From: a virus | Lineage: Duplodnaviria > Heunggongvirae > Uroviricota > Caudoviricetes | Virus record (IMG/VR): IMGVR_UViG_2778261428_000001 | DNA: 46,366 nucleotides | Strand: one strand, 5' to 3' | In this document: positions 1 through 46,366 of the stretch, one piece after another | How positions within the stretch are numbered: position 1 is the stretch's first letter | How the letters are laid out: each line of letters begins with the position of its first letter | Made by a program: the position numbers and the translations under genes | Notes under the pieces: model-generated | Databases searched by the model: none | What the model saw: the letters and a program-made list of their open reading frames with translations, nothing else | What the model was told of the DNA's origin: nothing

Positions 1-1284
1 TTAAAGACTTCTGGAAGGTTGCGCAGCTCTGACAACACGCGGTTGATCTTCCGCAGCGTCTTCCAGCGCACTTAAATCACGGTCTTTCACTTCTGGCATT
101 TTCAGCGCAGAGATTAAACCAATCACTGAATATGCCATGATCATAATGGCGATCGGATACCAGGATTCCGTCATGGTGCAGAAAATACCCGCCAGGATAG
201 GACCAAAACCGGAAGCGATAAGACCACCAATTTCTTTAGAAATAGCCATCCGGGTAAAGCGGTTTTTACAGCCGAACATTTCTGCCATGGTAATGTTTTC
301 CAGAGCAAATAATCCCAGCACCGCACAGTTATGAATCACAATCAGTGCAACCATAATGGTGCTCGGGGCATAGCTTTTATCTACGATGATAGAAAGCATT
401 GGCCACGCCAGCACAATCGCAGAGGTATTCATAATAATATACGGGATCCGGCGACCAATTTTATCGGATAACCAACCAAGGAACGGAATGGTCATAAAGC
501 CGAGAATCGAACTGATCATCAATGCATCTGTTGGAATTGCTTTGTTAAACAATAACGTCTGCACTAAATAGCCTGCAAGGAAAGTCTGAATTAAACCGGA
601 GTTACCCGCCTGACCAAAACGCAGCCCTGTTGCCAGCCAGAAGGATTTGCTCTGGAACATGCTACCAGCAGGTGCAGGTTTTGCTGTCGGTTGGTTGCTG
701 TCGTTAACCTTCTCAAAGACCGGGCTTTCTTTCAGATTCATACGCAACCAGATAGCAAAGACCATCACGACAACGCTCGCCAGGAACGGTATACGCCATC
801 CCCACGCCAGCAGTTCCTCTTTACTGAGAATGAAGAACATAAAGGCCCAGATTGCCGTTGCGCTCAAGGTTCCGCAGTTAGTCCCCATAGCCACAAATGA
901 GGAGATAATTCCGCGCTTACCTTTTGGTGCATATTCCGCCAGCATCGTGCCGGCACCGGAAATTTCCGCGCCTGCCCCCAGCCCCTGAATAATACGCAGC
1001 GTCACCAGCAAAATTGGCGCAAACACACCAATTTGTGCATAGGTCGGCAGCACACCAATTAAGGTGGTACAGATCCCCATCATAGTGATGGTAATAAAGA
1101 GCACTTTTTTACGCCCGATTCTGTCGCCCATTTTGCCGAAAATAAATGCTCCGACAATACGCGCCACATAACCTGCACCGTAGGTTCCCATTGCCAGAAT
1201 TAACGCCATTGCCGTTGATGATTCAGGAAAAAATATTTCATGAAACACTAACGCTGCGCCGAGCGAATATAACTGGAAATCCAT
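1..1284 (-). CDS. ydfJ: MFS-family inner-membrane transporter, chromosomal flank
   Basis: 427-aa ORF with many hydrophobic segments and an MFS-like loop motif (GDRIGRKK) after an early TM segment; recalled as the E. coli transporter gene bordering Qin; stop codon at window positions 1-3. Confidence 0.8.
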   Translation of the reverse strand: MDFQLYSLGAALVFHEIFFPESSTAMALILAMGTYGAGYVARIVGAFIFGKMGDRIGRKKVLFITITMMGICTTLIGVLPTYAQIGVFAPILLVTLRIIQGLGAGAEISGAGTMLAEYAPKGKRGIISSFVAMGTNCGTLSATAIWAFMFFILSKEELLAWGWRIPFLASVVVMVFAIWLRMNLKESPVFEKVNDSNQPTAKPAPAGSMFQSKSFWLATGLRFGQAGNSGLIQTFLAGYLVQTLLFNKAIPTDALMISSILGFMTIPFLGWLSDKIGRRIPYIIMNTSAIVLAWPMLSIIVDKSYAPSTIMVALIVIHNCAVLGLFALENITMAEMFGCKNRFTRMAISKEIGGLIASGFGPILAGIFCTMTESWYPIAIMIMAYSVIGLISALKMPEVKDRDLSALEDAAEDQPRVVRAAQPSRSL

Positions 1285-2036
1285 AATTCACAGGTGTTTT
1301 TTCCCATCCTGTGGTTTCCTTGGCGTTTTCTAGGTTTTTTCAGATAGTTGCATTTTTTAAAAAGCATCCTAAGTTTGATCTCAGTGTCTATCTGGGGCCT
1401 ATTTCTGTCCCATATATGCCCCAAAAAAACTCCCCAACAGATAAGTAGTTTTTTCATGGATTTACGCGTAAAATCAATAACGGCTGGAAATCATTCAATA
1501 CTCGCACTATCGAAAAATTTACCAGCCAACCGCAGCACGTTCTTGCATAAGGCGTGTCTGCGGTTTTTCAACTATTCAGATACATCACTCCCATCACATT
1601 CATTCCTCCGCATCAAAGGCATATAGGCTATATCACCTTGATATTTTTCTTCTTCAGATAAAAACTGTTATCTATGTATACTTTTAAACCCAATCCGTGT
1701 AGAGTCTCTGCATAAGATAGTTTGCAGTTGCCACTTCAGCTTGCGCCATAAACCGCCTGATTTTTGCCGCCATCTGTTAGCATTCCTGTATACCTGAAAC
1801 GACAATGTTTATCTACGAACTTTAAGAACACCCAGGATAAAAATTGTCAACTATATCATATATAACACATTACTAATTCGAGGCTATATGAACAGCATAC
1901 TGATAATCACTTCGCTCCTTATCATATTCAGCATTTTTAGTCATGCTCTAATAAAATTAGGGATTGGCATATCCAATAACCCAGACAAAACCGATGTATA
2001 AGTCAACATATCCTGAATCAGACATACAATATCGCA

Positions 2037-2303
2037 ATGAAAATCAATAATATTTTAAGGAATATATTCATGAAATCAAAAGACACCCTAAAGTGGTTCC
2101 CTGCGCAGCTTCCTGAAGTCAGAATTATCCTAGGGGATGCTGTCGTGGAAGTAGCAAAACAGGGAAGACCTATCAATACCAGAACATTGCTTGATTACAT
2201 TGAAGGAAACATAAAGAAAAAGTCATGGCTGGATAACAAAGAATTATTACAAACAGCGATATCAGTTCTTAAAGACAACAAAAATTTAAATGGTAAAATG
2301 TAA
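2037..2303 (+). CDS. ydfK: YdfK/YnaE-family small prophage protein
   Basis: 88-aa ORF next to the invertase as in K-12 Qin; recalled sequence similarity to YdfK; true start may be the internal Met near 2070. Confidence 0.6.
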   Translation: MKINNILRNIFMKSKDTLKWFPAQLPEVRIILGDAVVEVAKQGRPINTRTLLDYIEGNIKKKSWLDNKELLQTAISVLKDNKNLNGKM

Positions 2304-2621
2304 TATAATAAACTTACTTTTTTATCATTTTTCCACTTTAACAACATTTTGCTCCACTTTTCCACGACCAAACAACTTGAAATCTGGTTAAAATAACACG
2401 CAACACTATTCTTCTTCCTTGAGTCCGCCCGGAACTCGAAAAACAAACCGAGTTAAGGCCATTTTTCACAAAATCGATTTTGGGTCTCACCAAAATTACG
2501 GGGTTGCATACGCATTCGTTTATTTTCGAACGTGTACATACAAATATGCACAAAAATAATCAAAATTATTTTCTGAGATGCATTATGATATGTACACCAA
2601 TTTCGTATAGAAGATCTCACT

Positions 2622-3212
2622 ATGTCTCGAATTTATGCTTACTGTCGGGTATCAACTCTGGAACAGACAACCAAAAATCAACGTCGGGAAATCGAAAGTG
2701 CAGGTTTTAACATCAAATCTCAGCAAATAATTGAAGAACAAATTAGCGGCTCAGCAGCAACCAGTGAGCGTCCTGGTTTTAACCAGTTGCTTGATCGACT
2801 GAAAAGAGGTGATGAATTGATTGTCACAAAACTGGATCGCCTCGGTTGTAATCCAATGGATATCAGTAAAACGGTGGAACAACTGACCAAAGCAGGTATC
2901 AAAGTGCATTGCTTAGCATTGGGGGGCGTTGACCTGACCAGTCCACCAGGAAAAATGATGATGCAAGTAATTTCAGCAGTCGCTGAATTTGAGCGAGACC
3001 TTTTACTTGAGCGTACTCATTCAGGGATATTAAGAGCACGGGGCGCAGGAAAGCGATTTGGTCGCCCACCTGTGTTAAATGATGAACAAATACAGAGGGT
3101 ACTAGAGCAAATTAAGTCAGGTATAAATATAAGTGACATTGCCCAAGAATTCAAAACCTCGCGGCAAACCATTTTAAGAGCTAAAGCAAAAAATCAGACA
3201 CCTGATATATAA
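2622..3212 (+). CDS. pinQ: Serine recombinase, DNA invertase (Pin/Gin/Cin/Hin family)
   Basis: 196 aa; N-terminal catalytic motif YxRVSTxxQ ([15 protein letters not shown]) with catalytic Ser, resolvase core, C-terminal HTH; convergent with the tail-fibre genes. Confidence 0.9.
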
Positions 3213-3214
3213 AA

Positions 3215-3245
3215 ATAATCTCGGTGTGAGATTTCTTACGTTTTC
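3215..3245 (+). terminator. Possible stem-loop terminator after pin
   Basis: Inverted repeat aatctc-ggtgt-gagatt directly after the pin stop, followed by a T-containing tract; weak T-run. Confidence 0.3.
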
Positions 3246-3439
3246 CAAGCCCTCCTTCCTAGCCTTAAATGGAAAGATACTTCTAATTATAGAATTTATA
3301 TATCTTACCCTACGGTAGTGCTGGCCATTCAATATCCGGTACTACTGATGTATCAACACGGTTCAGCAACACCCGATACTTTTTCCTGGCTTCCAGCAAC
3401 GGGGTTTCTTCCTCCGTTGCATATACAGCTCACCTTTTT

Positions 3440-3748
3440 TCACCCACGATTAACCAACAGCCAGACCAGCAGACACGCCACCACCGGCACAGCAAAATCC
3501 ATCAGGCTTGCCACATCCCACGCGCGCGGATCAAAACCGCCCCACCACGGCATATTCATTCGCTTGCCATGCCCGAACATTTCAATCCAGCGATATTCTG
3601 CCTGGGTGTGTTCACGCGCAATGAAGAACGTACAACCGGCTATCGCCCCGTAAGCCCAGTTCCCGGTAAAAAGACCAATCAGTAGCTGCGCAGCCACAGC
3701 ACAAAGCGCATGAAGGAAAGGTGTTATATCCATTTTCATCCTACCCAA
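3440..3748 (-). CDS. Hypothetical small membrane protein (moron between tail fibre and invertase)
   Basis: 102-aa ORF with two strongly hydrophobic segments (AVAAQLLIGLF..., FAVPVVACLLVWLLV) and Trp/Gly-rich loop; no family recognised. Confidence 0.4.
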   Translation of the reverse strand: MGRMKMDITPFLHALCAVAAQLLIGLFTGNWAYGAIAGCTFFIAREHTQAEYRWIEMFGHGKRMNMPWWGGFDPRAWDVASLMDFAVPVVACLLVWLLVNRG

Positions 3749-3775
3749 TAAAACGGGGCGCTCGGCCCCTTAATA

Positions 3776-4816
3776 TTATTTAGACACAAGCGCCGCCTCA
3801 ATTGCAGATAATCTTTGTCTTAATTCTGCGTTTTCTTCTTCCAGTGCTGTTATTCTGTCGTCTGACTCTCTGGCTACCTGAACAAGCAAGCCAGTAACAC
3901 CAGAATAATCTACTGTGTAATAACGTTCACCTTCTTCACCTTCCGATCCGCTTGCACCGTCCTGATATTTCATTGCGGAACCTACAACTTCTGGGATTGC
4001 TTCCAGAGCTTCCTGTGCAATGACACCAGCATAGGGCATACCGTTTTCTTTAAGCGTGTATGTATAGCCGTTCATTTTACGGATGCGATCGGTTGCATTA
4101 TCGATCACCTGAATGTTGTCTTTCAGATCCCGGTCGGAATGCTGGTTAAATGCGGTGGCATGACATGCACCATTAACGCTTAACATATAGGTGTTATCGG
4201 TATTTTTCTGCGCATAGAACATATAAGCGCCACCATCAACACCGACTTCATAAACAACAGGACGGCTGGAGTTGCCCCACAATTGAGCAGTAACACCAGC
4301 ATAAGCGGTTCCCTGTGTGTTTAATGTCATGGTTGACCCATGATTGGCATATTTGATCTGTAATGTGTCGGTGTAATCAAATTTAATAAGCGCGTTACTT
4401 CCACGCTTGCTGTATGACATAAGGCAGTTACCCATTTTGAGGTATCCGCTGTCACCGGGAAAAATCATCGTACCGCCATAAAGGTTGGTAAAGTCCCAGC
4501 AAATGTTTGTCCCGTTATCGTTCAGGTTAAGGCGCGCCATTGCGTTACCTGGACTGTCTATCCATTTTTTGAGGTATAGTTCGCAATACGCATCCTCAAC
4601 ACCTGCCGTCCTGTGAGTTGAGCGGAGTTTTCTCCCAAATATAGCTCCGCTAGTTGGCAATACCTGCTGATACCATGAAGCAGACCAGTCACCAACGATT
4701 TCATCTTTGCTGTCTACATATAATTTTGTTGCGTAGCTTCCTTGATCGTTTTTTAATTTGCTAACGTCGGATTTTAGCGTTTTGATGTCATCAGGAATTA
4801 CTGTCGATGTAGCCAT
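3776..4816 (-). CDS. Tail fibre / tail spike protein with C-terminal intramolecular chaperone (peptidase S74-like) domain
   Basis: 346 aa; C-terminus carries the autoproteolytic chaperone signature (NQHSDRDLKDNI ... NGYTYTLKENG ... YAGVIAQEALEAIPEVV) and a terminal coiled coil (ALEEENAELRQRLSAIEAAL), as in endosialidase and T5 pb1-type fibre chaperone domains. Confidence 0.7.
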   Translation of the reverse strand: MATSTVIPDDIKTLKSDVSKLKNDQGSYATKLYVDSKDEIVGDWSASWYQQVLPTSGAIFGRKLRSTHRTAGVEDAYCELYLKKWIDSPGNAMARLNLNDNGTNICWDFTNLYGGTMIFPGDSGYLKMGNCLMSYSKRGSNALIKFDYTDTLQIKYANHGSTMTLNTQGTAYAGVTAQLWGNSSRPVVYEVGVDGGAYMFYAQKNTDNTYMLSVNGACHATAFNQHSDRDLKDNIQVIDNATDRIRKMNGYTYTLKENGMPYAGVIAQEALEAIPEVVGSAMKYQDGASGSEGEEGERYYTVDYSGVTGLLVQVARESDDRITALEEENAELRQRLSAIEAALVSK

Positions 4817-4825
4817 TTTTCTTCC

Positions 4826-5107
4826 TCACATCCAGCCACGAAGTTGATGCTCAACAGCAACCACGTATTCATCGAATAATGACGATATTTGCGGATCATT
4901 AATGATGCGCACGTTTACAAAATATCCGTCTTCCTTAACACATACCGGTTCGCCATCTTCATTCAGTTCTCCGGTTTCTTTGTACACGTTACCTATCACG
5001 TCAATGAGAATATCATCCTGCATCGACTCGTCATCATAATAGCCAATGCTATCCATAAAGGCCGAAAAGTCGGCCCTGTCAGAAAATTTTAGTGTTAAAT
5101 CTTTCAT
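4826..5107 (-). CDS. Hypothetical acidic protein between the two fibre genes
   Basis: 93-aa ORF, start overlapping the stf stop (ATGA-type coupling at 5104-5107); no recognisable Tfa chaperone motifs. Confidence 0.4.
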   Translation of the reverse strand: MKDLTLKFSDRADFSAFMDSIGYYDDESMQDDILIDVIGNVYKETGELNEDGEPVCVKEDGYFVNVRIINDPQISSLFDEYVVAVEHQLRGWM

Positions 5108-7497
5108 TTAATACTCTCCCCCATTTGTGCATCAGTTAACGCTTTATGCCAAATCCTGAAATTTCGGATGTGTCCGAATATATGACGCTCACCCGTACTG
5201 GTTTGCCCACCAAATCTTATCGTTGCAGTTGGTGCTACATGAATATAATCTGTCCTTGCAGACGATGAAAAAACAGAATTACAAAACGCTTGAGTATCTC
5301 CATTTTCTTTACACCTAAAGCCAGAGATAAACTTTCGATTTGTTGTTTTTACATACTTATTAATTCTTGTAGCGCCATCACCCATATCAACATAGGGCGA
5401 TCCAGTATCAACCGCAGTCCCACCACGTAGACCATAAATTATGGCCTGCCCCGCTTTTTGACCCGTAAAATCCATTATTCTAGGTGCGGCATTTGGCGGA
5501 GAATCCCATTCCCAATTAAGATTAGTTTCGCACATTACAGTAAGCGGTAAATTGTAGATATTGTTTTTGATCGGGATTGTAACTAAATCACTCGCTCTTG
5601 TCGTTGTCGCAGATCCAGAAATAATAAAAGAAGAAGCACTGCTACCAACTTCAAATTGCGGTGTCGTTATCATCCACTGATCACCAATCTGTATATCTCG
5701 TTTATGTGCACCAACTTCAATTCGACCATAAAATGTTTTGTCTTCTGCGGTTTTATAAGTCAAAGATACAAACAACCATCCATTGGATTCAATTTTAGTA
5801 TATACTTTCGTCGAGCTTCCGCCTGCAGGAGTTCCTAAAACTTCGCCCGTTTCCGCATTTATATAGGCATTCGAAGAAAGAGTATTACTAGAGCCATCAT
5901 CATTTACATAAGCAATCCTCGGATATACTGTCAGAACCCCATCACCAGCAACTTTTTTAACTCGGAAGGATATTGTAAGAGATTCCCCTGCCTTTGCTGG
6001 CATTGATCTTGGATATCCAGTTGAAATAAATGTAGCGCGTCCGGTAGTGCTTGTTTCGGCTACAACATTAATAAGACCATAGGTAAAACCAAATTCATCT
6101 TTGCCATTGGTTATATTCAATTGTGCGGCTTTATTCCATAACGACGGATTATTAGAATCTGCAAATGAATTGCTTCGTTGGCCTTCAATCAGTAAACCAT
6201 CTTTTTCAAATCGTGGTTCGTCGATTGCTACAATTTTCAGTTCCCCGGATTTATTGACATATGTAGCCGTTGATGCACGTTTAAACTTAACAATCTTGTC
6301 GCCAGGCATCGTTATTTCATCGTCACCAATAACAATTTTTTTATATGATGGCGAAAAGCCCGTAATCATATCCAGTGAATCATTAAACGGTATCCACACA
6401 TCGGGCAACGGCTGCAAAACTTGTTTATACGGCTCCGCTGCCTGGCTTGCATACTCTCTGGCTGCGTCTTCACTTGCTTTAGCTGCTGTCTGGCTTGCTG
6501 CCGATGCTTGCGCCGAGTTCGCCGCCGCAGTCTCGCTCGCCTTTGCGTTGGTTTCACTGGTTTTTGCAGCTTTTTGACTGTTGGCTGATGCAGTGGCAGA
6601 AGAAGCCGCCGCACTTGCAGAACCAGCTGCGGCACTCTCGCTTTGGGCCGCTGCATCCTGACTGTTTTTCGCCGCAGTTTCGCTGGCTTTGGCATTCGTT
6701 TCGCTGGTCTTCGCTGCCGTCTGGCTGGACTTTGCGTTAGTTTCGCTCGTCTTCGCGGCTTTCTGGCTGTTAGCCGCAGCAGTTGCTGATCCAGCTGCTG
6801 AAGTCGCAGAACCAGCTGCAGCACTCTCGCTTTCGGCTGCTGCATCCTGACTGCTTTTCGCCGCAGTTTCACTGGCTTTGGCATTCGTTTCGCTTGTTTT
6901 CGCTGCCGTCTGGCTGGACTTTGCGTTGGTTTCGCTCGTCTTTGCGGCTGTCTCACTGTTTTTCGCATTGGTTTCTGATTTTTTGGCTGCTGTCGCGGAG
7001 TTTGCCGATGCAGTCTGCGAGGACGCTGCCGCCTGTGCGCTGTTAGCTGCATTCGTTTCTGAGGTTTTCGCCGCGTTCTTCGATGATGCCGCTGCAGTTT
7101 CGGATTTCTTTGCCGCTGCTGCGCTCTGAGAGGCGGCTTCAGCGTTGCGTGCCGCTTCTTCCACCATTGCCTCAAAACGACGCAATGCCTCCGGCATGAC
7201 ATCCTCTTCCGTCATGGCACCGAGAAAATCATTCAGCGTACCTGGTCTGGAACCTTCATAGACGGTAATGGTCCCGGCATGTGAAGGCGGAAAACCTTCA
7301 ACCAGCAGGGTGACGCTGTACTGACCATACTCAACATCCATGCTGTAACGCCCGGCTTCATCCGGATTTTCAGAGGCCACCGTGTTCACCAGTACCGTGG
7401 TGCTGTTACGCTTTGCCTTCAGTTGAATAGTGCAGTTCTGTATTGGTTTTCCCGCACCATCTTTCAGCACACCTGAAATCTGTACTGCCATATTCAC
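5104..7497 (-). CDS. Side tail fibre protein (Stf-like) with Ala/Ser/Thr-rich repeat stalk and LamG/concanavalin-like C-terminal domain
   Basis: 797 aa; conserved Stf-like N-terminus (MAVQISGVLKDGAGKPI...), long low-complexity repeat region, C-terminal motif typical of LamG-type jellyroll ends (FGHIRNFRIWHKALTDAQM). Confidence 0.8.
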   Translation of the reverse strand: MNMAVQISGVLKDGAGKPIQNCTIQLKAKRNSTTVLVNTVASENPDEAGRYSMDVEYGQYSVTLLVEGFPPSHAGTITVYEGSRPGTLNDFLGAMTEEDVMPEALRRFEAMVEEAARNAEAASQSAAAAKKSETAAASSKNAAKTSETNAANSAQAAASSQTASANSATAAKKSETNAKNSETAAKTSETNAKSSQTAAKTSETNAKASETAAKSSQDAAAESESAAAGSATSAAGSATAAANSQKAAKTSETNAKSSQTAAKTSETNAKASETAAKNSQDAAAQSESAAAGSASAAASSATASANSQKAAKTSETNAKASETAAANSAQASAASQTAAKASEDAAREYASQAAEPYKQVLQPLPDVWIPFNDSLDMITGFSPSYKKIVIGDDEITMPGDKIVKFKRASTATYVNKSGELKIVAIDEPRFEKDGLLIEGQRSNSFADSNNPSLWNKAAQLNITNGKDEFGFTYGLINVVAETSTTGRATFISTGYPRSMPAKAGESLTISFRVKKVAGDGVLTVYPRIAYVNDDGSSNTLSSNAYINAETGEVLGTPAGGSSTKVYTKIESNGWLFVSLTYKTAEDKTFYGRIEVGAHKRDIQIGDQWMITTPQFEVGSSASSFIISGSATTTRASDLVTIPIKNNIYNLPLTVMCETNLNWEWDSPPNAAPRIMDFTGQKAGQAIIYGLRGGTAVDTGSPYVDMGDGATRINKYVKTTNRKFISGFRCKENGDTQAFCNSVFSSSARTDYIHVAPTATIRFGGQTSTGERHIFGHIRNFRIWHKALTDAQMGESIK
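6540..6980. repeat. Imperfect tandem duplication (about 186 bp unit, 62 aa) inside stf
   Basis: DNA around 6652-6760 is nearly identical to 6838-6947; the protein shows a repeated block AAKTSETNAKSSQTAAKTSETNAKASETAAK(S/N)SQDAAA(E/Q)SESAAAGS... Confidence 0.8.
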
Positions 7498-7503
7498 TCC
7501 ACA

Positions 7504-7530
7504 AATAAAAAAGGCGCCATTTCTGGCGCC
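7504..7530 (-). terminator. Rho-independent terminator between J and stf
   Basis: Minus-strand transcript reads GGCGCCAGAAATGGCGCC followed by TTTTTTATTT. Confidence 0.6.
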
Positions 7531-7549
7531 CGTATCTGGGTTATAAAAT

Positions 7550-10500
7550 TCAGCTAATCGTGATGCCTGCAGTGGCTTTCTTCATCACCACAACCAGCAA
7601 ATCGCTGATACTTGCTGTGGGATACCAGCCATTTACCAGCCATGCCGATACAGAAAATTCCAGTGTCATTACACCACTGCCTGCAGGCATATCAATAACA
7701 CCCGTATATATCAGCGTATTATCCAGAGCCGTTCGGTTATAAATTTCAGCACCGTTTTTTCGTACTATCAGACGGCATGAGGAGTAGATATCAGTATGAT
7801 CTTGCTCATGTTTAGCGCCACTGAATGCTACCGCCGGAATAACAATTTGCCGGTCAAACGGCTGATCGTCATAAACCCTGACGGTAATGGTTCCTGATGG
7901 CCACCGCTCCGGTGCACGGGAGTCCCGGGGGAAAGCTTTGCCCACTGTTTCAACGAGATCGCCTTCAATCTGGTTCGCGGACAGTTTTCCCATAACCCGA
8001 CAGTTCTCGTTAATCGTGACGTTGTTGAGCGTCCCGGAGTTCGCATTCACGTTACCGCTGATATCGGCATTTTTCGCCGTCAGCCGCCCGTCCGGTGTCA
8101 GGGAAAATGCCGGAGGATTACCGCCGCTGGTAATGGTGGGAGCCGTCAGATACTTCAGGAACACTTCGTTCATGAATATCTGGTTGCCCTGCGCCACAAA
8201 CATCGGCGTTTCATTCCCGTTTGCCGGGTCAATAAACGCGATACGGTTAGCGGCAACCAGGAACTGGCTCAGTTTGCCTTCCTCCGTATCCTCCATGCTG
8301 AGGCCAAGCCCCGCGACATAATGTTTGCCGTCTTTGGTCTGCTCAATTTTGACGCCCCACATGGCATTCCATTTATCGTTGGCGTCCTTCCACTCTTTCG
8401 AAAACTCCTCCAGTCTGCTGGCGTTATCCTCCGTCAGCTCGACTTTTTCCAGCAGCTCCTTGCCGAGATGGGATTCGGTTATCTTGCCTTTGAAAAAATC
8501 CAGGTAACCTTCCGCATCATCGCTCGCCCGACCGACGGCCTCCACGAATGCCGATTTGCCAACGGTGTTCACACTGCGGATATAAAAGTAATAATCATGG
8601 CCCGGTTTGATATTGATACTGGCGGCTATCCAGTACAGCGCCGTACCAAGATAGCGGGCTGTGGTTTCAACCTGCCTGATATCGGTAATCCGCTTTTCCG
8701 AGAACCAGAACTCAAACTGTACCGTCGGATCATAAATCGCAAGATGCGGCGTGGCGGTTATCTGAAAATAGCCCGGTGTCAGCTCAATCCTCGACGGTGC
8801 TGCCGGTGCGGCAATCCGGAACGATACCGACGCCGGATCGCCCTGCAGTCCCCACGCATTTACCGCCCGGACTGTCAGCGTGTACCGCCCCAGCGCCAGT
8901 TGCGTGAAGCGGTATGTGGTTTCCGTCGTCCGGGCCGTGCTGACCAGCCGCTCACTGCCGTCATCCGCTGCCACGGTCAGGCGAAGCATAAAGCTCACCC
9001 CCTTCACCACCTTCGGCGTATCCCAGCGCGCCAGCACCTGATATTCCCCGCTGTCTGCGGTGACTTCGGCAGTCAGGTGCTGCACCGCTGGCGGCGTGAC
9101 ACCATTCACCGTGCCGCTCTGGTCGCCGTCAAAGTGCGCCCCGTTATCCACGATGGCCTCTTTTTCCGGCACATGCTGCACGGCGGTGATGGCATACGTG
9201 CCGTCGTCGTTCTCACGGATACTCACGCAGCGGAACAGTCGCTGGCGCAGCGTCGGCAGCTTCAGCCCCCATACGCTGTATTCAGCAACGCCGTCAGGAA
9301 CACGGCTCACTTTTACCTTCACGCCGTCGGTGACGGACTGGACCTCCACGCTGACCGGATTGCCACTTCCGTCAACCAGGCTTATCAGCGTGGTACCGGA
9401 GGATGGCAGCGTGATTTCACGGTCGAGCGTCAGCGTCCGGGTCTGGCTGTTCACCGCCAGCACGCGCCCGCCGGTGCTGATCCCCGCATAGTCATCATCG
9501 CAGATTTCAATGACATCCCCCGGTACATGGCGAAGCCCTTCCGCACCCACGCTGAAGTCCACGGTCTGCGTTTCCAGCAGCTCCGTTTTAATCAGCCACA
9601 GCCCGGCGCGGTGTGCCTGCCCCCGGCTGGTACAGCCAAAGGCATCCATCTTCGTGACGTTACGACAGTAACGGGCAATGGCCTGCGTGTCCTCCACAAG
9701 CTCTGTCGCCGTCTCCCAGCCGTTATCCGGGTCAATCCAGTTCACCTCAACGGCATTATGGCGGTCTTTCAGGGCGCTGAAGCTGTAGCGGAACGGCGCG
9801 CCATCATCCGGCATCACCACATTACTGCGGTTATAGGTCCACACCTTATCCGACGGTCGGTCCTGCACGAACGTCAGCGTCTGCCCGTTCCATACCGGCA
9901 TACAGCGCATCGCCGAGCAGAAATCACTGAGAACATCCCACGCCTTACGCTGTGTGGTCAGGTAGGCATTACAGGAAATGCGCGGCTCCGTGCCACCAAA
10001 ACCGTCCGGCACCGACTGGTCGCAATTCTGGCCGATGACATACAGCGCCCATTTGTCCACATCCGCCGCACCAAGACGTTTACCCATGCCGTAGCGCGGG
10101 TGGGTCAGCATATCCCACAGACACCAGGCCATGTTGTTGCTGTATGCTGGCTTAAACGTTCCGTCCCAGATACCGCTGTATTGCCGCGTCTGCGGGTTAT
10201 AGTTCGACGGCACCTGCAGAATGCGCCCGCGAAGATGATAATTACGGCTCACCTGCTGGCTGCCGAACTGTTCCGAGTCCACCTGCACGCCGACCAGTGC
10301 CGTGTTCGGGTAGCACTGTTTCACATCGATGATTTCGGTGTATGACGACCAGAGCGTTTTGTTCTGCAGCTGGTCTGTGGTGCTGTCTGGTGTCATCCTG
10401 CGCATCCGGATATTAAACGGGCGCGGCGGCAGGTTATCCACCACCACCGAGGCCAGATACTGCGAGGTGGTTTTGCCCTTAATGGTGATGTCTTTTTCCG

Positions 10501-10945
10501 TCACCCAGCCACCGTTACGCTGTATCTGAACCAGCAGGCGGACTTCCGATGGATTCCTGTCCCCCTTTGAGGTGGTTTCCACCAGTGCCTGCACACCGAA
10601 GGTCAGGCGCAGACGGTCGATGTTTGCCGACGTGATGGTGCGGGTGATCGGCGTGTCATATTTCACTTCCGTACCCAGCACCGTCTCGGAACCGGAGGAT
10701 TCAAATCCCTCCGGCGGTGTCTGCTCCTGCTCACCTGCCCGGAACACCACCGTGACACCGGAGATGTTGGTATTCCCCTCACTGTCCAGCACCGGTGTAC
10801 TGTTCAGCAGCACGCTTTTTAATCCATCCACCGGACCTTCAATCGGCCCTTCGCTGATGGCATCGATCACACTCAGTAACTGCGTGGATTTCAGGTTGTC
10901 CTTCGCTTCGCGCGGGGTATGCCCCTTACTGCTTCCTTTGCCCAT
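7550..10945 (-). CDS. Host specificity protein J (central tail fibre / tip attachment protein)
   Basis: 1131 aa; size, position after I, and recalled lambda gpJ-like sequence blocks with fibronectin-III-like repeats. Confidence 0.9.
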
Positions 10946-11005
10946 TCGTCATGCTCCATAAACGACAAAACCGCCCGGAGGCGGTTTCACATGAAATATT
11001 TTGCA

Positions 11006-11653
11006 TCAGCGGCCAATCACCACAACCTGACCACCGTCCCCTTCATCTGCCGTGCTGATCTCCTGAGAAACCACACGAGACCCCACGCGCATTTCACCGT
11101 ACAGAACAGGCAGAACATTGCCCTGGGCAACCATGTTATCCAGTGATGAGAAATAGGTGTTCTGCTTACCGTTATCCGTGCTGGTCGCTGTGGGCGTCCG
11201 GGCTTTCGGTGCCAGCATCTGGGCCACACCACCCAGGATCATACTGGCCCCTGCCGCATACATGCCCGATACAGCCGCGGCACCCAGCCAGCCCACAGGG
11301 TTCCACCATGCCACCGCAATCAGCGCCGCCCCCAGCACCACCTGAAACACACCGCCACTTTTAGCTCCCGCCAGACGCGGCACGATGTGGATCACGGCAC
11401 CATTTGCCAGCGGCTCATTAAGACGGGCAGACAATTCGGTTTCACCGGCATCACGCCCGGCAATGCGCACCTGATACCAGCCGTCATTCAGTTTCTGACG
11501 AAACGCCGGGAGCTGTGTGGACAACGCCCGGATGGCTTCAGCCCCCGTTTTTACACGAAGGTCGATGCGGCGGCCAAATCGTTGTAAATCCCCGTAAAGG
11601 CAGATGCGTGCCATGCCCGGTGACGCCAGAGGGAGTGTGTGCGTCGCTGCCAT
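11006..11653 (-). CDS. Tail assembly protein I
   Basis: 215 aa; gpI-like with C-terminal hydrophobic Gly/Ala-rich segment; between K and J. Confidence 0.8.
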   Translation of the reverse strand: MAATHTLPLASPGMARICLYGDLQRFGRRIDLRVKTGAEAIRALSTQLPAFRQKLNDGWYQVRIAGRDAGETELSARLNEPLANGAVIHIVPRLAGAKSGGVFQVVLGAALIAVAWWNPVGWLGAAAVSGMYAAGASMILGGVAQMLAPKARTPTATSTDNGKQNTYFSSLDNMVAQGNVLPVLYGEMRVGSRVVSQEISTADEGDGGQVVVIGR

Positions 11654-12294
11654 TTGTCGGTATACCTCTCTCGTTTGCTCAGTTGTTCAGGAATATGGTG
11701 CAACAGCTCACCGTCGCCGCAGTAAATGGCGGCATGATTCGGCACCGATGAACCAAAACAGCACAGCAGCACATCGCCCGGCTGCGCCGCTGACAACGGC
11801 ACCTGATACAGCCCTGTGGCCTCCAGATTATCCAGATAGAGATTCTGGCCGTTACACCACCAGTCATCCTCACGATGAAAGTCCGGCATCTCAATCCCCG
11901 CCAGATGATAAGCATCCCGGAACAGCGTGTAACAGTCCGTCGCCCCGTGCTCAAAGCGCCGCCCGGTAAGATGCGGCACACAGCGGAATTTATGAATCTC
12001 ACCCCGGCAGACCAGCCACCAAGGCAAATCGCTCTGCACCTGCAGCCGCCTGTCAGCCTCACTCAGCCAGGGCAGGCCACCGGGGTGGCTGTGGACCAGC
12101 GCCACAATCTCACCCTGCATCTCTGCCCGCAGCCAGTCCTCCGGCGACATCCGGAAATACGCCTCCGGCTCACCGGAGATATTCACGCAGGGAAAATATC
12201 TTTCCCCTTCCGGCGTTCTCACCACGAAGCCGCACGACTCCGCTGGCGCACATCGCCGGGCGTGCGCCAGAATCGCTGATTCTGTCTCTGTCAT
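11551..12294 (-). CDS. Tail assembly protein K (JAB/MPN plus NlpC/P60-like)
   Basis: 247 aa; His/Cys motifs of gpK-type peptidase (HSHP...; CxxxH), canonical position between L and I; ORF end overlaps I as in lambda. Confidence 0.8.
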   Translation of the reverse strand: MTETESAILAHARRCAPAESCGFVVRTPEGERYFPCVNISGEPEAYFRMSPEDWLRAEMQGEIVALVHSHPGGLPWLSEADRRLQVQSDLPWWLVCRGEIHKFRCVPHLTGRRFEHGATDCYTLFRDAYHLAGIEMPDFHREDDWWCNGQNLYLDNLEATGLYQVPLSAAQPGDVLLCCFGSSVPNHAAIYCGDGELLHHIPEQLSKRERYTDKWQRRTHSLWRHRAWHASAFTGIYNDLAAASTFV

Positions 12295-12299
12295 GGGAT

Positions 12300-12998
12300 T
12301 TACTGCGAAAGTTTGTTAATGGAAAGGAAGCCGCCAAAGTTGCCGACGTTATTGCGGAACTTACAGCCGCTCAGGCATTTACTGCATTTATCCTTCGAGA
12401 TATCAGATGTCGGCTGGTCATATTCATCAGCGACAGCTGGGCCATTATAACCGCACTCATCACCGCGATAGATCCAGGTGCAGGTGTTGGCCAGCATGAT
12501 GTGCCCCGGAAAAACAGCACCATCCGTTTCCGTCGGTGTGGAGAGCACAAAGGAGGCACTGACCGCACTCAGTTCGCTGCACTGCTCGATGCGCCAGCGG
12601 CTGATCACCTCCTGCTCCGGATCGGCGTCGCTGTTTCCGTTGACGAAGTTCACCGCATCCAGAAAACGGGCGTAAACCTTACGCCTGACCACCGTTCCGC
12701 CGACCAGACTCTGCAGGTCTTCCACCATCCCGGTGACCATGCCGTGCAGGTTAGAGACCGTCAGTGTCGGACGGGCAGCACTACCCTTACCGTTCAGTTC
12801 AAATCCCGTCCCCTGAATAGGGTATACCTGATACTGCCGCCCCTGCCAGGTGACCGGCTCACCTTTTTCGTTCTGCTCATTACAGAAAAAATAACGTTCA
12901 CCACCGACCTCTGTCAGATCGATTTCCCAGAGCACCACCTGGGCTGACTGAGTAAGGCGTGTCGTCTCATGATGTGTTTCCTGTGGAATATCCTGCAT
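12300..12998 (-). CDS. Minor tail protein L
   Basis: 232 aa, gpL-like with C-terminal Cys cluster (CSKCLSGC); synteny. Confidence 0.8.
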   Translation of the reverse strand: MQDIPQETHHETTRLTQSAQVVLWEIDLTEVGGERYFFCNEQNEKGEPVTWQGRQYQVYPIQGTGFELNGKGSAARPTLTVSNLHGMVTGMVEDLQSLVGGTVVRRKVYARFLDAVNFVNGNSDADPEQEVISRWRIEQCSELSAVSASFVLSTPTETDGAVFPGHIMLANTCTWIYRGDECGYNGPAVADEYDQPTSDISKDKCSKCLSGCKFRNNVGNFGGFLSINKLSQ

Positions 12999-13007
12999 CA
13001 GGGCCTC

Positions 13008-13337
13008 CTATGCCACGACCTGTTCAAAATCTGCCGTTATGGTTACCCACAACGCCCCCACGCTTGCCGACCATTTACGACAAACCACCCTGATCGGCTT
13101 CCAGTCATAAGGTGGCGTCCACTGAAATGCGCGGACGCCACCGTGCCGTTCCAGAAAGGCTTTTAAAGATGGGTGTTCACATTTACGAACACGTATCGTC
13201 ACGCTGTAAGTCGACAACTGGTTATTCAGTCCCGCCGCACGACGCTGTTCATAACCATCGCCCAGCTTCACTGTCACCACTTTCGGCTCTGATACCACAT
13301 TCATATCCGGGCGCACTTTCCAGTGAAACGTCTCCAT
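13008..13337 (-). CDS. Minor tail protein M
   Basis: 109 aa, directly downstream of the tape measure gene; gpM-like. Confidence 0.75.
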   Translation of the reverse strand: METFHWKVRPDMNVVSEPKVVTVKLGDGYEQRRAAGLNNQLSTYSVTIRVRKCEHPSLKAFLERHGGVRAFQWTPPYDWKPIRVVCRKWSASVGALWVTITADFEQVVA

Positions 13338-16300
13338 TACCGATATGCTCCACTTAACCGACCACCATCACGGGCCTGCTGTTGCATAAAGTCCGCTGCC
13401 GCTTTTTTCCCAAGGTCATAAACCACCTTCAGGGCAGCCGGACCTATCTGCCCGTTCGTGCCATCGTTATTGATCTCGATGTTGTACTGCGGGGCAAACA
13501 TCGCCATACCTGAACCACCAATATCCGCCACAACCCCCAGCTTACCGTCAGCACCACGACGCAGTGGCAGAATGGCTTCAGGCCCAGCTTCCCCCATCAC
13601 ACCCGCGCCTTTTGCAAAAGCAAAAAACGTCGGACGGTTAACCACCGTGCCACTGTAGCGACTCAAATCAGCCGACTGATAAACACCGCCATCAGCATTA
13701 GCTACAAAATCAAAAGGCAGCGCGGAAGCAATGCCTTTTACCGCTTTCATTAAAGCTATCTGAGCCATGATTCTGGACATATCTGACAGCACAGAAGAGG
13801 TGAAGGATTTGAAATTGAGTTTGCCTGTAGTACAGAATGTCGCCAGCCAGTCACTCATGCTACTGAACGCAGACGTGAACAACTGTTCCACTGTCCCGGC
13901 TGTGTTATCCGCATTCTCAGTGACATTCTGGAGTGCACGCAGGACTCCGTTTTTCCAGTCACCCTGAGCAATTTCAAGCTGTTGCCAGTAACGGCGATTC
14001 TCATTCAGTTGTCGGTTCAGGCTCTCCGTCAGCGCCTGCTCGGCCTTTCTGTAGTCATCCGTGTTATATGTCCCTTTCTGCTCACTATCCCGCCTCAACT
14101 GCTCCAGCTGTTGCTGGTATTTCTGGCGAAGACTCAGTTGTACCTGATATCGCTGCCGCTGCTGATCACCCATACCCACCGTGGCGATATCCAGGTCATG
14201 TTGCTGACGCTGAGCGCGCTCTTCTTCAGCCAGTTGACTGGTCAGCTGAATTGTTTTTTTCTTCAGCTCGTTGAGTGCCGTCTGTTTCTGAAGCTCCTGC
14301 TGTTTTACATCCAGCAGCGTCAATGCCTGAATCAGTTCATCTTTACGGGCAAGCACACTCTTTTCATTTGCCGTCAGTTTTTTCCCGTCCAGGTCGCTGA
14401 TGCGCTGCTGCAGAGCCAGAAGCTGTTTATGCGCTTCTGTCATCCTGTCAGTGGCAATGCCTGCTGACTGTCTTGCAGCAGCAATCTGCCCTTCCACCTG
14501 TGCCTGTTGCTGACTGTACTGCAGCAATAACCGGGTGGCCTCATCATTACGGGTTTCGCGTGTTTTTTTCTTACCGGATGCCAGGGCTTTCTCGTAACGT
14601 TCATTTTCACGTTGTATCGCCGCATCCCTGACAGCCTGATCGGCGTACTGCATGGCATTAATACGCGCAATTTCACGCTGATGCCGTGCTGCTTCAGTTT
14701 CATTCATCCGGTTCAGTGCAGCATTTTCAGCATTACGGCGTTTCTGTTGCTCCTGATAATTCCGCTCTGCCTGCTCTTTTGCATCCTGCAAATCCTTCTG
14801 GCGTTTTTTCTCCTGAAGATCGTTAAGACGCTGCTGATCGTATTCAACCTGAGAAGATGATGCCGTCCAGGGGAGTCTTTTCGCCCGCGACACTTTCTCC
14901 TGTAAAGCGGCAATTTGTTCATCCAGCGAGTCTTCACGACCAATATTCATGGCCGCATCCCAGAAACGACTCCACAAATCAGACAGATACTTCAGCGTAC
15001 TACCAAGCGCATTGAGGTTATTATCAATATCCGCAGTACGCCGACCGGTTTCCTCTGCCAGTGCAGACATGGCTATCCGTGCAGCATCACTGGACCGTCC
15101 CTGATCCCCAAGGACACGTATCTGCTCAAGCTGAGTGGCAGTAAGAAAATGCAGCTCATTGTCCAGAGCCTTCGCGGCATTTACAGGATCATCCTTCAGC
15201 CGCTTAAACTGATTTATGGTATCGCTGATCGACTGGCCAACCGATCGCTCCATCTGTGCGGCAGCTCTCGCCACCATACCGATATCGTTTCCACGAAATG
15301 CACCACTCCCCACCACCTGAGCCAGCGCACCGGCTGCAGCATGTTGCGTGATACCATTCCCGGAAATAGCACGACTGAGCGTCCACAGCTGCCCGGCAGT
15401 GACTCCGGCATAATGCCCCGTCAGCGACAGCTGGCGGTTAAATTCTTCCCCCTCCTTCTGACCGTCATACCAGGCTTTACCCAGACCATAGACAGCCGCG
15501 GCAATACCGCCAATAACCCCGCCAAGCATCATGCCTTTCGGTGACATCAATGTGTCTATCCACCCGGCACGGTTAGCCAGCGTTATTCCGGATCCCCTCA
15601 GCGCACCTAAATTTCCGCGGGCCAGTTCACCTATCAGAACGCCTATCTCCTGACGGGCCGCTGCACTTTTCAGACCCAGCGAATGCGTGGCTTTTCCTGC
15701 CTGCTCCATTTTGCGGATATACACTTCTGCAGCACTGCTTACCCCCAGCTGGGCAGCCTTAGCACGAAGCAACTCAGAAGAAGAAAGATTCTGGCGGGTT
15801 GCCTGCTCTTTAAGCTGACGGATAAACGCCACTTTCTGTCGGGTAGCCTCTTCCTCAGCCTGTGTAAGAACACGGGTTTTCGCCGTAACCTCAGAAATCA
15901 GCGCCAGATAATCCTGCTGACCAATCCCGCCACTGTTTCTGGCCTGTCGGATCTGCTGCTGAATACGCTGTAATTCCTGCAGCCCCGCACTGGCCTGTTT
16001 CACACTGTCAATCTGACGATAAAACGCAGCAGCCGCTTTATCCTGAGCCTCCGCCAGAGCCATGGCCTGCGCCTGTTCCTCGCGCATTTTCTGGCTCAGC
16101 GCCTCCATGCGCTGGCGGGTTTTCTCCACCTCGCGGGCCATGCGTTCATGAGCCTGTGCGTTCTTCTCCACTGTCTGCGCATGGACGGATGCGGCTGTTG
16201 CAGCCGAAGACGCCGCCTGCGTTGTCTGCCGGGCGGCCTGAGTCTGACGCTCCATAAAACGCTGCATACGGGCAGAAGACCGTTCTGCATCGCTGGCTGC

Positions 16301-16423
16301 ACCATTCAGAAGGTTTTTGATACGGGGGATTTCATTTTTAAACTCTGCCGCATCAATCCCCAAATCAATGACCAGGTTGGCTATCTGGTCCATAACGCAC
16401 ACCTCCGGAAATACCTTCCCCAA
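13337..16423 (-). CDS. Tail tape measure protein H
   Basis: 1028 aa, long coiled-coil Gln/Ala/Arg/Glu-rich central region, position after G/T. Confidence 0.85.
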   Translation of the reverse strand: MGKVFPEVCVMDQIANLVIDLGIDAAEFKNEIPRIKNLLNGAASDAERSSARMQRFMERQTQAARQTTQAASSAATAASVHAQTVEKNAQAHERMAREVEKTRQRMEALSQKMREEQAQAMALAEAQDKAAAAFYRQIDSVKQASAGLQELQRIQQQIRQARNSGGIGQQDYLALISEVTAKTRVLTQAEEEATRQKVAFIRQLKEQATRQNLSSSELLRAKAAQLGVSSAAEVYIRKMEQAGKATHSLGLKSAAARQEIGVLIGELARGNLGALRGSGITLANRAGWIDTLMSPKGMMLGGVIGGIAAAVYGLGKAWYDGQKEGEEFNRQLSLTGHYAGVTAGQLWTLSRAISGNGITQHAAAGALAQVVGSGAFRGNDIGMVARAAAQMERSVGQSISDTINQFKRLKDDPVNAAKALDNELHFLTATQLEQIRVLGDQGRSSDAARIAMSALAEETGRRTADIDNNLNALGSTLKYLSDLWSRFWDAAMNIGREDSLDEQIAALQEKVSRAKRLPWTASSSQVEYDQQRLNDLQEKKRQKDLQDAKEQAERNYQEQQKRRNAENAALNRMNETEAARHQREIARINAMQYADQAVRDAAIQRENERYEKALASGKKKTRETRNDEATRLLLQYSQQQAQVEGQIAAARQSAGIATDRMTEAHKQLLALQQRISDLDGKKLTANEKSVLARKDELIQALTLLDVKQQELQKQTALNELKKKTIQLTSQLAEEERAQRQQHDLDIATVGMGDQQRQRYQVQLSLRQKYQQQLEQLRRDSEQKGTYNTDDYRKAEQALTESLNRQLNENRRYWQQLEIAQGDWKNGVLRALQNVTENADNTAGTVEQLFTSAFSSMSDWLATFCTTGKLNFKSFTSSVLSDMSRIMAQIALMKAVKGIASALPFDFVANADGGVYQSADLSRYSGTVVNRPTFFAFAKGAGVMGEAGPEAILPLRRGADGKLGVVADIGGSGMAMFAPQYNIEINNDGTNGQIGPAALKVVYDLGKKAAADFMQQQARDGGRLSGAYR

Positions 16424-16694
16424 GATGCATCAGTTCTTCGTCCGTTCGCTCCGGTATCCCGTTCTCTTCCGGTAAAAGGCTGAAATCAGCCACCGCAGCA
16501 TCACTGCTGCCGGATACCATTCTCACGATCAATGCCTTCAGCGAGGCAAACTGCGCATCCATCCACACATCACTGAAGCTCTGCATCCGGAAATAATCGC
16601 CCCACTCACCAAGCTCAGTGGCCGACATTTCCGACAGCATCCGCCGCCAGTCTGCCCGCCGGAACTCCCGGGCAAGCCGCATGACAAACTGCAT
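16365..16694 (-). CDS. Tail assembly chaperone T segment (expressed as G-T fusion by -1 frameshift)
   Basis: ORF in the -1 frame relative to G, overlapping the end of G; the -1 frame is open from 16727 through the G stop. Confidence 0.6.
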   Translation of the reverse strand: MQFVMRLAREFRRADWRRMLSEMSATELGEWGDYFRMQSFSDVWMDAQFASLKALIVRMVSGSSDAAVADFSLLPEENGIPERTDEELMHLGEGISGGVRYGPDSQPGH

Positions 16695-16702
16695 TTCCCG
16701 CG

Positions 16703-16727
16703 TCAGGACTTTTCCGGCGTCAGCGCC
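16703..16727 (-). other. Candidate programmed -1 ribosomal frameshift window (G to GT)
   Basis: Zero-frame codons GCG CTG ACG CCG GAA AAG TCC TGA; the -1 frame is open across this stretch and continues into T; no canonical X XXY YYZ heptamer (lambda uses G GGA AAG), nearest is CCG GAA AAG. Confidence 0.5.
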
Positions 16728-17131
16728 TCATGCTCATCATCCCCGGCATTATCAATGGCCCCCATACCGCTCAGCGACAGAACCATCTCCGCCCCCGCAC
16801 CCAGGGCATCATACGACCATGTTGTAATAACGGATGCGCAAAGCGTCTCTACATCCTTAGACTGATCCGCATTCCACAGTGAGCGGGAAACCAGCCAGGC
16901 ATTGATATCCATCCCCATCCGCAGAAAAGCAATCTGTCGTTCAGCCTCCGGCAGTTCTCCCTCACCGGCATCAAACTTTGCCGTTCGCTGCTGAACAAAC
17001 GCCAGATATTCAATTCTCTGCAGCCCGGACAGCTCACTGAGCACCACGGACTGTTTTTCATAATTAAACGTGCCCTGTTTCAGAAACATCATGTTCTCCA
17101 CCTGCAAAAAAGCCCCGGATAACCGGGGCAA
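16703..17131 (-). CDS. Tail assembly chaperone G
   Basis: 142 aa acidic protein between V and T/H; gpG position and size. Confidence 0.7.
   Translation of the reverse strand: MPRLSGAFLQVENMMFLKQGTFNYEKQSVVLSELSGLQRIEYLAFVQQRTAKFDAGEGELPEAERQIAFLRMGMDINAWLVSRSLWNADQSKDVETLCASVITTWSYDALGAGAEMVLSLSGMGAIDNAGDDEHEALTPEKS
17105..17129 (-). terminator. Rho-independent terminator after major tail gene V
   Basis: Minus-strand transcript reads GCCCCGGTTATCCGGGGC followed by TTTTTTG. Confidence 0.65.
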
Positions 17132-17149
17132 ATGATGAGTATCGTCCTG

Positions 17150-17893
17150 TTAACCTGCGGCGCTGACAGTCACCGCAGCCACAGCCACAAAATTCCCGTC
17201 AGCGGTCATGCCCACAATGCTGACACTGCCCTGCTTCACGCCTTTCACCGTGGCTACAAGCCCGTTCAGGGTCACCGTGGCAGTCTGTGGATCTGACGAA
17301 TGCACACTGATCGCTTTGTCACTGGCTCCGTCAGGTTTTACTGTAAAGGTCAGCGTGGTGGTTGCTCCCACTTTTACACTGGCAGATGCCGGTGCCACCG
17401 TCAGCCCGGTAACGCTCACTGTTTCAGTGCCTTCCTCTGCCAGATACGGACGCCCCACACCGCTGATTTTCACAGTGCGGGTCATCACGTCTTTTGAGGC
17501 AATGGTTTTACCCAGTGAACTCAGCCAGCCACGGAAAACATCAACAGTACCGTTGGGATATTTGATACGAAACGCGCAGACTTCACCGGAGTCGAACAAC
17601 TGAACCAGTTTTTTCTGCCCGCTGTCACCCGGACGCCAGGCCAGCGTCGCCGAAGTATCACCGACTGATTTCTGCCCCTGGGTTGTCGTTTTCCAGTCTG
17701 CATCTTCATCATCGAGATAAGTATCATCTTCTGCATCAGCGGTCATTTCGCCAGGTTGCAGATCCTTCACCATCGCAAGACGCAGCCAGTCAGTGTCCGA
17801 CAAAGGGTTCGCAAATGCGTCGCCGTTGCCGGTATACATCCAGAACGTCGTCCCCGCACCTTTCGTCTTTGCCAGTGGATTTGGTGTGGTCAT
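17150..17893 (-). CDS. Major tail protein V with C-terminal Ig-like (Big_2) domain
   Basis: gpV-like N-terminus, C-terminal Big_2-like beta-rich region (TVSVTGLTVAPASASVKVGATTTLTFTVKP...); start chosen at the Met preceded by AAGGAGG (ORF track extends to 17968). Confidence 0.8.
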   Translation of the reverse strand: MTTPNPLAKTKGAGTTFWMYTGNGDAFANPLSDTDWLRLAMVKDLQPGEMTADAEDDTYLDDEDADWKTTTQGQKSVGDTSATLAWRPGDSGQKKLVQLFDSGEVCAFRIKYPNGTVDVFRGWLSSLGKTIASKDVMTRTVKISGVGRPYLAEEGTETVSVTGLTVAPASASVKVGATTTLTFTVKPDGASDKAISVHSSDPQTATVTLNGLVATVKGVKQGSVSIVGMTADGNFVAVAAVTVSAAG

Positions 17894-17903
17894 TGCCACC
17901 TCC

Positions 17904-18317
17904 TTAATTCGTGTACGTGATCTGGTACGTGATTTCCGCCATCGCCCAGGTGGCCATCTCATTATCACGTTGATAGTTAAAACCGAGTGGGATCAGGGTG
18001 TCGATGAGTCCGGAAAGTGCCGGTACATCATTCAGGGCCGGGAAAATGGTGCTCTCCATCCACATATCCAGCTCTGAATCCGGTGCCTGTGCCCGGATGA
18101 AGACAGCAATATGCAGAACAGCCTGCCAGTCATCTTCATCCGTCATTTTTCCGGTGTACTGAGCATCACTCAGCCACACCGCCACGGCAGGCAGTTCCTG
18201 CGCATCAACAAATGCCGGAAGCCCGTCAAAAAACGTGGCGCTGTCTCCACACTGTTCCCGAAGGCGTGCCAGTACGACCTGGCGGATTTGTGTATGTCGG
18301 TTCATCGGGTCAGCCAT
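17904..18317 (-). CDS. Minor tail protein U (tail terminator)
   Basis: 137 aa; position between Z-like gene and V. Confidence 0.75.
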   Translation of the reverse strand: MADPMNRHTQIRQVVLARLREQCGDSATFFDGLPAFVDAQELPAVAVWLSDAQYTGKMTDEDDWQAVLHIAVFIRAQAPDSELDMWMESTIFPALNDVPALSGLIDTLIPLGFNYQRDNEMATWAMAEITYQITYTN

Positions 18318-18892
18318 AACCTCAGTTGTTGTTTCAGTGCATACCCCAGCTGTTTCGGCATTTCCGCAGCAATGATGCGGTCGCGGGCATCTTCAAATGC
18401 CTGTGTCAGCGGTCCGGACAGCGGGATTTTCACTACCTCCACAGGAAGACGATTTTTTCTTGGCCTGCCCTGATGGTCATGCCCTGTTGCAAAACGCGCT
18501 TCAGGAAGACGCCTCAGAACATGCCAGCGGCCATTCGCCAGTTGCTGAACAAATGCCCCCCGGAAAAAGTATTTTCCCACTCTCAGTCCTTCACCAGCAC
18601 GCCGCCGTGTTGTGTTCAGTTTGATGGCGGGCAGATTGCCCCGGTTAACGCGGATCCTGGCCGTCATTTTTCCTGACGGACTGGCTTTAAACACCCGGAC
18701 ACGCTGACGTACCAGTTTCAGGGGGATCCCTTTCACCTGGTTATCTCCCGCAACGGTATTCCCGGCAACCTGCCGGGTGGCAACCGAGACCGCTTTCTGT
18801 GCCACACGGTTTATCGCCCATGCGCTGGCCTGTGGCACCATACGGGTATCAAGGCTGTTCAGATTGCGGATGGCATTCTCAAGCCCCTTCAT
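18302..18892 (-). CDS. Tail completion protein (gpZ / HK97 gp10-like)
   Basis: 196-aa basic protein upstream of U in the late operon. Confidence 0.55.
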   Translation of the reverse strand: MKGLENAIRNLNSLDTRMVPQASAWAINRVAQKAVSVATRQVAGNTVAGDNQVKGIPLKLVRQRVRVFKASPSGKMTARIRVNRGNLPAIKLNTTRRRAGEGLRVGKYFFRGAFVQQLANGRWHVLRRLPEARFATGHDHQGRPRKNRLPVEVVKIPLSGPLTQAFEDARDRIIAAEMPKQLGYALKQQLRLWLTR

Positions 18893-18903
18893 CCCATACC
18901 TCT

Positions 18904-19179
18904 TTACTCAATAAAGATCATTGGCTTACCGTTAAAGCGTTCATGCCGTGTGACCGTCCATTGTTGTCCGTCATAAACAACGCGATCCCCGCGCCGTGGG
19001 CGGTATCCCGAAGAAAACACCACCAGAGAGACCGCAGGTCCGGACAGAGCATTCAGCTCTGCCAGTGTTTCTCCCGGGATCACAGTCATATCGACATCAT
19101 TAATCGAGGCTGTCTTTCCCATCTTTCTGACCGTGATCGCATCCATACGCGCTACCAGCCGGGAAAAGGGATCAGACAT
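18904..19179 (-). CDS. Head-tail joining protein (FII-like)
   Basis: 91-aa ORF in the head-tail connector block; call by position only. Confidence 0.45.
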   Translation of the reverse strand: MSDPFSRLVARMDAITVRKMGKTASINDVDMTVIPGETLAELNALSGPAVSLVVFSSGYRPRRGDRVVYDGQQWTVTRHERFNGKPMIFIE

Positions 19180-19495
19180 TGAGTTTTACCGGCACTTCTT
19201 CTGCACTGGTTCCGGCATCTGCCCAGACAACCCCGACCAGCGGATCAGAGCCGCTGTTAGTCAGCTGAACTTTTCCGGACTTCAGATAAACCTTCTTACC
19301 CGTTTTCATGTCATCCGTTTTCAGCTTATGCAGCATAAACACACCTTCGGTCATGCCGTCGCCTGTTTCACCCTGTGGAATATCGGTCAGCGCCACCGCA
19401 AAAACATCACCCACCTGCACCAGATCTCCGCTGCTGATGGCTGCACTGGCAACAATCGCCACCGTTTTTCCTTCTTCTACAAAATTCTTTGCCAT
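19172..19495 (-). CDS. Head-proximal structural protein (DUF2190-like / decoration or head-tail adaptor)
   Basis: Small Gly/Val-rich beta-type protein immediately after the capsid gene; start taken at the internal Met (ORF track extends to 19540). Confidence 0.4.
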   Translation of the reverse strand: MAKNFVEEGKTVAIVASAAISSGDLVQVGDVFAVALTDIPQGETGDGMTEGVFMLHKLKTDDMKTGKKVYLKSGKVQLTNSGSDPLVGVVWADAGTSAEEVPVKLNV

Positions 19496-19537
19496 AACTG
19501 TCTCCGCACAGCCCCATTCAGGGGCTGATTTCAGGTA

Positions 19538-19558
19538 CAAAAAAAGCCCTTACGGGCC
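19538..19558 (-). terminator. Rho-independent terminator/attenuator after capsid gene
   Basis: Minus-strand transcript reads GCCCGTAAGGGC followed by TTTTTTTGT, just downstream of the capsid stop. Confidence 0.55.
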
Positions 19559-19581
19559 ATCAGAGTTGTTGTCTGCGACGT

Positions 19582-21540
19582 TTACGCCGTACATTTCACC
19601 AGACCGCGGTGATCAACTGGCGCGACACCGGCGTCAATACGCACTTTCGTTGTCACGCCATCCACACTGAAGCCCTCCATCTGATCAATATATGGCGTAT
19701 CCACACCGTTGAGATAAGCCACTTCAATCGTATCGGAGCCTTTTGACGCAGCCAGGTAGAAGGTGGTCTGGCTGTTATCATCAAGACGAGGCTCTGCAAT
19801 AACGGTCGCAAAATCTTTCACCGGGTTAATAATACCGGCGTTAATGTCAGCCCCCTTGACACTTGAGGAGCGAATGACCTGGTTAGCAACAGACTCCATC
19901 GCCGTCGGTACCAGTACGAACGCAGGACGAATATTCAGATGACGCTCCCCCTCTTTCTGAACGCGCATCAACTGGCGGGCTTTATCCAGCGATGCCACGT
20001 CCATTGCAGCGCTCTCCAGTACGTTTGCATGTTTCGCTTTATCGAACAGACTTACATTATCTGTGGAGATTTTCGGGTTAGACGTCAGAATGGCATAAAC
20101 CAGATCGGCAATAGTGGATTTCGCCGCACGGCCCAGTTTCATCGGGACATCGGTCAGCATATTCAGATCATCATTGATAATGGCCTGACGGGTGATACTG
20201 AACAGCTCGCCATAGGTCGCCAGTGCAATAGTGGCCTGTTTATCTCCGGTGGTGACGTATTTATATTCCGCCCCTTCACGCACCTGACGCAGAGCACTGA
20301 AGCCCCCCATACCCACACGATGGGCAATTTTAAAATCAGACAACTGACCTTTCCGCGTCCACTGTTCATAGGTTTCAGGGGCATCTTCCCAGCCCTGCAG
20401 AATGGCTTTGTTCGCAACATCCAGCAGAATATTACCGAAGTCAGACGTACTGTGTGTGAACGCCGCACCGACCATCTGCATCGGGTTATAACTGGAAACC
20501 CCAATACCCCGTTCAGTCAGTGACATACGGGCATATTCACGCAGGGTCATCCCGTTGTAGACATTATCACGTTCGGTTTTTTCAAATCCGGCACGCGCCA
20601 TCAGCGCCTGGCGGATCCCGTCCCCCACAAAATTACCGTTACCGGCATAAATATGAGCCGGGGTATTTTTATTGGATGGCGTGGACTCGCGCCCCATCTC
20701 GTTCAACAGCTTTTCGCGGGCCTGCTCCAGCGAACATTCAGGATCGGCAAGACACTGAGCCTGCAGCGACTGATAACGCCCGCCAAACATGGCAAACAGA
20801 TCATTAATACCGTTTACACGCGCTTTTTGCTCTGCCAGGACCTGCGCACGGATGCTGTTTTCATCCACCACGGGTGCTGCTGCCTGCACTGGCGTCCGGG
20901 AGGCTGCAGGTTCATCATCCTGTACGCGTGGAGCACTGTTGCGTGGCGGAGTAATCATGTTTCGAATGGATTCCGGCATCTTTTTAAATTCCTCTGTACG
21001 TTTTGACTGAATACATGCCATTGCCTTAACGGCTGGTGTCACCTGATCAGCAAATCCCTGTGCCAGACATTCGGCACCGGACATCCAGGTCTCATCCGCC
21101 AGCATGGCAGCAATTTCATCGGTGGTTTTCCCGGTTTTCTGTGCATAAGCGGGTAACAGAACCGCCTCAACTTTATCGAGCAGGTCGGCATAGGTGCGCA
21201 TGTCCTCCGCATCACCGCCCGTAAAGCCAAATGGTTTATGAATCATCATGAAGGAGTTTTCCGGCATAATGACCGGGTTTCCCACCATCGCAATGACCGA
21301 CGCCATTGACGCCGCCACACCGTCGACATAAACGGTAATGGACGCACCATGTGTTTTCAGTGCATTAAAAATGGCGATGCCTTCAAAGACATCGCCACCC
21401 GGTGAATTAATATGGAGATTAATGTGGGTGATATCGCCCAGTGCATTCAGATCACTGATAAACTGCTTCGCCGTAACACCCCAGAAACCAATCTCGTCAT
21501 AAATATAAATATCCGCGTCACTCTGGTGACCTGCCTGCAT
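19582..21540 (-). CDS. Prohead protease (ClpP/S49-like) fused to major capsid protein (HK97-fold)
   Basis: One ORF with an N-terminal ClpP-like fold (INSPGGDVFEGIAIFNALK, MASVIAMVGNPVIMPENSFMMIHKP), a middle scaffold-like region and a C-terminal HK97-like capsid region; start taken at the Met at 21540 next to the portal stop. Confidence 0.7.
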   Translation of the reverse strand: MQAGHQSDADIYIYDEIGFWGVTAKQFISDLNALGDITHINLHINSPGGDVFEGIAIFNALKTHGASITVYVDGVAASMASVIAMVGNPVIMPENSFMMIHKPFGFTGGDAEDMRTYADLLDKVEAVLLPAYAQKTGKTTDEIAAMLADETWMSGAECLAQGFADQVTPAVKAMACIQSKRTEEFKKMPESIRNMITPPRNSAPRVQDDEPAASRTPVQAAAPVVDENSIRAQVLAEQKARVNGINDLFAMFGGRYQSLQAQCLADPECSLEQAREKLLNEMGRESTPSNKNTPAHIYAGNGNFVGDGIRQALMARAGFEKTERDNVYNGMTLREYARMSLTERGIGVSSYNPMQMVGAAFTHSTSDFGNILLDVANKAILQGWEDAPETYEQWTRKGQLSDFKIAHRVGMGGFSALRQVREGAEYKYVTTGDKQATIALATYGELFSITRQAIINDDLNMLTDVPMKLGRAAKSTIADLVYAILTSNPKISTDNVSLFDKAKHANVLESAAMDVASLDKARQLMRVQKEGERHLNIRPAFVLVPTAMESVANQVIRSSSVKGADINAGIINPVKDFATVIAEPRLDDNSQTTFYLAASKGSDTIEVAYLNGVDTPYIDQMEGFSVDGVTTKVRIDAGVAPVDHRGLVKCTA

Positions 21541-21553
21541 CCTGAACCAGGAA

Positions 21554-23062
21554 TTATTCTTCGGACTGGTCGTCGGTGTGCTGCGGCTCCTGTCGTTTCG
21601 TTGCGGCACTGCTGCCTCCTTTATCACTGGCCGGATCGGTATCAAATACCAGATCCAGCTTGCGGTTTTCATCAATTTCGGCCTTGCGCCGACGTTTGAC
21701 ATCATCTGGATTACGACCACCTGCACGTACCCAGTCTGATTCTGTCGCCGCTCCACCACGAATCTGAATTTTCCAGGCCTCAGCCTCCTTAACAGGGTCA
21801 ATCCACGGCATCACCGGTCCGGAATACACCGCGGTATACAGTGAAGATCGGTCCAGATCGCGGGGTAGCCTGATAACACCGGATACCACAGCCTGTTTCA
21901 GCCAGGCACGGTACATCGGGCGGGTGACGGCACCAATAAACCAGTCCTGCAGGATCAGGTAGCCATCAGTAGATTCAACCAGCTCCTGACGCTGGGCGCT
22001 GTAAGTGCCGTTATAGTTGCGCGCTGTACTGGAAAAACTCAGACGACTGCCCGCAGCCACGGCACGCAACTGACCATTACGAAAAGTTTCAAGGTTAGGA
22101 TTGGGGCGATCCGACTTCACCATTCCGATTTCTTCGCCGGGTTTCAGATCGTCGTAAATAATGCCTGGCTGAATGGTAAGCTCGCGTTCATTCTCCTTGC
22201 TGTCATTACCATCCGTTTCATAGCTCTGTCCGTCGCCTTTCCGGATGTACATCCCCAGAGCAGCGGCGATCCTTGCTGCAGTCAGCTCAGAATCTTCATA
22301 CTCTTTCAGAGCACTGAGGCGGATCAGCACACCGGACAACAAAGACGTCCCGCGCATCTGGTGCAGACGGCGAACAAATTTAAGATGCAGCATTCGCTCT
22401 GCATCCACTTCTTTGGTTTCCATCTGCCGCCCGGATACGGGACGGCTTTTATACACCAGATATTTTTCGGGACGCCCCCAGTCATCAACAAACACGCCCT
22501 GATTCAGCCTGTTGCTCTCATCACTGGTCATGGGAATAAAGTCCGGCTCGAGCGCCTCCAGCCAGAAATGAACACCGGCAGAAGGCGTCAGGCTGTTTAT
22601 GCGCCCGGAAACCATCTGGGCAAACACCTCACCATCGCGCAGCCAGGTACGCAGCATCAGACGTTCCAGCATCGGACGGGTAAACTGCCCGGTGACCTCC
22701 GGACTGACAGACCATTCACTCCATCGGGTACGTATCTCCGCTGCCAGATCACGGGCAATGGCCCCATTGCGTAATACCGGATGTGGCTCGACAATAATCC
22801 CGTTTTTCCCCACCACCCGTTCTTCCAGCTTGTCAAATACACCAATGACCAGATCGTGGTTGTTATCAAGGTAACGAGCCTGCTCACGTAACGACACGGC
22901 CCCGTACTGGCTTAACTGGTCGGCAGTTCGGTTCTCCCGTCGGGCTTTGTGTGTCCGCGTCGTTTTTACGGCCTCATAAGCCTGGATCACCGCACGGGAA
23001 CGCAGCCTTGCCGCTTTCCATCCTGGTGAAAAAACGCCAATCACATCATCAAGAATTGCCAT
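21554..23062 (-). CDS. Portal protein
   Basis: About 500 aa between W-like and protease-capsid genes; lambda-type portal position; start taken at the Met abutting the upstream gene (ORF track extends to 23134). Confidence 0.8.
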   Translation of the reverse strand: MAILDDVIGVFSPGWKAARLRSRAVIQAYEAVKTTRTHKARRENRTADQLSQYGAVSLREQARYLDNNHDLVIGVFDKLEERVVGKNGIIVEPHPVLRNGAIARDLAAEIRTRWSEWSVSPEVTGQFTRPMLERLMLRTWLRDGEVFAQMVSGRINSLTPSAGVHFWLEALEPDFIPMTSDESNRLNQGVFVDDWGRPEKYLVYKSRPVSGRQMETKEVDAERMLHLKFVRRLHQMRGTSLLSGVLIRLSALKEYEDSELTAARIAAALGMYIRKGDGQSYETDGNDSKENERELTIQPGIIYDDLKPGEEIGMVKSDRPNPNLETFRNGQLRAVAAGSRLSFSSTARNYNGTYSAQRQELVESTDGYLILQDWFIGAVTRPMYRAWLKQAVVSGVIRLPRDLDRSSLYTAVYSGPVMPWIDPVKEAEAWKIQIRGGAATESDWVRAGGRNPDDVKRRRKAEIDENRKLDLVFDTDPASDKGGSSAATKRQEPQHTDDQSEE

Positions 23063-23280
23063 CAGAACCTCGCCAGCCGGTACCCGGGATGCCCCCGTCG
23101 TCGTGTAATCAGAGCCGCAAGGCGGCGCTCCCACTCCTGCCGCCCCTGCCGGATCTCAGATAAGTTTTCCATGGTCATCTGCTGACCATTAAAAGTGACG
23201 GATTTTCCGTCCAGCACCGCCATTTCAGCTTCCGTATAACGCTGAATCATGGCTTCAATATCATTCTGATTCATAACCAT
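23062..23280 (-). CDS. Head-tail joining protein (gpW-like)
   Basis: 72-aa ORF between large terminase and portal, as lambda W. Confidence 0.6.
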   Translation of the reverse strand: MVMNQNDIEAMIQRYTEAEMAVLDGKSVTFNGQQMTMENLSEIRQGRQEWERRLAALITRRRGHPGYRLARF

Positions 23281-25373
23281 CCTCCGGAAGTCAGCCAGGG
23301 GTTAACATCGTCAGTTACTGTTTTCTTCCGTTTTTGTTTTTTAACAGGCGTGGGTACCGGTTCCGGTGAGGGTGACGGTTCGGTACTGTCCGGGACACAC
23401 TCCAGCCAGGTTTCCCGGCTCGCCCACTCCGGTGCATCCGGCCAGCGGATCTTTTCGTATCCATGCAGAATGACCAGAGCCTCGGCATACACCATCAGGT
23501 CAAAAGCTTCGTTGGCACCGCGACCCGGCTTACTCCATTTCCCGTCACTGCTCCGCTCTTCATACGTCAGTTCGTCGTAAAACCAGCTCCCCAGCCAGTC
23601 AGGGAAATGCACATAGCCGGGACCTGGCGAGTCACGCCATAACGCGTTATTCACCCGGTCTTTCAGGGCATCCGTCTGAAGAAGCCAGAGCGGCACATCA
23701 CCTGCGGCCTGCGCCCGTCGGCCCGTTCGTCCGGTGTTATCAGGGAATGTACGGGTGATCAGTTTTGCTCGCCGGATGCTGTCGCCCTTAAACAGGTAAA
23801 TACGTTTACCAAGGCCATCACGACGGCAACGACGCCAGAATTTATAGGCATTATCAGTGACCCCGTCTTCACCGCCGGAGTCCACCGCCATTGCCATCAG
23901 TCGCATTTGTTGAGAAGGGTCGGAGGCCAGCGGCCAGCTTTTATGAAAAACATCCGTCAGCAGGACATCCCAGTCTTCCGGATAGCTGGCCGGATCAATT
24001 CGCTGGCTCTCCCCGTCGCTGTCACCGCGCAATGACTGCGTGATGTTGTAACGATCAATAATCCAGCGTTCGCCACGGCTGCCATAGCCCGTTACCTGAA
24101 CCACAAAACGGCGATGACGTCCCGCCTGCACATCCACTGTCGCCACAAGGAAATTAACGCCATCCGGCACACTGCGGGAAGGAACTGGCTCTGCCCGCTG
24201 CTCAAGCAATTCACTTTTTCGTTGCTCCATGCTGGCGCGGGGAAGATAAGGTAATCCCCAGTCGGTATTGATAACCGTCTTGAGTGTCTCTTCACTTCCG
24301 GTTGTCTCGTATTCCTGTTCTGCAGTAAGCAGTTTGTAAACGAGTTGCGAGAGTGTCTGATAAGCAGCTGCCGGACCCTCCATCCAGAATGACGCAATAC
24401 GTGAACGCCGGGGATCACCATAACGACTGCCATCTGCATTGATGGATTCACCATCCCGTAACCAGACCCCACGTCCGTTCAGCTCGCGTTTTTGTTCAGG
24501 CAAAATCCGTCCTGAACAGGAAGGACACTGAATATAAGCCGCCTCACTTGCCAGCACAGGATCGGCAATATCACGGAAACCAGCAACCACATCGCCGCAG
24601 GGCTGAAAATACTCACCACAGTGTGGACAGGGCCAGTACCAGCGACGGCGATCGCCACGGTTATAGAGCGACAGGATCCCCGTGGTTGGTGGAGCCTCAT
24701 GCGGTGAAGTCCGTCGCCATTTCACATCCTTCACATCCCTGCCGGGGGAACTCTCCACAAGCGTCATACCACTGGACATAAATGTGGTGGTACGTTTTGA
24801 GGCAAGAGAGAAGGCATCCCCCTCACCATCAATATCTTCCGGAAAACGGTCATAATCCGTCAGCGCCACGCATTTATAATCTGATGAAGACATGATATTG
24901 ACTGACGGCCAGCCGATTTTCAGGTAGTTGCCAGCAAGGAATGTTCTGTCATAAACGTTGTTGTCATTTTTGTTCGGACTCAGGCGACTGACCACTTCCG
25001 GGCTGACGCGAAACGTTCTGGCGAGTCGTTTTTTGGAGTGTTCGCGGGCTTTTTCCTCCGTCATCTGAATGATCAGCATATCAGCAGGATCGCAAATCAC
25101 GTTGTAAATCACCCAGCCGTCAATCAGGCCGATAGTCTTGCCGGTTCGTGCCGGGCCAACAAATATCACTGCGTCGTATTCACGCGAGGCCAGGCAGTTC
25201 ATAGGCTCAATAACATACGGTGCCACCAGCGGATCCCACGGGACTGAGTTCCCTGCCCCCATGGGCACCCGCATATACTGAGCAACGGCATCAGCAACCC
25301 GCATTCGTCTCGGTGCGCGAAGGATATAACCTGAATCGGTTCGTGCTGCCTTTGCGGTTTCCTGATTCAGCAT
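23271..25373 (-). CDS. Terminase large subunit (lambda gpA-like)
   Basis: 700 aa; Walker A (VGPARTGKT), lambda-A-type nuclease region; start coupled to small subunit stop. Confidence 0.9.
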   Translation of the reverse strand: MLNQETAKAARTDSGYILRAPRRMRVADAVAQYMRVPMGAGNSVPWDPLVAPYVIEPMNCLASREYDAVIFVGPARTGKTIGLIDGWVIYNVICDPADMLIIQMTEEKAREHSKKRLARTFRVSPEVVSRLSPNKNDNNVYDRTFLAGNYLKIGWPSVNIMSSSDYKCVALTDYDRFPEDIDGEGDAFSLASKRTTTFMSSGMTLVESSPGRDVKDVKWRRTSPHEAPPTTGILSLYNRGDRRRWYWPCPHCGEYFQPCGDVVAGFRDIADPVLASEAAYIQCPSCSGRILPEQKRELNGRGVWLRDGESINADGSRYGDPRRSRIASFWMEGPAAAYQTLSQLVYKLLTAEQEYETTGSEETLKTVINTDWGLPYLPRASMEQRKSELLEQRAEPVPSRSVPDGVNFLVATVDVQAGRHRRFVVQVTGYGSRGERWIIDRYNITQSLRGDSDGESQRIDPASYPEDWDVLLTDVFHKSWPLASDPSQQMRLMAMAVDSGGEDGVTDNAYKFWRRCRRDGLGKRIYLFKGDSIRRAKLITRTFPDNTGRTGRRAQAAGDVPLWLLQTDALKDRVNNALWRDSPGPGYVHFPDWLGSWFYDELTYEERSSDGKWSKPGRGANEAFDLMVYAEALVILHGYEKIRWPDAPEWASRETWLECVPDSTEPSPSPEPVPTPVKKQKRKKTVTDDVNPWLTSGGWL

Positions 25374-25867
25374 TACTCCTCCTGCTGTAATTCCTCCTCA
25401 TCATCCGCACCTGCTTCAGTCACCCGCAGGGCTATCTGATCGCGCAGATCATCAATAATGGACTGAACACGGCTCACAGCGGCAGGCTGCAGACCGCAGT
25501 CACGTTCAAGAATATCCGGTAATGTCTCCAGCACCTGCACGACCGCTTTTGCCCAGATGGCAAACTCCCGTCTGACATCACTGGCCGGAATGAGTTGCGC
25601 CGTTTCCTGTTCGAACTTAAGACGCTCACGTTCAGACTGATACCAGGCTTTGCGCTCATGTGCGTCCATTTCGCCTTCTGCAACCGGCGGTGGTAATGCC
25701 AGAAATGCCGACACAATATCAACCACCCGATAAAGCTTGAGGTTGCTTTCATGCCCCCCTGCAACGGGTAGATTTTGCAGCCTTGCCGCAGCAGTCTGGC
25801 GATGTACACCTGACAGTGCCGCCAATTGACTGATATTCAGCGTCAGATTTTTTAACTCTCGATCCAT
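25373..25867 (-). CDS. Terminase small subunit
   Basis: 164 aa with N-terminal HTH-like segment (LNISQLAALSGVHRQTAAARL) and acidic C-terminus; immediately upstream of and overlapping the large subunit. Confidence 0.65.
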   Translation of the reverse strand: MDRELKNLTLNISQLAALSGVHRQTAAARLQNLPVAGGHESNLKLYRVVDIVSAFLALPPPVAEGEMDAHERKAWYQSERERLKFEQETAQLIPASDVRREFAIWAKAVVQVLETLPDILERDCGLQPAAVSRVQSIIDDLRDQIALRVTEAGADDEEELQQEE

Positions 25868-26039
25868 ACCCGCTCCAGAATGTTTTAAACATGCATCTTG
25901 CGAACGACTTTAGGCAAACGGTGTTAGTGATGAACAAAAAACAATCAAAATCGACACCACAAAAATAAAAATACTGCAATATCAATCTATTACAGTAGTG
26001 GTGATGACGGATGAAATTTCAAAAACTAGCCTTTTTCCG

Positions 26040-26110
26040 CGACGCTCCCGCCCCGTGGCAGGGGCCCCCACCGGGAGGACCCGACAGCCTGACAGCCTGA
26101 CAGCCGTGAT
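26040..26110. repeat. GC-rich tract with direct repeats (GACAGCCT x3); candidate cos/packaging region
   Basis: Sequence cgcgacgctcccgccccgtggcaggggcccccaccgggaggacccgacagcctgacagcctgacagcc lies about 200 bp upstream of the small terminase start. Confidence 0.3.
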
Positions 26111-26241
26111 GAGCATCTGATACAGCGCTTTACATAATGGCATAGGAATAATTCAGAAGGACATCACAGCATGCCCACACAAATTAGTGTGAGTGTCCTG
26201 TTTCTTCCTACGCACAGGACTGACGAGCATGAGGGGAAAAT

Positions 26242-26409
26242 ATGCGAACCATAAATGCCTCATCTTCAGCAATGCAACCGGCATCCGAACAGGACGATAT
26301 TGTAAATTCACCTAATTACGAGGACATTGCAGTAGTTGAATTGCAGCTCTGTATTAGCCTGACAGTGACAGAATGCGATATTGACTCTGTCACAGGTGAA
26401 ATAGTTTGA
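26242..26409 (+). CDS. Small hypothetical protein (YnfO-like position)
   Basis: 55-aa ORF (MRTINASSSAMQPASEQDD...) preceded by GAGGGG Shine-Dalgarno; not in the supplied ORF track (below its length cut-off). Confidence 0.3.
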   Translation: MRTINASSSAMQPASEQDDIVNSPNYEDIAVVELQLCISLTVTECDIDSVTGEIV

Positions 26410-26429
26410 ATGATTAGCAGTTATGATGC

Positions 26430-26636
26430 TCAGTCAACCACCAGGGAATAATCCTTCGAATTCTTATCGTGCTTCACCAACGCTGCCTCAATTGCCCTGA
26501 ATGCTTCCAGAGACACCTGATGTTCTATACATGCAATTACAACATCCGGGTAACTCATAGAAATGGTGCTATTAAGCATATTTTTTACACGAATCAGATC
26601 CAACGAGAGTTCATCAGCAGATTGTTCTTTATTCAT
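26430..26636 (-). CDS. Hypothetical small protein
   Basis: 68-aa ORF; no recognised family. Confidence 0.3.
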
Positions 26637-26936
26637 TTTGTCGCTCCATGCGTTTGCTCGTCATCTAGCGGTTAAAATATTACTTCAAATCTTACTGCAT
26701 AAAAGAGGAAAAGTATGAAAGTTTGAGTACATCGACCTTACATACATCTGTCGGTTGCATATCCCTCCTGGATGCCAGCAAGGCTCAATTTTGTTACGCA
26801 ATCAACACTATTCATCAAAAACAGGCTTAATATTTGACATAAATCATCAACAAAACACAAAGAGGTCAGACCAGATTGAAACAATAAACACGATAATGCT
26901 AACTACGCGCCATCGTATCACATGGAAGGTTTACCA

Positions 26937-27347
26937 ATGGCTCAGGCTGCCATTTTTAAAGAAATATTCGATCAAGTGCGTAAAGATTTAAACTGTGAAT
27001 TATTTTATTCTGAGCTAAAACGTCACAATGTCTCACTTTATATTTACTATTTAGCCACAGATAATATTCACATTGTGTTAGAAAACGACAACATAGTGTT
27101 AGTAAAAGGACTCAAAAAGGTTGTAAATGTTAAATTCTCCAGAAACAAACATCTTATAGAGACCTCCTATAATAAGTTGAAATCAAAAGAAATCACATTT
27201 CAACAATACAGGGAAAATCTTGCTAAAGCAGCAGTTTTCCGATGGGTTACAAATATCCAGGAACACCAAAGATATTACTATGCCTTTGATAACTCATTAC
27301 TATTTACTGAAAGCATCCAGAAAACTACACAGATCTTACCACGCTAA
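26937..27347 (+). CDS. ydfO: DUF1398-family prophage protein YdfO
   Basis: Recalled near-identity to K-12 YdfO from [33 protein letters not shown]...; start taken at the internal Met of the 141-aa ORF. Confidence 0.7.
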
Positions 27348-27498
27348 ACCATAACGTCCGGCTTCTCTCACTCCTGAGCCGGACTGCATTGGTTTAATAA
27401 AAACCATCAACAATTGTGATTTAGATATTCGGAACCATTCAAATATAACAAAACCCCGTAAAAACGAGGTTTATGGATAAATTTTATTATTGAATACA

Positions 27499-27675
27499 TC
27501 AGATTAAATTAATCTTGACATCATAGCTTTCAAGACCCGTCATTTTTTCCCGTGCGGTAAACTGAATACTGGTAACTTCTTTCCCGGTCTTTTTCTTAAG
27601 TTCAATAATTTTTTTTGTTATATATTCAGAAATATCTGCTTCTGCTTTTGTTTTTAAGTTTTCAATATTCATCAT
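27499..27675 (-). CDS. gnsB: GnsA/GnsB-family protein
   Basis: 58-aa ORF found by hand translation: MMNIENLKTKAEADISEYITKKIIELKKKTGKEVTSIQFTAREKMTGLESYDVKINLI; Gns family signature; below ORF track cut-off. Confidence 0.75.
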   Translation of the reverse strand: MMNIENLKTKAEADISEYITKKIIELKKKTGKEVTSIQFTAREKMTGLESYDVKINLI

Positions 27676-27843
27676 TTCCTCTTTTAGTCTGTTATGACTT
27701 TCCAGTTACACAGTAAGTCGATTATATGGTGCAAACGTGTAAAAGATAAGATGAAACATCGCAATAATCAACATACGATAGTCTAAATTTTACACAAACA
27801 GACAAAGAGAATTTTCCTGAATTATCAATACAATAGCATCAAA

Positions 27844-28074
27844 TCAACTCAAGAGCCTTATTGCTGCTTCCAGAATTTCTTCTGAAGTAACATGTCGATC
27901 CGCGGCTACATAAATGACTTTATGATCTCCGGTCAGAGATGGAAACCCTGCGGCCATTACAGTAAGGTGTGTTTTTTCGCCATTTGGATATTCACGCATG
28001 ATGGTGTTAACTCCAGTCATCGCTGGCACTACCACTGCTGGTTCAGAGTTAAAAAAAACTATGATTTTTTTCAT
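27844..28074 (-). CDS. Hypothetical small protein (YnfN position)
   Basis: ORF between gnsB and cspI; start taken at MKKIIVFF. Confidence 0.35.
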   Translation of the reverse strand: MKKIIVFFNSEPAVVVPAMTGVNTIMREYPNGEKTHLTVMAAGFPSLTGDHKVIYVAADRHVTSEEILEAAIRLLS

Positions 28075-28116
28075 GATGTTACCGTAGTATGTGAGTATCC
28101 ATCGAATAGATACCAA

Positions 28117-28142
28117 GCAAAAAAGCTCCCGAAGGAGCCTTC
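28117..28142 (-). terminator. Rho-independent terminator downstream of cspI
   Basis: Minus-strand transcript reads GGCTCCTTCGGGAGC followed by TTTTTTGCTT. Confidence 0.6.
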
Positions 28143-28345
28143 ATTTTCACTTTTTTAAATCCAACGACAGACGGCTGGCATTTAAGTATTGTGAAATATT
28201 ATCAAATGTAATCATCATTGATTTACAAAAGATACATTTTGCCCCGAAAGGATTCATGTCAGAAACATCAAAAGATGATGTTCTATACTGGGAACCATGA
28301 CAACACGGGCATCTAAAGTGAATATGGTTTGTAATATTGTCTACC

Positions 28346-28558
28346 TCAAAGCGCCACTACATGAACAGCGGCAGGACCTTTAGGTCCGTTCTCAATACCA
28401 AATTCAACTTCCTGATTCTCAGTTAATGTTTTGAAATCGTTGCTCTGAATTGCTGAGAAATGGACAAACACATCTTTGCTGCCATCTTTCGGCGTGATGA
28501 AACCAAAACCTTTTTCAGGGTTAAACCATTTCACTAAACCAGTCATTTTGTTAGACAT
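28346..28558 (-). CDS. cspI: Cold shock protein CspI (CspA family)
   Basis: 70 aa, [38 protein letters not shown]... with RNP1/RNP2 motifs; recalled match to CspI. Confidence 0.9.
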
Positions 28559-28921
28559 AATTATTACCTTTTGAAGAAATTAGCCCTTGGGCAGAATGGT
28601 CCGAAAAAAAAATATCAGAGAGAAAAACCAACAAGGAAATCTCAAGAGGTACAAATAATAAAATTATAACAATGACTGCTTCAGATAAATTTGTAACAAA
28701 CCAGAACACCATTAACGCATGATTAACCACCCATAGCAAGGATTACTTTTGTAAAGAAAAACACAGCAATGAAAGAATAGCTTTATTTATTAATAAAACG
28801 TGTCATTCTGATTAAGACCTTTTATCTTACCCTTAAGATTTCAGGAATTTTGGCTCATGGAAGAGTCCTTTTTATTTAAATTTTACATTCCGCGATGTAA
28901 ATGTTCCGATTTAATATTACC

Positions 28922-29945
<1,024 letters not shown>

Positions 29946-29949
<4 letters not shown>

Positions 29950-30257
29950 ATATATTTATGATGAGGACGCTCGTGCTTATTGGCAGGATTTTCAATCTTA
30001 AAGGAGTACTGATGCTGCAGATAAGACTCAACTTTTTCTGACAATTTTTCTGCTACTTCCAGGAAGACTTGCCGGACGCTCCTTCTGGCTGCTGCCTCAT
30101 AAAACTCCAGCGCAGCTCCTTCAACACGGTCCATGGCGACATCCAGGTCAAAAATTTCACCGTCAAAGCGTTCTTTGTCCTGTAAGGCTACAGTTACCGT
30201 AACTTTATTCTCAAAATTACGGACTCCTTTCACAACCAGTTCATAGTCTTGAGTCAT
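29946..30257 (-). CDS. ydfR: DUF1327-family prophage protein YdfR
   Basis: 103-aa ORF between holin and endolysin genes as in Qin. Confidence 0.65.
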
Positions 30258-30261
30258 TGGA

Positions 30262-30477
30262 TTACTCTCCTCTCGCAGCCTTACGCCTGTCTTCTTTAAT
30301 CTTGAAATAAAGATTTGTCAGATACGTCAGCAGGCCAAAAACCAGGCTACCCAGCACACCGATTGCAGCCCACTGTGACGGAGTTACTTTATCGAGTAAC
30401 TGCAATGCCCAGAAACCAGCATTACCCGCCGATGTGCCATAGGCAACACCTGTTGTTAACTTATCCATTGATTTCAT
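30262..30477 (-). CDS. essQ: Holin (phage 21 S-type, class II) with dual-start motif
   Basis: MKSMDKL... dual Met start (holin/antiholin), two TM segments, charged C-terminus ([13 protein letters not shown]). Confidence 0.75.
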
Positions 30478-30696
30478 ATCCTCACCCCGATGTACACGGA
30501 TGGTGCAATATGTTTGAAAAGATCGGAGTCTACGGGGTAGTTTTGACAGCACACGTTGTTCTCAACGGCGCTAAAAAAACATACACATTAAAAATGTGGG
30601 TAATTATTTTGAAAGAAAGTCACATATAAAATAATAATACGAGAAATGTTTTCATATTTAGTGTACTGTATACGGCCATTTATACAGGAAAAGCCT

Positions 30697-30867
30697 ATGT
30701 CAGAACGTAAAGACTCAAAATCACGCCGTAATTATCTCGTTAAATGTTCCTGCCCAAACTGCACCCAAGAGTCAGAACACAGTTTTTCAAGAGTACAAAA
30801 AGGTGCCCTTTTGATCTGCCCTCATTGCAACAAAGTATTCCAGACAAATCTTAAAGCTGTAGCCTGA
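30697..30867 (+). CDS. Small zinc-ribbon protein
   Basis: 56 aa from the internal Met; two CxxC pairs (CSCPNC ... CPHCNK). Confidence 0.4.
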   Translation: MSERKDSKSRRNYLVKCSCPNCTQESEHSFSRVQKGALLICPHCNKVFQTNLKAVA

Positions 30868-30922
30868 TTGATTTTATTAGTAACAAGTATTTTTTATATT
30901 TTAATAATATATTTAAAGCAGA

Positions 30923-30949
30923 TAATAAAAAACCCGCCTGAGCGGGTTT
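30923..30949 (-). terminator. Stem-loop with flanking A/T runs (possible bidirectional terminator)
   Basis: aaaaaacccgcctgagcgggttt; T-run on the minus-strand transcript. Confidence 0.45.
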
Positions 30950-31230
30950 GAGATTGTGGTGCTTTTTGTGGGAGTCATCCACTTACGCACTTTGTTTTGC
31001 GATGCCAGCAGTTAGCTTCTGCTGTGAAACTATTCATGCAGCAAACCTGCACTTCACCACAATGGTTAGCATACTTTTCCTGATTAAGATTTTGCCAAAT
31101 ATGCTGGCCATTGTTTCATGTATTGGACCTCCTTACTTTTTATTAAAGAGATCCAATATTCACTACTCTGTCCGTATCTCTACTCAGGCATCAGCCTTCT
31201 TCGTTATCGTATACAGACGAGCGATGAATT

Positions 31231-31446
31231 TTAATCAGTAATGATGACATTTGCTGCTGCAGGACCTTTAGCACCACTCTCTATAGAGAAGGTAACCTTT
31301 TGACCTTCAAATAAGGTTCGATAATTATCATTCTGAATCGCAGAAAAATGCACAAACACATCTTTACTACCATCAACAGGAGAAATAAAGCCGAAACCTT
31401 TATCAGCGTTAAACCATTTTACTAAACCAGTCATTTTATTTGACAT
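31231..31446 (-). CDS. cspB: Cold shock protein (CspA family), CspB-like
   Basis: 71 aa, [38 protein letters not shown]...; position next to cspF remnant and Q as in Qin. Confidence 0.8.
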
Positions 31447-31756
31447 TCTACATTCCTTAACTTGAGCCTTTCGGCATAAATGGTTTGCATAACAGAAACG
31501 ACTTCGTACTTAATTGGAGAGACTCAAAGAAGGAATAAGTGAATAACACCTGAAATGAGAACTGCTTTAGTAAACTACTTCGTATATCGTCTGTTCTTCA
31601 AACCGACGCAGTCATTAACTCATAGTTGAACATATGAAGCAATGTTTATTTTAGACATCCAGCCACCTTCAACCCTATCAAAAAAGTAGTTTTCTCCAGG
31701 AACGTGTGTATGGTGCACCAGGTTATCAGTATTAAGGAGTTTTTCTGTCCCCTAAA

Positions 31757-31960
31757 ATGACAGGAATTGTCAAAAACTTTGACTACAAAAGCAGCAAAGG
31801 TCTTATATTCCCATCCGATGGCGTATCGATGCCCAGCTTCACGTTTCAGCTCTCAATCTTCGAGATGCAGAAGAAATTACCACAGGATTACGCGTGGAAT
31901 TTTGCCGGATAAATGGTTCGCGTGGACCTTCAACTGCCAATGTTTATCCCGGGATGAGAT
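31757..31960 (+). pseudogene. cspF: cspF-like cold shock gene, frameshifted
   Basis: Frame A encodes [22 protein letters not shown] then diverges; a second frame encodes the CspF-like continuation ...[27 protein letters not shown] with no in-frame stop at the expected end; frameshift near 31825. Confidence 0.5.
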
Positions 31961-31993
31961 TCAATATCTCTATTGCCCCATTTAAAGCACAAA

Positions 31994-32028
31994 AACCCGC
32001 TTATAAGCGGGTTTTCTACTTTTTTCTA
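31994..32028. terminator. Bidirectional rho-independent terminator; candidate tR' for the late transcript
   Basis: aaaaacccgcttataagcgggttttctactttttt: GC stem with T-runs on both strands, about 100 bp downstream of Q. Confidence 0.55.
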
Positions 32029-32054
32029 AACGTCGGATACACAAAGCCCATCGT

Positions 32055-32095
32055 TGAGAAAATCTTATCCATGTTTTTTGAAAAATGCAAACATC
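32055..32095 (-). promoter_or_regulatory. Candidate late promoter PR' (Q-dependent)
   Basis: Minus strand: TTGCAT (-35), 17-bp spacer, TAAGAT (-10), located between the Q stop and the downstream hairpin. Confidence 0.35.
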
Positions 32096-32121
32096 ATGTC
32101 GCCATCTTCAGCAAAAATCAT

Positions 32122-32874
32122 TTATCTCGTCACCTTCCTCAATTGCGCTTCCGCGTATGCTTCTTCCTGCCAGCACTTTGTTACCAGTTTATCAATGACG
32201 TCCGCATACCCCTTATACCACTGATAATCGGTCAGGTCTGGTACCAGCTTCTGGACATGACGTCGTGCCAGCGTGGTCGGTAAACGACTAAACCGGTTTC
32301 CATTACAACGCCCACAAATCTTATATACCGGTACGCCATGAAACCGGGTTCTTTTTTCATCCAGAACAATCCCTTTACCCTTACACCCTCTGCACGCTGT
32401 GCTGACTTCGCCCTTACCATGGCAATGCTGACATAGTTCCTTTACCCATTCTTCCTTGATTACAGATTCCCCGCGTCTGTAGTGTTTCACCACTTCGCGC
32501 AATACATTATAAAATCCCGTACCTGAACAATGCTCACAGCGAGCCTTACTTGCCGCAGACCTGGAGTAATCAGCAAAGGCAAAATTCACGAGGTAAGGAA
32601 TAATCTGTAACCGGCTTTCTTCACTCAATTTGTTCAATGTCGGGTTATCCAGTGCCATCGCGTAATTTAGCAGGCCTTCAATCGCAAACTGAGGGTCCTG
32701 AACACCAACTTTTGCCAGAAATAAGGCCAACCCAAGTGGTGCTTTCGACTGCACCATCCCCTGCGCTGCCATTACATCCGTAATTGTTAAACAACCGGTG
32801 CCTGTCGCTGGAGCGTCATCGCTCAATTTTAGAGATTTTGGGGAGTAATATTTTGGTAAGGCTTCAAGGTTCAT
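32122..32874 (-). CDS. quuQ: Late gene antiterminator Q (phage 82 Q-type)
   Basis: 250 aa with Cys-rich zinc-binding motifs ([32 protein letters not shown]). Confidence 0.85.
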
Positions 32875-32887
32875 GCTCGTTCTCCAC

Positions 32888-33976
32888 TTACGCCAGTACG
32901 CCAGTTGCCAGCGCGCGATCGATAAAACGAAATATCAGCTCCAGTTGGGAGCCATACTTCTCTTCAAATGCCACTGTATCCGTATGCAGCTCGTTGTGAT
33001 GCTTTCTGCACAAAGGCAACACAAAGAGATCATGTGCTTTTGTTCCCATTCCGCCCTGCCCGTGACCAATCAGATGATGCGGATCGTCGGCTGGCATACC
33101 GCAGCAAGCACACGGCTGTGTCTTAACCCAACGAGTGTATTTCTCCTTAACCCAGCGGCGACGTTTAGGCAGCTTCATGAAAGATTCCGGAGACTCTGGA
33201 TCAACGGTGATGCTTACCACCGTCTTTTCCTGTGGTGGTTTTTGTTGCTGGTGGGCGTAAGGCAACGGTGCAAGATTTTTTGTGCGTTGTTTCAATATGC
33301 TGGTGGCGGTCTGCTCTCCCGGTACGATGTCGCTTTCGCGGTACACCGAGCAGATTTTTTCCGCTGGTAATCCCAGCGAACGACGCGATACAGCCTCAGG
33401 TAGTGCATCCACCACCTGATTGCAGACCGCCCACCAGGATAATTCAGCCAAAGATAATTCCCGCTCCTGCGTACCGCTTATTGCGTGACGGATGACGTCA
33501 ATCACCCATGCTGTCAGATTTTGTTGAGCAAGCAGCTCCAGTGATTCCGATGTCTGGTCACGCAGTTGGTTGTCGCAGTGCCAGCACAACACCATTGCGC
33601 CGGTACCATAACGGTGAATGACTGTTTCAGTGTGATGGTAATCGCCATTAGGCCACTGGCAGGATGTAACATGACGTAATAGCCAGTCAGACAATGCGCC
33701 AACGCCGCCAGCAGCACGAATCACCCGTTCGTTACTAAAAAACGGCAGCAATGTTTTGTCTTCCGCCAGCGGCTGGCGAACGGCAGGAACGACTCCGGAT
33801 GGCAGATTACGCATGCTTTTTGGTTCCGGTTCCACCAGCACTCGAGGATTATGAAATATCTGTATGGATTCACGGCCCGGCTTAAGGACCACCAGCCCAA
33901 GCTCAGGCACCAGAACAGGTCTAAGTAATACCCGCACGTTACCTCCAGATCCGTTGCTGGAAAGTGCGGGACGCAC
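32888..33976 (-). CDS. ydfU: DUF968-family protein YdfU (C-terminal HNH/zinc-binding-like motif)
   Basis: 362 aa; C-terminus QPCACCGMPADDPHHLIGHGQGGMGTKAHDLFVLPLCRKHHNELH; position upstream of Q. Confidence 0.7.
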   Translation of the reverse strand: MRPALSSNGSGGNVRVLLRPVLVPELGLVVLKPGRESIQIFHNPRVLVEPEPKSMRNLPSGVVPAVRQPLAEDKTLLPFFSNERVIRAAGGVGALSDWLLRHVTSCQWPNGDYHHTETVIHRYGTGAMVLCWHCDNQLRDQTSESLELLAQQNLTAWVIDVIRHAISGTQERELSLAELSWWAVCNQVVDALPEAVSRRSLGLPAEKICSVYRESDIVPGEQTATSILKQRTKNLAPLPYAHQQQKPPQEKTVVSITVDPESPESFMKLPKRRRWVKEKYTRWVKTQPCACCGMPADDPHHLIGHGQGGMGTKAHDLFVLPLCRKHHNELHTDTVAFEEKYGSQLELIFRFIDRALATGVLA

Positions 33977-34217
33977 GTGGTGGGCGTTCGGAGTAAGGCA
34001 ATCTGACTGAGATTATCCAGTGACGGTAGTCGAGACTAAGGGCTTTCTTAACCTCGTATCCGCGCCTGCGGTAAGAATGAATCAGCCATTCGGCCTGTTC
34101 TGCAGTGCATGGAGGGTGCTGGAACCATTCAGACTTGAATGCGTGAGAATACCGCCCGTGCGTGCAGGCAAGAACGGGCGAATTATCAGAATTGTAATAT
34201 TTTGCGTTGCGTGCCAT
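33939..34217 (-). CDS. Hypothetical protein
   Basis: 92-aa ORF overlapping the ydfU start region; may be non-coding. Confidence 0.25.
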   Translation of the reverse strand: MARNAKYYNSDNSPVLACTHGRYSHAFKSEWFQHPPCTAEQAEWLIHSYRRRGYEVKKALSLDYRHWIISVRLPYSERPPRASRTFQQRIWR

Positions 34218-34283
34218 CGGTTTTCTCCGGTGGCACGGTGTTACTCAGCGGGAGTTCAGCCCCGCGCAAGATTGTAGATGAGT

Positions 34284-34535
34284 TTATTCTTCTGAAAAAG
34301 CAGAAAAGCCAGCTTTTATTCCGATCTCTTTCAATGCCTGTAATGAAGTGACAAACTCACCTTCGCGCAAGATAAATCCGTCCGTGACCCGAGCATCCAC
34401 AAAATTAATTAACGCAGCCCCATTCTTTCGCAAACACAGAATGCGGTAATGACTAACAATGTTTCCATTTTCAACGCACACAGCATAGAGGCCATCTTCA
34501 CAAAAAATTTTACGCAGTTCTTCGATGTTCATCAT
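34284..34535 (-). CDS. rem: Small prophage protein (Rem-like)
   Basis: 83-aa ORF immediately downstream of the hok terminator, as rem in Qin. Confidence 0.55.
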   Translation of the reverse strand: MMNIEELRKIFCEDGLYAVCVENGNIVSHYRILCLRKNGAALINFVDARVTDGFILREGEFVTSLQALKEIGIKAGFSAFSEE

Positions 34536-34652
34536 CAGAATCCTTCCGGATAATTAGCTCTCCCCTTTAAGGGACCATCCCTCTTATCCCTGCGCGCTAC
34601 TTAAGTATTTTTGATTCTATTCCGGCACCGTCCAGAACTTCAAACGCGTTGA

Positions 34653-34683
34653 AAATAAAAACAAAAACCCGCCGAAGCGGGTT
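34653..34683 (-). terminator. Rho-independent terminator of hok mRNA
   Basis: Minus-strand transcript reads AACCCGCTTCGGCGGGTT followed by TTTGTTTTTATTTT. Confidence 0.6.
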
Positions 34684-34751
34684 AAGTGCGGGTGCGTTGA
34701 GGATGCCTGCCACATCAGAGGTGGCGAGGGATTTCTCCCTCGCCGGGTCTC

Positions 34752-34907
34752 TTACTCCTCAGGTTCGTAAGCTGTGAAGACAGCGACCTCCGTCTGGCCG
34801 GTTCGGATTCGTACCTCGCAGAGGTCTTTCCTCGTTACCAGTGCCGTCACTATGACGGTTAAACAGATGACGATCAGGGCGATTAACATCGCCTTTTGCT
34901 GCTTCAT
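34752..34907 (-). CDS. hokD: Hok-family membrane toxin (type I toxin)
   Basis: 51-aa product MKQQKAMLIALIVICLTVIVTALVTRKDLCEVRIRTGQTEVAVFTAYEPEE; the longer overlapping frame upstream is consistent with a mok-like leader ORF. Confidence 0.85.
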   Translation of the reverse strand: MKQQKAMLIALIVICLTVIVTALVTRKDLCEVRIRTGQTEVAVFTAYEPEE

Positions 34908-35535
34908 AGCCTGCTTCTCCTTGCCTTCCGGCACGTAAGAGGCTAACCTACATGTGTCTAGCATGAAATTGGCCTCAGATTAATGTTAAGCGTCTTGCCG
35001 GACGCGTAATGTTAACTGGGGCTTTTCTCTATCTGCCTTTGGTGTTCATGCCTGAGGCAGATAGCCTCAAGCACCCGCAGCAATTCTACTTAACTCACGT
35101 CACCTCGCCAATATAAAATCAATCAGAAAGGCGATCCGTAAGAACAACAGCAAGGCAATAAATTGCCATTACAGCCGCAATAGCTAGCGCACATTTGAGA
35201 ACCAGCACGACAACCTCCTGTATTGGACGTACACCAGTCCTGATGAATATGAGGCTGTCTCGTCAGTGATTCAATACAACTATTGGGTATAGTTTCTCTG
35301 ATTTTTTCTGTGGAAATGGGGCTCAACCACTAGTCACCACCAGCACTTCTTTTAATACGCAAAGTCCGACACAAGCTAACCTTCTAGTCCGCTTTGAGCG
35401 AGGAGCGGAAGTTTATAGACATTTCTTGCACTGCGTTGTCTAATCAATTAGGAGCTGGTAACGTGCCCTGAGTAAATAAGCCCGCATATACGGGCGCTAT
35501 GTACGCTCTGTTTTGTATGGTGCAAAGTGCCCCGT

Positions 35536-37350
35536 CTATCTGAAACGCTCAAACAGTGCAACCATTCCTTCAGGAGCGATATCTCTGACCTGGGCTCCTT
35601 GCCGCTCAACCCACTTACCAGCTATATGTGAAGGGGTATCCTGACCTAAAATTTCGAAGACGAAAACCGTCTTATCGAAGTATCGAACGCATTTAAGATG
35701 AGTGTTTATGTAGGACTTAAGCGGTTCTGAAAGTCCTGAGCGTCCTACCCGATCAGAGATGTCTTGGAACATCTGGTCAAGGTTCTTTCCAGCGTGGTTC
35801 GCTTCGTGATCAACACCAGTTATATGGAAGCCGTTATAAGATAAAGCCTTGCTTCCGAAAATCTCCTGAACTCTTGTTGCAGTATGCGCATTTTCAGCAA
35901 CCCCTACAAGAACATAGCCCTTGTGTCCTCTGCCGATATTAGCAATAGCAGCGCAGGTCTCCATAATTTTTTCGAAGGAGCGTTCATCAAAGGAAGGTGA
36001 TGGGTCTAAAGTATAGAAACCTTGTTTAAAATCGTAGGCCGCCTGCTCAGTTATTGAGTTAGTGAGTAAATTTTGGAGCTTCGTGATCCAATGAACTTTT
36101 GCAGGATCTGGATTTTGATCGTTTTCAAAAAAGCCCTGAATCCAACCAATTATTGAATCGACCATTCTACTCCGGTTGTCAGCCCCCCATCTCCCTCCAT
36201 CTTGAACCTGAATATTCCTACCGCAATCTTTCAGCCGCCCAATGAGGCCCGCACTATCTGAAACCACCATACCCCTTTTAATTATCAGGTCATGCATGGC
36301 GAGAAAGACCACCTGAAAGTAACGGGGGACTGGATTACCACCATTTCCGTTAGGAAAAATCAAACCAGAGAATGTCGTTTGAGCCTGACTAAGAAGTAGG
36401 ATTATCGCATCATGTACTCTTTGATAATCAAGATCGACTAGCTCCCCGGTTCTCTTTTTAATAGCTTGATCAATCGCTTCGAATCTTGCTTTGCTGGCTA
36501 AAGCTTCCGGGGATATTGCTCCATAGTAGTCATCTAGAAGCTCTGTACGCGAGGCCAGAGGTTTGTCAGAAACCATATAAGCAAGAATGTCCGCCACTAT
36601 CTCTTCATCCCGGCTCTGTCTTAACTGCTCCTTCGTCAATATTCCGTTAACAATCCAGAAGACGCTATCGGCACTAATGCCGTAGTCTAAATCCTTGTTC
36701 GTGATGCTAATTTTTTTCATCTCGCTTAAGAGCAAGAGATCCGCGTTAGATGTGTCACCACGAACTCTTGCGGAGATCTTCCGAACACATTCCGCAAACA
36801 CATTTGTAGCACCTGCTGCACGCAACTCCTGTCGTGAGAGCTGACGTCCACCTGAGTTAATTCGCCTGAACACTTCCTCAACTGAGTCTCTCTCGGCTGC
36901 TTCATAAATTGAAAGCGGGACAGGATATGATGCTATTGCAAGACACTGGCTTCGATCAAGGAGTGGCATCTTCTGATCAATGACTCCGCGATCTAATAGG
37001 TCTTTCGTCGTCGCGAACGTATTTAAATCAAAGTAGAATCCATTAAATGAAAAATCGTTCGAGATAAAAGACATGATGGCATTCATACGCTGCATCCCAT
37101 CAATAATCTCGAGAGTGCCGTCTTTTCTCCCAAGAGGTTCTGCTAACAAAATGATAGGTATCGGGAATCCCTTGATTATCGAGTCAATAAAATTTTGTTT
37201 TTCCTCAATAGTCCAAATCAATTTACGTTGATACTGTCGATTCACAACGTATTTTTTATCCTGATAGTTGATAAACACTCGCTCAACTTGTTCGCCACGA
37301 ACTATTAGTTCTTGTTGTAACGTTGCCATTATGTTGCCGTCCTGAGCCAT
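35536..37350 (-). CDS. DUF262 (ParB/GmrS-like) domain protein with probable Schlafen/AlbA_2-like C-terminal domain; candidate anti-phage defence or type IV restriction-like enzyme
   Basis: 604 aa; N-terminal DUF262 signature (NRQYQRKLIWTIEEKQNFIDSIIKGFPIPIILL ... LEIIDGMQRMNAI); C-terminal segment resembling AlbA_2 core (ANIGRGHKGYVLVGVAENAH); bounded by AT-rich tracts (37351..37765 and 34965..35535). Confidence 0.7.
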   Translation of the reverse strand: MAQDGNIMATLQQELIVRGEQVERVFINYQDKKYVVNRQYQRKLIWTIEEKQNFIDSIIKGFPIPIILLAEPLGRKDGTLEIIDGMQRMNAIMSFISNDFSFNGFYFDLNTFATTKDLLDRGVIDQKMPLLDRSQCLAIASYPVPLSIYEAAERDSVEEVFRRINSGGRQLSRQELRAAGATNVFAECVRKISARVRGDTSNADLLLLSEMKKISITNKDLDYGISADSVFWIVNGILTKEQLRQSRDEEIVADILAYMVSDKPLASRTELLDDYYGAISPEALASKARFEAIDQAIKKRTGELVDLDYQRVHDAIILLLSQAQTTFSGLIFPNGNGGNPVPRYFQVVFLAMHDLIIKRGMVVSDSAGLIGRLKDCGRNIQVQDGGRWGADNRSRMVDSIIGWIQGFFENDQNPDPAKVHWITKLQNLLTNSITEQAAYDFKQGFYTLDPSPSFDERSFEKIMETCAAIANIGRGHKGYVLVGVAENAHTATRVQEIFGSKALSYNGFHITGVDHEANHAGKNLDQMFQDISDRVGRSGLSEPLKSYINTHLKCVRYFDKTVFVFEILGQDTPSHIAGKWVERQGAQVRDIAPEGMVALFERFR

Positions 37351-37765
37351 TTATAGAGATATAACGATTAGGCAAAACCTGCCCTACATCACACGTACGT
37401 ATCATAATAATTGAAAAGTCATAAAAATAAATATTCTTCTACAGCATCGCCCGGCATACTTCAAATGCACAAAAATAAAACACTATAAATCAATATCTTA
37501 TGGAATTATTTTTGTAAAGGTGAATTGAACTTGTTACTCACTAAATTCTCCTGAATTTATGTTTTTTTTGCTAATGGACAATAATGTTGAACTGTAGATA
37601 TTTGTTTTAATTGGAATTAATTTTCAGAAAATGCTCGTATCTATGACAGCTTTTGGCACAAAGCGGACAACCACGCCAGATCTACCCTGTGCCATGAAAA
37701 ATGAGAATGTCAATTCACTCCTGAACTAATGCTTTTTAATCTAGTAACGTCTAAAATACCTAACA

Positions 37766-38167
37766 TTATCCCTGATAAAATGCCAGTATGCGCTGCATAA
37801 CTTCACTCATCCGGCACTCGCGACAGATTATGTTTAGGCGACTGTCGTAGCGACGTATTTCTCCATCAGGTAACGACCAGATAAGGTCCGGATCAACCAC
37901 AGCTGTTTTCTTCACCTTTGCCCTCGAGAGTTTTTTGCGGGCGTTTTGCCAGTCCTTACGCGCCTGTTCAGACGGGAATAACCCGTAGCCGGAGTTGTAT
38001 ACATCGCCACTGGCTACCAGCTCTCTGGCAAGAACGCTCATCAGATATCTAGTCGCACCTGTTTTAGCTTCCAGTTGCCGTAACGTCTCACGACCGCTCT
38101 GGCGCACGAGTTCCACCACCTGCCCTTTAATTTTTTCCCGCTCTTCTTGTGTAAAAACTTTTGCCAC
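37766..38167 (-). CDS. Hypothetical protein (position of replication protein P or nin-region gene)
   Basis: 133-aa basic ORF downstream of the O-like gene; no family recognised. Confidence 0.35.
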   Translation of the reverse strand: MAKVFTQEEREKIKGQVVELVRQSGRETLRQLEAKTGATRYLMSVLARELVASGDVYNSGYGLFPSEQARKDWQNARKKLSRAKVKKTAVVDPDLIWSLPDGEIRRYDSRLNIICRECRMSEVMQRILAFYQG

Positions 38168-38207
38168 AAGTCCCCCTTAAAATTACCTCATGACCTGAAA
38201 TCAAAAC

Positions 38208-39173
38208 TTATCCTCTGAAACCAGGCGGAATTTCTGTATCCGGTTCAGAAATATGATTAACACAACGCTGTACAGGTGAACGCCCTAGGCGGATGACCAG
38301 TTCGTCCCATTTTTCGCGGAGCTTTGACGGGCTCATGATGTTTTTTACCCAGAATGGATCCCGCTGTACCCGACCAAACATTTCACAAATTTGTCTGTGG
38401 CTTCTGCCATCCAGCATCCGCATTGTGCGCACATCATTGGCCCAGACAGTCCAGTTAGGCTCTTTTGGTCGCATGATCTCGCCATCATCACTGGCGGCCT
38501 GTTCGTAGAGACCCACGATCCGCCCCCATATCCACTGCGCACACGCCAGATCCTCCTGGCTACCCCACTGGCGTTTTTTCGCACTAAACACAACTGCGCC
38601 AGGGTGCCGGATTAAAAAATCCTGTTCAGCCGTCTGCGGGTCCGGTTGCGAAGCTTCCGGACGAAAAGTGTTTTTATTCTCTGTAGTAATCTCTGTTGTA
38701 TTCTCTGTAGGATCATCGGGCCATTTTGACCCGATGACATTGGGTCGTTTTGAACCAATGGAGCGTTTCATTTTGACCTCTTCCATCGTGTCATTTTGAC
38801 CTGATGGAGCGGCGCATTTTGAACCGATGGATTCGCTCAATTTGCCATCATCTAAAAGCTCGCTCCCATAGTTAATCGTGTAGAAATTGGTCATATCGCG
38901 CTTTGATTTATTGAGCTTTTCACAACGCAAAAGCCCCAGCGTTTTCAGACTTGCAAACGCGCGCTTTAACGTTGACTCTGACCAGAATGGAAACTGTTCC
39001 AGCCATTGTTCCGTTGTGTTGTAAATCCAGCGAACACCATCACATTCCATGCCGGAATTGGTATCTCTCAACCAGTAATGCAACTGCTGCAACACAATGG
39101 CTTCATTTAAGCCAATCTTCATCGCAAGCTGTGTGTTTATAACCAGTGGGCGTTCAGCAAAAAGAAGGCTCAT
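38208..39173 (-). CDS. Replication initiation protein (lambda O-like, iteron-binding N-terminus plus C-terminal helicase-loader recruitment domain)
   Basis: N-terminal winged-helix-like region; origin iterons lie inside the gene and encode a repeated IGSK peptide; start taken at an internal Met after the upstream gene's stop (ORF track extends to 39227). Confidence 0.6.
   Translation of the reverse strand: MSLLFAERPLVINTQLAMKIGLNEAIVLQQLHYWLRDTNSGMECDGVRWIYNTTEQWLEQFPFWSESTLKRAFASLKTLGLLRCEKLNKSKRDMTNFYTINYGSELLDDGKLSESIGSKCAAPSGQNDTMEEVKMKRSIGSKRPNVIGSKWPDDPTENTTEITTENKNTFRPEASQPDPQTAEQDFLIRHPGAVVFSAKKRQWGSQEDLACAQWIWGRIVGLYEQAASDDGEIMRPKEPNWTVWANDVRTMRMLDGRSHRQICEMFGRVQRDPFWVKNIMSPSKLREKWDELVIRLGRSPVQRCVNHISEPDTEIPPGFRG
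38720..38835. repeat. Replication origin iterons (5 direct repeats, about 23-bp period) inside the O-like gene
   Basis: cattttgacccgatgaca / cgttttgaaccaatggag / cattttgacctcttccatcg / cattttgacctgatggag / cattttgaaccgatggat, starting near 38722, 38745, 38769, 38792 and 38815; a second short repeat ttctctgtag occurs twice at 38686-38710. Confidence 0.6.
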
Positions 39174-39675
39174 AATTCCATCCAGCTTTTTGTTGGTATT
39201 GCTGTCGATACGCAAGTTTGAAAGCAATTGCTTTTTCTATAAGTTCGTCAGTTTCACGATCCACTACGGCAGGATCAGCAAAAAGCAGTCCGGACTCCAC
39301 CACATCGCCATATTCTTTGTTTAACCCGGCGATCATGTACGTGATGCTTTTTCCGTCACTAATTTCACGATACAACCTGAAATCATTAATCCGGATAGCC
39401 TCCATAATTGCAGGCACTAGCGCCGTGAACTTTTCACGCTTATCCCTAGTGTCGATAGCCTTCCAGCGTTCGAATATCTTCACTCGATTAACGCCAAGCG
39501 CTCGCTGATCAACCGCGCCACCTTCATCTGTGACACGCTGAACATCGATGTTCGGGCGCTCTTTCAAAGCCCAGAATGCTTCAGTGATTAATATCGTCGC
39601 CTGCTCCTGTGTCATTCCTGGTCGACATATCCAGGCATCCAGAGCCTCACGAGCCTGTTCAGGAGTGATTTTCAT
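39154..39675 (-). CDS. Hypothetical protein in the cII-equivalent position (possibly YdaT-like)
   Basis: 173-aa ORF immediately downstream of the cro-like dicC, translationally coupled; family not confidently recognised. Confidence 0.4.
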   Translation of the reverse strand: MKITPEQAREALDAWICRPGMTQEQATILITEAFWALKERPNIDVQRVTDEGGAVDQRALGVNRVKIFERWKAIDTRDKREKFTALVPAIMEAIRINDFRLYREISDGKSITYMIAGLNKEYGDVVESGLLFADPAVVDRETDELIEKAIAFKLAYRQQYQQKAGWNYEPSFC

Positions 39676-39886
39676 TGTTCAACCGCCCCGCCCGCTTCGT
39701 CTTACGATATTCGTCATAAACTTTGGGATCATACTGAAGCTCCCCGCCAGATGCCTCCTGTAGACGCATCGCGCGACCTTCAGGAACTAGCTCTTGCCAT
39801 TGAGAAACAGCAGATGGGTCAACGCCAGCAGCTTTCGCTACTTTGGCTTTCGTACCGTAAAAATTAATTACGTCTGATTTAAACAT
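39659..39886 (-). CDS. dicC: Cro-like repressor DicC
   Basis: C-terminal region LVPEGRAMRLQEASGGELQYDPKVYDEYRKTKRAGRLNNENHS recalled as DicC; divergent from dicA; start taken at MFKSD (ORF track extends to 39913). Confidence 0.7.
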   Translation of the reverse strand: MFKSDVINFYGTKAKVAKAAGVDPSAVSQWQELVPEGRAMRLQEASGGELQYDPKVYDEYRKTKRAGRLNNENHS

Positions 39887-39963
39887 CGCACCTCCAATAT
39901 TGAGTTTTCTCAATGCTAATCACTCAAGGAATCTCAAGTCAAGGGTTATTAAGATATCTAAAT
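39887..39963. promoter_or_regulatory. Divergent promoter/operator region of the dicA-dicC immunity switch
   Basis: 77-bp intergenic region containing the inverted repeat ATTGAG-TTTT-CTCAAT (39899..39914) and repeated TCAAG(G) motifs. Confidence 0.45.
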
Positions 39964-40371
39964 ATGAACGAGAAAACTTTAGGTCAACGCATTAGAGAAA
40001 GACGTAAGCAGGTAGGCTTAAGTCAAAACGGTTTAAGCAAAGCTGCTGGCGTATCTGGCTCATCAATTTCATTATGGGAAAGTGACCATACAGCCCCGCG
40101 CGGGCAAAATTTGCATCGCCTCGCCGAGGTATTGCAATGTTCACCAACCTGGATACTGTTTGGCGACGAGGACAAAACACCAGCTCCCCCTGTTTCACTC
40201 GATAGTGCCTTAGACTTATCGGAAGATGAGTTAGAGATGCTGCGTTTGTATCGCGCACTTCCTAAATCAGAGCAACAAGCACAACTCAGCGAACTCCGCG
40301 CCCGCGTTGAGAATTTTAATCGCCTGTTCACCGAGCTATTAGAGGCTCGCAAACGCAACAAGCATCAATAA
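39964..40371 (+). CDS. dicA: cI-like HTH (XRE family) repressor DicA
   Basis: HTH segment LGQRIRERRKQVGLSQNGLSKAAGVSGSSISLWE and conserved C-terminal block (LQCSPTWILFGDEDK ... RARVENFNRLFTELLEARKR); start taken at MNEKTLG. Confidence 0.8.
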   Translation: MNEKTLGQRIRERRKQVGLSQNGLSKAAGVSGSSISLWESDHTAPRGQNLHRLAEVLQCSPTWILFGDEDKTPAPPVSLDSALDLSEDELEMLRLYRALPKSEQQAQLSELRARVENFNRLFTELLEARKRNKHQ

Positions 40372-40563
40372 TCATCCCTTCACAAAATTTTAAAGCCTTA
40401 CATTTCAATGTATTGGCTTTATCTTGCGCCAATACTTGAGTTTTCTCATCAAAAAACCTTGACGAAAAATAATGAGAAAACTAAATTACCTCCATCAACA
40501 CACCGCACGGTGTTCTCAGCAAACAGTTCCGCTACCCCGGCGTTAAGGGGAAATGAGGTCAGC

Positions 40564-40719
40564 ATGGATACTATCGATCTTGGCAACAGCGAATCTCTGG
40601 TATGTGGCGTGTTCCCCAACCAGGACGGTACGTTCACCGCGATGACGTATACCAAAAGCAAAACGTTTAAAACCGAAAATGGTGCCCGTCGCTGGCTGGA
40701 AAGAAACTCAGGTGAGTGA
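40564..40719 (+). CDS. ydfA: Small prophage protein YdfA-like
   Basis: 51 aa MDTIDLGNSESLVCGVFPNQDGTFTAMTYTKSKTFKTENGARRWLERNSGE. Confidence 0.65.
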   Translation: MDTIDLGNSESLVCGVFPNQDGTFTAMTYTKSKTFKTENGARRWLERNSGE

Positions 40720-40720
40720 T

Positions 40721-41296
40721 ATGGATTTCGACACAATCATGGAAAAGGCTTACGAAGAATACTTCGAAGGCCTTGCCGAAGGCGAAGAAGCTCTCAGCTT
40801 CAGTGAGTTTAAACAGGCACTCAGAATAAGAATGTGCTCTCACAATGACGCGGAGCACAAATATGAGAAGCAAAATCAGACCGCAGAAAATTTTGTTCTG
40901 GAACCCGGTGAAACGCTTTTCAAAATTCCCGTTACATGCCCCATTTGCGGTTTTACATCAGAAGAACTTGACGACTCCTGTAACAATCAGGAAACAACCA
41001 AGTATGTCGAAGATGATACCGAGTGCGCACGAAGAACGATTATATCCACGAGTCCAAACTCCAGGACCAATAAATCTCACTTTGAGAGGGTGATTAATCC
41101 ACTCCCCCAAACCAATAAAAAAGATGCCGGAGGACAAAAAAACCAATGGAACAACGGGATATCTGTCAAAAAAAGACGTTCCATTAAAGACAAACAACGC
41201 AGCGCCAACAACTGTAAGCGCTTTATACCAGTAATCAATTTTCATGTTCTTAAGCGGATTTATTGGTGGTTGCGACATTGCTTAATGAATCCTTAA
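40721..41296 (+). CDS. YdfB/YdfC-like protein (single longer ORF here)
   Basis: 191-aa ORF starting MDFDTIMEKAYEEYFEGL with internal CxxC (CPICGF); start codon 1 nt after the ydfA stop. Confidence 0.5.
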   Translation: MDFDTIMEKAYEEYFEGLAEGEEALSFSEFKQALRIRMCSHNDAEHKYEKQNQTAENFVLEPGETLFKIPVTCPICGFTSEELDDSCNNQETTKYVEDDTECARRTIISTSPNSRTNKSHFERVINPLPQTNKKDAGGQKNQWNNGISVKKRRSIKDKQRSANNCKRFIPVINFHVLKRIYWWLRHCLMNP

Positions 41297-41557
41297 AACT
41301 GTAGTGATTTTAAGGATACCACCTCGCCTGACGTGGTTAAAAGCAGGCACATAACGCGAAAGCGCACGGCGAGGTAGCTGGTTCATAGATAGCCTGTCGT
41401 TAAATTTTCGTCGACCGTGCGCTTCCGGTTGTGGCACTCCGCGAAATGGCGCGGCGGTAAGTATGGCGGGGTTATTCCTTCCCCGTTGAGGACACCGGGT
41501 TGTCAGGTTGACCATACGCTTAAGTGACAACCCCGCTGCAGCGCCCTCTGTTATCAA

Positions 41558-41616
41558 TTTTCTGGTGACGTTTGGCGGTATCAGTTTTACTCCGTGACTG
41601 CTCTGCCGCCCTTTTT
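41558..41616 (+). ncRNA. dicF: DicF small regulatory RNA (ftsZ-targeting Hfq-dependent sRNA)
   Basis: Sequence tttctggtgacgtttggcggtatcagttttactccgtgactgctctgccgcccttttt recalled as the DicF RNA, ending in its intrinsic terminator; located between ydfC-like and dicB as in Qin. Confidence 0.8.
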
Positions 41617-41785
41617 GAAGTGAATTTTGTGATGTGGTGAATGCGGCTGAGCGCACGCGGAACAGTTAAAACCAAAAACAGTGTTATGGGTGGATTCTCT
41701 GTATCCGGCGTTAATTGTTAACTGGTTAACGTCACCTGGAGGCACCAGGCACTGCATCACAAAATTCATTGTTGAGGACGCGATA

Positions 41786-41974
41786 ATGAAAACGTTATTA
41801 CCAAACGTCAATACGTCTGAAGGTTGTTTTGAAATTGGTGTCACTATCAGTAACCCAGTATTTACTGAAGATGCCATTAACAAGAGAAAACACGAACGGG
41901 AGCTATTAAATAAAATATGCATTGTTTCAATGCTGGCTCGTTTACGTCTGATGCCAAAAGGATGTGCACAATGA
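41786..41974 (+). CDS. dicB: Cell division inhibitor DicB (MinC activator)
   Basis: 62 aa MKTLLPNVNTSEGCFEIGVTISNPVFTEDAINKRKHERELLNKICIVSMLARLRLMPKGCAQ. Confidence 0.85.
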   Translation: MKTLLPNVNTSEGCFEIGVTISNPVFTEDAINKRKHERELLNKICIVSMLARLRLMPKGCAQ

Positions 41975-42162
41975 ATTCAGCATTTGCGCTTGTTCTGACA
42001 GTTTTTCTTGTTTCCGGAGAGCCAGTTGATATTGCAGTCAGTGTTCACAGGACAATGCAGGAGTGTATGACTGCAGCAACCGAACAGAAAATTCCCGGTA
42101 ACTGTTACCCGGTCGATAAAGTTATTCACCAGGATAATATCGAAATCCCGGCAGGTCTTTAA
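41971..42162 (+). CDS. ydfD: Small membrane lysis protein YdfD
   Basis: 63 aa MNSAFALVLTVFLVSGEPV... with N-terminal TM segment; start overlaps the dicB stop (ATGA). Confidence 0.7.
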   Translation: MNSAFALVLTVFLVSGEPVDIAVSVHRTMQECMTAATEQKIPGNCYPVDKVIHQDNIEIPAGL

Positions 42163-42255
42163 AACAGTTCCGTAATAAATATCCGGTTTCATTCTTATAT
42201 GCCAGCAATGGCAGGGATTTGTTCATCCTTAAATCTGTCATGAGGTTAAAACAAA

Positions 42256-44727
42256 ATGAATAAAGTCTTTATTTGCGCCGCTATTCCTGACGAACTGGCA
42301 ACAAGGGAAGAAGGCGCTGTGGCTGTAGCCACAGCCATTGAAGCTGGCGACGAACGCCGTGCTCGAGCAAAATTTCACTGGCAGTTCCTGGAACATTATC
42401 CGGCTGCTCAGGACTGCGCTTATAAATTTATTGTCTGCGAGGATAAACCTGGCATACCCCGCCCTGCCCTCGATTCATGGGATGCTGAATATATGCAGGA
42501 AAACCGCTGGGATGAGGAGTCTGCTTCTTTTGTCCCGGTTGAGACTGAATCCGATCCGATGAACGTCACTTTTGACAAGCTGGCCCCTGAAGTACAGAAC
42601 GCTGTCATGGTTAAGTTCGACACATGTGAAAACATCACCGTTGATATGGTTATTAGCGCACAGGAATTGTTGCAGGAAGACATGGCAACATTCGACGGAC
42701 ATATCGTTGAAGCGTTGATGAAAATGCCAGAAGTTAACGCCATGTATCCGGAGCTTAAGTTGCACGCCATTGGGTGGGTTAAGCATAAATGTATTCCTGG
42801 TGCTAAATGGCCCGAAATTCAGGCAGAGATGCGCATCTGGAAAAAACGTCGCGAAGGTGAACGCAAGGAAACCGGAAAATACACGTCTGTTGTTGATCTC
42901 GCCCGCGCCAGAGCCAATCAACAGTACACTGAAAATTCAACAGGAAAAATCAGCCCGGTCATTGCTGCCATTCATCGCGAATACAAGCAGACATGGAAAA
43001 CACTGGATGACGAACTGGCCTACGCTCTCTGGCCTGGTGATGTGGATGCCGGAAACATTGACGGCAGCATCCATCGCTGGGCAAAAAAAGAAGTTATCGA
43101 CAACGACCGCGAAGACTGGAAGCGTATCTCGGCATCAATGCGCAAACAGCCTGATGCCCTTCGCTACGACCGCCAAACTATTTTTGGCCTTGTCCGTGAG
43201 CGTCCGATCGACATTCACAAAGATCCCGTAGCACTGAACAAATATATCTGCGAATACCTGACGACAAAGGGCGTGTTTGAGAATGAAGAAACAGACCTGG
43301 GCACTGTTGATGTTCTCCAGTCATCAGAAACACAAACTGATGTAGTGGAAACTGAGGTATCTGATATCCCAAAAAATGAAACCGCGCCGGAAGCTGAACC
43401 ATCTGTAGAGCGTGAGGGGCCGTTCTATTTCCTCTTCGCAGATAAGGACGGCGAAAAATACGGTCGCGCAAACAAACTTTCTGGTCTGGATAAGGCACTG
43501 GCTGCTGGCGCCACTGAAATCACAAAAGAAGAATATTTTGCCCGAAAAAATGGCACATACACGGGCTTACCGCAAAATGTAGATACCGCTGAAGATTCAG
43601 AACAACCAGAGCCGATAAAAGTTACCGCTGACGAAGTAAACAAAATTATGCAGGCAGCCAATATCAGCCAGCCTGACGCCGATAAGTTGCTTGCTGCATC
43701 ACGTGGTGAATTTGTTGAAGGGATTAGTGACCCGAATGATCCGAAATGGGTTAAGGGGATCCAGACCCGCGATTCTGTGAACCAGAACCAGCATGAATCG
43801 GAACGGAACTACCAAAAAGCGGAACAAAACAGCCCAAATGCGTTACAAAACGAGCCAGAAACGAAACAGCCTGAACCAGTGGCGCAACAGGAAGTGGAAA
43901 AAGTCTGCACCGCCTGCGGTCAGACCGGCGGCGGCAACTGCCCTGATTGTGGCGCGGTGATGGGCGACGCAACATACCAAGAAACATTCTATGAAGAGTA
44001 TCAGGTTGAAGTTCAGCAAGATGATCCGGAGGAAATGGAAGGCGCTGAACATCCACACAAGGAGAACACTGGCGGCAATCAGCATCACAATAGCGATAAT
44101 GAAACTGGCGAGACGGCAGATCACTCAATTAAGGTGAACGGTCATCACGAAATCACATCCACCAGCAGGACGTGTGACCATCTAATGATCGACCTTGAAA
44201 CCATGGGAAAAAATCCTGATGCCCCGATCATCTCAATAGGTGCAATATTTTTCGATCCGCAAACCGGAGATATGGGACCGGAATTTAGTAAGACTATCGA
44301 TCTGGAAACTGCTGGCGGAGTCATTGATCGGGACACCATTAAATGGTGGCTTAAGCAATCACGCGAAGCGCAATCTGCCATTATGACCGATGAAATCCCG
44401 TTAGATGATGCACTGTTACAATTGCGGGAATTTATCGACGAAAACTCCGGTGAATTTTTTGTTCAGGTTTGGGGAAATGGAGCCAACTTCGACAACACGA
44501 TTTTGCGCCGTTCATACGAACGGCAGGGGATCCCCTGCCCGTGGCGTTACTACAACGATCGCGATGTACGCACAATCGTTGAGCTGGGGAAAGCCATAGA
44601 TTTCGATGCCAGAACGGCTATTCCATTCGAAGGTGAGCGCCATAATGCACTTGATGACGCCCGTTACCAGGCAAAATACGTTTCAGTTATCTGGCAAAAA
44701 CTGATCCCGAGTCAGGCTGATTCTTAA
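42256..44727 (+). CDS. Large prophage protein with C-terminal DEDDh-type 3'-5' exonuclease domain (full-length YdfE-like)
   Basis: 823 aa; C-terminus has exonuclease motifs (MIDLETMG; WGNGANFDNTIL; HNALDDARYQAKY); acidic low-complexity linker and a zinc-ribbon-like CTACGQTGGGNCPDCG. Confidence 0.65.
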   Translation: MNKVFICAAIPDELATREEGAVAVATAIEAGDERRARAKFHWQFLEHYPAAQDCAYKFIVCEDKPGIPRPALDSWDAEYMQENRWDEESASFVPVETESDPMNVTFDKLAPEVQNAVMVKFDTCENITVDMVISAQELLQEDMATFDGHIVEALMKMPEVNAMYPELKLHAIGWVKHKCIPGAKWPEIQAEMRIWKKRREGERKETGKYTSVVDLARARANQQYTENSTGKISPVIAAIHREYKQTWKTLDDELAYALWPGDVDAGNIDGSIHRWAKKEVIDNDREDWKRISASMRKQPDALRYDRQTIFGLVRERPIDIHKDPVALNKYICEYLTTKGVFENEETDLGTVDVLQSSETQTDVVETEVSDIPKNETAPEAEPSVEREGPFYFLFADKDGEKYGRANKLSGLDKALAAGATEITKEEYFARKNGTYTGLPQNVDTAEDSEQPEPIKVTADEVNKIMQAANISQPDADKLLAASRGEFVEGISDPNDPKWVKGIQTRDSVNQNQHESERNYQKAEQNSPNALQNEPETKQPEPVAQQEVEKVCTACGQTGGGNCPDCGAVMGDATYQETFYEEYQVEVQQDDPEEMEGAEHPHKENTGGNQHHNSDNETGETADHSIKVNGHHEITSTSRTCDHLMIDLETMGKNPDAPIISIGAIFFDPQTGDMGPEFSKTIDLETAGGVIDRDTIKWWLKQSREAQSAIMTDEIPLDDALLQLREFIDENSGEFFVQVWGNGANFDNTILRRSYERQGIPCPWRYYNDRDVRTIVELGKAIDFDARTAIPFEGERHNALDDARYQAKYVSVIWQKLIPSQADS

Positions 44728-44799
44728 TGTTCAACTGTCGCCGGTTGTGACTGGTATTCTGCAACCGGCGCTCGTCTGATGTAAGAGATAAAGAAATCG

Positions 44800-45051
44800 A
44801 TGAGCGAAGTAATCATGATTGTCTCTCCCGGCAAATGGGTATCCGAAGAGCAGTTAATTGCGCTGAAAGGAATAAAAAAAGGTACGTTAAAAAAGGCCCG
44901 GGAAAAATCGTTTATGGAAGGAAGGGAATATAAGCATGTCGCTCATGACGGTATGCCATGGGATAACAGTCCATGCTTTTACAACCTGGAAGAGATTGAT
45001 CGCTGGATTGAGCGCCAGGCATCAGCGAGACCAAGACGTCATCTTACTTGA
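44800..45051 (+). CDS. Excisionase-like small DNA-binding protein
   Basis: 83-aa ORF directly upstream of the integrase; call by position only. Confidence 0.45.
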   Translation: MSEVIMIVSPGKWVSEEQLIALKGIKKGTLKKAREKSFMEGREYKHVAHDGMPWDNSPCFYNLEEIDRWIERQASARPRRHLT

Positions 45052-45070
45052 CTAAAAGCCACACTAACTA

Positions 45071-46366
45071 ATGAGAGAAGTTGAAATGAAATATCCAACA
45101 GGCGTGGAAAACCATGGAGGGAAATTACGTATCTGGTTTGTTTATAAAGGCGTAAGAGTCAGGGAAAATCTGGGGGTTCCTGACACAGCAAAAAACAGGC
45201 GCGTTGCAGGTGAACTACGCTCCTCTGTTTGTTACGCAATAAAAACTGGTGTTTTCGACTATGCAAAACAGTTTCCCTCCTCACGCAATCTGGAAAAATT
45301 TGGTGAGGCCCGACAAGATTTAACCATAAAAGAACTGGCTGAAAAATTTCTGGCACTGAAAGAAACTGAAGTCGCCAAAACATCACTCAACACATACCGT
45401 GCCGTCATCAAAAATATCCTGAGCATAATCGGTGAAAAAAATCTTGCCTCATCGATTAATAAAGAAAAATTACTGGAGGTTCGTAAAGAGCTACTGACTG
45501 GATACCAGATCCCCAAAAGTAACTATATTGTTACACAACAAGGGAGATCGGCTGTAACTGTAAATAATTACATGACAAATCTTAACGCCGTGTTCCAGTT
45601 TGGTGTTGATAACGGTTACCTGGCAGATAATCCGTTTAAGGGGATCTCGCCATTAAAGGAATCAAGAACCATTCCGGATCCTCTTTCGCGGGAGGAATTT
45701 ATCTGTCTTATCGATGCGTGCAGAAATCAGCAAGCAAAAAATTTATGGTGTGTTTCTGTTTATACTGGCGTTCGCCCTGGTGAGCTGTGTGCACTTGGAT
45801 GGGAGGACATAGATCTGAAAAATGGAACAATGATGATCAGGAGAAATTTAGCAAAAGACCGTTTCACGGTACCAAAAACACAGGCGGGAACCAATCGGGT
45901 CATTCATCTTATTAAGCCAGCAATCGACGCTCTCCGGAGTCAGATGACATTAACGAGACTGAGCAAAGAGCATATCATTGATGTTCACCTCAGAGAGTAT
46001 GGCAGAACAGAAAAACAAAAATGCACCTTTGTTTTTCAACCTGAAGTGTCAGCGAGAGTAAAAAATTATGGTGACCATTTTACCGTTGACTCAATAAGGC
46101 AGATGTGGGACGCAGCGATAAAACGTGCCGGACTCCGCCATCGAAAATCATATCAGTCGAGACATACTTATGCCTGCTGGTCGCTGACAGCTGGTGCTAA
46201 CCCGGCATTTATAGCAAACCAGATGGGCCATGCAGATGCGCAAATGGTATTTCAGGTATACGGAAAATGGATGTCTGAAAACAATAATGCACAGGTAGCT
46301 TTGTTAAATACACAGTTAAGCGAGTTTGCCCCAACCATGCCCCATAACGAAGCAATGAAAAATTAA
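45071..46366 (+). CDS. intQ: Tyrosine integrase (phage integrase family)
   Basis: 431 aa; C-terminal catalytic region with conserved R...HxxR...Y arrangement (RHTYACWSL ... MGHADAQMVFQVYGKW); stop codon at the window end. Confidence 0.9.
   Translation: MREVEMKYPTGVENHGGKLRIWFVYKGVRVRENLGVPDTAKNRRVAGELRSSVCYAIKTGVFDYAKQFPSSRNLEKFGEARQDLTIKELAEKFLALKETEVAKTSLNTYRAVIKNILSIIGEKNLASSINKEKLLEVRKELLTGYQIPKSNYIVTQQGRSAVTVNNYMTNLNAVFQFGVDNGYLADNPFKGISPLKESRTIPDPLSREEFICLIDACRNQQAKNLWCVSVYTGVRPGELCALGWEDIDLKNGTMMIRRNLAKDRFTVPKTQAGTNRVIHLIKPAIDALRSQMTLTRLSKEHIIDVHLREYGRTEKQKCTFVFQPEVSARVKNYGDHFTVDSIRQMWDAAIKRAGLRHRKSYQSRHTYACWSLTAGANPAFIANQMGHADAQMVFQVYGKWMSENNNAQVALLNTQLSEFAPTMPHNEAMKN

What the first reader, a model, noticed from the sequence alone, without database searches (positions are those of the whole stretch)
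16365..17131. G/GT tail chaperone frameshift with a non-canonical slippery site
T begins in the -1 frame of G and that frame is open across the last 8 codons of G, consistent with the conserved G-GT programmed frameshift of long-tailed phages. However the shift window (GCG CTG ACG CCG GAA AAG TCC TGA) has no canonical X XXY YYZ heptamer. The A-site AAG to AAA slip is possible, but the P-site codon GAA would mispair.
Basis: seen in the sequence. Interest (0 to 1): 0.4.

Follow-up and report, generated by a model that had tools for sequence, protein, structure and literature searches.

The report
Lambda-type G/GT tail-chaperone frameshift site
This is the ordinary programmed -1 frameshift that makes the GT tail-assembly chaperone of lambda-like phages; its slip site, G GAA AAG, differs by one base from lambda's G GGA AAG, is the commonest version in this gene family, and is already annotated in phages N15, phi80 and LLS.

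Summary
On the minus strand, G (17089..16703) is followed by a T-domain frame at -1. That frame is open from 16727 and runs to the stop at 16367..16365. The only slip-prone motif in the 22-nt overlap is G GAA AAG (16715..16709).

The window is an mEp460/cdtI/HannyBb-type lambdoid phage. The heptamer sits exactly where lambda has G GGA AAG, and the products align (GKVL... here, GKVF... in lambda). It is not a sequencing error: the module is in 1847 of 5426 complete E. coli genomes.

Among 19 G/GT lineages below 80% identity, 13 carry GGAAAAG, 4 GGGAAAG, 1 AAAAAAG and 1 CGCAAAG. The codon before the heptamer varies (Pro, Ala, Thr, Val, Leu), but its third base is always G. This argues for selection on the whole heptamer.

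GenBank records of N15, phi80 and LLS already annotate GGAAAAG as the -1 slippery sequence.

The most likely mechanism is tandem slippage. tRNA-Lys moves from AAG to AAA, and tRNA-Glu moves from GAA to GGA with a second-position G-U wobble.

I found no conserved downstream RNA structure. An SD-like GAGG lies 10 nt upstream, but such elements are not general in the family.

Verdict: real, ordinary, already known. No frameshift efficiency or GT product has been measured for this site.

The parts
16703..17089 (-). Gene G, tail assembly chaperone (128 aa, MFLKQ...TPEKS, stop TGA 16705..16703). An alternative ATG lies at 17092.
   Evidence: PF06894 E 1.8e-39; TIGR01674 equivalog 185 bits. PGAP annotates the same 387-nt gene as gpG.
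16709..16715 (-). Shift site G GAA AAG (0 frame) read as GGA AAA G (-1 frame). It is homologous to lambda's G GGA AAG.
   Evidence: Sequence. Same position as the lambda heptamer, with aligned -1 products. Conserved in 13 of 19 lineages, with GGGAAAG in 4 others. The same heptamer is annotated as slippery in N15, phi80 and LLS.
16728..16730 (-). Last stop codon (TGA) of the -1 frame. It sets the 5' limit of the window in which a productive shift can occur.
   Evidence: Frame scan.
16365..16709 (-). T segment read in the -1 frame after the shift (VLTREMQFVM...QPGH, 114 codons plus stop TGA 16367..16365). The predicted GT is 241 aa, with junction ...ALTPEK|VLTRE....
   Evidence: PF06223 E 5e-15; TIGR01715 134 bits over GT residues 132-238. 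The annotated T start, ATG 16694, is CTG in most lineages (alignment A3, columns 22-24).
16726..16729 (-). SD-like GAGG, 10 nt 5' of the heptamer. A possible dnaX-type upstream stimulator; its function is not shown.
   Evidence: Sequence. SD-like 4-mers lie at 8-13 nt in 8 of 14 GGAAAAG lineage representatives and 0 of 6 others. This is confounded by a conserved Glu/Asp codon at that position.
17106..17129 (-). Intrinsic terminator between V and G (GCCCCGG TTAT CCGGGGC followed by T6). Context: it probably lowers G/T/H transcription relative to V.
   Evidence: Terminator scan. Annotated as a rho-independent terminator at the same place in mEp460 and Ayreon.
17150..17893 (-). Major tail protein V (context, upstream gene).
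   Evidence: PF16461 E 1e-66 plus Big_2.
13337..16393 (-). Tape measure protein H (context, downstream gene). Its start overlaps the end of T by 29 nt.
   Evidence: PF06791, PF09718 and PF24622; ORF list.

Best explanation
A small fraction of ribosomes translating G slip back one base on G GAA AAG (16715..16709) and continue in the T frame. They make a 241-aa GT fusion with junction ...TPEK|VLTRE.... All other ribosomes stop two codons later and make G (128 aa).

By homology with lambda, G and the G part of GT coat the tape measure H. The T part recruits the major tail protein V. Neither protein stays in the virion.

The inferred slip is tandem.
- A site: E. coli's single tRNA-Lys (anticodon mnm5s2UUU) moves from AAG to its better-matched AAA.
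- P site: E. coli's single tRNA-Glu (anticodon mnm5s2UUC) moves from GAA to GGA. This keeps Watson-Crick pairs at codon positions 1 and 3 and a G-U wobble at position 2.
- No RNA structure is required.

Shown: gene identities, frame geometry, homology of the site with lambda's, nucleotide-level conservation, and the lack of a conserved start codon for T.
Inferred: that the shift happens at all, its tandem nature, and its efficiency.
For: 1. Family and synteny: the order V-G-T-H, with Pfam and NCBIfam equivalog hits.
2. The heptamer is at the same position as lambda's G GGA AAG. The downstream -1 products align: GKVLTREMQFVMRLAREFRRADW here, GKVFDGELSFALKLAREMGRPDW in lambda.
3. In 227 loci (85 distinct GT proteins, 19 clusters below 80% identity), every locus has an in-frame NNNAAAG at this spot: 13 clusters GGAAAAG, 4 GGGAAAG, 1 AAAAAAG, 1 CGCAAAG. 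The G tail around it is otherwise barely alignable.
4. The codon before the heptamer is CCG, GCG, ACG, GTG or CTG. The amino acid changes but the third base stays G. Given this phage's codon usage, the joint probability is about 1e-7 if lineages were independent. AAG is kept in all lineages although AAA is three times commoner here (109 against 37). This indicates selection on heptamer bases 1 and 7, which do not code in the T frame.
5. T has no conserved start. ATG 16694 is CTG in most lineages.
6. Plaque-forming phages carry this heptamer: N15, phi80, mEp460, LLS, HannyBb, Tritos.
7. Three GenBank records annotate GGAAAAG as the -1 slippery sequence, two of them with a joined GT CDS.
8. The same GAA-to-GGA G-U re-pairing is invoked for actinophage GGGGGAA sites (PMC10885494).
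Against: - There is no direct measurement for this heptamer in any phage in the sources I could read.
- In a reconstituted E. coli system, AUG GAA AAG was chosen as the 'unfavourable' control and gave mainly 0-frame product at all EF-G concentrations (PMC6924986).
- The A_AAG tetramer alone is at background (about 0.15%) without a stimulator, and reaches 5.6% only with the IS3 pseudoknot (PMC4066793).
- I found no conserved downstream structure.
- One lineage (L159) has C GCA AAG, where no P-site re-pairing is possible. P-site pairing may therefore be dispensable.
Confidence: 0.8

Rival explanations
1. Single-tRNA slippage. Only tRNA-Lys on A AAG matters, either in the A site or as a P-site slip while the next codon UCC waits. 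GAA-to-GGA re-pairing of tRNA-Glu contributes nothing.
For: - AAAG is the only part of the heptamer that never varies: 20 of 20 lineage representatives.
- Lineage L159 has C GCA AAG, with no possible P-site re-pairing.
- A_AAG is the best tetramer in E. coli (PMC4066793).
Against: - Heptamer bases 1-2 are GG in 17 of 19 clusters, although the codon that supplies base 1 changes its amino acid.
- The only alternative at base 3 is G, and the AAAAAAG lineage has A at base 1. Every common variant therefore allows P-site re-pairing.
- The tetramer alone is at background without a strong stimulator, and no stimulator is conserved.
Confidence: 0.13
2. No frameshift. T is made as a free 109-aa protein from ATG 16694, 8 nt after the G stop, by re-initiation or coupling. 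This is how PGAP and most phage records annotate it.
For: - An ATG exists at 16694 in this lineage.
- T is annotated as a stand-alone gene, and that exact 109-aa sequence was seen on at least 1000 contigs, the look-up's counting cap.
Against: - That ATG is CTG in most lineages, and no other start is conserved.
- GGGAA abuts the ATG, so the spacing is poor for an SD.
- The T frame is open back through the heptamer in all 227 loci.
- T homology starts upstream of the ATG: TIGR01715 begins at GT residue 132, and GKV aligns with lambda.
- In lambda, T functions only as part of GT (Levin 1993; Xu 2013/2014, as summarised in PMC5009743).
Confidence: 0.04
3. Transcriptional slippage on the A run, a sequencing error, or a decaying prophage site that no longer makes GT.
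For: None specific. The A4 run is formally a homopolymer.
Against: - A4 is far below the A7-A9 or longer runs known to support transcriptional realignment (PMC3711429).
- The identical heptamer is in 204 loci, and the module is in 1847 complete genomes.
- It is present in isolated, plaque-forming phages.
Confidence: 0.02

Closest known systems
Phage lambda G/GT programmed -1 frameshift (G GGA AAG; Levin, Hendrix and Casjens 1993)
   Same: - Homologous G and T (PF06894/TIGR01674 and PF06223/TIGR01715).
- Same V-G-T-H gene order.
- Shift site at the homologous position, with the same A-site AAG-to-AAA slip.
- -1 products that align from GKV onward.
- No conserved RNA stimulator.
   Different: - Base 3 of the heptamer is A, not G. 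The P-site tRNA is therefore tRNA-Glu re-pairing with a second-position G-U, instead of tRNA-Gly with a third-position wobble.
- G stops one codon after the heptamer here, against five codons in lambda.
- T is shorter (114 codons against about 146).
N15 gp14/gp15, phi80 G-T and LLS genes 11/12
   Same: The same family and the same heptamer, GGAAAAG, at the same position. The GenBank records annotate it as 'slippery sequence for -1 translational frameshift' or 'minus-one programmed translational frameshift site GGAAAAG'; phi80 and LLS also carry joined GT CDSs.
   Different: - G is only about 30-34% identical to the window's G.
- Their G continues five codons past the heptamer.
- They have no SD-like element 8-13 nt upstream.
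Gifsy-1, Gifsy-2 and Fels-1 (Salmonella) G/T
   Same: These are the nearest diverged relatives: 54-56% protein identity and 68-70% nucleotide identity. They share an identical CCG GAA AAG YCC TGA end of G and an SD-like AGGA or GAGGA 9-12 nt upstream. The RefSeq notes call T part of a frameshift product.
   Different: The G tail and the T sequence are diverged, and T has no ATG at the position of 16694.
E. coli dnaX (A AAA AAG with an SD-like element 10 nt upstream and a downstream hairpin)
   Same: - The same A-site tRNA-Lys AAG-to-AAA slip.
- This window also has an SD-like GAGG exactly 10 nt upstream (dnaX architecture as described in PMC6924986).
   Different: - No conserved downstream hairpin.
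- The P-site codon is only near-cognate after the shift.
- The SD-like element is untested and is absent from many lineages with the same heptamer.
Actinobacteriophage tail-chaperone sites such as GGGGGAA, and the 'twofour' motif class of PRFect
   Same: These are non-X XXY YYZ shift sites in tail-chaperone genes. GAA is proposed to re-pair with GGA through G-U pairing. GGAAAA fits the paper's two-plus-four repeat definition (PMC10885494; my reading of the definition).
   Different: In those sites GAA is the A-site codon. The hosts and tRNA sets are different, and the sites are not homologous.

Membership tests
Lambda-type G/GT tail assembly chaperone pair expressed by -1 frameshifting | The upstream ORF is a gpG homologue. 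| tested here: met
   PF06894 E 1.8e-39; TIGR01674 equivalog 185 bits against a cut-off of 74.
Lambda-type G/GT tail assembly chaperone pair expressed by -1 frameshifting | The downstream segment is a gpT homologue in the -1 frame, overlaps the end of G, and has no conserved start of its own. | tested here: met
   PF06223 E 5e-15; TIGR01715 134 bits against a cut-off of 77. The -1 frame is open from 16727. ATG 16694 is replaced by CTG in most lineages.
Lambda-type G/GT tail assembly chaperone pair expressed by -1 frameshifting | The pair is located between the major tail protein gene and the tape measure gene. | tested here: met
   V lies at 17893..17150 and H at 16393..13337, both with the lambda-type Pfam domains.
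Lambda-type G/GT tail assembly chaperone pair expressed by -1 frameshifting | A slip-prone site lies in the overlap at the position homologous to lambda's G GGA AAG. | tested here: met
   G GAA AAG at 16715..16709 lines up with lambda's heptamer. It alternates with GGGAAAG across 19 lineages.
Lambda-type G/GT tail assembly chaperone pair expressed by -1 frameshifting | A GT fusion protein is made at a low ratio to G and is needed for tail assembly. | not testable with these tools
   This needs protein or genetic data. The predicted 241-aa GT is absent from the 15-billion-protein collection, so it has not been annotated for this lineage.
Canonical X XXY YYZ tandem-slippage heptamer | The first three bases are identical (XXX), so the P-site tRNA keeps its first two pairs after the shift. 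| tested here: not met
   The bases are GGA. tRNA-Glu on GGA has a second-position G-U (sequence; the same point is made in PMC6924986).
Canonical X XXY YYZ tandem-slippage heptamer | Bases 4-6 are identical (YYY), so the A-site tRNA re-pairs cognately. | tested here: met
   A AAG becomes AAA. AAAG is invariant in 20 of 20 lineage representatives.
dnaX-type stimulated -1 frameshift | An SD-like element lies about 10-14 nt 5' of the heptamer. | tested here: inconclusive
   GAGG lies 10 nt upstream. SD-like 4-mers are present in 8 of 14 GGAAAAG representatives and 0 of 6 others, against about 7% background. The result is confounded by a conserved Glu/Asp codon at -14..-12 and by shared ancestry.
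dnaX-type stimulated -1 frameshift | A stable hairpin or pseudoknot starts 5-9 nt 3' of the heptamer. | tested here: not met
   RNAalifold on 17 lineages gave -1.6 kcal/mol and no covarying pairs. The window's own fold has z = -1.8. There is no Rfam match.

The most novel reading that the evidence does not exclude
G GAA AAG, which the translation field uses as a 'non-slippery' control, may be the ancestral and predominant GT shift site of enterobacterial lambdoid phages. It may reach lambda-like efficiency in vivo only because of unrecognised helpers. Candidates are the SD-like element 9-12 nt upstream, which is seen in all but one lineage of the window's clade, and the conserved nascent motif E-x-[LV]-[TS]-[PA]-E-K. 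If so, P-site re-pairing with a second-position G-U would be a general and overlooked class of bacterial -1 sites.
Probability: 0.15. Interest if true: 0.5.

Novelty: already known. Interest (0 to 1): 0.2.

Why it matters
Scientifically it matters little. It is another instance of the conserved G/GT recoding event, at a heptamer that phage annotators have marked since the N15 record.

Two practical points remain.

1. Annotation. This module is in about a third of complete E. coli genomes. T is annotated there as a free-standing 109-aa gene, and the GT fusion is absent from a 15-billion-protein collection. This is a systematic annotation gap. Motif rules restricted to X XXY YYZ will perpetuate it.

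2. Mechanism. The exact sequence used in vitro as an 'unfavourable' control (PMC6924986) is the form that natural selection keeps in most lineages of this family. It is therefore a cheap natural test case for how much second-position G-U re-pairing in the P site supports -1 frameshifting in vivo.

Tried and rejected
1. Upstream SD-like compensation for a weaker heptamer. This looked promising at first. GAGG, AGGA or GGAG lie 9-12 nt upstream in the mEp460, Gifsy-1, Gifsy-2, Fels-1, Citrobacter, L095 and L103 lineages and in none of the GGGAAAG lineages. But N15, phi80, L105, L132 and L099 carry GGAAAAG without such an element. The enrichment also coincides with a conserved Glu/Asp codon. I kept it only as an untested possibility.

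2. Downstream stimulatory RNA.
- Single-sequence folds are unremarkable (z = -1.8 for the window; values for 19 lineages).
- RNAalifold finds nothing.
- A GC-rich hairpin seen in many lineages starts about 33 nt downstream and lies in the LAREF..PDWR coding motif. That is too far away to act at the slip.
- There was no Rfam hit.

3. Phage-encoded tRNAs that could change decoding. None were found.

4. Literature. Searches for GGAAAAG or 'G GAA AAG' as a phage slip site returned only Peng et al. 2019. Xu, Hendrix and Duda 2004 is not held, so I could not check whether it lists or tests this heptamer.

5. A viral-contig scan with the Serratia-type G found no relatives.

6. Sequencing error, transcriptional slippage and independent initiation of T were rejected, as set out under the rival explanations.

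Full report
OBSERVATION

The genes lie on the minus strand.
- The G frame ends GAG GCG CTG ACG CCG GAA AAG TCC TGA, with the stop at 16705..16703.
- The -1 frame has its last stop at 16730..16728. It then runs open to 16367..16365 and reads GADAGKVLTREMQFVMRLAREF....
- The usable shift window is therefore 22 nt. It holds no X XXY YYZ motif.
- The only place where an A-site tRNA can re-pair cognately is G GAA AAG (16715..16709).
G really starts at ATG 17089 (or 17092).
- The string GGAAAAG occurs 11 times in the window, against 8.2 expected. In about 3,500 structural-gene codons it is in frame as G_GAA_AAG only here.

IDENTITY

- G matches PF06894 (E 2e-39) and TIGR01674. The -1 segment matches PF06223 (E 5e-15) and TIGR01715.
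- Upstream is a lambda-type major tail protein with a Big_2 domain. Downstream is a lambda-type tape measure.
- The 901-nt region is 100% identical to Escherichia phage HannyBb and 97.6-99.9% identical to mEp460, cdtI, Tritos, Ayreon and others.
- It occurs in 1847 of 5426 complete E. coli genomes. PGAP annotates G and T there as separate genes.

HOMOLOGY OF THE SITE

Lambda has GCG GGA AAG TGT at the corresponding place. The post-shift products align: lambda GKVFDGELSFALKLAREMGRPDW, and here GKVLTREMQFVMRLAREFRRADW. The window's heptamer is therefore lambda's with A instead of G at base 3.

SURVEY

I collected 227 loci from IMG/VR, one-genome-per-species GTDB contigs and GenBank phages. For each one I located the G stop, the -1 window and the in-frame NNNAAAG.
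- By locus: 204 GGAAAAG, 21 GGGAAAG, 1 AAAAAAG and 1 CGCAAAG. The sample is biased towards relatives of the window.
- By lineage (19 clusters below 80% GT identity):
  - 13 have GGAAAAG. These are the mEp460 group, two relatives of it (L209, L231), Gifsy-1, Gifsy-2, Fels-1 with a Citrobacter prophage, N15 with mEp237, the phi80/mEp213/LLS/Flotzy cluster, Klebsiella Kp4865-4, and prophages of Pluralibacter, Superficieibacter, Phytobacter and Atlantibacter.
  - 4 have GGGAAAG: lambda, the Stx2a/E. albertii group, Serratia/Symbiopectobacterium, and L157.
  - VT1-Sakai has A AAA AAG.
  - One IMG/VR contig (L159) has C GCA AAG.
- A neighbour-joining tree with Fitch parsimony puts GGAAAAG at the root, with four changes away from it. 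This is a rough inference.

NUCLEOTIDE-LEVEL SELECTION

- The G tail around the site is highly variable, yet AAAG is invariant.
- Bases 1-2 are GG in 17 of 19 clusters.
- The codon supplying base 1 is CCG, GCG, ACG, GTG or CTG. Three of these occur within a single cluster. The amino acid changes while the wobble G is kept.
- With this phage's codon usage, the joint probability is about 1e-7 if lineages were independent. That figure overstates the significance, because the lineages are related.
- AAG is kept although AAA is the preferred Lys codon (109 against 37).
- In a tandem slip, bases 1-6 are never decoded in the T frame. Their conservation is therefore a signal at the RNA level.

T HAS NO CONSERVED START

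ATG 16694 is CTG in most lineages (alignment A3). GGGAA abuts it, and T-family homology begins upstream of it.

PRIOR KNOWLEDGE

- AF064539 (N15) marks GGAAAAG as 'slippery sequence for -1 translational frameshift'.
- FN582354 (phi80) does the same and gives a joined gpG-T CDS.
- PQ299149 (LLS) labels it 'minus-one programmed translational frameshift site GGAAAAG'.
- The RefSeq notes for Gifsy-1 and Gifsy-2 call T part of a frameshift product.
- PRFect lists non-canonical tail-chaperone motifs and proposes G-U re-pairing of GAA on GGA (PMC10885494).
- Against this, Peng et al. 2019 used AUG GAA AAG as the unfavourable control and saw mainly 0-frame product in vitro (PMC6924986).
- Sharma et al. 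2014 found A_AAG alone at background and at 5.6% with a pseudoknot (PMC4066793).
- For this lineage the predicted GT fusion is in no database entry of the 15-billion-protein collection.

MECHANISM

The best-supported reading is tandem -1 slippage.
- tRNA-Lys moves from AAG to AAA. This is established as the driver of bacterial -1 sites.
- tRNA-Glu moves from GAA to GGA, with C36-G1, U35-G2 (wobble) and U34-A3.
- Lambda needs only about one GT per 30 G (PMC5009743), so a weak site may be enough.

I looked for helpers.
- There is no conserved downstream structure and no Rfam match.
- An SD-like GAGG sits 10 nt upstream, the dnaX spacing. Similar elements occur in 8 of 14 GGAAAAG representatives and in none of 6 others.
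- N15, phi80 and others lack them, and the position coincides with a conserved acidic codon of the motif E-x-[LV]-[TS]-[PA]-[EG]-K. This remains unproven.

RIVALS

- Single-tRNA slippage is supported by L159 and by the in vitro view. It is opposed by the conservation of bases 1-2.
- Free T from ATG 16694 is opposed by the non-conservation of that start and by the G-tethering logic known from lambda.
- Transcriptional slippage or a sequencing error is excluded by the short A4 run and by hundreds of identical copies.

VERDICT

The observation and the interpretation are both right. The feature is the ordinary lambda-family G/GT frameshift at a near-cognate heptamer that is the majority form in the family and is already annotated in related phages. 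Interest is low. What remains open is the efficiency of this site in vivo, and whether an SD-like element or the nascent peptide assists it.

Noticed in passing
window 17129..17106 (-): A strong intrinsic terminator lies between the major tail gene V and G: a 7-bp all-GC stem, a TTAT loop and T6. The equivalent spot is annotated as a terminator in mEp460, Ayreon and N15. It would lower G/T/H transcript levels relative to V.
   Followed up: partly
window 16694..16365 (-); T is annotated as an independent 109-aa gene; that exact sequence was seen on at least 1000 contigs (the look-up's counting cap), in a 90%-identity cluster of 1148 members. The predicted 241-aa GT fusion of this lineage is absent from the 15-billion-protein collection. 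This is a systematic annotation gap for a module found in about a third of complete E. coli genomes.
   Followed up: yes
L159 (IMGVR_UViG_3300036792_000541), about 30 nt before the G stop: This G/T homologue has C GCA AAG at the shift position. Only the A AAG tetramer is left and no P-site re-pairing is possible. AAGGA lies 6 nt upstream. It is the only lineage of this kind that I found.
   Followed up: no
L128 (VT1-Sakai, AP000400.1): The homologous site in this phage is the dnaX-type heptamer A AAA AAG (TCA AAA AAG CAT). Three canonical or near-canonical heptamers therefore interchange at one position within the family.
   Followed up: partly
heptamer base 3 and position +9 (third base of the next 0-frame codon), 20 lineage representatives: These two positions covary. 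Thirteen of 14 GGAAAAG representatives have C at +9 (TCC or CCC). All four GGGAAAG lineages, from two separate clades, have T at +9 (TCT or TGT). This could be a 3'-context effect or just T-frame coding (Leu against Phe/Leu).
   Followed up: no
window 16729..16706 (-) and homologues: The G tail is otherwise hypervariable but ends in a conserved peptide motif, E-x-[LV]-[TS]-[PA]-[EG]-K-[SP]. The second base of the Thr/Ser codon is C in 20 of 20 representatives. I did not determine whether this reflects protein function or a nascent-chain effect on the shift.
   Followed up: no
L106-L118 (genome-contig scan): G genes identical to lambda's turn up on short, low-coverage contigs in assemblies of unrelated organisms, including Kitasatospora, Shewanella, Pseudomonas, Oceanobacillus and Leeuwenhoekiella. 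This is almost certainly lambda DNA contamination of the sequencing libraries.
   Followed up: no
window 16491..16474 (-): The mEp460 record annotates a second 'rho-independent terminator' inside T (GGCTGA-TT-TCAGCC followed by TTTT), just upstream of the tape measure start. The consensus scan here did not call it, because the loop is only 2 nt.
   Followed up: no
window 19582..21801 (-): A 739-aa ORF upstream of the tail genes looks, on reading the sequence, like a prohead protease (ClpP/S49-like GGDVFEG motif) fused to a major capsid protein. I did not check it against any family library.
   Followed up: no

Follow-up and report, generated by a model that had tools for sequence, protein, structure and literature searches.

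A probable Qin-type Q/PR'/tR' late-control cassette beside a decayed cspF gene in an Escherichia coli lambdoid prophage

The window, a stretch of 46,366 nucleotides of viral DNA (IMG/VR record IMGVR_UViG_2778261428_000001), represents an E. coli prophage of the lambdoid Qin type, and its late genes are on the minus strand. The gene order was that of K-12 Qin: hokD, rem, ydfU, Q (ydfT/quuQ), cspF, cspB, ynfU, holin, ydfR, lysozyme, spanin and cspI. Since Q and the lysis genes were both located on the minus strand, this is the late strand. Positions 1..35251 were 99.8% identical to a prophage in NZ_CP031105.1, for which a complete set of terminase, portal, capsid and tail genes was annotated downstream of the lysis genes. 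The annotation of that genome was overlaid on 1..35251 only; collinearity ends there, the two sequences diverge to the right of this position and the annotation is thus not applicable to the remainder. For the 751 bases around the feature under study, two complete genomes gave 100% identity and 214 records at least 99%. The late-control region has been without annotation so far, and the cspF pseudogene was already annotated. The features of the region, with the basis of each assignment in brackets, are as follows.

28922..30477, minus strand: lysis cassette with holin (essD/essQ type), ydfR, lysozyme rrrQ and spanin rzpQ (ORFs, annotation)
30930..30949, no strand assigned: second hairpin terminator, between cspB and the lysis genes (listed in the minus-strand scan)
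31215..31607, minus strand: cspB with a long cspA-type 5' UTR (Rfam RF01766, 158.8 bits; CSD domain)
31745..31947, plus strand: cspF pseudogene (K-12 alignment, NCBI annotation, allele counts)
31984..31991, minus strand: U-rich tail of the putative tR', from the last U of a five-U run, then GUGCUUU
31987..32055, minus strand: predicted terminated leader RNA of about 69 nt (predicted start and K-12 3' end)
31992..32015, no strand assigned: putative tR' hairpin, 10-bp stem AAAACCCGCT/AGCGGGTTTT with loop TATA (listed in the plus-strand scan; fold)
32047..32055, minus strand: predicted +1..+9, AACGATGGG, pause element AACGAT plus GGG discriminator (identity with lambda)
32062..32067, minus strand: -10 hexamer TAAGAT of the putative PR' (TAAAAT in K-12, TAGGAT in other variants)
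32068..32084, minus strand: 17-nt spacer, candidate Q-binding element (invariant columns; analogy with lambda)
32085..32090, minus strand: -35 hexamer TTGCAT of the putative PR' (sequence; invariant in 15 Qin-type variants)
32122..32874, minus strand: Q antiterminator of the ydfT/quuQ type, 250 aa (ORF, Pfam, annotation)

The Q protein matched Pfam PF03589 with 182.9 bits against a cutoff of 26.7, and DnaJ_CXXCXGXG was also matched. In an identical genome, the gene is annotated as antitermination protein. PMC9388147 describes three Q families that are unrelated to each other, and PF03589 is that of lambda; the late regulatory cassette of this family consists of a Q gene, PR', a Q-binding element, a sigma-dependent pause element, a terminator and the late genes. 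Identity amounted to 33% with lambda Q and 36% with phi80 Q. The zinc 'arm' of the protein carried an insertion of 48 aa with two extra CXXCXGXG motifs, an insertion common to phi80 Q. In lambda, this arm of Q makes contact with both the Q-binding element and sigma region 4 (PMC9388147). The Q gene lay immediately upstream of the candidate promoter on the same strand; its stop codon occupied 32124..32122 and the -35 hexamer began after 31 intergenic bases. Downstream of the terminator, the lysis and morphogenesis genes followed on the same strand as Q within the overlay of 1..35251, with cspB as the first intact late-strand gene after tR'. The initial annotation had placed cold-shock genes between Q and the lysis cassette, and cspB and the cspF remnant were indeed found there.

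A sigma70-type promoter directly after Q was identified in the sequence and could be aligned with PR' of lambda, P22 and phi80. It had earlier been described as a good sigma70-like promoter. The arrangement TTGCAT-17-TAAGAT was present on the minus strand as claimed, but 'good' was an overstatement, with the two hexamers matching 7 of 12 sigma70 consensus positions. TTGCAT-17-TAAGAT was not among the listings of a generic promoter scan of the window. The layout of the window, CATGATGTTTGCAT-TTTTCAAAAAACATGGA-TAAGAT-TTTCTC-AACGATGGG, aligned position for position with the lambda layout, CATGATATTGACT-TATTGAATAAAATTGGG-TAAATT-TGACTC-AACGATGGG. The composite TTGNNT-N17-TANNNT-N6-AACGAT had a single occurrence in the window, and none of 100 shuffles contained it. 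It is this position-for-position match with lambda PR', including AACGATGGG, and not the consensus alone, that lifts the promoter above chance.

The nonamer AACGATGGG was located six bases past the -10 hexamer, in the register and with the sequence of lambda PR' +1..+9. It was invariant in the 15 variants and was present at most lambda-family Q loci. A hexamer resembling a -10 element at +1..+6, followed by G-rich positions +7..+9, was thus found in the sequence itself. The A at 32055 is the predicted start site by analogy with lambda. A -35-like TTGACT lies directly upstream of the pause element in lambda; it was not conserved in the window, which has TTTCTC at that place. Within the spacer, TTTTCAAAAAA (32084..32074) showed no change among the variants; the spacer is the candidate Q-binding site, as judged by its position. 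The lambda Q-binding element is located between -35 and -10 (PMC4914094; PMC9388147). At lambda PR', the gap from the -10 hexamer to the start site is 6 nt (PMC7876045). The -10-like element at +1..+6 is rebound by sigma70 there, the pause occurs at +16/+17 and GGG at +7..+9 is the discriminator (PMC5001585; PMC7876045).

On the minus strand, 31 bases separated AACGATGGG from the hairpin, which spanned +41..+64, so that the pause element was followed by an intrinsic terminator ahead of the late genes. The fold energy was -23.5 kcal/mol with z = -3.3. The hairpin was bidirectional, with T-runs flanking both sides, and the minus-strand sequence after it began UGUGCUUU. These data bear out the strong bidirectional hairpin that had been noted within about 40 nt downstream of the promoter: the stem begins 40 nt past the predicted start and T-runs are present on both strands. 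Its former coordinates, 31994..32028, covered the hairpin but included the plus-strand T-run, and the stem itself is 31992..32015. The 3' end of the RNA in the window would be expected near 31987, and the resulting leader of about 69 nt would be the counterpart of lambda 6S RNA.

Two known RNAs were considered as identities of the leader and rejected. PasD is tied to PF03589 Q genes within 10 kb (2026 preprint); PasD1 of E2348/69 begins 285 nt after a 247-aa gene without a PF03589 match and has a different promoter. In two other loci, STnc100 follows the PR'-tR' module; it was absent from the window and from lambda. A search of Rfam at a permissive threshold returned no credible family for the leader RNA; chance-level matches of rnk_pseudo and RsmY overlapped the hairpin.

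RNA ends from K-12 were available for the orthologous site. The Term-seq data of Adams et al. 2021 contained an 'orphan' 3' end at NC_000913.3 1642356 (-), directly after the orthologous hairpin, with read counts of 103,591 (LB OD 0.4 sheet) and 55,368 (second condition). The listed K-12 sequence ended with ...AAAACCCGCTGATGAGCGGGTTTTGTGC, which is the K-12 copy of the hairpin plus its tail, and the 3' end was the C of GGGUUUUGUGC. The position of the 3' nucleotide in the listed 61-mers was checked against sgrS. No further minus-strand 3' end was present in the Term-seq tables between 1642356 and 1644572, and the count at 1642356 exceeded those of the two nearest upstream 3' ends. It was also higher than that of the upstream hokD 3' end. 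Initiation at a nearby promoter is therefore favoured. The K-12 start would be 1642422 by the same analogy, giving an RNA of 67 nt. No entry for a start site of the K-12 orthologue was found in the Cappable-seq supplements or in the Rend-seq, RNET-seq and nascent-RNA papers examined. A plus-strand 3' end, 1641060, was present in the K-12 Term-seq data at the site orthologous to the second hairpin, 30930..30949. In the literature searched, Shiga-phage pR' work included, no description of PR' was found for the Qin/quuQ/ydfT late promoter.

Conservation was analysed in a close set of 80 viral contigs whose Q shared at least 95% identity with that of the window; they comprised 22 distinct downstream sequences. 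The region from -35 to about +27 was nearly invariant. Unchanged parts were the -35 hexamer, the first 11 spacer bases, the framework of the -10 hexamer and AACGATGGGC. The linker and the hairpin sequence were variable, with the linker being the least conserved part of the module. Beyond the hairpin, the DNA was unrelated between groups and encoded cspF/cspB, two kinds of holin, a lambda-type lysozyme and others. As read from the sequences, a functional module that ends at a mosaic joint shows this pattern. Pairing in the hairpin was kept in 91% of cells, compared to 26-65% with partners slid. Four of its pairs had changed on both sides, and none of 500 shuffles reached the covariation score. 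The order of elements was also that of the window in ten phages with Q 33-42% identical, and most of 80 species-representative Enterobacterales genomes shared the layout (lambda-family Q, 36-98% identical). A hairpin terminator followed in 63 of 73 distinct sequences. The stem ended at a median of +63 (interquartile range 58-66.5), and in the window at +64.

A separate observation concerned the start of the predicted transcript. Its first bases were complementary to a segment at about +19..+27, and both segments co-varied across the lambda-family Q cassettes. The 5' arm corresponds to the transcribed pause element (+1..+5; AACG in the window, 32055..32052) and the 3' arm lies at about +19..+27 (CGUU in the window, 32032..32029). 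Matched pairs of arms were AACGA/UCGUU, AAUGA/UCAUU, AACGG/CCGUU, AACAA/UUGUU, UAACA/UGUUA, UAGUG/CACUA and CAUG/CAUG. The longest perfect stem averaged 4.41 bp for matched arms of the 73 distinct sequences and 3.70 bp for permuted ones, with 0 of 2,000 permutations as high, in a test that is inflated by kinship between the sequences. The 25 class representatives, which were picked after the pattern was seen and carry the same inflation, gave 4.4 bp versus 3.5 bp (0 of 20,000 permutations as high) and stems of at least 5 bp in 44% of matched compared to 12% of mismatched pairs. In an unfitted MAFFT alignment of 18 sequences, five named pairs were formed in 88% of cells versus 24-49% when slid, and three pairs had changed on both sides. 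RNAalifold returned no stable consensus structure for this stem, which is thermodynamically weak and has covariation as its support. It is tentatively proposed, and on balance doubtful, that late transcripts of lambda-family Q loci, that of the window included, carry a selected 5'-terminal stem. If true, the pause-element sequence would be constrained both as DNA, for sigma binding, and as RNA, and the stem might act after Q loading or shield the long late mRNA at its 5' end. A limited check of the literature on pausing in lambda and phage 82 found no mention of such a stem.

Taken together, the region is read, with a probability of roughly 85%, as a Qin-type Q/PR'/tR' late-control cassette on the minus strand with an inactivated cspF on the plus strand. 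The basis of this reading is the sequence elements, homology, conservation, the preserved hairpin structure and the in vivo 3' end of K-12. The data support the PR'/tR' cassette as an ordinary, hitherto unannotated member of the lambda-type class. The initial annotation had already proposed a PR'/tR' pair here, a proposal now strengthened by the PF03589 Q, the lambda pause element, the conservation, a hairpin stem with compensatory changes, and the RNA 3' end in K-12.

The following working model, from which transcription start, pausing, Q binding and read-through under Q are inferred, is based on lambda PR' (PMC9388147). E. coli RNA polymerase with sigma70 would initiate constitutively at about 32055 from TTGCAT-17-TAAGAT. 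Sigma70 would then rebind AACGAT plus GGG (+1..+9), holding the polymerase at about +16/+17. In the absence of Q, the polymerase would escape and stop at the hairpin 32015..31992, yielding a transcript of about 69 nt. When Q occupies its spacer site, it would load onto the paused polymerase and convert it to a termination-resistant form. The modified polymerase would pass tR' and the second hairpin, 30949..30930. Late transcription would run antisense over the cspF remnant before continuing into cspB, the lysis genes and a morphogenesis region of about 27 kb.

Two other readings of the promoter and hairpin were weighed. The promoter and terminator may chiefly form a small-RNA gene, the RNA of about 69 nt acting in trans like StxS, beside or in place of control by Q. 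This is improbable. The abundance of the 3' end in uninduced K-12 would fit such a gene, as would the A-rich linker (AGAAAAAAGUAGAAAA) and U-rich tail of the window RNA, and termination of a PR' transcript has a precedent in StxS (PMC7547250). However, it is this linker, from the pause region to the hairpin, that varied most among the variants, and conservation falls on the parts that Q loading requires. The RNA matched no Rfam family, and no Hfq or target data were found for it.

Very improbable is the reading in which the hairpin is a mere shared terminator of two converging units, early/Q and cspF-ynfS, with the promoter an inactive PR' relic and the K-12 3' end originating from transcripts begun upstream of Q. 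A bidirectional hairpin between converging genes is consistent with it, as are the decayed state of the K-12 Qin prophage, the match to 7 of 12 consensus positions and the missing start-site entries for the K-12 orthologue in the data sets examined. The hairpin is certainly also the terminator for the converging cspF unit. A converging-terminator role alone nevertheless leaves the conserved promoter and pause element unexplained. Both were invariant while their flanks diverged, including in inducible and Stx2c-converting phages (Q at least 92% identical), and the architecture recurred throughout the Q family. The K-12 3' ends, with none other at 1642356-1644572 and the higher count at the hairpin, also fit close initiation. 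The late-control cassette remains the preferred reading of the promoter and hairpin.

On the opposite strand, cspF converges on the tR' hairpin and was broken at several positions. The frame from 31757 encoded 22 residues of CspF, then left the cspF frame and stopped at 31910..31912. The remaining 42 residues of CspF were in frame from 31822, in a frame that was open to 32283. Alignment with K-12 cspF traced the frameshift claimed in the initial annotation to a single T absent between 31821 and 31822 (K-12 GATGGTCGT). The TTG start codon of K-12 cspF was CTG at 31745. Relative to K-12, a deletion of 258 bp with its junction at 31946/31947 had removed the last three cspF codons, the stop codon and the whole of ynfS, a confirmed small protein in K-12 (PMC6001520). 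The loss of the normal stop had been noticed before and its cause, now seen to be this deletion, had not been identified. An intact ORF of about 70 codons with a complete cold-shock domain was thus not found for cspF.

The NCBI pipeline labels the identical sequence as 'frameshifted; incomplete'. Among 5,426 complete E. coli genomes, 214 carried the frameshift allele and 212 the deletion junction, each counted by matching 54-mers across the lesion or junction only. The recurrence of the same lesions excludes a sequencing error as the source of the frameshift, and cspF is a true and stable pseudogene allele in about 4% of complete E. coli genomes. It had been left as a pseudogene or a sequencing error, and of the two the pseudogene stood, in agreement with the NCBI label. 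That the gene is intact and the frameshift an error of sequencing or assembly can be dismissed on the sequence data: single-base indels are a frequent type of sequencing error, but the 1-bp deletion and the 258-bp junction recur in complete genomes, the absent T lies outside any homopolymer (GATGG-CGT) and the 3' end and stop codon of the gene are missing too.

About one in three complete E. coli genomes carries this prophage family, and coordinates of its late switch are now given. The abundant 'orphan' 3' end of K-12 would be explained as tR' of Qin. Members of the lambda Q family usually have a short leader, about 60-70 nt long, and the 194 nt of lambda are exceptional. The Q plus PR' module (Q about 95% identical) was also present in Stx2c-converting phages, where it would control the expression of late genes and toxin. 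The cspF lesion is a small case of cargo-gene decay beside a conserved control element. The current understanding of Q antitermination is unchanged by these results.

Compared to known systems, the cassette resembled the Q-PR'-6S RNA-tR' arrangement of lambda, in which Q also belongs to PF03589 and the promoter directly follows Q. Lambda and the window shared an identical 12-mer, CTCAACGATGGG, at -3..+9, the same spacing from -10 to the start and an intrinsic terminator ahead of the lysis genes. They differed in the -35 hexamer, which was TTGCAT in the window and TTGACT in lambda, in the sequence of the spacer that holds the Q-binding element and in the length of the leader, with about 69 nt in the window and 194 nt in lambda. 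Window Q also differed from lambda Q by the 48-aa insertion in the zinc arm, and the interval from tR' to the holin gene contained cold-shock genes in the window and an ORF-64-type gap in lambda.

The phi80 pR' (NC_021190) has an annotated -35 hexamer, TTGCAT, as in the window, together with an annotated Q site. A 17-nt spacer, the -10 hexamer TAGATT, the pause element AACGCTGGG and a terminator about 45-75 nt downstream complete the phi80 region. The phi80 Q (gp17) has a four-CXXC arm as in window Q, yet their identity is only 36%. The annotated Q site of phi80 is TCGCGGA, whereas the window has TTTTCAA at the same position, which implies a different Q specificity between the two. The spacer sequence, the absent TTGACT and the 48-aa arm insertion suggest that the Q of the window has a distinct specificity of the phi80 type.

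StxS is a constitutive short PR' RNA that ends at the first terminator in lysogens (PMC7547250), as predicted for the window RNA. Its promoter region is different. The K-12 Qin intergenic region cspF-ynfS-ydfT is orthologous to that of the window and about 93% identical in promoter, pause element and hairpin. K-12 Qin has intact cspF and ynfS and the better -10 hexamer TAAAAT, whereas cspF is broken in the window and the -10 hexamer is TAAGAT. Conversely, the morphogenesis genes have been lost from K-12 Qin and are present in the window.

The predicted PR' transcript opens with an RNA version of the pause element, and this 5' stretch showed complementarity to a segment lying about 19-27 nt further downstream. 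In the window, the putative pairing arms identified by complementarity were:

32052..32055 with 32029..32032, minus strand: 5' pairing arms

Both arms co-varied across the compared loci and phages carrying lambda-family Q cassettes (L003, L086, L087, L089-L094 and L095-L174). Matching arm pairs among these cassettes included AACGA/TCGTT, AATGA/TCATT, AACGG/CCGTT, AACAA/TTGTT, TAACA/TGTTA and TAGTG/CACTA. The co-variation of the two arms was supported by controls in which partners were permuted or slid, but the putative stem itself is weak.

The RNA family STnc100 was identified with Rfam in two other species. In both loci it shares its strand with Q and lies some 240 nt past that gene, downstream of the PR'-tR' module:

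L104, 1697..1893, Q strand: STnc100
L156, 1753..1945, Q strand: STnc100

The same position was occupied by tRNA genes in L151, L112, L115 and phage YeP3. With STnc100 or tRNA genes present there in several loci, the first slot 3' of the terminator tR' appears to be a frequent location of RNA cargo.

Downstream of tR', K-12 Term-seq data held a further minus-strand 3' end, 1642188 (-), antisense to ynfS, with 87,904 reads in one condition. It lies within the 258 bp that are absent from the window; the window allele has lost this 3'-end site. A second bidirectional hairpin (AAACCCGCTCAGGCGGGTTT) was located between ynfU and cspB, on the path of the late transcript, and a very abundant 'orphan' 3' end was recorded 113 nt downstream of cspB:

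30930..30949: second bidirectional hairpin
~31116..31118 (K-12 1641224/1641226), minus strand: 'orphan' 3' end past cspB, K-12 Term-seq

At the K-12 counterpart of the hairpin, Term-seq placed a 3' end of plus-strand (ynfU) RNA at 1641060. The 'orphan' 3' end past cspB was covered by 604,404 and 1,233,565 reads. Its terminal sequence in K-12, ...AAGGAGGTCCAATACAT, had no U-tract, and a possible stem, GGATCTCTT/AAGGAGGTCC, was found 5' of it. This end may represent a processed or protected end of the cspB 3' UTR.

Two observations concerned the minus strand upstream of Q:

~34205 (K-12 1644572), minus strand: K-12 Term-seq 'orphan' 3' end, rem-ydfU interval
34662..34743, minus strand: IsrK-like match between hokD and rem, Rfam

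The rem-ydfU end, with 64,702 and 47,630 Term-seq reads in K-12, was situated at a hairpin that spans the start codon of a 92-aa ORF (33939..34217) and lacks a U-tract. IsrK is an sRNA of a Salmonella prophage. The match to it was weak (25.7 bits, E = 0.017) and fell below the Rfam gathering score of 50.

The late half of the prophage (1..35251) showed 99.8% identity to NZ_CP031105.1 and held a complete set of morphogenesis genes, whereas Qin of K-12 lacks the full set. The early region (35252..42052) was mosaic, differed from NZ_CP031105.1 and included:

41560..41611, plus strand: DicF

Compared with lambda Q, the window Q (32122..32874, minus strand) carried a 48-aa insertion at residues ~119-166. 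Lying within the zinc-ribbon 'arm', the insertion adds two further CXXCXGXG motifs, which correspond to a DnaJ-type zinc module. A long arm was present in eight of ten sampled family members, including the Q of phi80; the exceptions were lambda Q and P22 Q with a short arm. A Q about 95% identical to that of the window was found in isolated phages, among them Stx2c-converting phages:

L084: mEp460
L085: Stx2c_EH0430, Stx2c-converting

In the isolated phages, including the Stx2c-converting ones, the module of PR', pause element and terminator was the same as in the window, but the DNA beyond the hairpin was different.

Follow-up and report, generated by a model that had tools for sequence, protein, structure and literature searches.

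The tract between hokD and a DUF262 gene in a Qin-like Escherichia coli prophage carries a hok/mok/sok leader and a candidate 29-codon gene

Setting of the tract and the end of the DUF262 gene

The 46,366 nucleotides of DNA analysed here (hereafter the window) represent a Qin-like lambdoid prophage of E. coli, whose positions 34640-35560 are 100% identical to strain GMF065. The minus strand is the early-rightward direction of the prophage, along which the genes are arranged in the order of replication O, a Ren-like DUF977 gene, the gene of a DUF262/GmrSD_N protein, hokD, rem, ydfU and a Q-type antiterminator. The tract of interest (34965-35535) spans 570 bp from hokD/mok to the DUF262 gene. 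Just outside the tract lie the 51-residue hokD coding sequence (34752-34907, minus strand), taken from the ORF list, and at the opposite end the cargo neighbour, a DUF262/GmrSD_N gene of 604 residues (35536-37350, minus strand).

A preliminary description had presented this tract as AT-rich and non-coding, with a Cys-rich frame of 67 residues as the sole candidate ORF. The GC content of the tract is 0.461, compared to 0.484 for the whole window, and the truly AT-rich spacer (GC 0.318) is located at 37351-37765, upstream of the DUF262 gene. The Cys-rich frame is spurious, as stop codons interrupt it in five of 11 homologues (L004, L005, L007, L012 and L019). The conserved ORF overlaps it in another frame: it comprises 29 codons (35119-35208, minus strand), follows an AGGAGG Shine-Dalgarno sequence and displays a coding substitution pattern. 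Altogether, the tract may be divided into four parts, namely a hok/sok half (34902-35111), a mini-cassette (35119-35274), a conserved block (35275-35413) and a DUF262 tail (35414-35535), and is as a whole probably best explained as a dense series of small functional units with minus-strand orientation, and not as empty spacer.

The last of these parts would represent the 3' tail of a strain-specific DUF262 (GmrSD-like) cargo gene together with its terminator hairpin. Terminator scanning and folding located a terminator-like hairpin at 35480-35495 on the minus strand, 40 nt past the DUF262 stop codon, in which GCCCGUAUAUGCGGGC is followed by UUAUUUACU. It has a folding energy of -13.9 kcal/mol (z=-2.23) and a 6-bp stem with five GC pairs, followed by UUAUUUAC, a weak U-tract with five U in eight positions. 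The GC-rich hairpin and U-run on the transcribed strand are those of an intrinsic terminator, and a role as the terminator of the DUF262 gene is plausible from the sequence. A stem-loop with this role had been placed earlier at about 35487-35505; a hairpin past the stop codon does exist, the best candidate being positioned slightly to the left. This hairpin is seen only in loci that possess the DUF262 gene and thus belongs to the cargo, not to the conserved block. A plus-strand hairpin at 35492-35508 is the better fit to the interval 35487-35505.

The hokD/mok/Sok module and its K-12 counterpart

The HokD protein matches the Pfam family PF01848 (HOK_GEF) with an E-value of 3e-23 and 81.6 bits over a cut-off of 22, and is identical to RefSeq HokD WP_000813254.1 of strain GMF065; identical RefSeq loci carry the annotation hokD. 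Overlapping hokD is the 70-codon mok frame (34752-34964, minus strand), identified from the ORF list and the sequence, whose ATG at 34964 is preceded at a distance of 8 nt by the Shine-Dalgarno sequence GAGG (34977-34974). The mok ATG is retained in all alleles, while the codons that follow it vary. Searching with covariance models yielded a match to Rfam RF01794 ('sok') at 34902-35076 on the minus strand, with 118.8 bits over a gathering score of 59, an E-value of 1.4e-26 and complete coverage of the model (positions 1-157 of 157). As this model follows the sense strand of hok mRNA as far as its AUG, the match marks the 5' leader of hok mRNA, comprising the tac stem-loop, the Sok target, the mok initiation region and the hok Shine-Dalgarno sequence. 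The earlier expectation that the interval holds the hok leader, mok and sok elements is thereby borne out.

Upstream of the leader, promoter scanning identified TTGGCG-17-TAGAAT at 35083-35111 on the minus strand, with nine of 12 consensus matches; across 80 IMG/VR loci, the hexamers of this hok promoter are kept and the spacer varies. Its position would place the 5' end of hok mRNA at GGGUGCUUGAGG, near position 35076. On the opposite strand, a putative Sok promoter, TTGCCT-17-TAACCT (34921-34949, plus strand), was read directly from the sequence; as it falls under the threshold of the consensus scan, its assignment is tentative. Its position corresponds to that of the Sok promoter in plasmid R1. 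The candidate Sok antisense RNA (34956-35031, plus strand), with ends set by analogy to plasmid R1, is predicted to fold into a single-stranded 5' tail, a long hairpin and a U-rich 3' end, GGGGCUUUUCU, with an energy of -30.4 kcal/mol (z=-4.87; none of 200 shuffles is as stable). It is the complement of positions ~50-110 of the Rfam model, and its 5' tail lies over both the Shine-Dalgarno sequence and the ATG of mok.

Towards the other end of the transcript, the minimum-free-energy fold of a 422-nt hok mRNA (35076..34655) pairs the 5' GGGUGCUUGAGG with CCUCAACGCACCC, an fbi element at 34690-34702 on the minus strand, forming an end-to-end duplex of -35.3 kcal/mol. As modelled, this pairing is the tac-fbi interaction typical of hok mRNAs. 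The terminator scan further placed an intrinsic terminator of hok mRNA at 34666-34683 on the minus strand, where a 7-bp stem is followed by TTTGTTTTTA. Several weak Rfam matches over the hok 3' end (isrK, rsmX and others) are below thresholds and were regarded as noise. Judged by its sequence, the segment 34902-35111 contains in full the cis-regulatory half of a type I toxin-antitoxin locus of the hok/mok/sok kind, and the hallmarks of the hok family are all present at this level, including the toxin ORF, the leader, mok and a predicted tac-fbi interaction.

Our comparison covers the anatomy of the hokD locus, and its regulatory logic is adopted from the hok/sok paradigm of plasmid R1. By this analogy, pairing of the tac 5' end with fbi near the 3' end would keep the full-length hok mRNA inert, translation of mok from the ATG at 34964 would be required for translation of hokD, and a Sok RNA of ~75 nt from the opposite strand (~34956-35031) would cover the mok ribosome-binding site. 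Similar to hok/mok/sok (parB) of plasmid R1 and the E. coli chromosomal hok loci (Pedersen & Gerdes 1999), the locus combines a Hok-family ORF with an overlapping mok. It further shares with plasmid R1 a structured leader of ~175 nt that fills the Rfam model, a terminator, pairing between tac and fbi, and an antisense hairpin that covers the ribosome-binding site of mok. However, it differs from the plasmid system in being a chromosomal prophage allele and in having a Sok target that is hypervariable between alleles; moreover, compared to the Rfam sok consensus, the Sok hairpin of the window contains a 16-nt insertion. According to the literature, three other chromosomal hok loci (hokA, hokB and hokC) showed no post-segregational killing when tested, so the intact hokD locus need not be active.

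Alignment against the Qin prophage of strain K-12 revealed a sharp homology breakpoint at 34921-34922 (three-way alignment and blastn). The identity of 98.6% ends at 34921, only 14 nt upstream of the hokD ATG, where the 3' flank of K-12 relE starts, and partial matches in complete genomes begin at query position 192. The hokD coding sequence, its 3' UTR and terminator, and the downstream rem, ydfU, ydfT and csp are common to the K-12 relB-relE-hokD (relBEF) operon and the window, whereas in K-12 everything upstream of window position 34921 is replaced by relE and relB. Accordingly, K-12 hokD lacks the leader, the mok start, Sok and a promoter of its own, and the window lacks relBE. A tblastn search of the whole window with K-12 RelE and RelB (E<=10) returned only noise, with a best E-value of 1.6, and the ORF list offers no candidate for a relBE-like pair. 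The preliminary description was therefore right that relBE is missing here and that the toxin-antitoxin content differs from K-12 Qin, the window having an intact hok/mok/sok locus.

By contrast, its proposal that relBE had been replaced in the window reverses the direction of change. A review (PMC6379469), citing Ramisetty & Santhosh 2016, describes an ancestral hokD ORF of ~70 codons, corresponding to mok/hok, that was shortened to 51 codons upon integration of plasmid-derived relBE, and in K-12 hokD is reported to be co-transcribed with relBE. As relBE integrated into an ancestral locus of ~70 codons, the window corresponds to the ancestral state and K-12 to the derived one. Integration 14 nt upstream of hokD would have cost K-12 everything upstream of the hokD Shine-Dalgarno sequence. 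Both forms are common: among 5,426 complete genomes, the relE-hokD junction occurs in 1,165, and the form with the 29-codon ORF and an intact leader in 1,652. This part of the analysis amounts to a correction of reference-genome bias, in that K-12 relBEF is derived and truncated; the ancestral arrangement is already described in the literature and is not new, and neither is the retention of a complete hokD/mok/sok locus by many natural isolates.

A conserved 29-codon frame beyond the hok promoter

The 29-codon short ORF (sORF; 35119-35208, minus strand) was picked out from the ORF list and by its conservation. It encodes MLVLKCALAIAAVMAIYCLAVVLTDRLSD, starts with GTG and ends with TGA, and its AGGAGG Shine-Dalgarno sequence is located at 35214-35219 on the minus strand, 5 nt upstream of the GTG. 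Across all upstream classes, the Shine-Dalgarno sequence is kept as AGGAGG, AGGAGA, GGGGG or GGGAGG. Further upstream, a putative promoter, TTGAAT-17-CATATT (35246-35274, minus strand), was assigned from the conservation of its position, with a predicted transcription start near 35240. In seven scanned loci representing four upstream classes, TTGA(A/G)(T/G)-17-CATATT stands at a fixed distance from the start codon, and is the only promoter-like site with a constant position, the 17-nt spacer itself being divergent. It has eight of 12 consensus matches and was not listed by the promoter scan; moreover, it is absent in E. albertii (L019), and the -35 hexamer is lost there and in ten of 80 IMG/VR loci, so the assignment is provisional. 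Positions 35119-35274 may constitute an independent mini-cassette, in which a weak sigma-70 promoter and a strong Shine-Dalgarno sequence precede the 29-codon ORF. As no terminator precedes the hok promoter, the sORF transcript probably reads into the hok leader.

Genome comparison defined a conserved non-coding block of class A alleles upstream of the sORF (35275-35413), with a conservation boundary at 35401-35413 in about 800 genomes. Within this block lies a divergent promoter-like site on the plus strand, GTGATT-16-TATAGT (-10 hexamer at 35289-35294), which is found only in class A and in the Shigella virulence plasmid pINV. Neither strand of 35290-35420 gave a significant signal of conserved RNA structure (z -1.26 and +0.42).

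The sORF is present in ~1,900 of 5,426 complete E. coli genomes, and in these genomes ~300 bp beyond the hok promoter are kept whatever the upstream gene. BL21(DE3) and REL606 also have the sORF, next to an intact hokD leader. The neighbours compared include DUF262, RloB with an AAA ATPase, an FRG-domain protein, QueH, a methyltransferase and a hypothetical gene; the comparison also took in E. albertii, E. ruysiae, a Shigella chromosome, four phage genomes and 80 IMG/VR prophage contigs. The sORF lies where a prophage hotspot has its fixed right-hand border, and the defence-type cargo of this hotspot differs between strains. Three loci (L004, L009 and L015) contain the sORF without hok and have a convergent TehB/DUF1971 gene after it. 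In some lineages the sORF is truncated or deleted: L011 has lost its 5' half by deletion, and the matches of ST131 and O157 strains begin at query position 136-147.

A further copy is located on the Shigella plasmid pINV (pWR501), ~290 bp upstream of icsP. The two regions share the sORF (79% amino acid identity), its promoter hexamers and Shine-Dalgarno sequence and, following these, the hok promoter. However, the pINV copy starts with ATG and lies outside a prophage, and the hok leader beyond it has decayed past the first hairpin, with neither a hok gene nor an Rfam sok match.

The pattern of variation points to translation. The pN/pS ratio is 0.29 in frame, compared to 0.57 and 1.45 in the other two frames, values that come from few substitutions because all members of the family belong to Escherichia or Shigella, with identities of at least 76%, and its total divergence is small. 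Variable columns are distributed as 10, 4 and 16 over the three codon positions, the third being hit most. Between the window and pINV, 11 of the 19 differences are synonymous and eight non-synonymous (binomial p=0.003). The frame is kept in all 18 ORF-holding loci, the window included, which represent at least four upstream sequence classes, and is intact in 80 of 80 IMG/VR loci. Throughout ~100 loci it is always 29 codons long and free of indels, whereas its flanks carry indels, with a single exception in length in which a stop-codon change adds two residues. Prophage copies begin with GTG and the pINV copy with ATG, and the Shine-Dalgarno sequence persists through this change. The sORF thus has the frame-specific constraint, the ribosome-binding site and the conserved start and stop codons of a protein-coding gene.

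The encoded peptide is strongly hydrophobic, with a GRAVY of 1.72, an 18-residue core of mean hydropathy 2.74, one predicted transmembrane helix and a short charged C-terminal tail, and, as predicted from these properties, probably spans the inner membrane once with its N-terminus inside. Family searches found no match to the peptide in Pfam, NCBIfam, PHROGs or PADLOC, and homologue searches, in which a 42-residue database member replaced the 29-residue peptide as the protein query, gave no distant homologue outside Escherichia and Shigella. The stretch lacks an annotation in 40 of 40 sampled RefSeq rows; in GenBank, the peptide appears only as 'hypothetical protein' or as 'membrane protein', a name that submitters occasionally give it. 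Literature searches by the peptide string and by icsP together with hok returned nothing relevant, nor any experimental data on toxicity of the sORF. Taken together, the sequence comparisons make it likely that the sORF is a real, translated gene for a small membrane peptide.

Several other accounts of the tract were weighed against this interpretation. That it is essentially a non-coding, AT-rich spacer where relBE was replaced, holding just the hok/sok leader elements and a terminator, agrees with the lack of relBE in the window, the finding of the hok leader elements, and the missing RefSeq annotation between hokD and the DUF262 gene in 40 of 40 sampled genomes; yet the GC content contradicts an AT-rich tract, it is relBE that was inserted, which turns the polarity around, the ~300 bp past the hok promoter persist regardless of the neighbouring gene, and the 29-codon ORF has both coding constraint and a Shine-Dalgarno sequence, which leaves this account highly improbable. 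A somewhat better, albeit still improbable, alternative is that the sORF is untranslated and conserved as an RNA or DNA element, for instance as the extended 5' part of an alternative hok transcript or as a linker for recombination where the cargo hotspot ends. The region does lie at a mosaic junction, as loci with hok alone and loci with the sORF alone have their break in the spacer of the hok promoter, and the pairs of a stable internal hairpin, GGCAA/UUGCC, are kept in 97.6% of helix cells. However, this hairpin, although compatible with the sequences, shows no covariation or compensatory changes and does no better than shuffles, and the 10/4/16 bias and the frame-specific pN/pS would be difficult to account for if the sORF were not translated. 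Further points against this alternative are a frame free of indels within indel-bearing flanks and the exchange of GTG for ATG behind a retained Shine-Dalgarno sequence. The adjoining positions of the sORF and hok, along with a superficial resemblance between YCLAVVL and ICLTVIV, might also suggest a truncated Hok paralogue, namely the N-terminal transmembrane half left by a tandem hok duplication. This origin is effectively ruled out: Pfam HOK_GEF does not match the peptide at E<=1, and an HMM built from seven Hok sequences gives it 0.1 bit, a score that 1,050 of 2,000 shuffled peptides equal or exceed.

Possible roles of the predicted peptide

The predicted sORF product has traits in common with small hydrophobic type I toxins (Ibs, TisB, ShoB, ZorO and DinQ) and small membrane proteins (MgtS, KdpF and PmrR) of enterobacteria: it consists of 29 residues with one predicted transmembrane helix and a short charged tail, it is unannotated, and its gene belongs to a mobile element and neighbours a type I locus. 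By contrast, it has no similarity to the library families, its strong Shine-Dalgarno sequence appears accessible, and no cognate antisense RNA was found by Rfam matches, by an antisense promoter common to all classes, or by complementarity above shuffles in six prophage alleles.

These traits raise the question of whether the sORF encodes the toxin of a second type I module in tandem with hokD, a hydrophobic peptide that would damage the inner membrane. Its translation would be controlled either by a small RNA transcribed antisense or divergently, or by a fold in which the 3' end of the sORF mRNA masks the Shine-Dalgarno sequence. The size, the GRAVY of 1.72 and the charged C-terminal tail resemble those of type I toxins, which are small hydrophobic membrane peptides as the sORF product is predicted to be, and the gene adjoins a type I locus in prophages. 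In class A and pINV alleles, a divergent promoter-like TATAGT is present 85 nt upstream; however, no antisense promoter is conserved across all classes, and the upstream block lacks a conserved RNA structure. The predicted duplexes of the divergent RNA with sORF mRNA do not go beyond shuffles in six prophage alleles (z -1.1 to +0.8), and a z of -2.9 is reached on pINV only, with the best duplex in a different region. Self-sequestration draws on a predicted mRNA fold in which CAGGAGGU forms a helix with CCUUUCUG, an invariant sequence where the ORF ends, with standard pairs in 93.9% of helix cells. This helix is compatible with all alleles; yet it has no compensatory changes and does not exceed shuffles (93.1% compared to 92.7%), and the Shine-Dalgarno sequence is strong and apparently open. 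Together with the lack of a match in the four family libraries, these results make a second toxin, along with either mode of control, rather unlikely. Also set aside were Sok acting on sORF mRNA, with a duplex energy equal to the shuffled mean; an 8-nt GTGCTGGT repeat, confined to class A and judged to be chance; and a conserved antisense promoter inside or 3' of the sORF, since such a site depends on the presence of TAAAAT and is missing from the other alleles.

Our best guess, instead of a demonstrated toxin, is that the sORF product would be a small membrane peptide that the prophage carries as a 'moron' and expresses in the lysogenic state. A more specific and speculative proposal is that the peptide might be a functional partner of the hotspot-flanking hokD module, as a member of a new membrane-active toxin family or as a modulator of prophage retention, superinfection exclusion or abortive infection, which pINV kept alone after the loss of hok. 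If this were true, an expressed micro-gene with a phenotype would have gone unrecognised in about one third of E. coli genomes and on most Shigella virulence plasmids. Overall, most of what the tract contains is known biology, to which one small gene of modest interest is added; the unannotated 29-codon gene is the sole new item, and on present evidence it is not a new kind of system. Nevertheless, it provides a cheap and well-defined small-protein candidate, of relevance to anyone dissecting the regulation of hokD or the region upstream of icsP.

A possible recombination junction between the sORF and hok modules

The 29-aa small ORF (sORF, 35119-35208 on the minus strand) and the hok module behind it have homologues that occur separately. 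In the copies of the hok leader that lack the sORF, homology starts at about 35095, inside the spacer of the hok promoter, and in the sORF loci that lack hok, it ends about 20 nt past the sORF stop codon, near 35099. Both kinds of homology break in this short stretch, so it appears to be a place where the two modules have recombined repeatedly.

On the Shigella virulence plasmid pWR501 (locus L012, 1601-1800), a copy of the 29-aa ORF with an ATG start precedes icsP by about 290 bp. After this ORF come a hok promoter that can be recognised as such and the first leader hairpin, which is decayed; the hok gene is absent. The same arrangement of ORF, hok promoter and decayed hairpin without hok is present in about 140 pINV-type plasmids.

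Diversity of the Sok target in the hok leader

The Sok 5' tail, the Sok target and the first mok codons (34940-34975) are hypervariable in the alignment of hokD alleles, where columns 590-640 show three or more haplotypes, whereas the flanking leader is almost invariant. This pattern suggests that the recognition specificity between Sok and hok may have diversified among co-resident copies. In addition, compared to the Rfam RF01794 consensus, the Sok/leader hairpin carries a 16-nt insertion, cgcguccggcaagacgc (34992-35009), which makes its stem longer.

Variants upstream of the sORF

In strain C41(DE3) of the BL21 lineage (locus L006, 1204-1613), a deletion joins the 3' end of the DUF977 gene straight to the Shine-Dalgarno region of the sORF, by which the sORF promoter is lost. 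The deletion leaves the ORF in place together with an intact hokD leader, so that BL21-lineage strains are convenient experimental carriers. In 10 of the 80 IMG/VR loci (L020-L099), TCTCAT stands in place of the sORF -35 hexamer TTGAAT. This change gives rise to a perfect inverted repeat with 8-bp arms, TCTCATCA-A-TGATGAGA, which lies 70 to 54 nt before the sORF start and looks operator-like.

The sORF begins with the 8-mer GTGCTGGT (35201-35208), which recurs 138 nt upstream (35339-35346), in the conserved non-coding block, and a hypothetical plus-strand transcript of this block would complement the start-codon region via the 8-mer. The repeat is limited to alleles of class A, one of the diverged upstream sequence classes, and is probably due to chance.

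Cargo hotspot, and RNA elements elsewhere in the window

The slot from the Ren-like DUF977 gene to the sORF (35414-38167) is a cargo hotspot. Among the window and loci L002, L004, L005, L007, L008 and L010, its content varies by strain: DUF262/GmrSD_N, of which the N-domain resembles PADLOC NsnA and PD-T4-2_A, RloB with an AAA ATPase, an FRG-domain protein, QueH, methyltransferases, or hypothetical genes. Upstream of the DUF262/GmrSD-like gene lies the intergenic region of the window that is truly AT-rich (37351-37765; GC 0.32, minimum 0.27), and such AT-richness is typical of horizontally acquired cargo. Elsewhere in the window, Rfam revealed two cspA-type thermoregulator 5' UTRs of prophage csp paralogues (28319-28705 and 31215-31607) and the small RNA DicF (41560-41611), as expected in a Qin-like element.

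Follow-up and report, generated by a model that had tools for sequence, protein, structure and literature searches.

The locus and its gene

The window (the whole stretch of 46,366 nucleotides analysed here) is a Qin-like lambdoid prophage that occupies the same chromosomal site as Qin of E. coli K-12, adjoining rspB. The gene under study lies on the minus strand, where the list of open reading frames confirms the frame of 604 aa at 35536..37350 that had been described before. This form starts at an in-frame upstream ATG at 37350. A second ATG at 37329 yields a protein of 597 aa, and it is this one that the RefSeq annotators and all homologues, themselves of 597 aa, use; an AGGA stands roughly 10 nt 5' of ATG 37329, and nothing of the kind precedes the first ATG. 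Residue numbers below refer to the 597-aa form unless the 604-aa form is named. The parts of the gene are as follows.

35536..37329, minus strand: coding sequence of the DUF262-Schlafen protein (597 aa plus stop; RefSeq WP_182424363.1)
36814..37263, minus strand: DUF262 / GmrSD_N domain (ParB/sulfiredoxin fold, NTPase type), residues 23-172
37087..37101, minus strand: DGMQR motif (DGQQR-class nucleotide-pocket motif), residues 77-81, from the translation
36100..36789, minus strand: mostly helical middle region, residues 181-410, from AF2 secondary structure
35539..36099, minus strand: Schlafen / AlbA_2-fold domain, predicted RNase effector, residues 411-597
36025..36048, minus strand: Schlafen catalytic motif Ex4(E/D)xK, E428-QAAY-D433-F-K435 (translation EQAAYDFK)

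RefSeq names the protein 'DUF262 domain-containing protein', PHROGs has a family that covers its full length but whose function is unknown, no NCBIfam model exists for it, and among phage GenBank records there is no full-length homologue (best coverage 43%).

A slot with exchangeable cargo

The gene order in the window is hokD, the DUF262-Slfn gene, DUF977 and O, and in K-12 Qin it is hokD-relE-relB-ydfV-flxA. Homology to K-12 stops at 34921 and is back at 39396, and this comparison bears out the preliminary description, which had put the gene between hokD and the replication module, where K-12 Qin carries relE/relB/flxA. Other E. coli prophages keep the hokD and DUF977 flanks and differ in what lies between them: an AIPR (abortive-infection) family gene with a hypothetical gene, a DUF4209 gene, relBE, a Doc toxin, a Sll1717-type P-loop ATPase, methyltransferases, QueH or a hydrolase. 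Because such varied cargo sits between shared flanks, the term 'moron hotspot' that had been applied to the site is justified. Compared with two prophages that carry other cargo, the conserved flanks end at 35380-35401 and restart at 37640-37658; the cargo therefore spans about 35402-37639, and it consists of the gene, a terminator-like hairpin and some 300 bp of AT-rich DNA upstream. The local elements are listed here.

35387..35406, strand not applicable: left arm of an inverted repeat that falls on the left edge of the variable slot
37649..37668, strand not applicable: right arm of this inverted repeat, falling on the right edge of the slot
35480..35495, minus strand: terminator-like GC hairpin followed by a T-run (consensus scan), 41 nt past the stop codon and inside the cargo
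37330..37639, minus strand: AT-rich upstream part of the cargo (GC 0.32), the presumed site of the gene's own promoter

The left arm of the inverted repeat also borders the DUF4209 cargo of another prophage (L090). Of the long AT-rich non-coding tracts that had been proposed on both sides of the gene, the upstream one stands (37351-37765, GC 0.32), but the downstream one does not (34965-35535, GC 0.46). Nor is the downstream flank empty: it holds the terminator-like hairpin (35495-35480) and, beyond the cargo on the side of hokD, that gene's sok/hok-leader element at 34902-35076 (Rfam RF01794, E = 1.5e-27). A scan for minus-strand sigma-70 matches of at least 9/12 upstream of the gene gave none, and manual reading gave weak candidates only.

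An N-terminal DUF262 domain with an invariant nucleotide pocket

The N-terminal DUF262 domain with a DGQQR-class motif, proposed from the letters of the sequence, is confirmed by a match to Pfam PF03235 (GmrSD_N) at E = 2e-22, over residues 30-179 of the 604-aa form, and by the motif itself, DGMQR. In an alignment of homologues the D, G, Q and R of DGMQR are invariant in 46/46, and so is E74; the role of DGQQR-class motifs has been reviewed (PMC10952713). BrxU and SspE are structural matches of the window protein, in line with an N-terminal DUF262 having a DGQQR-type NTP pocket. In both of these the DUF262 domain is an NTPase, and a nucleotide cycle or the sensing of a ligand switches the attached nuclease. 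Foldseek matches also raised a ParB-like partition or Noc-like function, which we rejected because the protein has no HTH or dimerisation domains and these matches span the ParB/Srx-fold N-domain only.

Following the DUF262 domain, residues 181-410 have no Pfam match and no family assignment. Within this stretch, variation across the family peaks at residues 261-410, whose mean majority fraction is 0.33-0.40 compared with 0.60 for DUF262 and 0.50 for the Schlafen core.

A C-terminal Schlafen domain in place of DUF1524

How, then, does the protein end? Enzymes with a DUF262 domain such as GmrSD, BrxU and SspE share the N-terminal domain and its DGQQR-type NTP pocket with the window protein, but their effector is a DUF1524 His-Me/HNH DNase or nickase, whereas the window protein has a Schlafen RNase-type domain, fused to DUF262 within one open reading frame. 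The absence of the DUF1524 HNH partner, remarked on earlier, holds in a Pfam search at E <= 1. The window protein is thus not a member of the GmrSD / BrxU / SspE family, since it has no DUF1524 match and its C-terminal fold is that of a Schlafen.

The evidence for the Schlafen domain comes from several directions. The string ANIGRGHKGYVLVGVAE at 35893-35946, which the preliminary description had quoted as AlbA_2/Schlafen-like, falls inside the domain with the Schlafen/AlbA_2 fold and is the conserved N..G..G core of that fold, so that the earlier reading of the C-terminus is upheld. The motif Ex4(E/D)xK, which defines Schlafen nucleases (PMC13056530), is conserved throughout the alignment: its E and its K are each found in 46/46 homologues, its second acidic position is D in 31/46 or E in 15/46, and positions 479 and 509 are acidic in all cases. 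Direct searches with the window protein are silent. With hmmscan it has no match to Pfam SLFN_AlbA_2 (PF04326) even at E <= 1, phmmer against the PDB gives no direct sequence support for a Schlafen domain, and a narrow C-terminal profile of 20 sequences found chance-level matches and no Schlafens in the PDB. Its homologues do match PF04326 (26/32 close and 41/46 diverse full-length ones, with a best E of 3.3e-11), and the relatives in UC4224, on IncF plasmids and in KE47 score above the gathering cutoff. The link between the window protein and PF04326 is accordingly a transitive one, drawn through its homologues, and it is the fold, the catalytic motif and the family-level PF04326 matches together that establish the C-terminal Schlafen domain.

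The best PADLOC matches, Menshen NsnA (9e-28) and PD-T4-2_A (5.5e-18), cover residues ~21-194 only. Both act in systems of several genes whose effectors are different (e.g. an OLD-type nuclease), and neither has a Schlafen domain. Partner genes of Menshen (NsnABC) or PD-T4-2 turned up neither in the window nor around any homologue examined; with a partial PADLOC match and no partner genes, the window protein does not belong to either system.

A solitary and horizontally mobile gene

The gene is solitary and horizontally mobile. That it has no operon partner had been noted in the prophage, and the same is seen in more distant hosts: the copies of K. variicola, P. oryzihabitans and J. lividum are on their own, with unrelated housekeeping genes around them (the tmRNA gene is about 200 bp away in Klebsiella), and the Klebsiella, Pseudomonas and Janthinobacterium contexts show no obvious defence islands. 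Klebsiella, Lelliottia, Serratia, Pseudomonas, Paracoccus, Blastochloris and others have proteins that are 78-92% identical to it. When the E. coli and Klebsiella copies are compared as DNA, the homology (86%) is confined to 35537-37384, which is essentially the open reading frame, and the GC content of the gene is 0.42-0.44 in every host, against flanks of 0.57-0.65. In E. coli itself the gene is rare, being present in 16 of 5,426 complete genomes; 13 of these copies are undamaged, with an identity of at least 99.7%, 2 are frameshifted and 1 is interrupted by an IS.

An exhaustive search at E <= 1e-30 returned 267 clusters (50% identity level), a family of collinear proteins of ~600 aa from Proteobacteria, Firmicutes, Actinobacteria and Spirochaetes. 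Some 40 full-length members come from viral contigs of IMG/VR, and their GC content is nearly always far below that of their own locus. The DUF262-Slfn family comprises at least 6 sequence types in E. coli.

Window type: Qin slot, 16 genomes
IncF-plasmid type: adjoins pemIK, most copies truncated
P2 S/V-interval type: 28 genomes
P2 gpA-gpQ type: E. coli W and UMNK88, 18 genomes
Relative of the P2 gpA-gpQ (E. coli W / UMNK88) type: 9 genomes
UC4224 type: 3 genomes

A relative with a measured anti-phage phenotype

The combination of domains had been put forward as possibly uncharacterised, which it no longer is. Perez Taboada et al. (Nat Microbiol 2026) catalogued 5,930 prokaryotic Schlafen proteins, their Slfn domains mapped with the Pfam PF04326 HMM, of which 1.8% are fused to DUF262, and assayed seven enterobacterial genes under native promoters (PMC13056530). 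One of these, EcoSlfn7, is a DUF262-Slfn fusion of E. coli UC4224 that acts on a broad range of phages and lowers T7 plating 538-fold (PMC13056530). For EcoSlfn7 there are plating data only; the work on mechanism was done on RorSlfn5, a different fusion, which on a phage trigger cleaves tRNA in the anticodon arm, with no SOS induction and no DNA damage, and whose sensor is an Ig-like domain binding the T5 tail assembly chaperone (PMC13056530).

Which gene of UC4224 is EcoSlfn7? The strain has a chromosome (NZ_CP104472.1) and a plasmid (NZ_CP104473.1), and we found no DUF262 gene on the plasmid. Neither the window gene nor the P2 S/V-hotspot variant qualifies, as UC4224 is not among their carriers, and for the IncF variant it is not visibly among them. 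The E. coli W-type variant, as the query of a distant search, did lead to a gene on the chromosome, at 4519514-4521283 of NZ_CP104472.1, which encodes WP_028985442.1 (589 aa) in a P2-like prophage. This gene has the replication endonuclease/DinI genes on one side and the portal gene on the other, and so occupies the gpA-gpQ interval, a documented anti-phage hotspot of P2 (PMC9122126). The protein matches GmrSD_N (1.2e-20) and SLFN_AlbA_2 (30.9 bits, above the 25.3 cutoff), has an Ex4ExK motif of its own, and aligns collinearly with the window protein, the identity being 32% (residues 7-585 of the window protein against 3-585, E = 2e-88). We infer that WP_028985442.1 is EcoSlfn7.

On this identification EcoSlfn7 is like the window protein in its collinear DUF262 domain, helical region and Schlafen domain, in its length (~590-600 aa for the two), in having DG(M/L)QR and Ex4(E/D)xK, and in being encoded by a solitary gene in a prophage cargo hotspot. 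The two differ in location, the gpA-gpQ (old/tin) hotspot of a P2-like prophage as opposed to a lambdoid Qin-like slot, and in that the Slfn domain of EcoSlfn7 passes the Pfam gathering score, whereas that of the window protein has no match at E <= 1. The measured phenotype, ~540-fold on T7, is that of EcoSlfn7 and not of the window protein.

RorSlfn5 shares with the window protein a Schlafen effector with Ex4(E/D)xK, a single-gene organisation and the logic of a sensor plus an effector, but its Slfn domain is N-terminal, its sensor is Ig-like and it has no DUF262 or NTPase module; the tRNase mechanism is demonstrated for RorSlfn5 and for no DUF262 fusion. The nuclease domains of eukaryotic Schlafens and SAMD9 (SLFN11/12/13/5, SAMD9 AlbA_2) are two-lobed and fused to helicase, SAM and other modules, and their sequence identity to the window protein is only 7-18%.

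Function and alternative explanations

We read the gene product as a prokaryotic Schlafen that defends against phages as a single polypeptide and has an N-terminal DUF262 (the 'pSlfn7' architecture), and the gene as exchangeable prophage cargo, and we put the probability of this reading at roughly 0.72. Defence had been suggested before as the function, and the 32%-identical collinear relative in UC4224 makes it probable; that the window protein is a defence protein of the DUF262-Schlafen class we regard as highly probable. The architecture, the invariant pocket and catalytic motifs, the autonomy of the gene and the defence-type genomic locations are direct observations on this family. The anti-phage phenotype, the Schlafen tRNase activity and the NTPase or switch behaviour of DUF262 are taken from relatives, and would hold for the window protein by analogy.

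The preliminary description had drawn an analogy to modification-dependent restriction, which is probably the wrong effector logic. That the protein is a GmrSD-like type IV enzyme acting on phage DNA, with the AlbA_2/Schlafen domain as a DNA-binding or DNA-cutting module replacing DUF1524, we consider unlikely: the nuclease that defines such systems, DUF1524/HNH, is absent, the invariant C-terminal residues are exactly those of the Schlafen RNase motif, and the only biochemically studied prokaryotic Schlafen, RorSlfn5, cleaves tRNA with no SOS induction. Furthermore, EcoSlfn7 is strongest on T7, a phage that is not known to have hypermodified DNA. In genome annotation the labels 'DUF262 domain-containing protein' and 'GmrSD restriction endonuclease domain-containing protein' are misleading for the DUF262-Schlafen family.

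The toxin-antitoxin cargo (relBE, Doc) that fills the slot in other strains, the adjacent hokD and the pemIK genes beside the IncF-plasmid relative would also fit an addiction or stabilisation toxin of the prophage, like hokD or relBE, or a regulator of the prophage's own cycle, and a Schlafen RNase would be toxic once unleashed. Yet no antitoxin-like partner is conserved beside the gene in any context examined, homologues that stand alone between housekeeping genes have nothing there to stabilise, and a relative cloned alone has a demonstrated anti-phage phenotype, so that a role of this kind in place of defence is quite unlikely. That the gene is simply carried along by a cryptic prophage, silent or in decay and at present without a function in the strain, is very unlikely: it has no recognisable promoter, lies in the direction of the early-right operon, which is repressed in a lysogen, and is damaged in 3 of the 16 E. 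coli copies (2 frameshifts, 1 IS) as the IncF relative is mostly truncated, but the other 13 are intact and nearly identical, the catalytic and nucleotide-pocket residues are all invariant across phyla in a family of 267 clusters, and the cargo brings its own ~300-bp upstream region and terminator.

A possible mechanism

If the gene is indeed a Schlafen defence, the DUF262-Schlafen protein carried by the Qin-like lambdoid prophage would protect the lysogen against other phages. In the scheme we propose, the DUF262 module, possibly with the variable helical middle region, would sense a cue of infection; binding or hydrolysis of NTP by DUF262 would release the C-terminal Schlafen RNase; and the RNase would cleave tRNA, such that translation halts and phage production is aborted or reduced. 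The specific steps of NTP gating and tRNA cleavage, argued by analogy to relatives, are about an even call. More tentative, with the odds somewhat against it, is the idea that DUF262 and the hypervariable residues 261-410 form a switch that is driven by nucleotides, responds to a nucleic acid or protein cue from the phage and directly licenses the Schlafen tRNase. If true, an NTP-gated ParB-fold module controlling an RNase would be a coupling that has been demonstrated for no defence system.

Implications

The DUF262-Slfn architecture and its defence role are already published, and the window gene is a further member of this kind, probably with that role. What is modestly new here is a subfamily below the detection of the Pfam Schlafen model, its location in a lambdoid prophage and the striking horizontal spread of a single open reading frame across bacterial classes. 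The window subfamily is too diverged for that model, and the published census may have missed it, in which case both its trigger and the phages it acts on could be particular to it, with lambdoid competitors of the host prophage as one example. The bacterial Schlafen defences, themselves recognised only recently, thereby gain a diverged subfamily that has been transferred widely, and the finding implies that lambdoid (Qin-like) prophages carry such defences, as do P2-like prophages and F plasmids. With conserved NTP-pocket and RNase motifs and many variants in E. coli, the family offers a comparative handle on how DUF262 senses and how the RNase is gated.

Junctions of the cargo slot

The variable slot, meaning the cargo segment between hokD and the DUF977/replication genes that holds the DUF262-Schlafen gene, is bounded in the window by a 20-nt inverted repeat whose arms fall exactly on its two junctions:

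35387-35406, left arm of the inverted repeat, 20 nt, on the left junction of the slot
37649-37668, right arm of the inverted repeat, 20 nt, on the right junction of the slot

The core of the repeat (GTCCGCTTTG / CAAAGCGGAC) is found at these two junctions only in the whole 46-kb window, and the same arms recur in a second E. coli prophage (at positions 1585 and 3679 of locus L090), where they flank a DUF4209 cargo unrelated to the window gene. Among the prophages compared at the slot, a third, which carries an AIPR cargo, lacks the arms, and K-12 Qin has one copy. The repeat might be a split hairpin, or it might be a site that takes part in the exchange of cargo.

The hokD neighbourhood and the state of the prophage

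Upstream of hokD the window carries a full leader element:

34902-35076 (-), sok/hok-leader element, Rfam RF01794, 118.8 bits, 5' of hokD

Since homology between the window and K-12 stops at 34921, most of this element is missing before the K-12 hokD, which comes after relBE. Directly downstream of hokD, at 34662-34743 (-), there is a weak match to the model of the Hfq-binding sRNA isrK (25.7 bits, where the gathering score is 50; E = 0.014), which is probably a chance match or a remote relative.

The window prophage (~30000-46366) looks much less decayed than K-12 Qin: its integrase and excisionase are intact, and it carries a 3'-5' exonuclease gene, replication protein O, a YdaT-family gene and dicB/dicC, whereas the counterpart positions in K-12 Qin hold pseudogenes and IS2.

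Relatives of the gene in other replicons

Close copies of the window gene (84-92% amino acid identity), each a single ORF, occur in Klebsiella, Pseudomonas and Janthinobacterium (loci L002, L006 and L007). The Pseudomonas copy is located after guaA, and the Klebsiella copy lies about 200 bp from a tmRNA gene:

L002:8001-9794, Klebsiella copy of the window gene
L002:10000-10362, tmRNA gene (ssrA)

DNA homology among the copies is confined to the ORF, with a GC content of 0.42-0.44 compared to 0.57-0.65 in the flanks, and the surroundings of the copies at these three loci showed neither a transposase or integrase nor repeats.

At least three additional diverged variants of the family reside in E. 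coli P2-like prophages (L080:6001-7755; L030:6001-7750; L088:8983-10752), where they occupy two cargo intervals, one bordered by the virion-morphogenesis gene and baseplate V and the other by gpA/DinI and the portal gene. The gpA/DinI-portal variant is found in the laboratory strain E. coli W and the KO11FL strain derived from it, as well as in records that bear the label DH5alpha.

Disrupted copies

Not every copy is intact. Of the 16 copies of the 35536-37350 gene in E. coli, two lack one base and are therefore frameshifted, with an annotation that splits them into two ORFs, and one is broken by an ISVsa5 element; the strains with such copies are 13P477T, E371 and 2017.09.02CC. A 38% identical family member is carried on IncF plasmids:

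L081:5992-7764, WP_001262767.1, on IncF plasmid pEC295cfr, adjoining pemIK

Genes of this type are present in 803 of 5,426 E. coli genomes (847 E. coli records), and only about 105 of the 803 carriers have the gene at full length. The majority of copies end at nt 1284, the start of the Schlafen domain, and other copies comprise nt 1276-1773 only and are annotated 'RNA-binding domain-containing protein'; thus this plasmid gene is most commonly effector-less or split.

Follow-up and report, generated by a model that had tools for sequence, protein, structure and literature searches.

In lambdoid phages the replication origin, made up of iterons and an AT-rich tract, is located midway along gene O, with four iterons in lambda and six in Stx phages (PMC7466680). 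In the annotated lambda ori the iterons are spaced at 20, 24 and 23 bp; after them come an A-rich tract and, next to it, a palindrome. The RepA_N plasmid initiators of Gram-positive bacteria have an iterated origin set centrally within the rep gene; their N-terminal domain binds this origin as a dimer. Repeats of unwinding elements can be bound as single-stranded DNA by plasmid Rep proteins; those of RK2 and F bind one strand (PMC10797057).

We describe an element inside the initiator gene of a Qin-like prophage that, to judge from sequence comparison, is very probably its vegetative replication origin, built on the lambda plan. A literature search returned no experimentally mapped origin for this phage or for any phage with this N-terminal domain, and no description of this origin. 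The first-pass annotation of this DNA had likened it to the lambda arrangement of ori within O, and comparative evidence supports that layout: initiator gene, dyad iterons, A+T-rich stretch and an imperfect palindrome occur in the lambda order.

The prophage and its initiator gene

The window (the whole 46,366-nt stretch that was analyzed) is an intact Qin-like lambdoid E. coli prophage, complete from int to the tail fibres. The genes and promoter considered here are:

37766..38167 (-): DUF977 gene, directly downstream of the initiator gene (context)
38208..39173 (-): initiator gene, "O-like", 321 aa (ORF list; phrog_391)
39913..39942 (-): pR-like sigma-70 promoter match upstream of cro (consensus match only)

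The likely start of the initiator gene is the ATG at 39173; the mechanical ORF list runs on to a TTG at 39227, but databases and phage mEp460 alike have the 321-aa form as the called gene. Among PHROGs the protein matches phrog_391, "replication initiation O-like" (3.5e-92). Its PGAP label is "hypothetical protein", as in most of the genome records listed. No lambda-P-like gene was found at the locus where lambda has P, DUF977 coming next instead, and no further replication gene adjoins the initiator gene. The pR-like promoter match probably drives transcription of cro, the cII-like gene and the initiator gene with its ori; it is one match against a mean of 2.1 in shuffles of the region, which is no enrichment over chance.

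Matches to the initiator gene occur in 3026 of 5426 complete E. coli genomes, and in 1777 of these they extend over 80% or more of its length; 362 records reach an identity of at least 99%. Near-identical sequence (99.8-99.9%) is found in the top-listed complete E. coli genomes, ATCC 25922 has it at 99.8%, and the gene is also carried by the isolated phages HannyBb, mEp460 and PhiR42_1. Matches in a plasmid collection were circular records of about 40 kb, plus one 16-kb phage-fragment circle with a different N-terminal domain; these circles suggest episomal phage genomes, which does not in itself prove a minimal replicon.

The iteron array

The initiator gene contains an array of six 23-bp units that runs from 38854 to 38716 with spacings of 23, 23, 23, 23 and 24 bp; five of the units are clear and the other is degenerate:

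38832..38854 (-): iteron R0, degenerate, tagatgATGGCAAATTGAgcgaa, which keeps the register at 23 bp upstream of R1 and has three mismatches to the 12-mer core
38809..38831 (-): iteron R1, tccatcGGTTCAAAATGCgccgc, read as SIGSKC (repeat search, 12-mer scan)
38786..38808 (-): iteron R2, tccatcAGGTCAAAATGAcacga(tgg), dyad-symmetric; a different frame, giving PSGQND
38763..38785 (-): iteron R3, tggaagAGGTCAAAATGAaacgc, read as EEVKMK in the third frame
38740..38762 (-): iteron R4, tccattGGTTCAAAACGAcccaa(tg), dyad-symmetric
38716..38738 (-): iteron R5, gtcatcGGGTCAAAATGGcccga(tga), the best palindrome, 24 bp from R4

The palindromic core consensus is GGGTCA-AAA-TGACCC, and dyad symmetry is clear in R2, R4 and R5 (e.g., CATCGGGTCAAAATGGCCCGATG). 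The repeats are real, lie where they had been reported and go well beyond chance. Repeat search gave families of 23-36 nt at 38714-38852, with spacings of 23/23/23 and 24/46/23; TRF detected two arrays, one of period 23 at 38748-38831 and the other of period 12 at 38678-38710. The exact 10-mer GGTCAAAATG has three copies, all within the array and none elsewhere in the 46 kb, and no other iteron copy was found in the prophage. A 12-mer scan (AGGTCAAAATGA, at most three mismatches) placed six in-register units at ORF nt 326, 349, 372, 395, 418 and 442. The best local autocorrelation of the initiator gene is 0.63, at lag 23, against a mean of 0.459 (sd 0.056) for 123 control ORFs; five of the 123 are themselves initiator genes, and of the remaining 118 one reaches 0.55.

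Five repeats had originally been counted, at 38686-38835. Five good units (R1-R5, 38831-38716) are indeed present, and a degenerate sixth (R0, 38854-38832) had been missed, so that the array starts about 20 bp past the end first given for it; the counterpart of R0 is well formed in relatives (GAGGTCAAAGTG). The array had also been described as translated into a repeated IGSK peptide. This holds for R1, R4 and R5, three of the six units; the peptides of R2 and R3 differ from IGSK since 23 is not divisible by 3, and with this period one DNA core is read in all three frames. The iteron repeats evidently act at the DNA level.

The A+T-rich repeats and palindrome

On the far side of R5 in the gene sense lie a candidate unwinding element and a palindrome:

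38664..38712 (-): A+T-rich, purine-skewed region, the proposed DNA-unwinding element (GC 0.31 versus 0.48 for the gene)
38709-38674 (-): three tandem 12-mers, TACAGAGAATAC / AACAGAGATTAC / TACAGAGAATAA (31% GC; TRF)
38640..38662 (-): imperfect palindrome GTCCGGAAGC-TTC-GCAACCGGAC, with 10-bp arms and two mismatches

A GATC stands at the junction of the A+T-rich region with R5 (38711). The motif TTCTCTGTAG had been taken to be duplicated and to precede the iterons; as the gene lies on the minus strand, the motif is downstream of them in the gene sense, and it belongs to three tandem 12-mers. These 12-mers are conserved throughout the family, at synonymous sites too. Most homologues have them in one frame, as TExT repeats, and eight loci have the first 12-mer in another frame. 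An argument from reading frame is not decisive, because most homologues use one frame, and a synonymous-codon test was used instead: Glu is GAG in 103 of 103 cases and Thr is ACA or ACT in 216 of 217, against the genes' own usage, in a set of related sequences for which p-values overstate independence.

In the palindrome 8 of 10 arm positions pair, this copy being degenerate. Palindromes scoring at least 7 follow the 12-mers in 31 of 58 homologues, compared with 16 of 541 control segments. Array, 12-mers and palindrome together span ORF nt 320-534, corresponding to aa 107-178. No DnaA box (at most one mismatch) was found within 38101-39400, so a role for DnaA is not indicated.

The initiator protein

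Three parts of the protein can be delimited:

38859..39173 (-): N-terminal winged-helix domain, aa 1-105 (AF2, Foldseek, covariation)
38286..38636 (-): helical C-terminal domain, about aa 180-296 (BLASTP to lambda O; AF2 helices)
38211..38261 (-): C-terminal tail VNHISEPDTEIPPGFRG, almost the same as the end of host DnaT, VNTVSEPDSQIPPGFRG

The AF2 model of the N-terminal domain (85-sequence alignment, pLDDT 85.7) has the order H-H-b-b-H-H-b-b, with a winged helix at aa 14-100; aa 66-79 form the predicted recognition helix, with Ser67 as the specificity residue. The full-length model (9-sequence alignment, pLDDT 54) served for domain boundaries and disorder only. In it the unstructured, low-confidence segment at aa 108-175 coincides with the residues that the ori encodes; this stretch of the gene specifies a linker, predicted to be disordered, between the N- and C-terminal domains.

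Pfam gave no family for the whole protein at E of 0.01 or below and none relevant for the isolated N-terminal domain at E of 10 or below; run on the whole protein and on each half, Pfam and NCBIfam returned no family for either domain, so that the protein is not assignable to Phage_rep_O, DnaD or the replisome organizers. The label of a DnaD-like helicase loader or replisome organizer, which relatives have from PHROGs and GenBank, was found here only in PHROG family names, with no DnaD or Phage_rep_org domain in Pfam or NCBIfam. The best solved matches to the N-terminal domain by Foldseek are the N-terminal domains of RepA_N initiators (4pql, 5kbj, 4pt7), at a weak E of 1.8e-3 to 6.5e-2 and TM of about 0.5. 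A sequence search of solved structures matched only the DnaT tail, plus a YteR segment judged spurious.

BLASTP to lambda O aligns aa 147-294 only, with lambda O residues 135-270 (34% identity over 148 aa, E 3e-27), an alignment that makes the C-terminal domain a genuine homologue of that of lambda O. The N-terminal part does not match PF04492 (Phage_rep_O). The name "O-like" given at first pass therefore fits the C-terminal half and the architecture, and not the N-terminal domain.

The last 17 residues are nearly identical between the initiator and host DnaT. Alignment with DnaT is limited to the last 20-21 residues (NF002770, 16.2 bits versus a cut-off of 201; PDB 2ru8, 6aep, 9zbt). Similarity to full-length DnaT, with its N-terminal domain, acidic linker and three-helix C-terminal domain, was rejected, the rest of the protein being without DnaT match. 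It is because of this tail that RAST calls mEp460 homologues "Primosomal protein I". Tail type covaries with the P gene: relatives whose protein has a lambda-O-like end have a P gene downstream. An alternative to the GFRG tail found here is ..DWNSADGWEDVL; locus L086 has a P gene.

Comparison across homologues

The first-pass annotation had named absence of the repeats from homologous initiators as evidence against an origin; what we find is a 22-24-bp array at this place in 64 of 77 homologous ORFs, as the best autocorrelation lag, against 17 of 118 control ORFs. These arrays sit in the same part of the gene, nearly all at ORF nt ~300-420, from enterobacteria to Firmicutes; the 13 homologues without one are mostly short proteins of the Bacillus group. 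Iteron cores vary by subfamily and are all palindromes of the form GGnCAAwwTGnCC. The array peptides vary by subfamily as well, with position and period fixed. Copy number also varies: P0012 and P0019 are deletion variants lacking 31 aa, and L009 and P0100 have one more TENT. Natural variants that lack four iterons, a 93-nt deletion having removed R1-R4, are probably ori-defective.

Similarity of the core follows similarity of the N-terminal domain (Mantel r=0.37, with none of 2000 permutations as high). Between residue 67 and the variable half-site base there is covariation at z = 12.7, the next column reaching 6.2, in a test on related sequences whose p-values overstate independence. The pairings are Ser with T, Asp with G, Lys or Arg with A, and Asn with C, and are repeated in unrelated lineages. 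Relatives in Klebsiella, Citrobacter and Enterobacter keep the N-terminal domain, the iterons and the 12-mers and have an unrelated C-terminal domain; N-terminal domain and iterons are inherited together as one module. The residue 67 covariation and this joint inheritance give strong indirect support to the putative binding of the iterons by the initiator.

Alternative explanations

The sites could serve regulation (operon autorepression, titration or handcuffing, exclusion of related phages), with replication starting elsewhere in the prophage. The residue 67 covariation shows a protein-DNA relationship, not initiation; plasmid iterons double in copy control (PMC10797057), and ectopic copies of the lambda ori are reported to inhibit phage growth (PMC4488673). 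What makes regulation alone improbable is that conserved A+T-rich repeats and a palindrome directly adjoin the iterons in the lambda order, that the C-terminal domain shares homology with the half of lambda O that recruits the helicase, and that the 46-kb prophage offers neither another iteron copy nor another replication gene alongside. A partition or packaging site was rejected because of the position of the gene, which is that of O, the O-type C-terminal domain and the adjacent unwinding-type region.

Less probable still is a peptide repeated within a flexible linker, through protein selection or slippage expansion, with no cis-acting role for the DNA; the frame and codon analyses have already largely refuted it. 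IGSK does occur three times in a segment predicted to be disordered, most homologues read the 12-mers in one frame as TExT, and copy number is variable. However, the 23-bp period yields three different peptides from one DNA core, the cores are palindromic, array peptides differ among subfamilies at fixed position and period, the 12-mers keep fixed codons that depart from what the genes otherwise use, and eight loci read the first 12-mer in another frame. The slightest chance of all falls to coincidental similarity or an assembly artefact: the 10-mer count and autocorrelation statistics exclude chance, the 99.8-99.9% genomic copies and the three isolated phages argue against artefact, and nothing was found in favor of either.

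Proposed mechanism and significance

We prefer the reading of the element as a vegetative origin. Transcription from the pR-like promoter would supply the 321-aa initiator, whose N-terminal winged helix would bind each palindromic iteron core as a dimer, with helix 66-79 in the major groove and Ser67 reading the T of GGTCA. Six sites, one per 23 bp (about 2.2 helical turns), could then form a wrapped, O-some-like complex, and the strain would be relieved in the adjacent 49-bp A+T-rich segment, where the three 12-mers would serve as unwinding element; they are probably bound sequence-specifically too, perhaps as single strands. The lambda-O-like C-terminal domain and the tail would recruit the host helicase. 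As the phage has no P protein, we propose that the DnaT-like tail gives direct access to DnaB-DnaC loading by the host. Helicase recruitment is the weakest link, because a keyword search of the DnaT structure papers returned no statement of a function for the DnaT C-terminal tail.

A wider reading, which we offer tentatively and hold doubtful as a whole, would join these parts into a large unnamed initiator family without a Pfam domain, with a one-residue iteron code, an invariant 12-mer element and an exchangeable tail. The family would range from Enterobacterales to Staphylococcus, Lactobacillus and Clostridia, with the gene in the window as type example. In its code, Ser at position 67 would specify GGTCA, Asp GGGCA, and Lys or Arg GGACA; the sequence-invariant TACAGAGAnTAC 12-mers would be recognized by an invariant part of the N-terminal domain or by a conserved host factor; and the tail would pick the helicase-loading route, enterobacterial DnaT mimicry making a P-type loader unnecessary. 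If true, the DnaT tail would gain a function, recruitment of the helicase or its loader.

Recognition of the initiator and its embedded origin would improve prophage annotation and help in judging whether a prophage can still replicate. From the recognition rule given by the family comparison, a swap at residue 67 should retarget the initiator. Swapping DnaT-like and P-partnered tails would be a genetic handle on how a DnaT-type tail leads to helicase loading, a step called unknown in the DnaT papers.

Comparison with known systems

Likeness to E. coli DnaT (primosomal protein I) is confined to the tail. With the 13-mers of E. coli oriC and RK2 oriV the 12-mers share their form, short A+T-rich tandem repeats (12-13 bp, three to four copies) beside initiator sites, conserved in sequence and not in composition alone; the sequence here, TACAGAGAnTAC, is different and lies within a coding region, as a candidate element known from its sequence. 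RepA_N initiators (pSK41/pTZ2162 RepA) are the best solved-structure matches to the winged helix, but the match (E 1.8e-3, TM ~0.5, 16% identity) is weak and near that of generic wHTH regulators. In sequence the two show no relationship, their C-terminal domains are unrelated and no Pfam Rep family is matched.

The closest system is that of lambda. In both, the origin is in the middle of the initiator gene, dyad iterons with a central A-tract (lambda ATCCCTCAAAACGAGGGA; here CATCGGGTCAAAATGGCCCGATG) are spaced at 20-24 bp, and the AT tract beyond them is A-rich and purine-skewed and leads on to a palindrome, imperfect here, with 38640..38662 as the positional counterpart of the right-arm palindrome of the lambda ori. 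The gene order cro, cII-like gene, initiator is shared, the C-terminal domains are homologous (E 3e-27), and the number of six iterons is that of the Stx phages 933W and P27. Unlike lambda, the phage described here has an N-terminal DNA-binding domain of a different family, without PF04492; its AT-rich part is made of three sequence-conserved 12-mers common to the whole family; it has no P gene, and the DnaT-like tail does not resemble the end of lambda O; and its proposed origin is known from sequence alone. The system carries the lambda paradigm over to a second DNA-binding scaffold, and does not overturn current understanding.

Iteron array

We found six in-register 23-bp iterons (R0 to R5) on the gene strand of the O-like initiator gene, spaced 23, 23, 23, 23 and 24 bp apart and followed by an A+T-rich segment and a palindrome. 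Anatomy, conservation, DNA-level constraint and protein-DNA covariation together support a lambda-type iteron origin embedded in this gene, as the first-pass annotation had proposed. The direct repeats it described are present at 23-24-bp spacing, with small corrections: there are six units, one degenerate, and its "duplicated TTCTCTGTAG" exists but is a triplet of tandem 12-mers seen from the other strand.

Elements of the putative origin
38854-38832, minus: R0, degenerate iteron (in-register repeat)
38831-38809, minus: R1 iteron (in-register repeat)
38808-38786, minus: R2 iteron (in-register repeat)
38785-38763, minus: R3 iteron (in-register repeat)
38762-38740, minus: R4 iteron (in-register repeat)
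38738-38716, minus: R5 iteron (in-register repeat)
38712-38664, minus: A+T-rich segment, 49 bp, directly after R5; GC 31% vs 48% for the gene
38709-38674, minus: three tandem 12-mers, TACAGAGAATAC / AACAGAGATTAC / TACAGAGAATAA, within the A+T-rich segment
38662-38640, minus: imperfect palindrome GTCCGGAAGC-TTC-GCAACCGGAC, after the A+T-rich segment; 2 mismatches

The exact 10-mer GGTCAAAATG has three copies in the 46 kb, and all of them lie within the array. The top local autocorrelation of the gene is 0.63, at lag 23; 123 control ORFs, including five initiator genes, gave a mean of 0.459 (sd 0.056), and one of the 118 that remain without those five reached 0.55. Dyad symmetry is seen in R2, R4 and R5 (for example CATCGGGTCAAAATGGCCCGATG), and the family consensus core is a perfect palindrome, GGGTCA-AAA-TGACCC.

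A 23-bp period is not divisible by 3, so the iteron core is translated in all three frames, as SIGSKC (R1), PSGQND (R2) and EEVKMK (R3); judged from these translations, the repeat is a feature of the DNA and not of the peptide. The repeated IGSK peptide noted previously holds for R1, R4 and R5 but not for the other units. Iterons, 12-mers and palindrome encode residues 107-178 approximately, and AlphaFold leaves residues 108-175 unstructured (pLDDT 24-47), between a folded N-terminal domain (N-domain) and a helical C-terminal domain (C-domain). An ori-coded segment between domains is the arrangement described for lambda O, which carries ori in mid-gene (PMC7466680).

Gene neighborhood and occurrence

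The initiator gene is part of a lambdoid prophage's early-right operon, which is read on the minus strand.

Genes around the initiator
39913-40371, plus: cI-like repressor (ORF list, domain and PHROG searches)
39659-39913, minus: cro, P22-Cro/YdaS-like (ORF list, Pfam and PHROG matches)
39154-39675, minus: cII-like/YdaT protein (ORF list, Pfam and PHROG matches)
38208-39227, minus: initiator gene, mechanical ORF form (ORF list, start TTG 39227)
37766-38167, minus: DUF977 gene (next gene after the initiator)
35536-37350, minus: GmrSD/DUF262 gene (ORF list, domain searches)

Databases and phage mEp460 start the initiator at ATG 39173 instead of TTG 39227, giving 321 aa, the form to which residue numbers here refer; with this start the initiator shares 20 nt with the end of the cII-like/YdaT gene. 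Pfam labels the neighbors "YdaS/YdaT toxin", while position and PHROG matches fit cro and cII. The 604-aa GmrSD_N/DUF262 protein, a candidate type IV restriction-like defence, is encoded by a moron that separates the replication module from hokD; mEp460_ev081 has a different gene there.

The window has the length of a complete prophage in ydfJ of E. coli 1EC213, where the initiator gene is 99.9% identical. That prophage extends from integrase through tail fibres, with dicB, DicF, hokD/sok, rem and leaders of the cspA type, and by this gene content the window is an intact prophage related to the cryptic Qin of E. coli K-12. Rfam places DicF RNA at 41560-41611 (plus), the sok antitoxin of hokD at 34902-35076 (minus), and two cspA-type thermoregulator leaders at 28319-28705 and 31215-31607 (minus); further Qin-relative markers are dicB, ydfA-D, rem and the ydfJ insertion site.

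Matches to the initiator gene were found in 3026 of 5426 complete E. coli genomes, covering at least 80% of the gene in 1777 of those; most records among the matches listed call it "hypothetical protein". In phages HannyBb, mEp460_ev081 and PhiR42_1 the gene shows 96-97% identity. Initiators of the family also occur in circular ~40-kb "plasmid" records labelled non-mobilizable (NZ_CP081704.1, NZ_CP095244.1, NZ_CP074176.1, NZ_CP009637.1, NZ_CP031279.1; hosts E. coli, Klebsiella, Enterobacter, B. cereus and S. hominis), which are probably excised or episomal phage genomes.

Conservation across the initiator family

A species scan, with one genome per species, yielded 80 loci, and 77 homologous ORFs were long enough for autocorrelation. 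A test set beforehand was whether homologous initiator genes lack the repeats: the strongest lag was 22-24 in 64 of the 77, as against 17 of 118 control ORFs from the same loci (1 above 0.55), and almost all 64 arrays start at ORF nt 300-420. Hosts range from Escherichia, Klebsiella, Pantoea, Xenorhabdus, Pseudomonas, Photobacterium and Acinetobacter to Staphylococcus, Limosilactobacillus and Clostridia; the N-domain is found also in phages of Staphylococcus, Bacillus, Listeria, Lactobacillus (mv4), Pseudomonas (AF) and Erwinia (PEp14).

Across the family the arrays keep their position, their copy number (4-6) and their period, while the core varies: GGTCAAAATGAC in the window's own group, elsewhere GGACAAtTTGTCC, GGGCAAaTTGC(A/C)C, GGATCAAAATGATCC and CGACAAATTGTCG, all palindromic. 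Core similarity follows N-domain similarity (Mantel r=0.37, reached by 0 of 2000 permutations). Relatives in Klebsiella, Citrobacter, Enterobacter and Xenorhabdus keep N-domain, iterons and 12-mers with an unrelated C-domain; the DNA-binding domain thus moves together with its sites, as a single module.

Natural E. coli length variants (P0012, P0019-P0023) have a 31-aa (93-nt) in-frame deletion that removes four iterons and leaves one, which probably makes the prophages ori-defective; L009, P0100 and L011 carry four or five 12-mers in place of three. These variants show recombination among the repeats, a behavior to be expected of arrays of this type.

Proposed recognition of the iterons

The N-domain, modeled with confidence from an 85-sequence alignment (pLDDT 85.7), is a predicted winged helix (H14-20, H22-37, b42-44, b47-51, H54-60, H66-79, b82-85, b97-100). 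Residue 67, at the start of predicted helix 66-79 (codon 38973-38975, minus), covaries with the variable half-site dinucleotide: among 42 distinct N-domains, related and not independent, mutual information is 1.85 bits (z=12.7; next column z=6.2).

Residue 67 and iteron half-site
Ser: GGTCA
Asp: GGGCA / GTGCA
Lys, Arg: GGACA / CGACA
Asn: ACCCA
Ala, Thr: GATCA

Over the 42 homologues this one residue predicts the variable half-site base: T with Ser, G with Asp, A with Lys or Arg, C with Asn. The Ser67 pairing recurs in enterics, one Staphylococcus locus and one Serratia locus, and the Lys67 pairing in enterics and Clostridia; recurrence in such distant lineages makes shared ancestry alone an unlikely explanation. 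This covariation is the strongest computational evidence supporting a role of the N-domain in reading the iterons. Foldseek with the model gave no close solved relative; the top matches, all weak (E 1.8e-3 to 6.5e-2, TM about 0.5), were N-terminal domains of staphylococcal RepA_N plasmid initiators (4pql; 5kbj, a Rep-DNA complex; 4pt7), followed by generic wHTH regulators.

The 12-mers and the palindrome

The stretch GATCyTACAGAGAwTACwACAGAGAkTACTACAGAGAwTA is nearly invariant in nucleotides among loci with N-domain identities of only 53-79% and C-domains that may be unrelated. In 47 of 62 loci, irrespective of iteron type, at least two CAGAGA units (12 nt apart where checked) are found no more than ~110 nt downstream from the last iteron; these loci include Pseudomonas, Photobacterium, Staphylococcus, Lactobacillus and an Anaerolineales MAG. 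The 12-mers (TACAGAGAnTAC; 38674-38709, minus; loci L005-L086) are conserved throughout the initiator family, Firmicutes included.

Within the motif Glu is always GAG (103/103, vs 356/745 elsewhere in the same 39 ORFs; p 1e-30) and Thr is ACA/ACT (216/217 vs 279/665; p 2e-64), and in eight loci the first unit is in another reading frame. Codon choice against the genes' own usage and the frame change argue that the 12-mer sequence itself is constrained, which points to a sequence-specific cis element, more than AT-richness or a TExT peptide. In this the 12-mers resemble the 13-mers found in oriC and in RK2 oriV, repeats whose single strands are bound by initiators (PMC10797057); binding to A/T-rich ssDNA is likewise described for lambda-type O proteins (PMC7466680).

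Of 58 distinct ORFs, 31 have a palindrome with a score of 7 or more after the 12-mers, vs 16 of 541 control segments. Its sequence varies across relatives, with a near-copy of the lambda palindrome in L011 and L013; the window's copy, with its 2 mismatches, is weaker.

Proposed helicase loading

In lambda gene P follows O, whereas here the DUF977 gene follows the initiator, and no P homologue was found in the window's initiator locus. The last 17 residues of the initiator, VNHISEPDTEIPPGFRG (38211-38261, minus), nearly equal the C-terminus of E. coli DnaT, VNTVSEPDSQIPPGFRG. Among the fetched loci, about 30 initiators, all from Enterobacterales, end in ..(I/V)PxGF(R/K)(G/S) and have no P homologue; the four with a lambda-O-like ..W...(W/G)..L tail (L010, L017, L042, L086) are all followed by a lambda-P homologue with overlapping stop and start (PF06992 in L086). 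Tail thus co-varies with loader. The DnaT-like tail may engage the host partner of the DnaT tail, so that DnaB would be loaded through host DnaC. Keyword searches of DnaT papers found nothing on the C-terminal tail, and since these papers describe the manner of DnaB/DnaC recruitment as unknown, recruitment through the tail is offered as a hypothesis.

Comparison with lambda

BLASTP aligns residues 147-294 of the initiator with lambda O 135-270 (34% identity, E 3e-27), including the motif block WANDxRxM...DGRxH...FW..N..SP.KLR.KW; the N-terminal 146 residues gave no alignment to lambda O, and no Pfam or NCBIfam model matches either half. The lambda iterons, annotated at 39034, 39054, 39078 and 39101 (spacing 20/24/23 bp), have sequences of the type ATCCCTCAAAACGAGGGA; after them come acacaaaagacactattacaaaagaaaaaagaaaagatt and, next, the palindrome CAGAGAATTCTGGCGAATCCTCTG. 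The likeness to the lambda ori-within-O arrangement drawn in the first-pass annotation extends to element order, dyad symmetry round a central A-tract and a purine-rich AT segment. The putative origin belongs to a well-known kind, the lambda type, of which it is a new member. Three features set it apart from lambda: its DNA-binding domain falls outside the Pfam and NCBIfam libraries searched, its putative 12-mer unwinding element is conserved in sequence, and its initiator comes without a P gene and ends in a DnaT-like tail.
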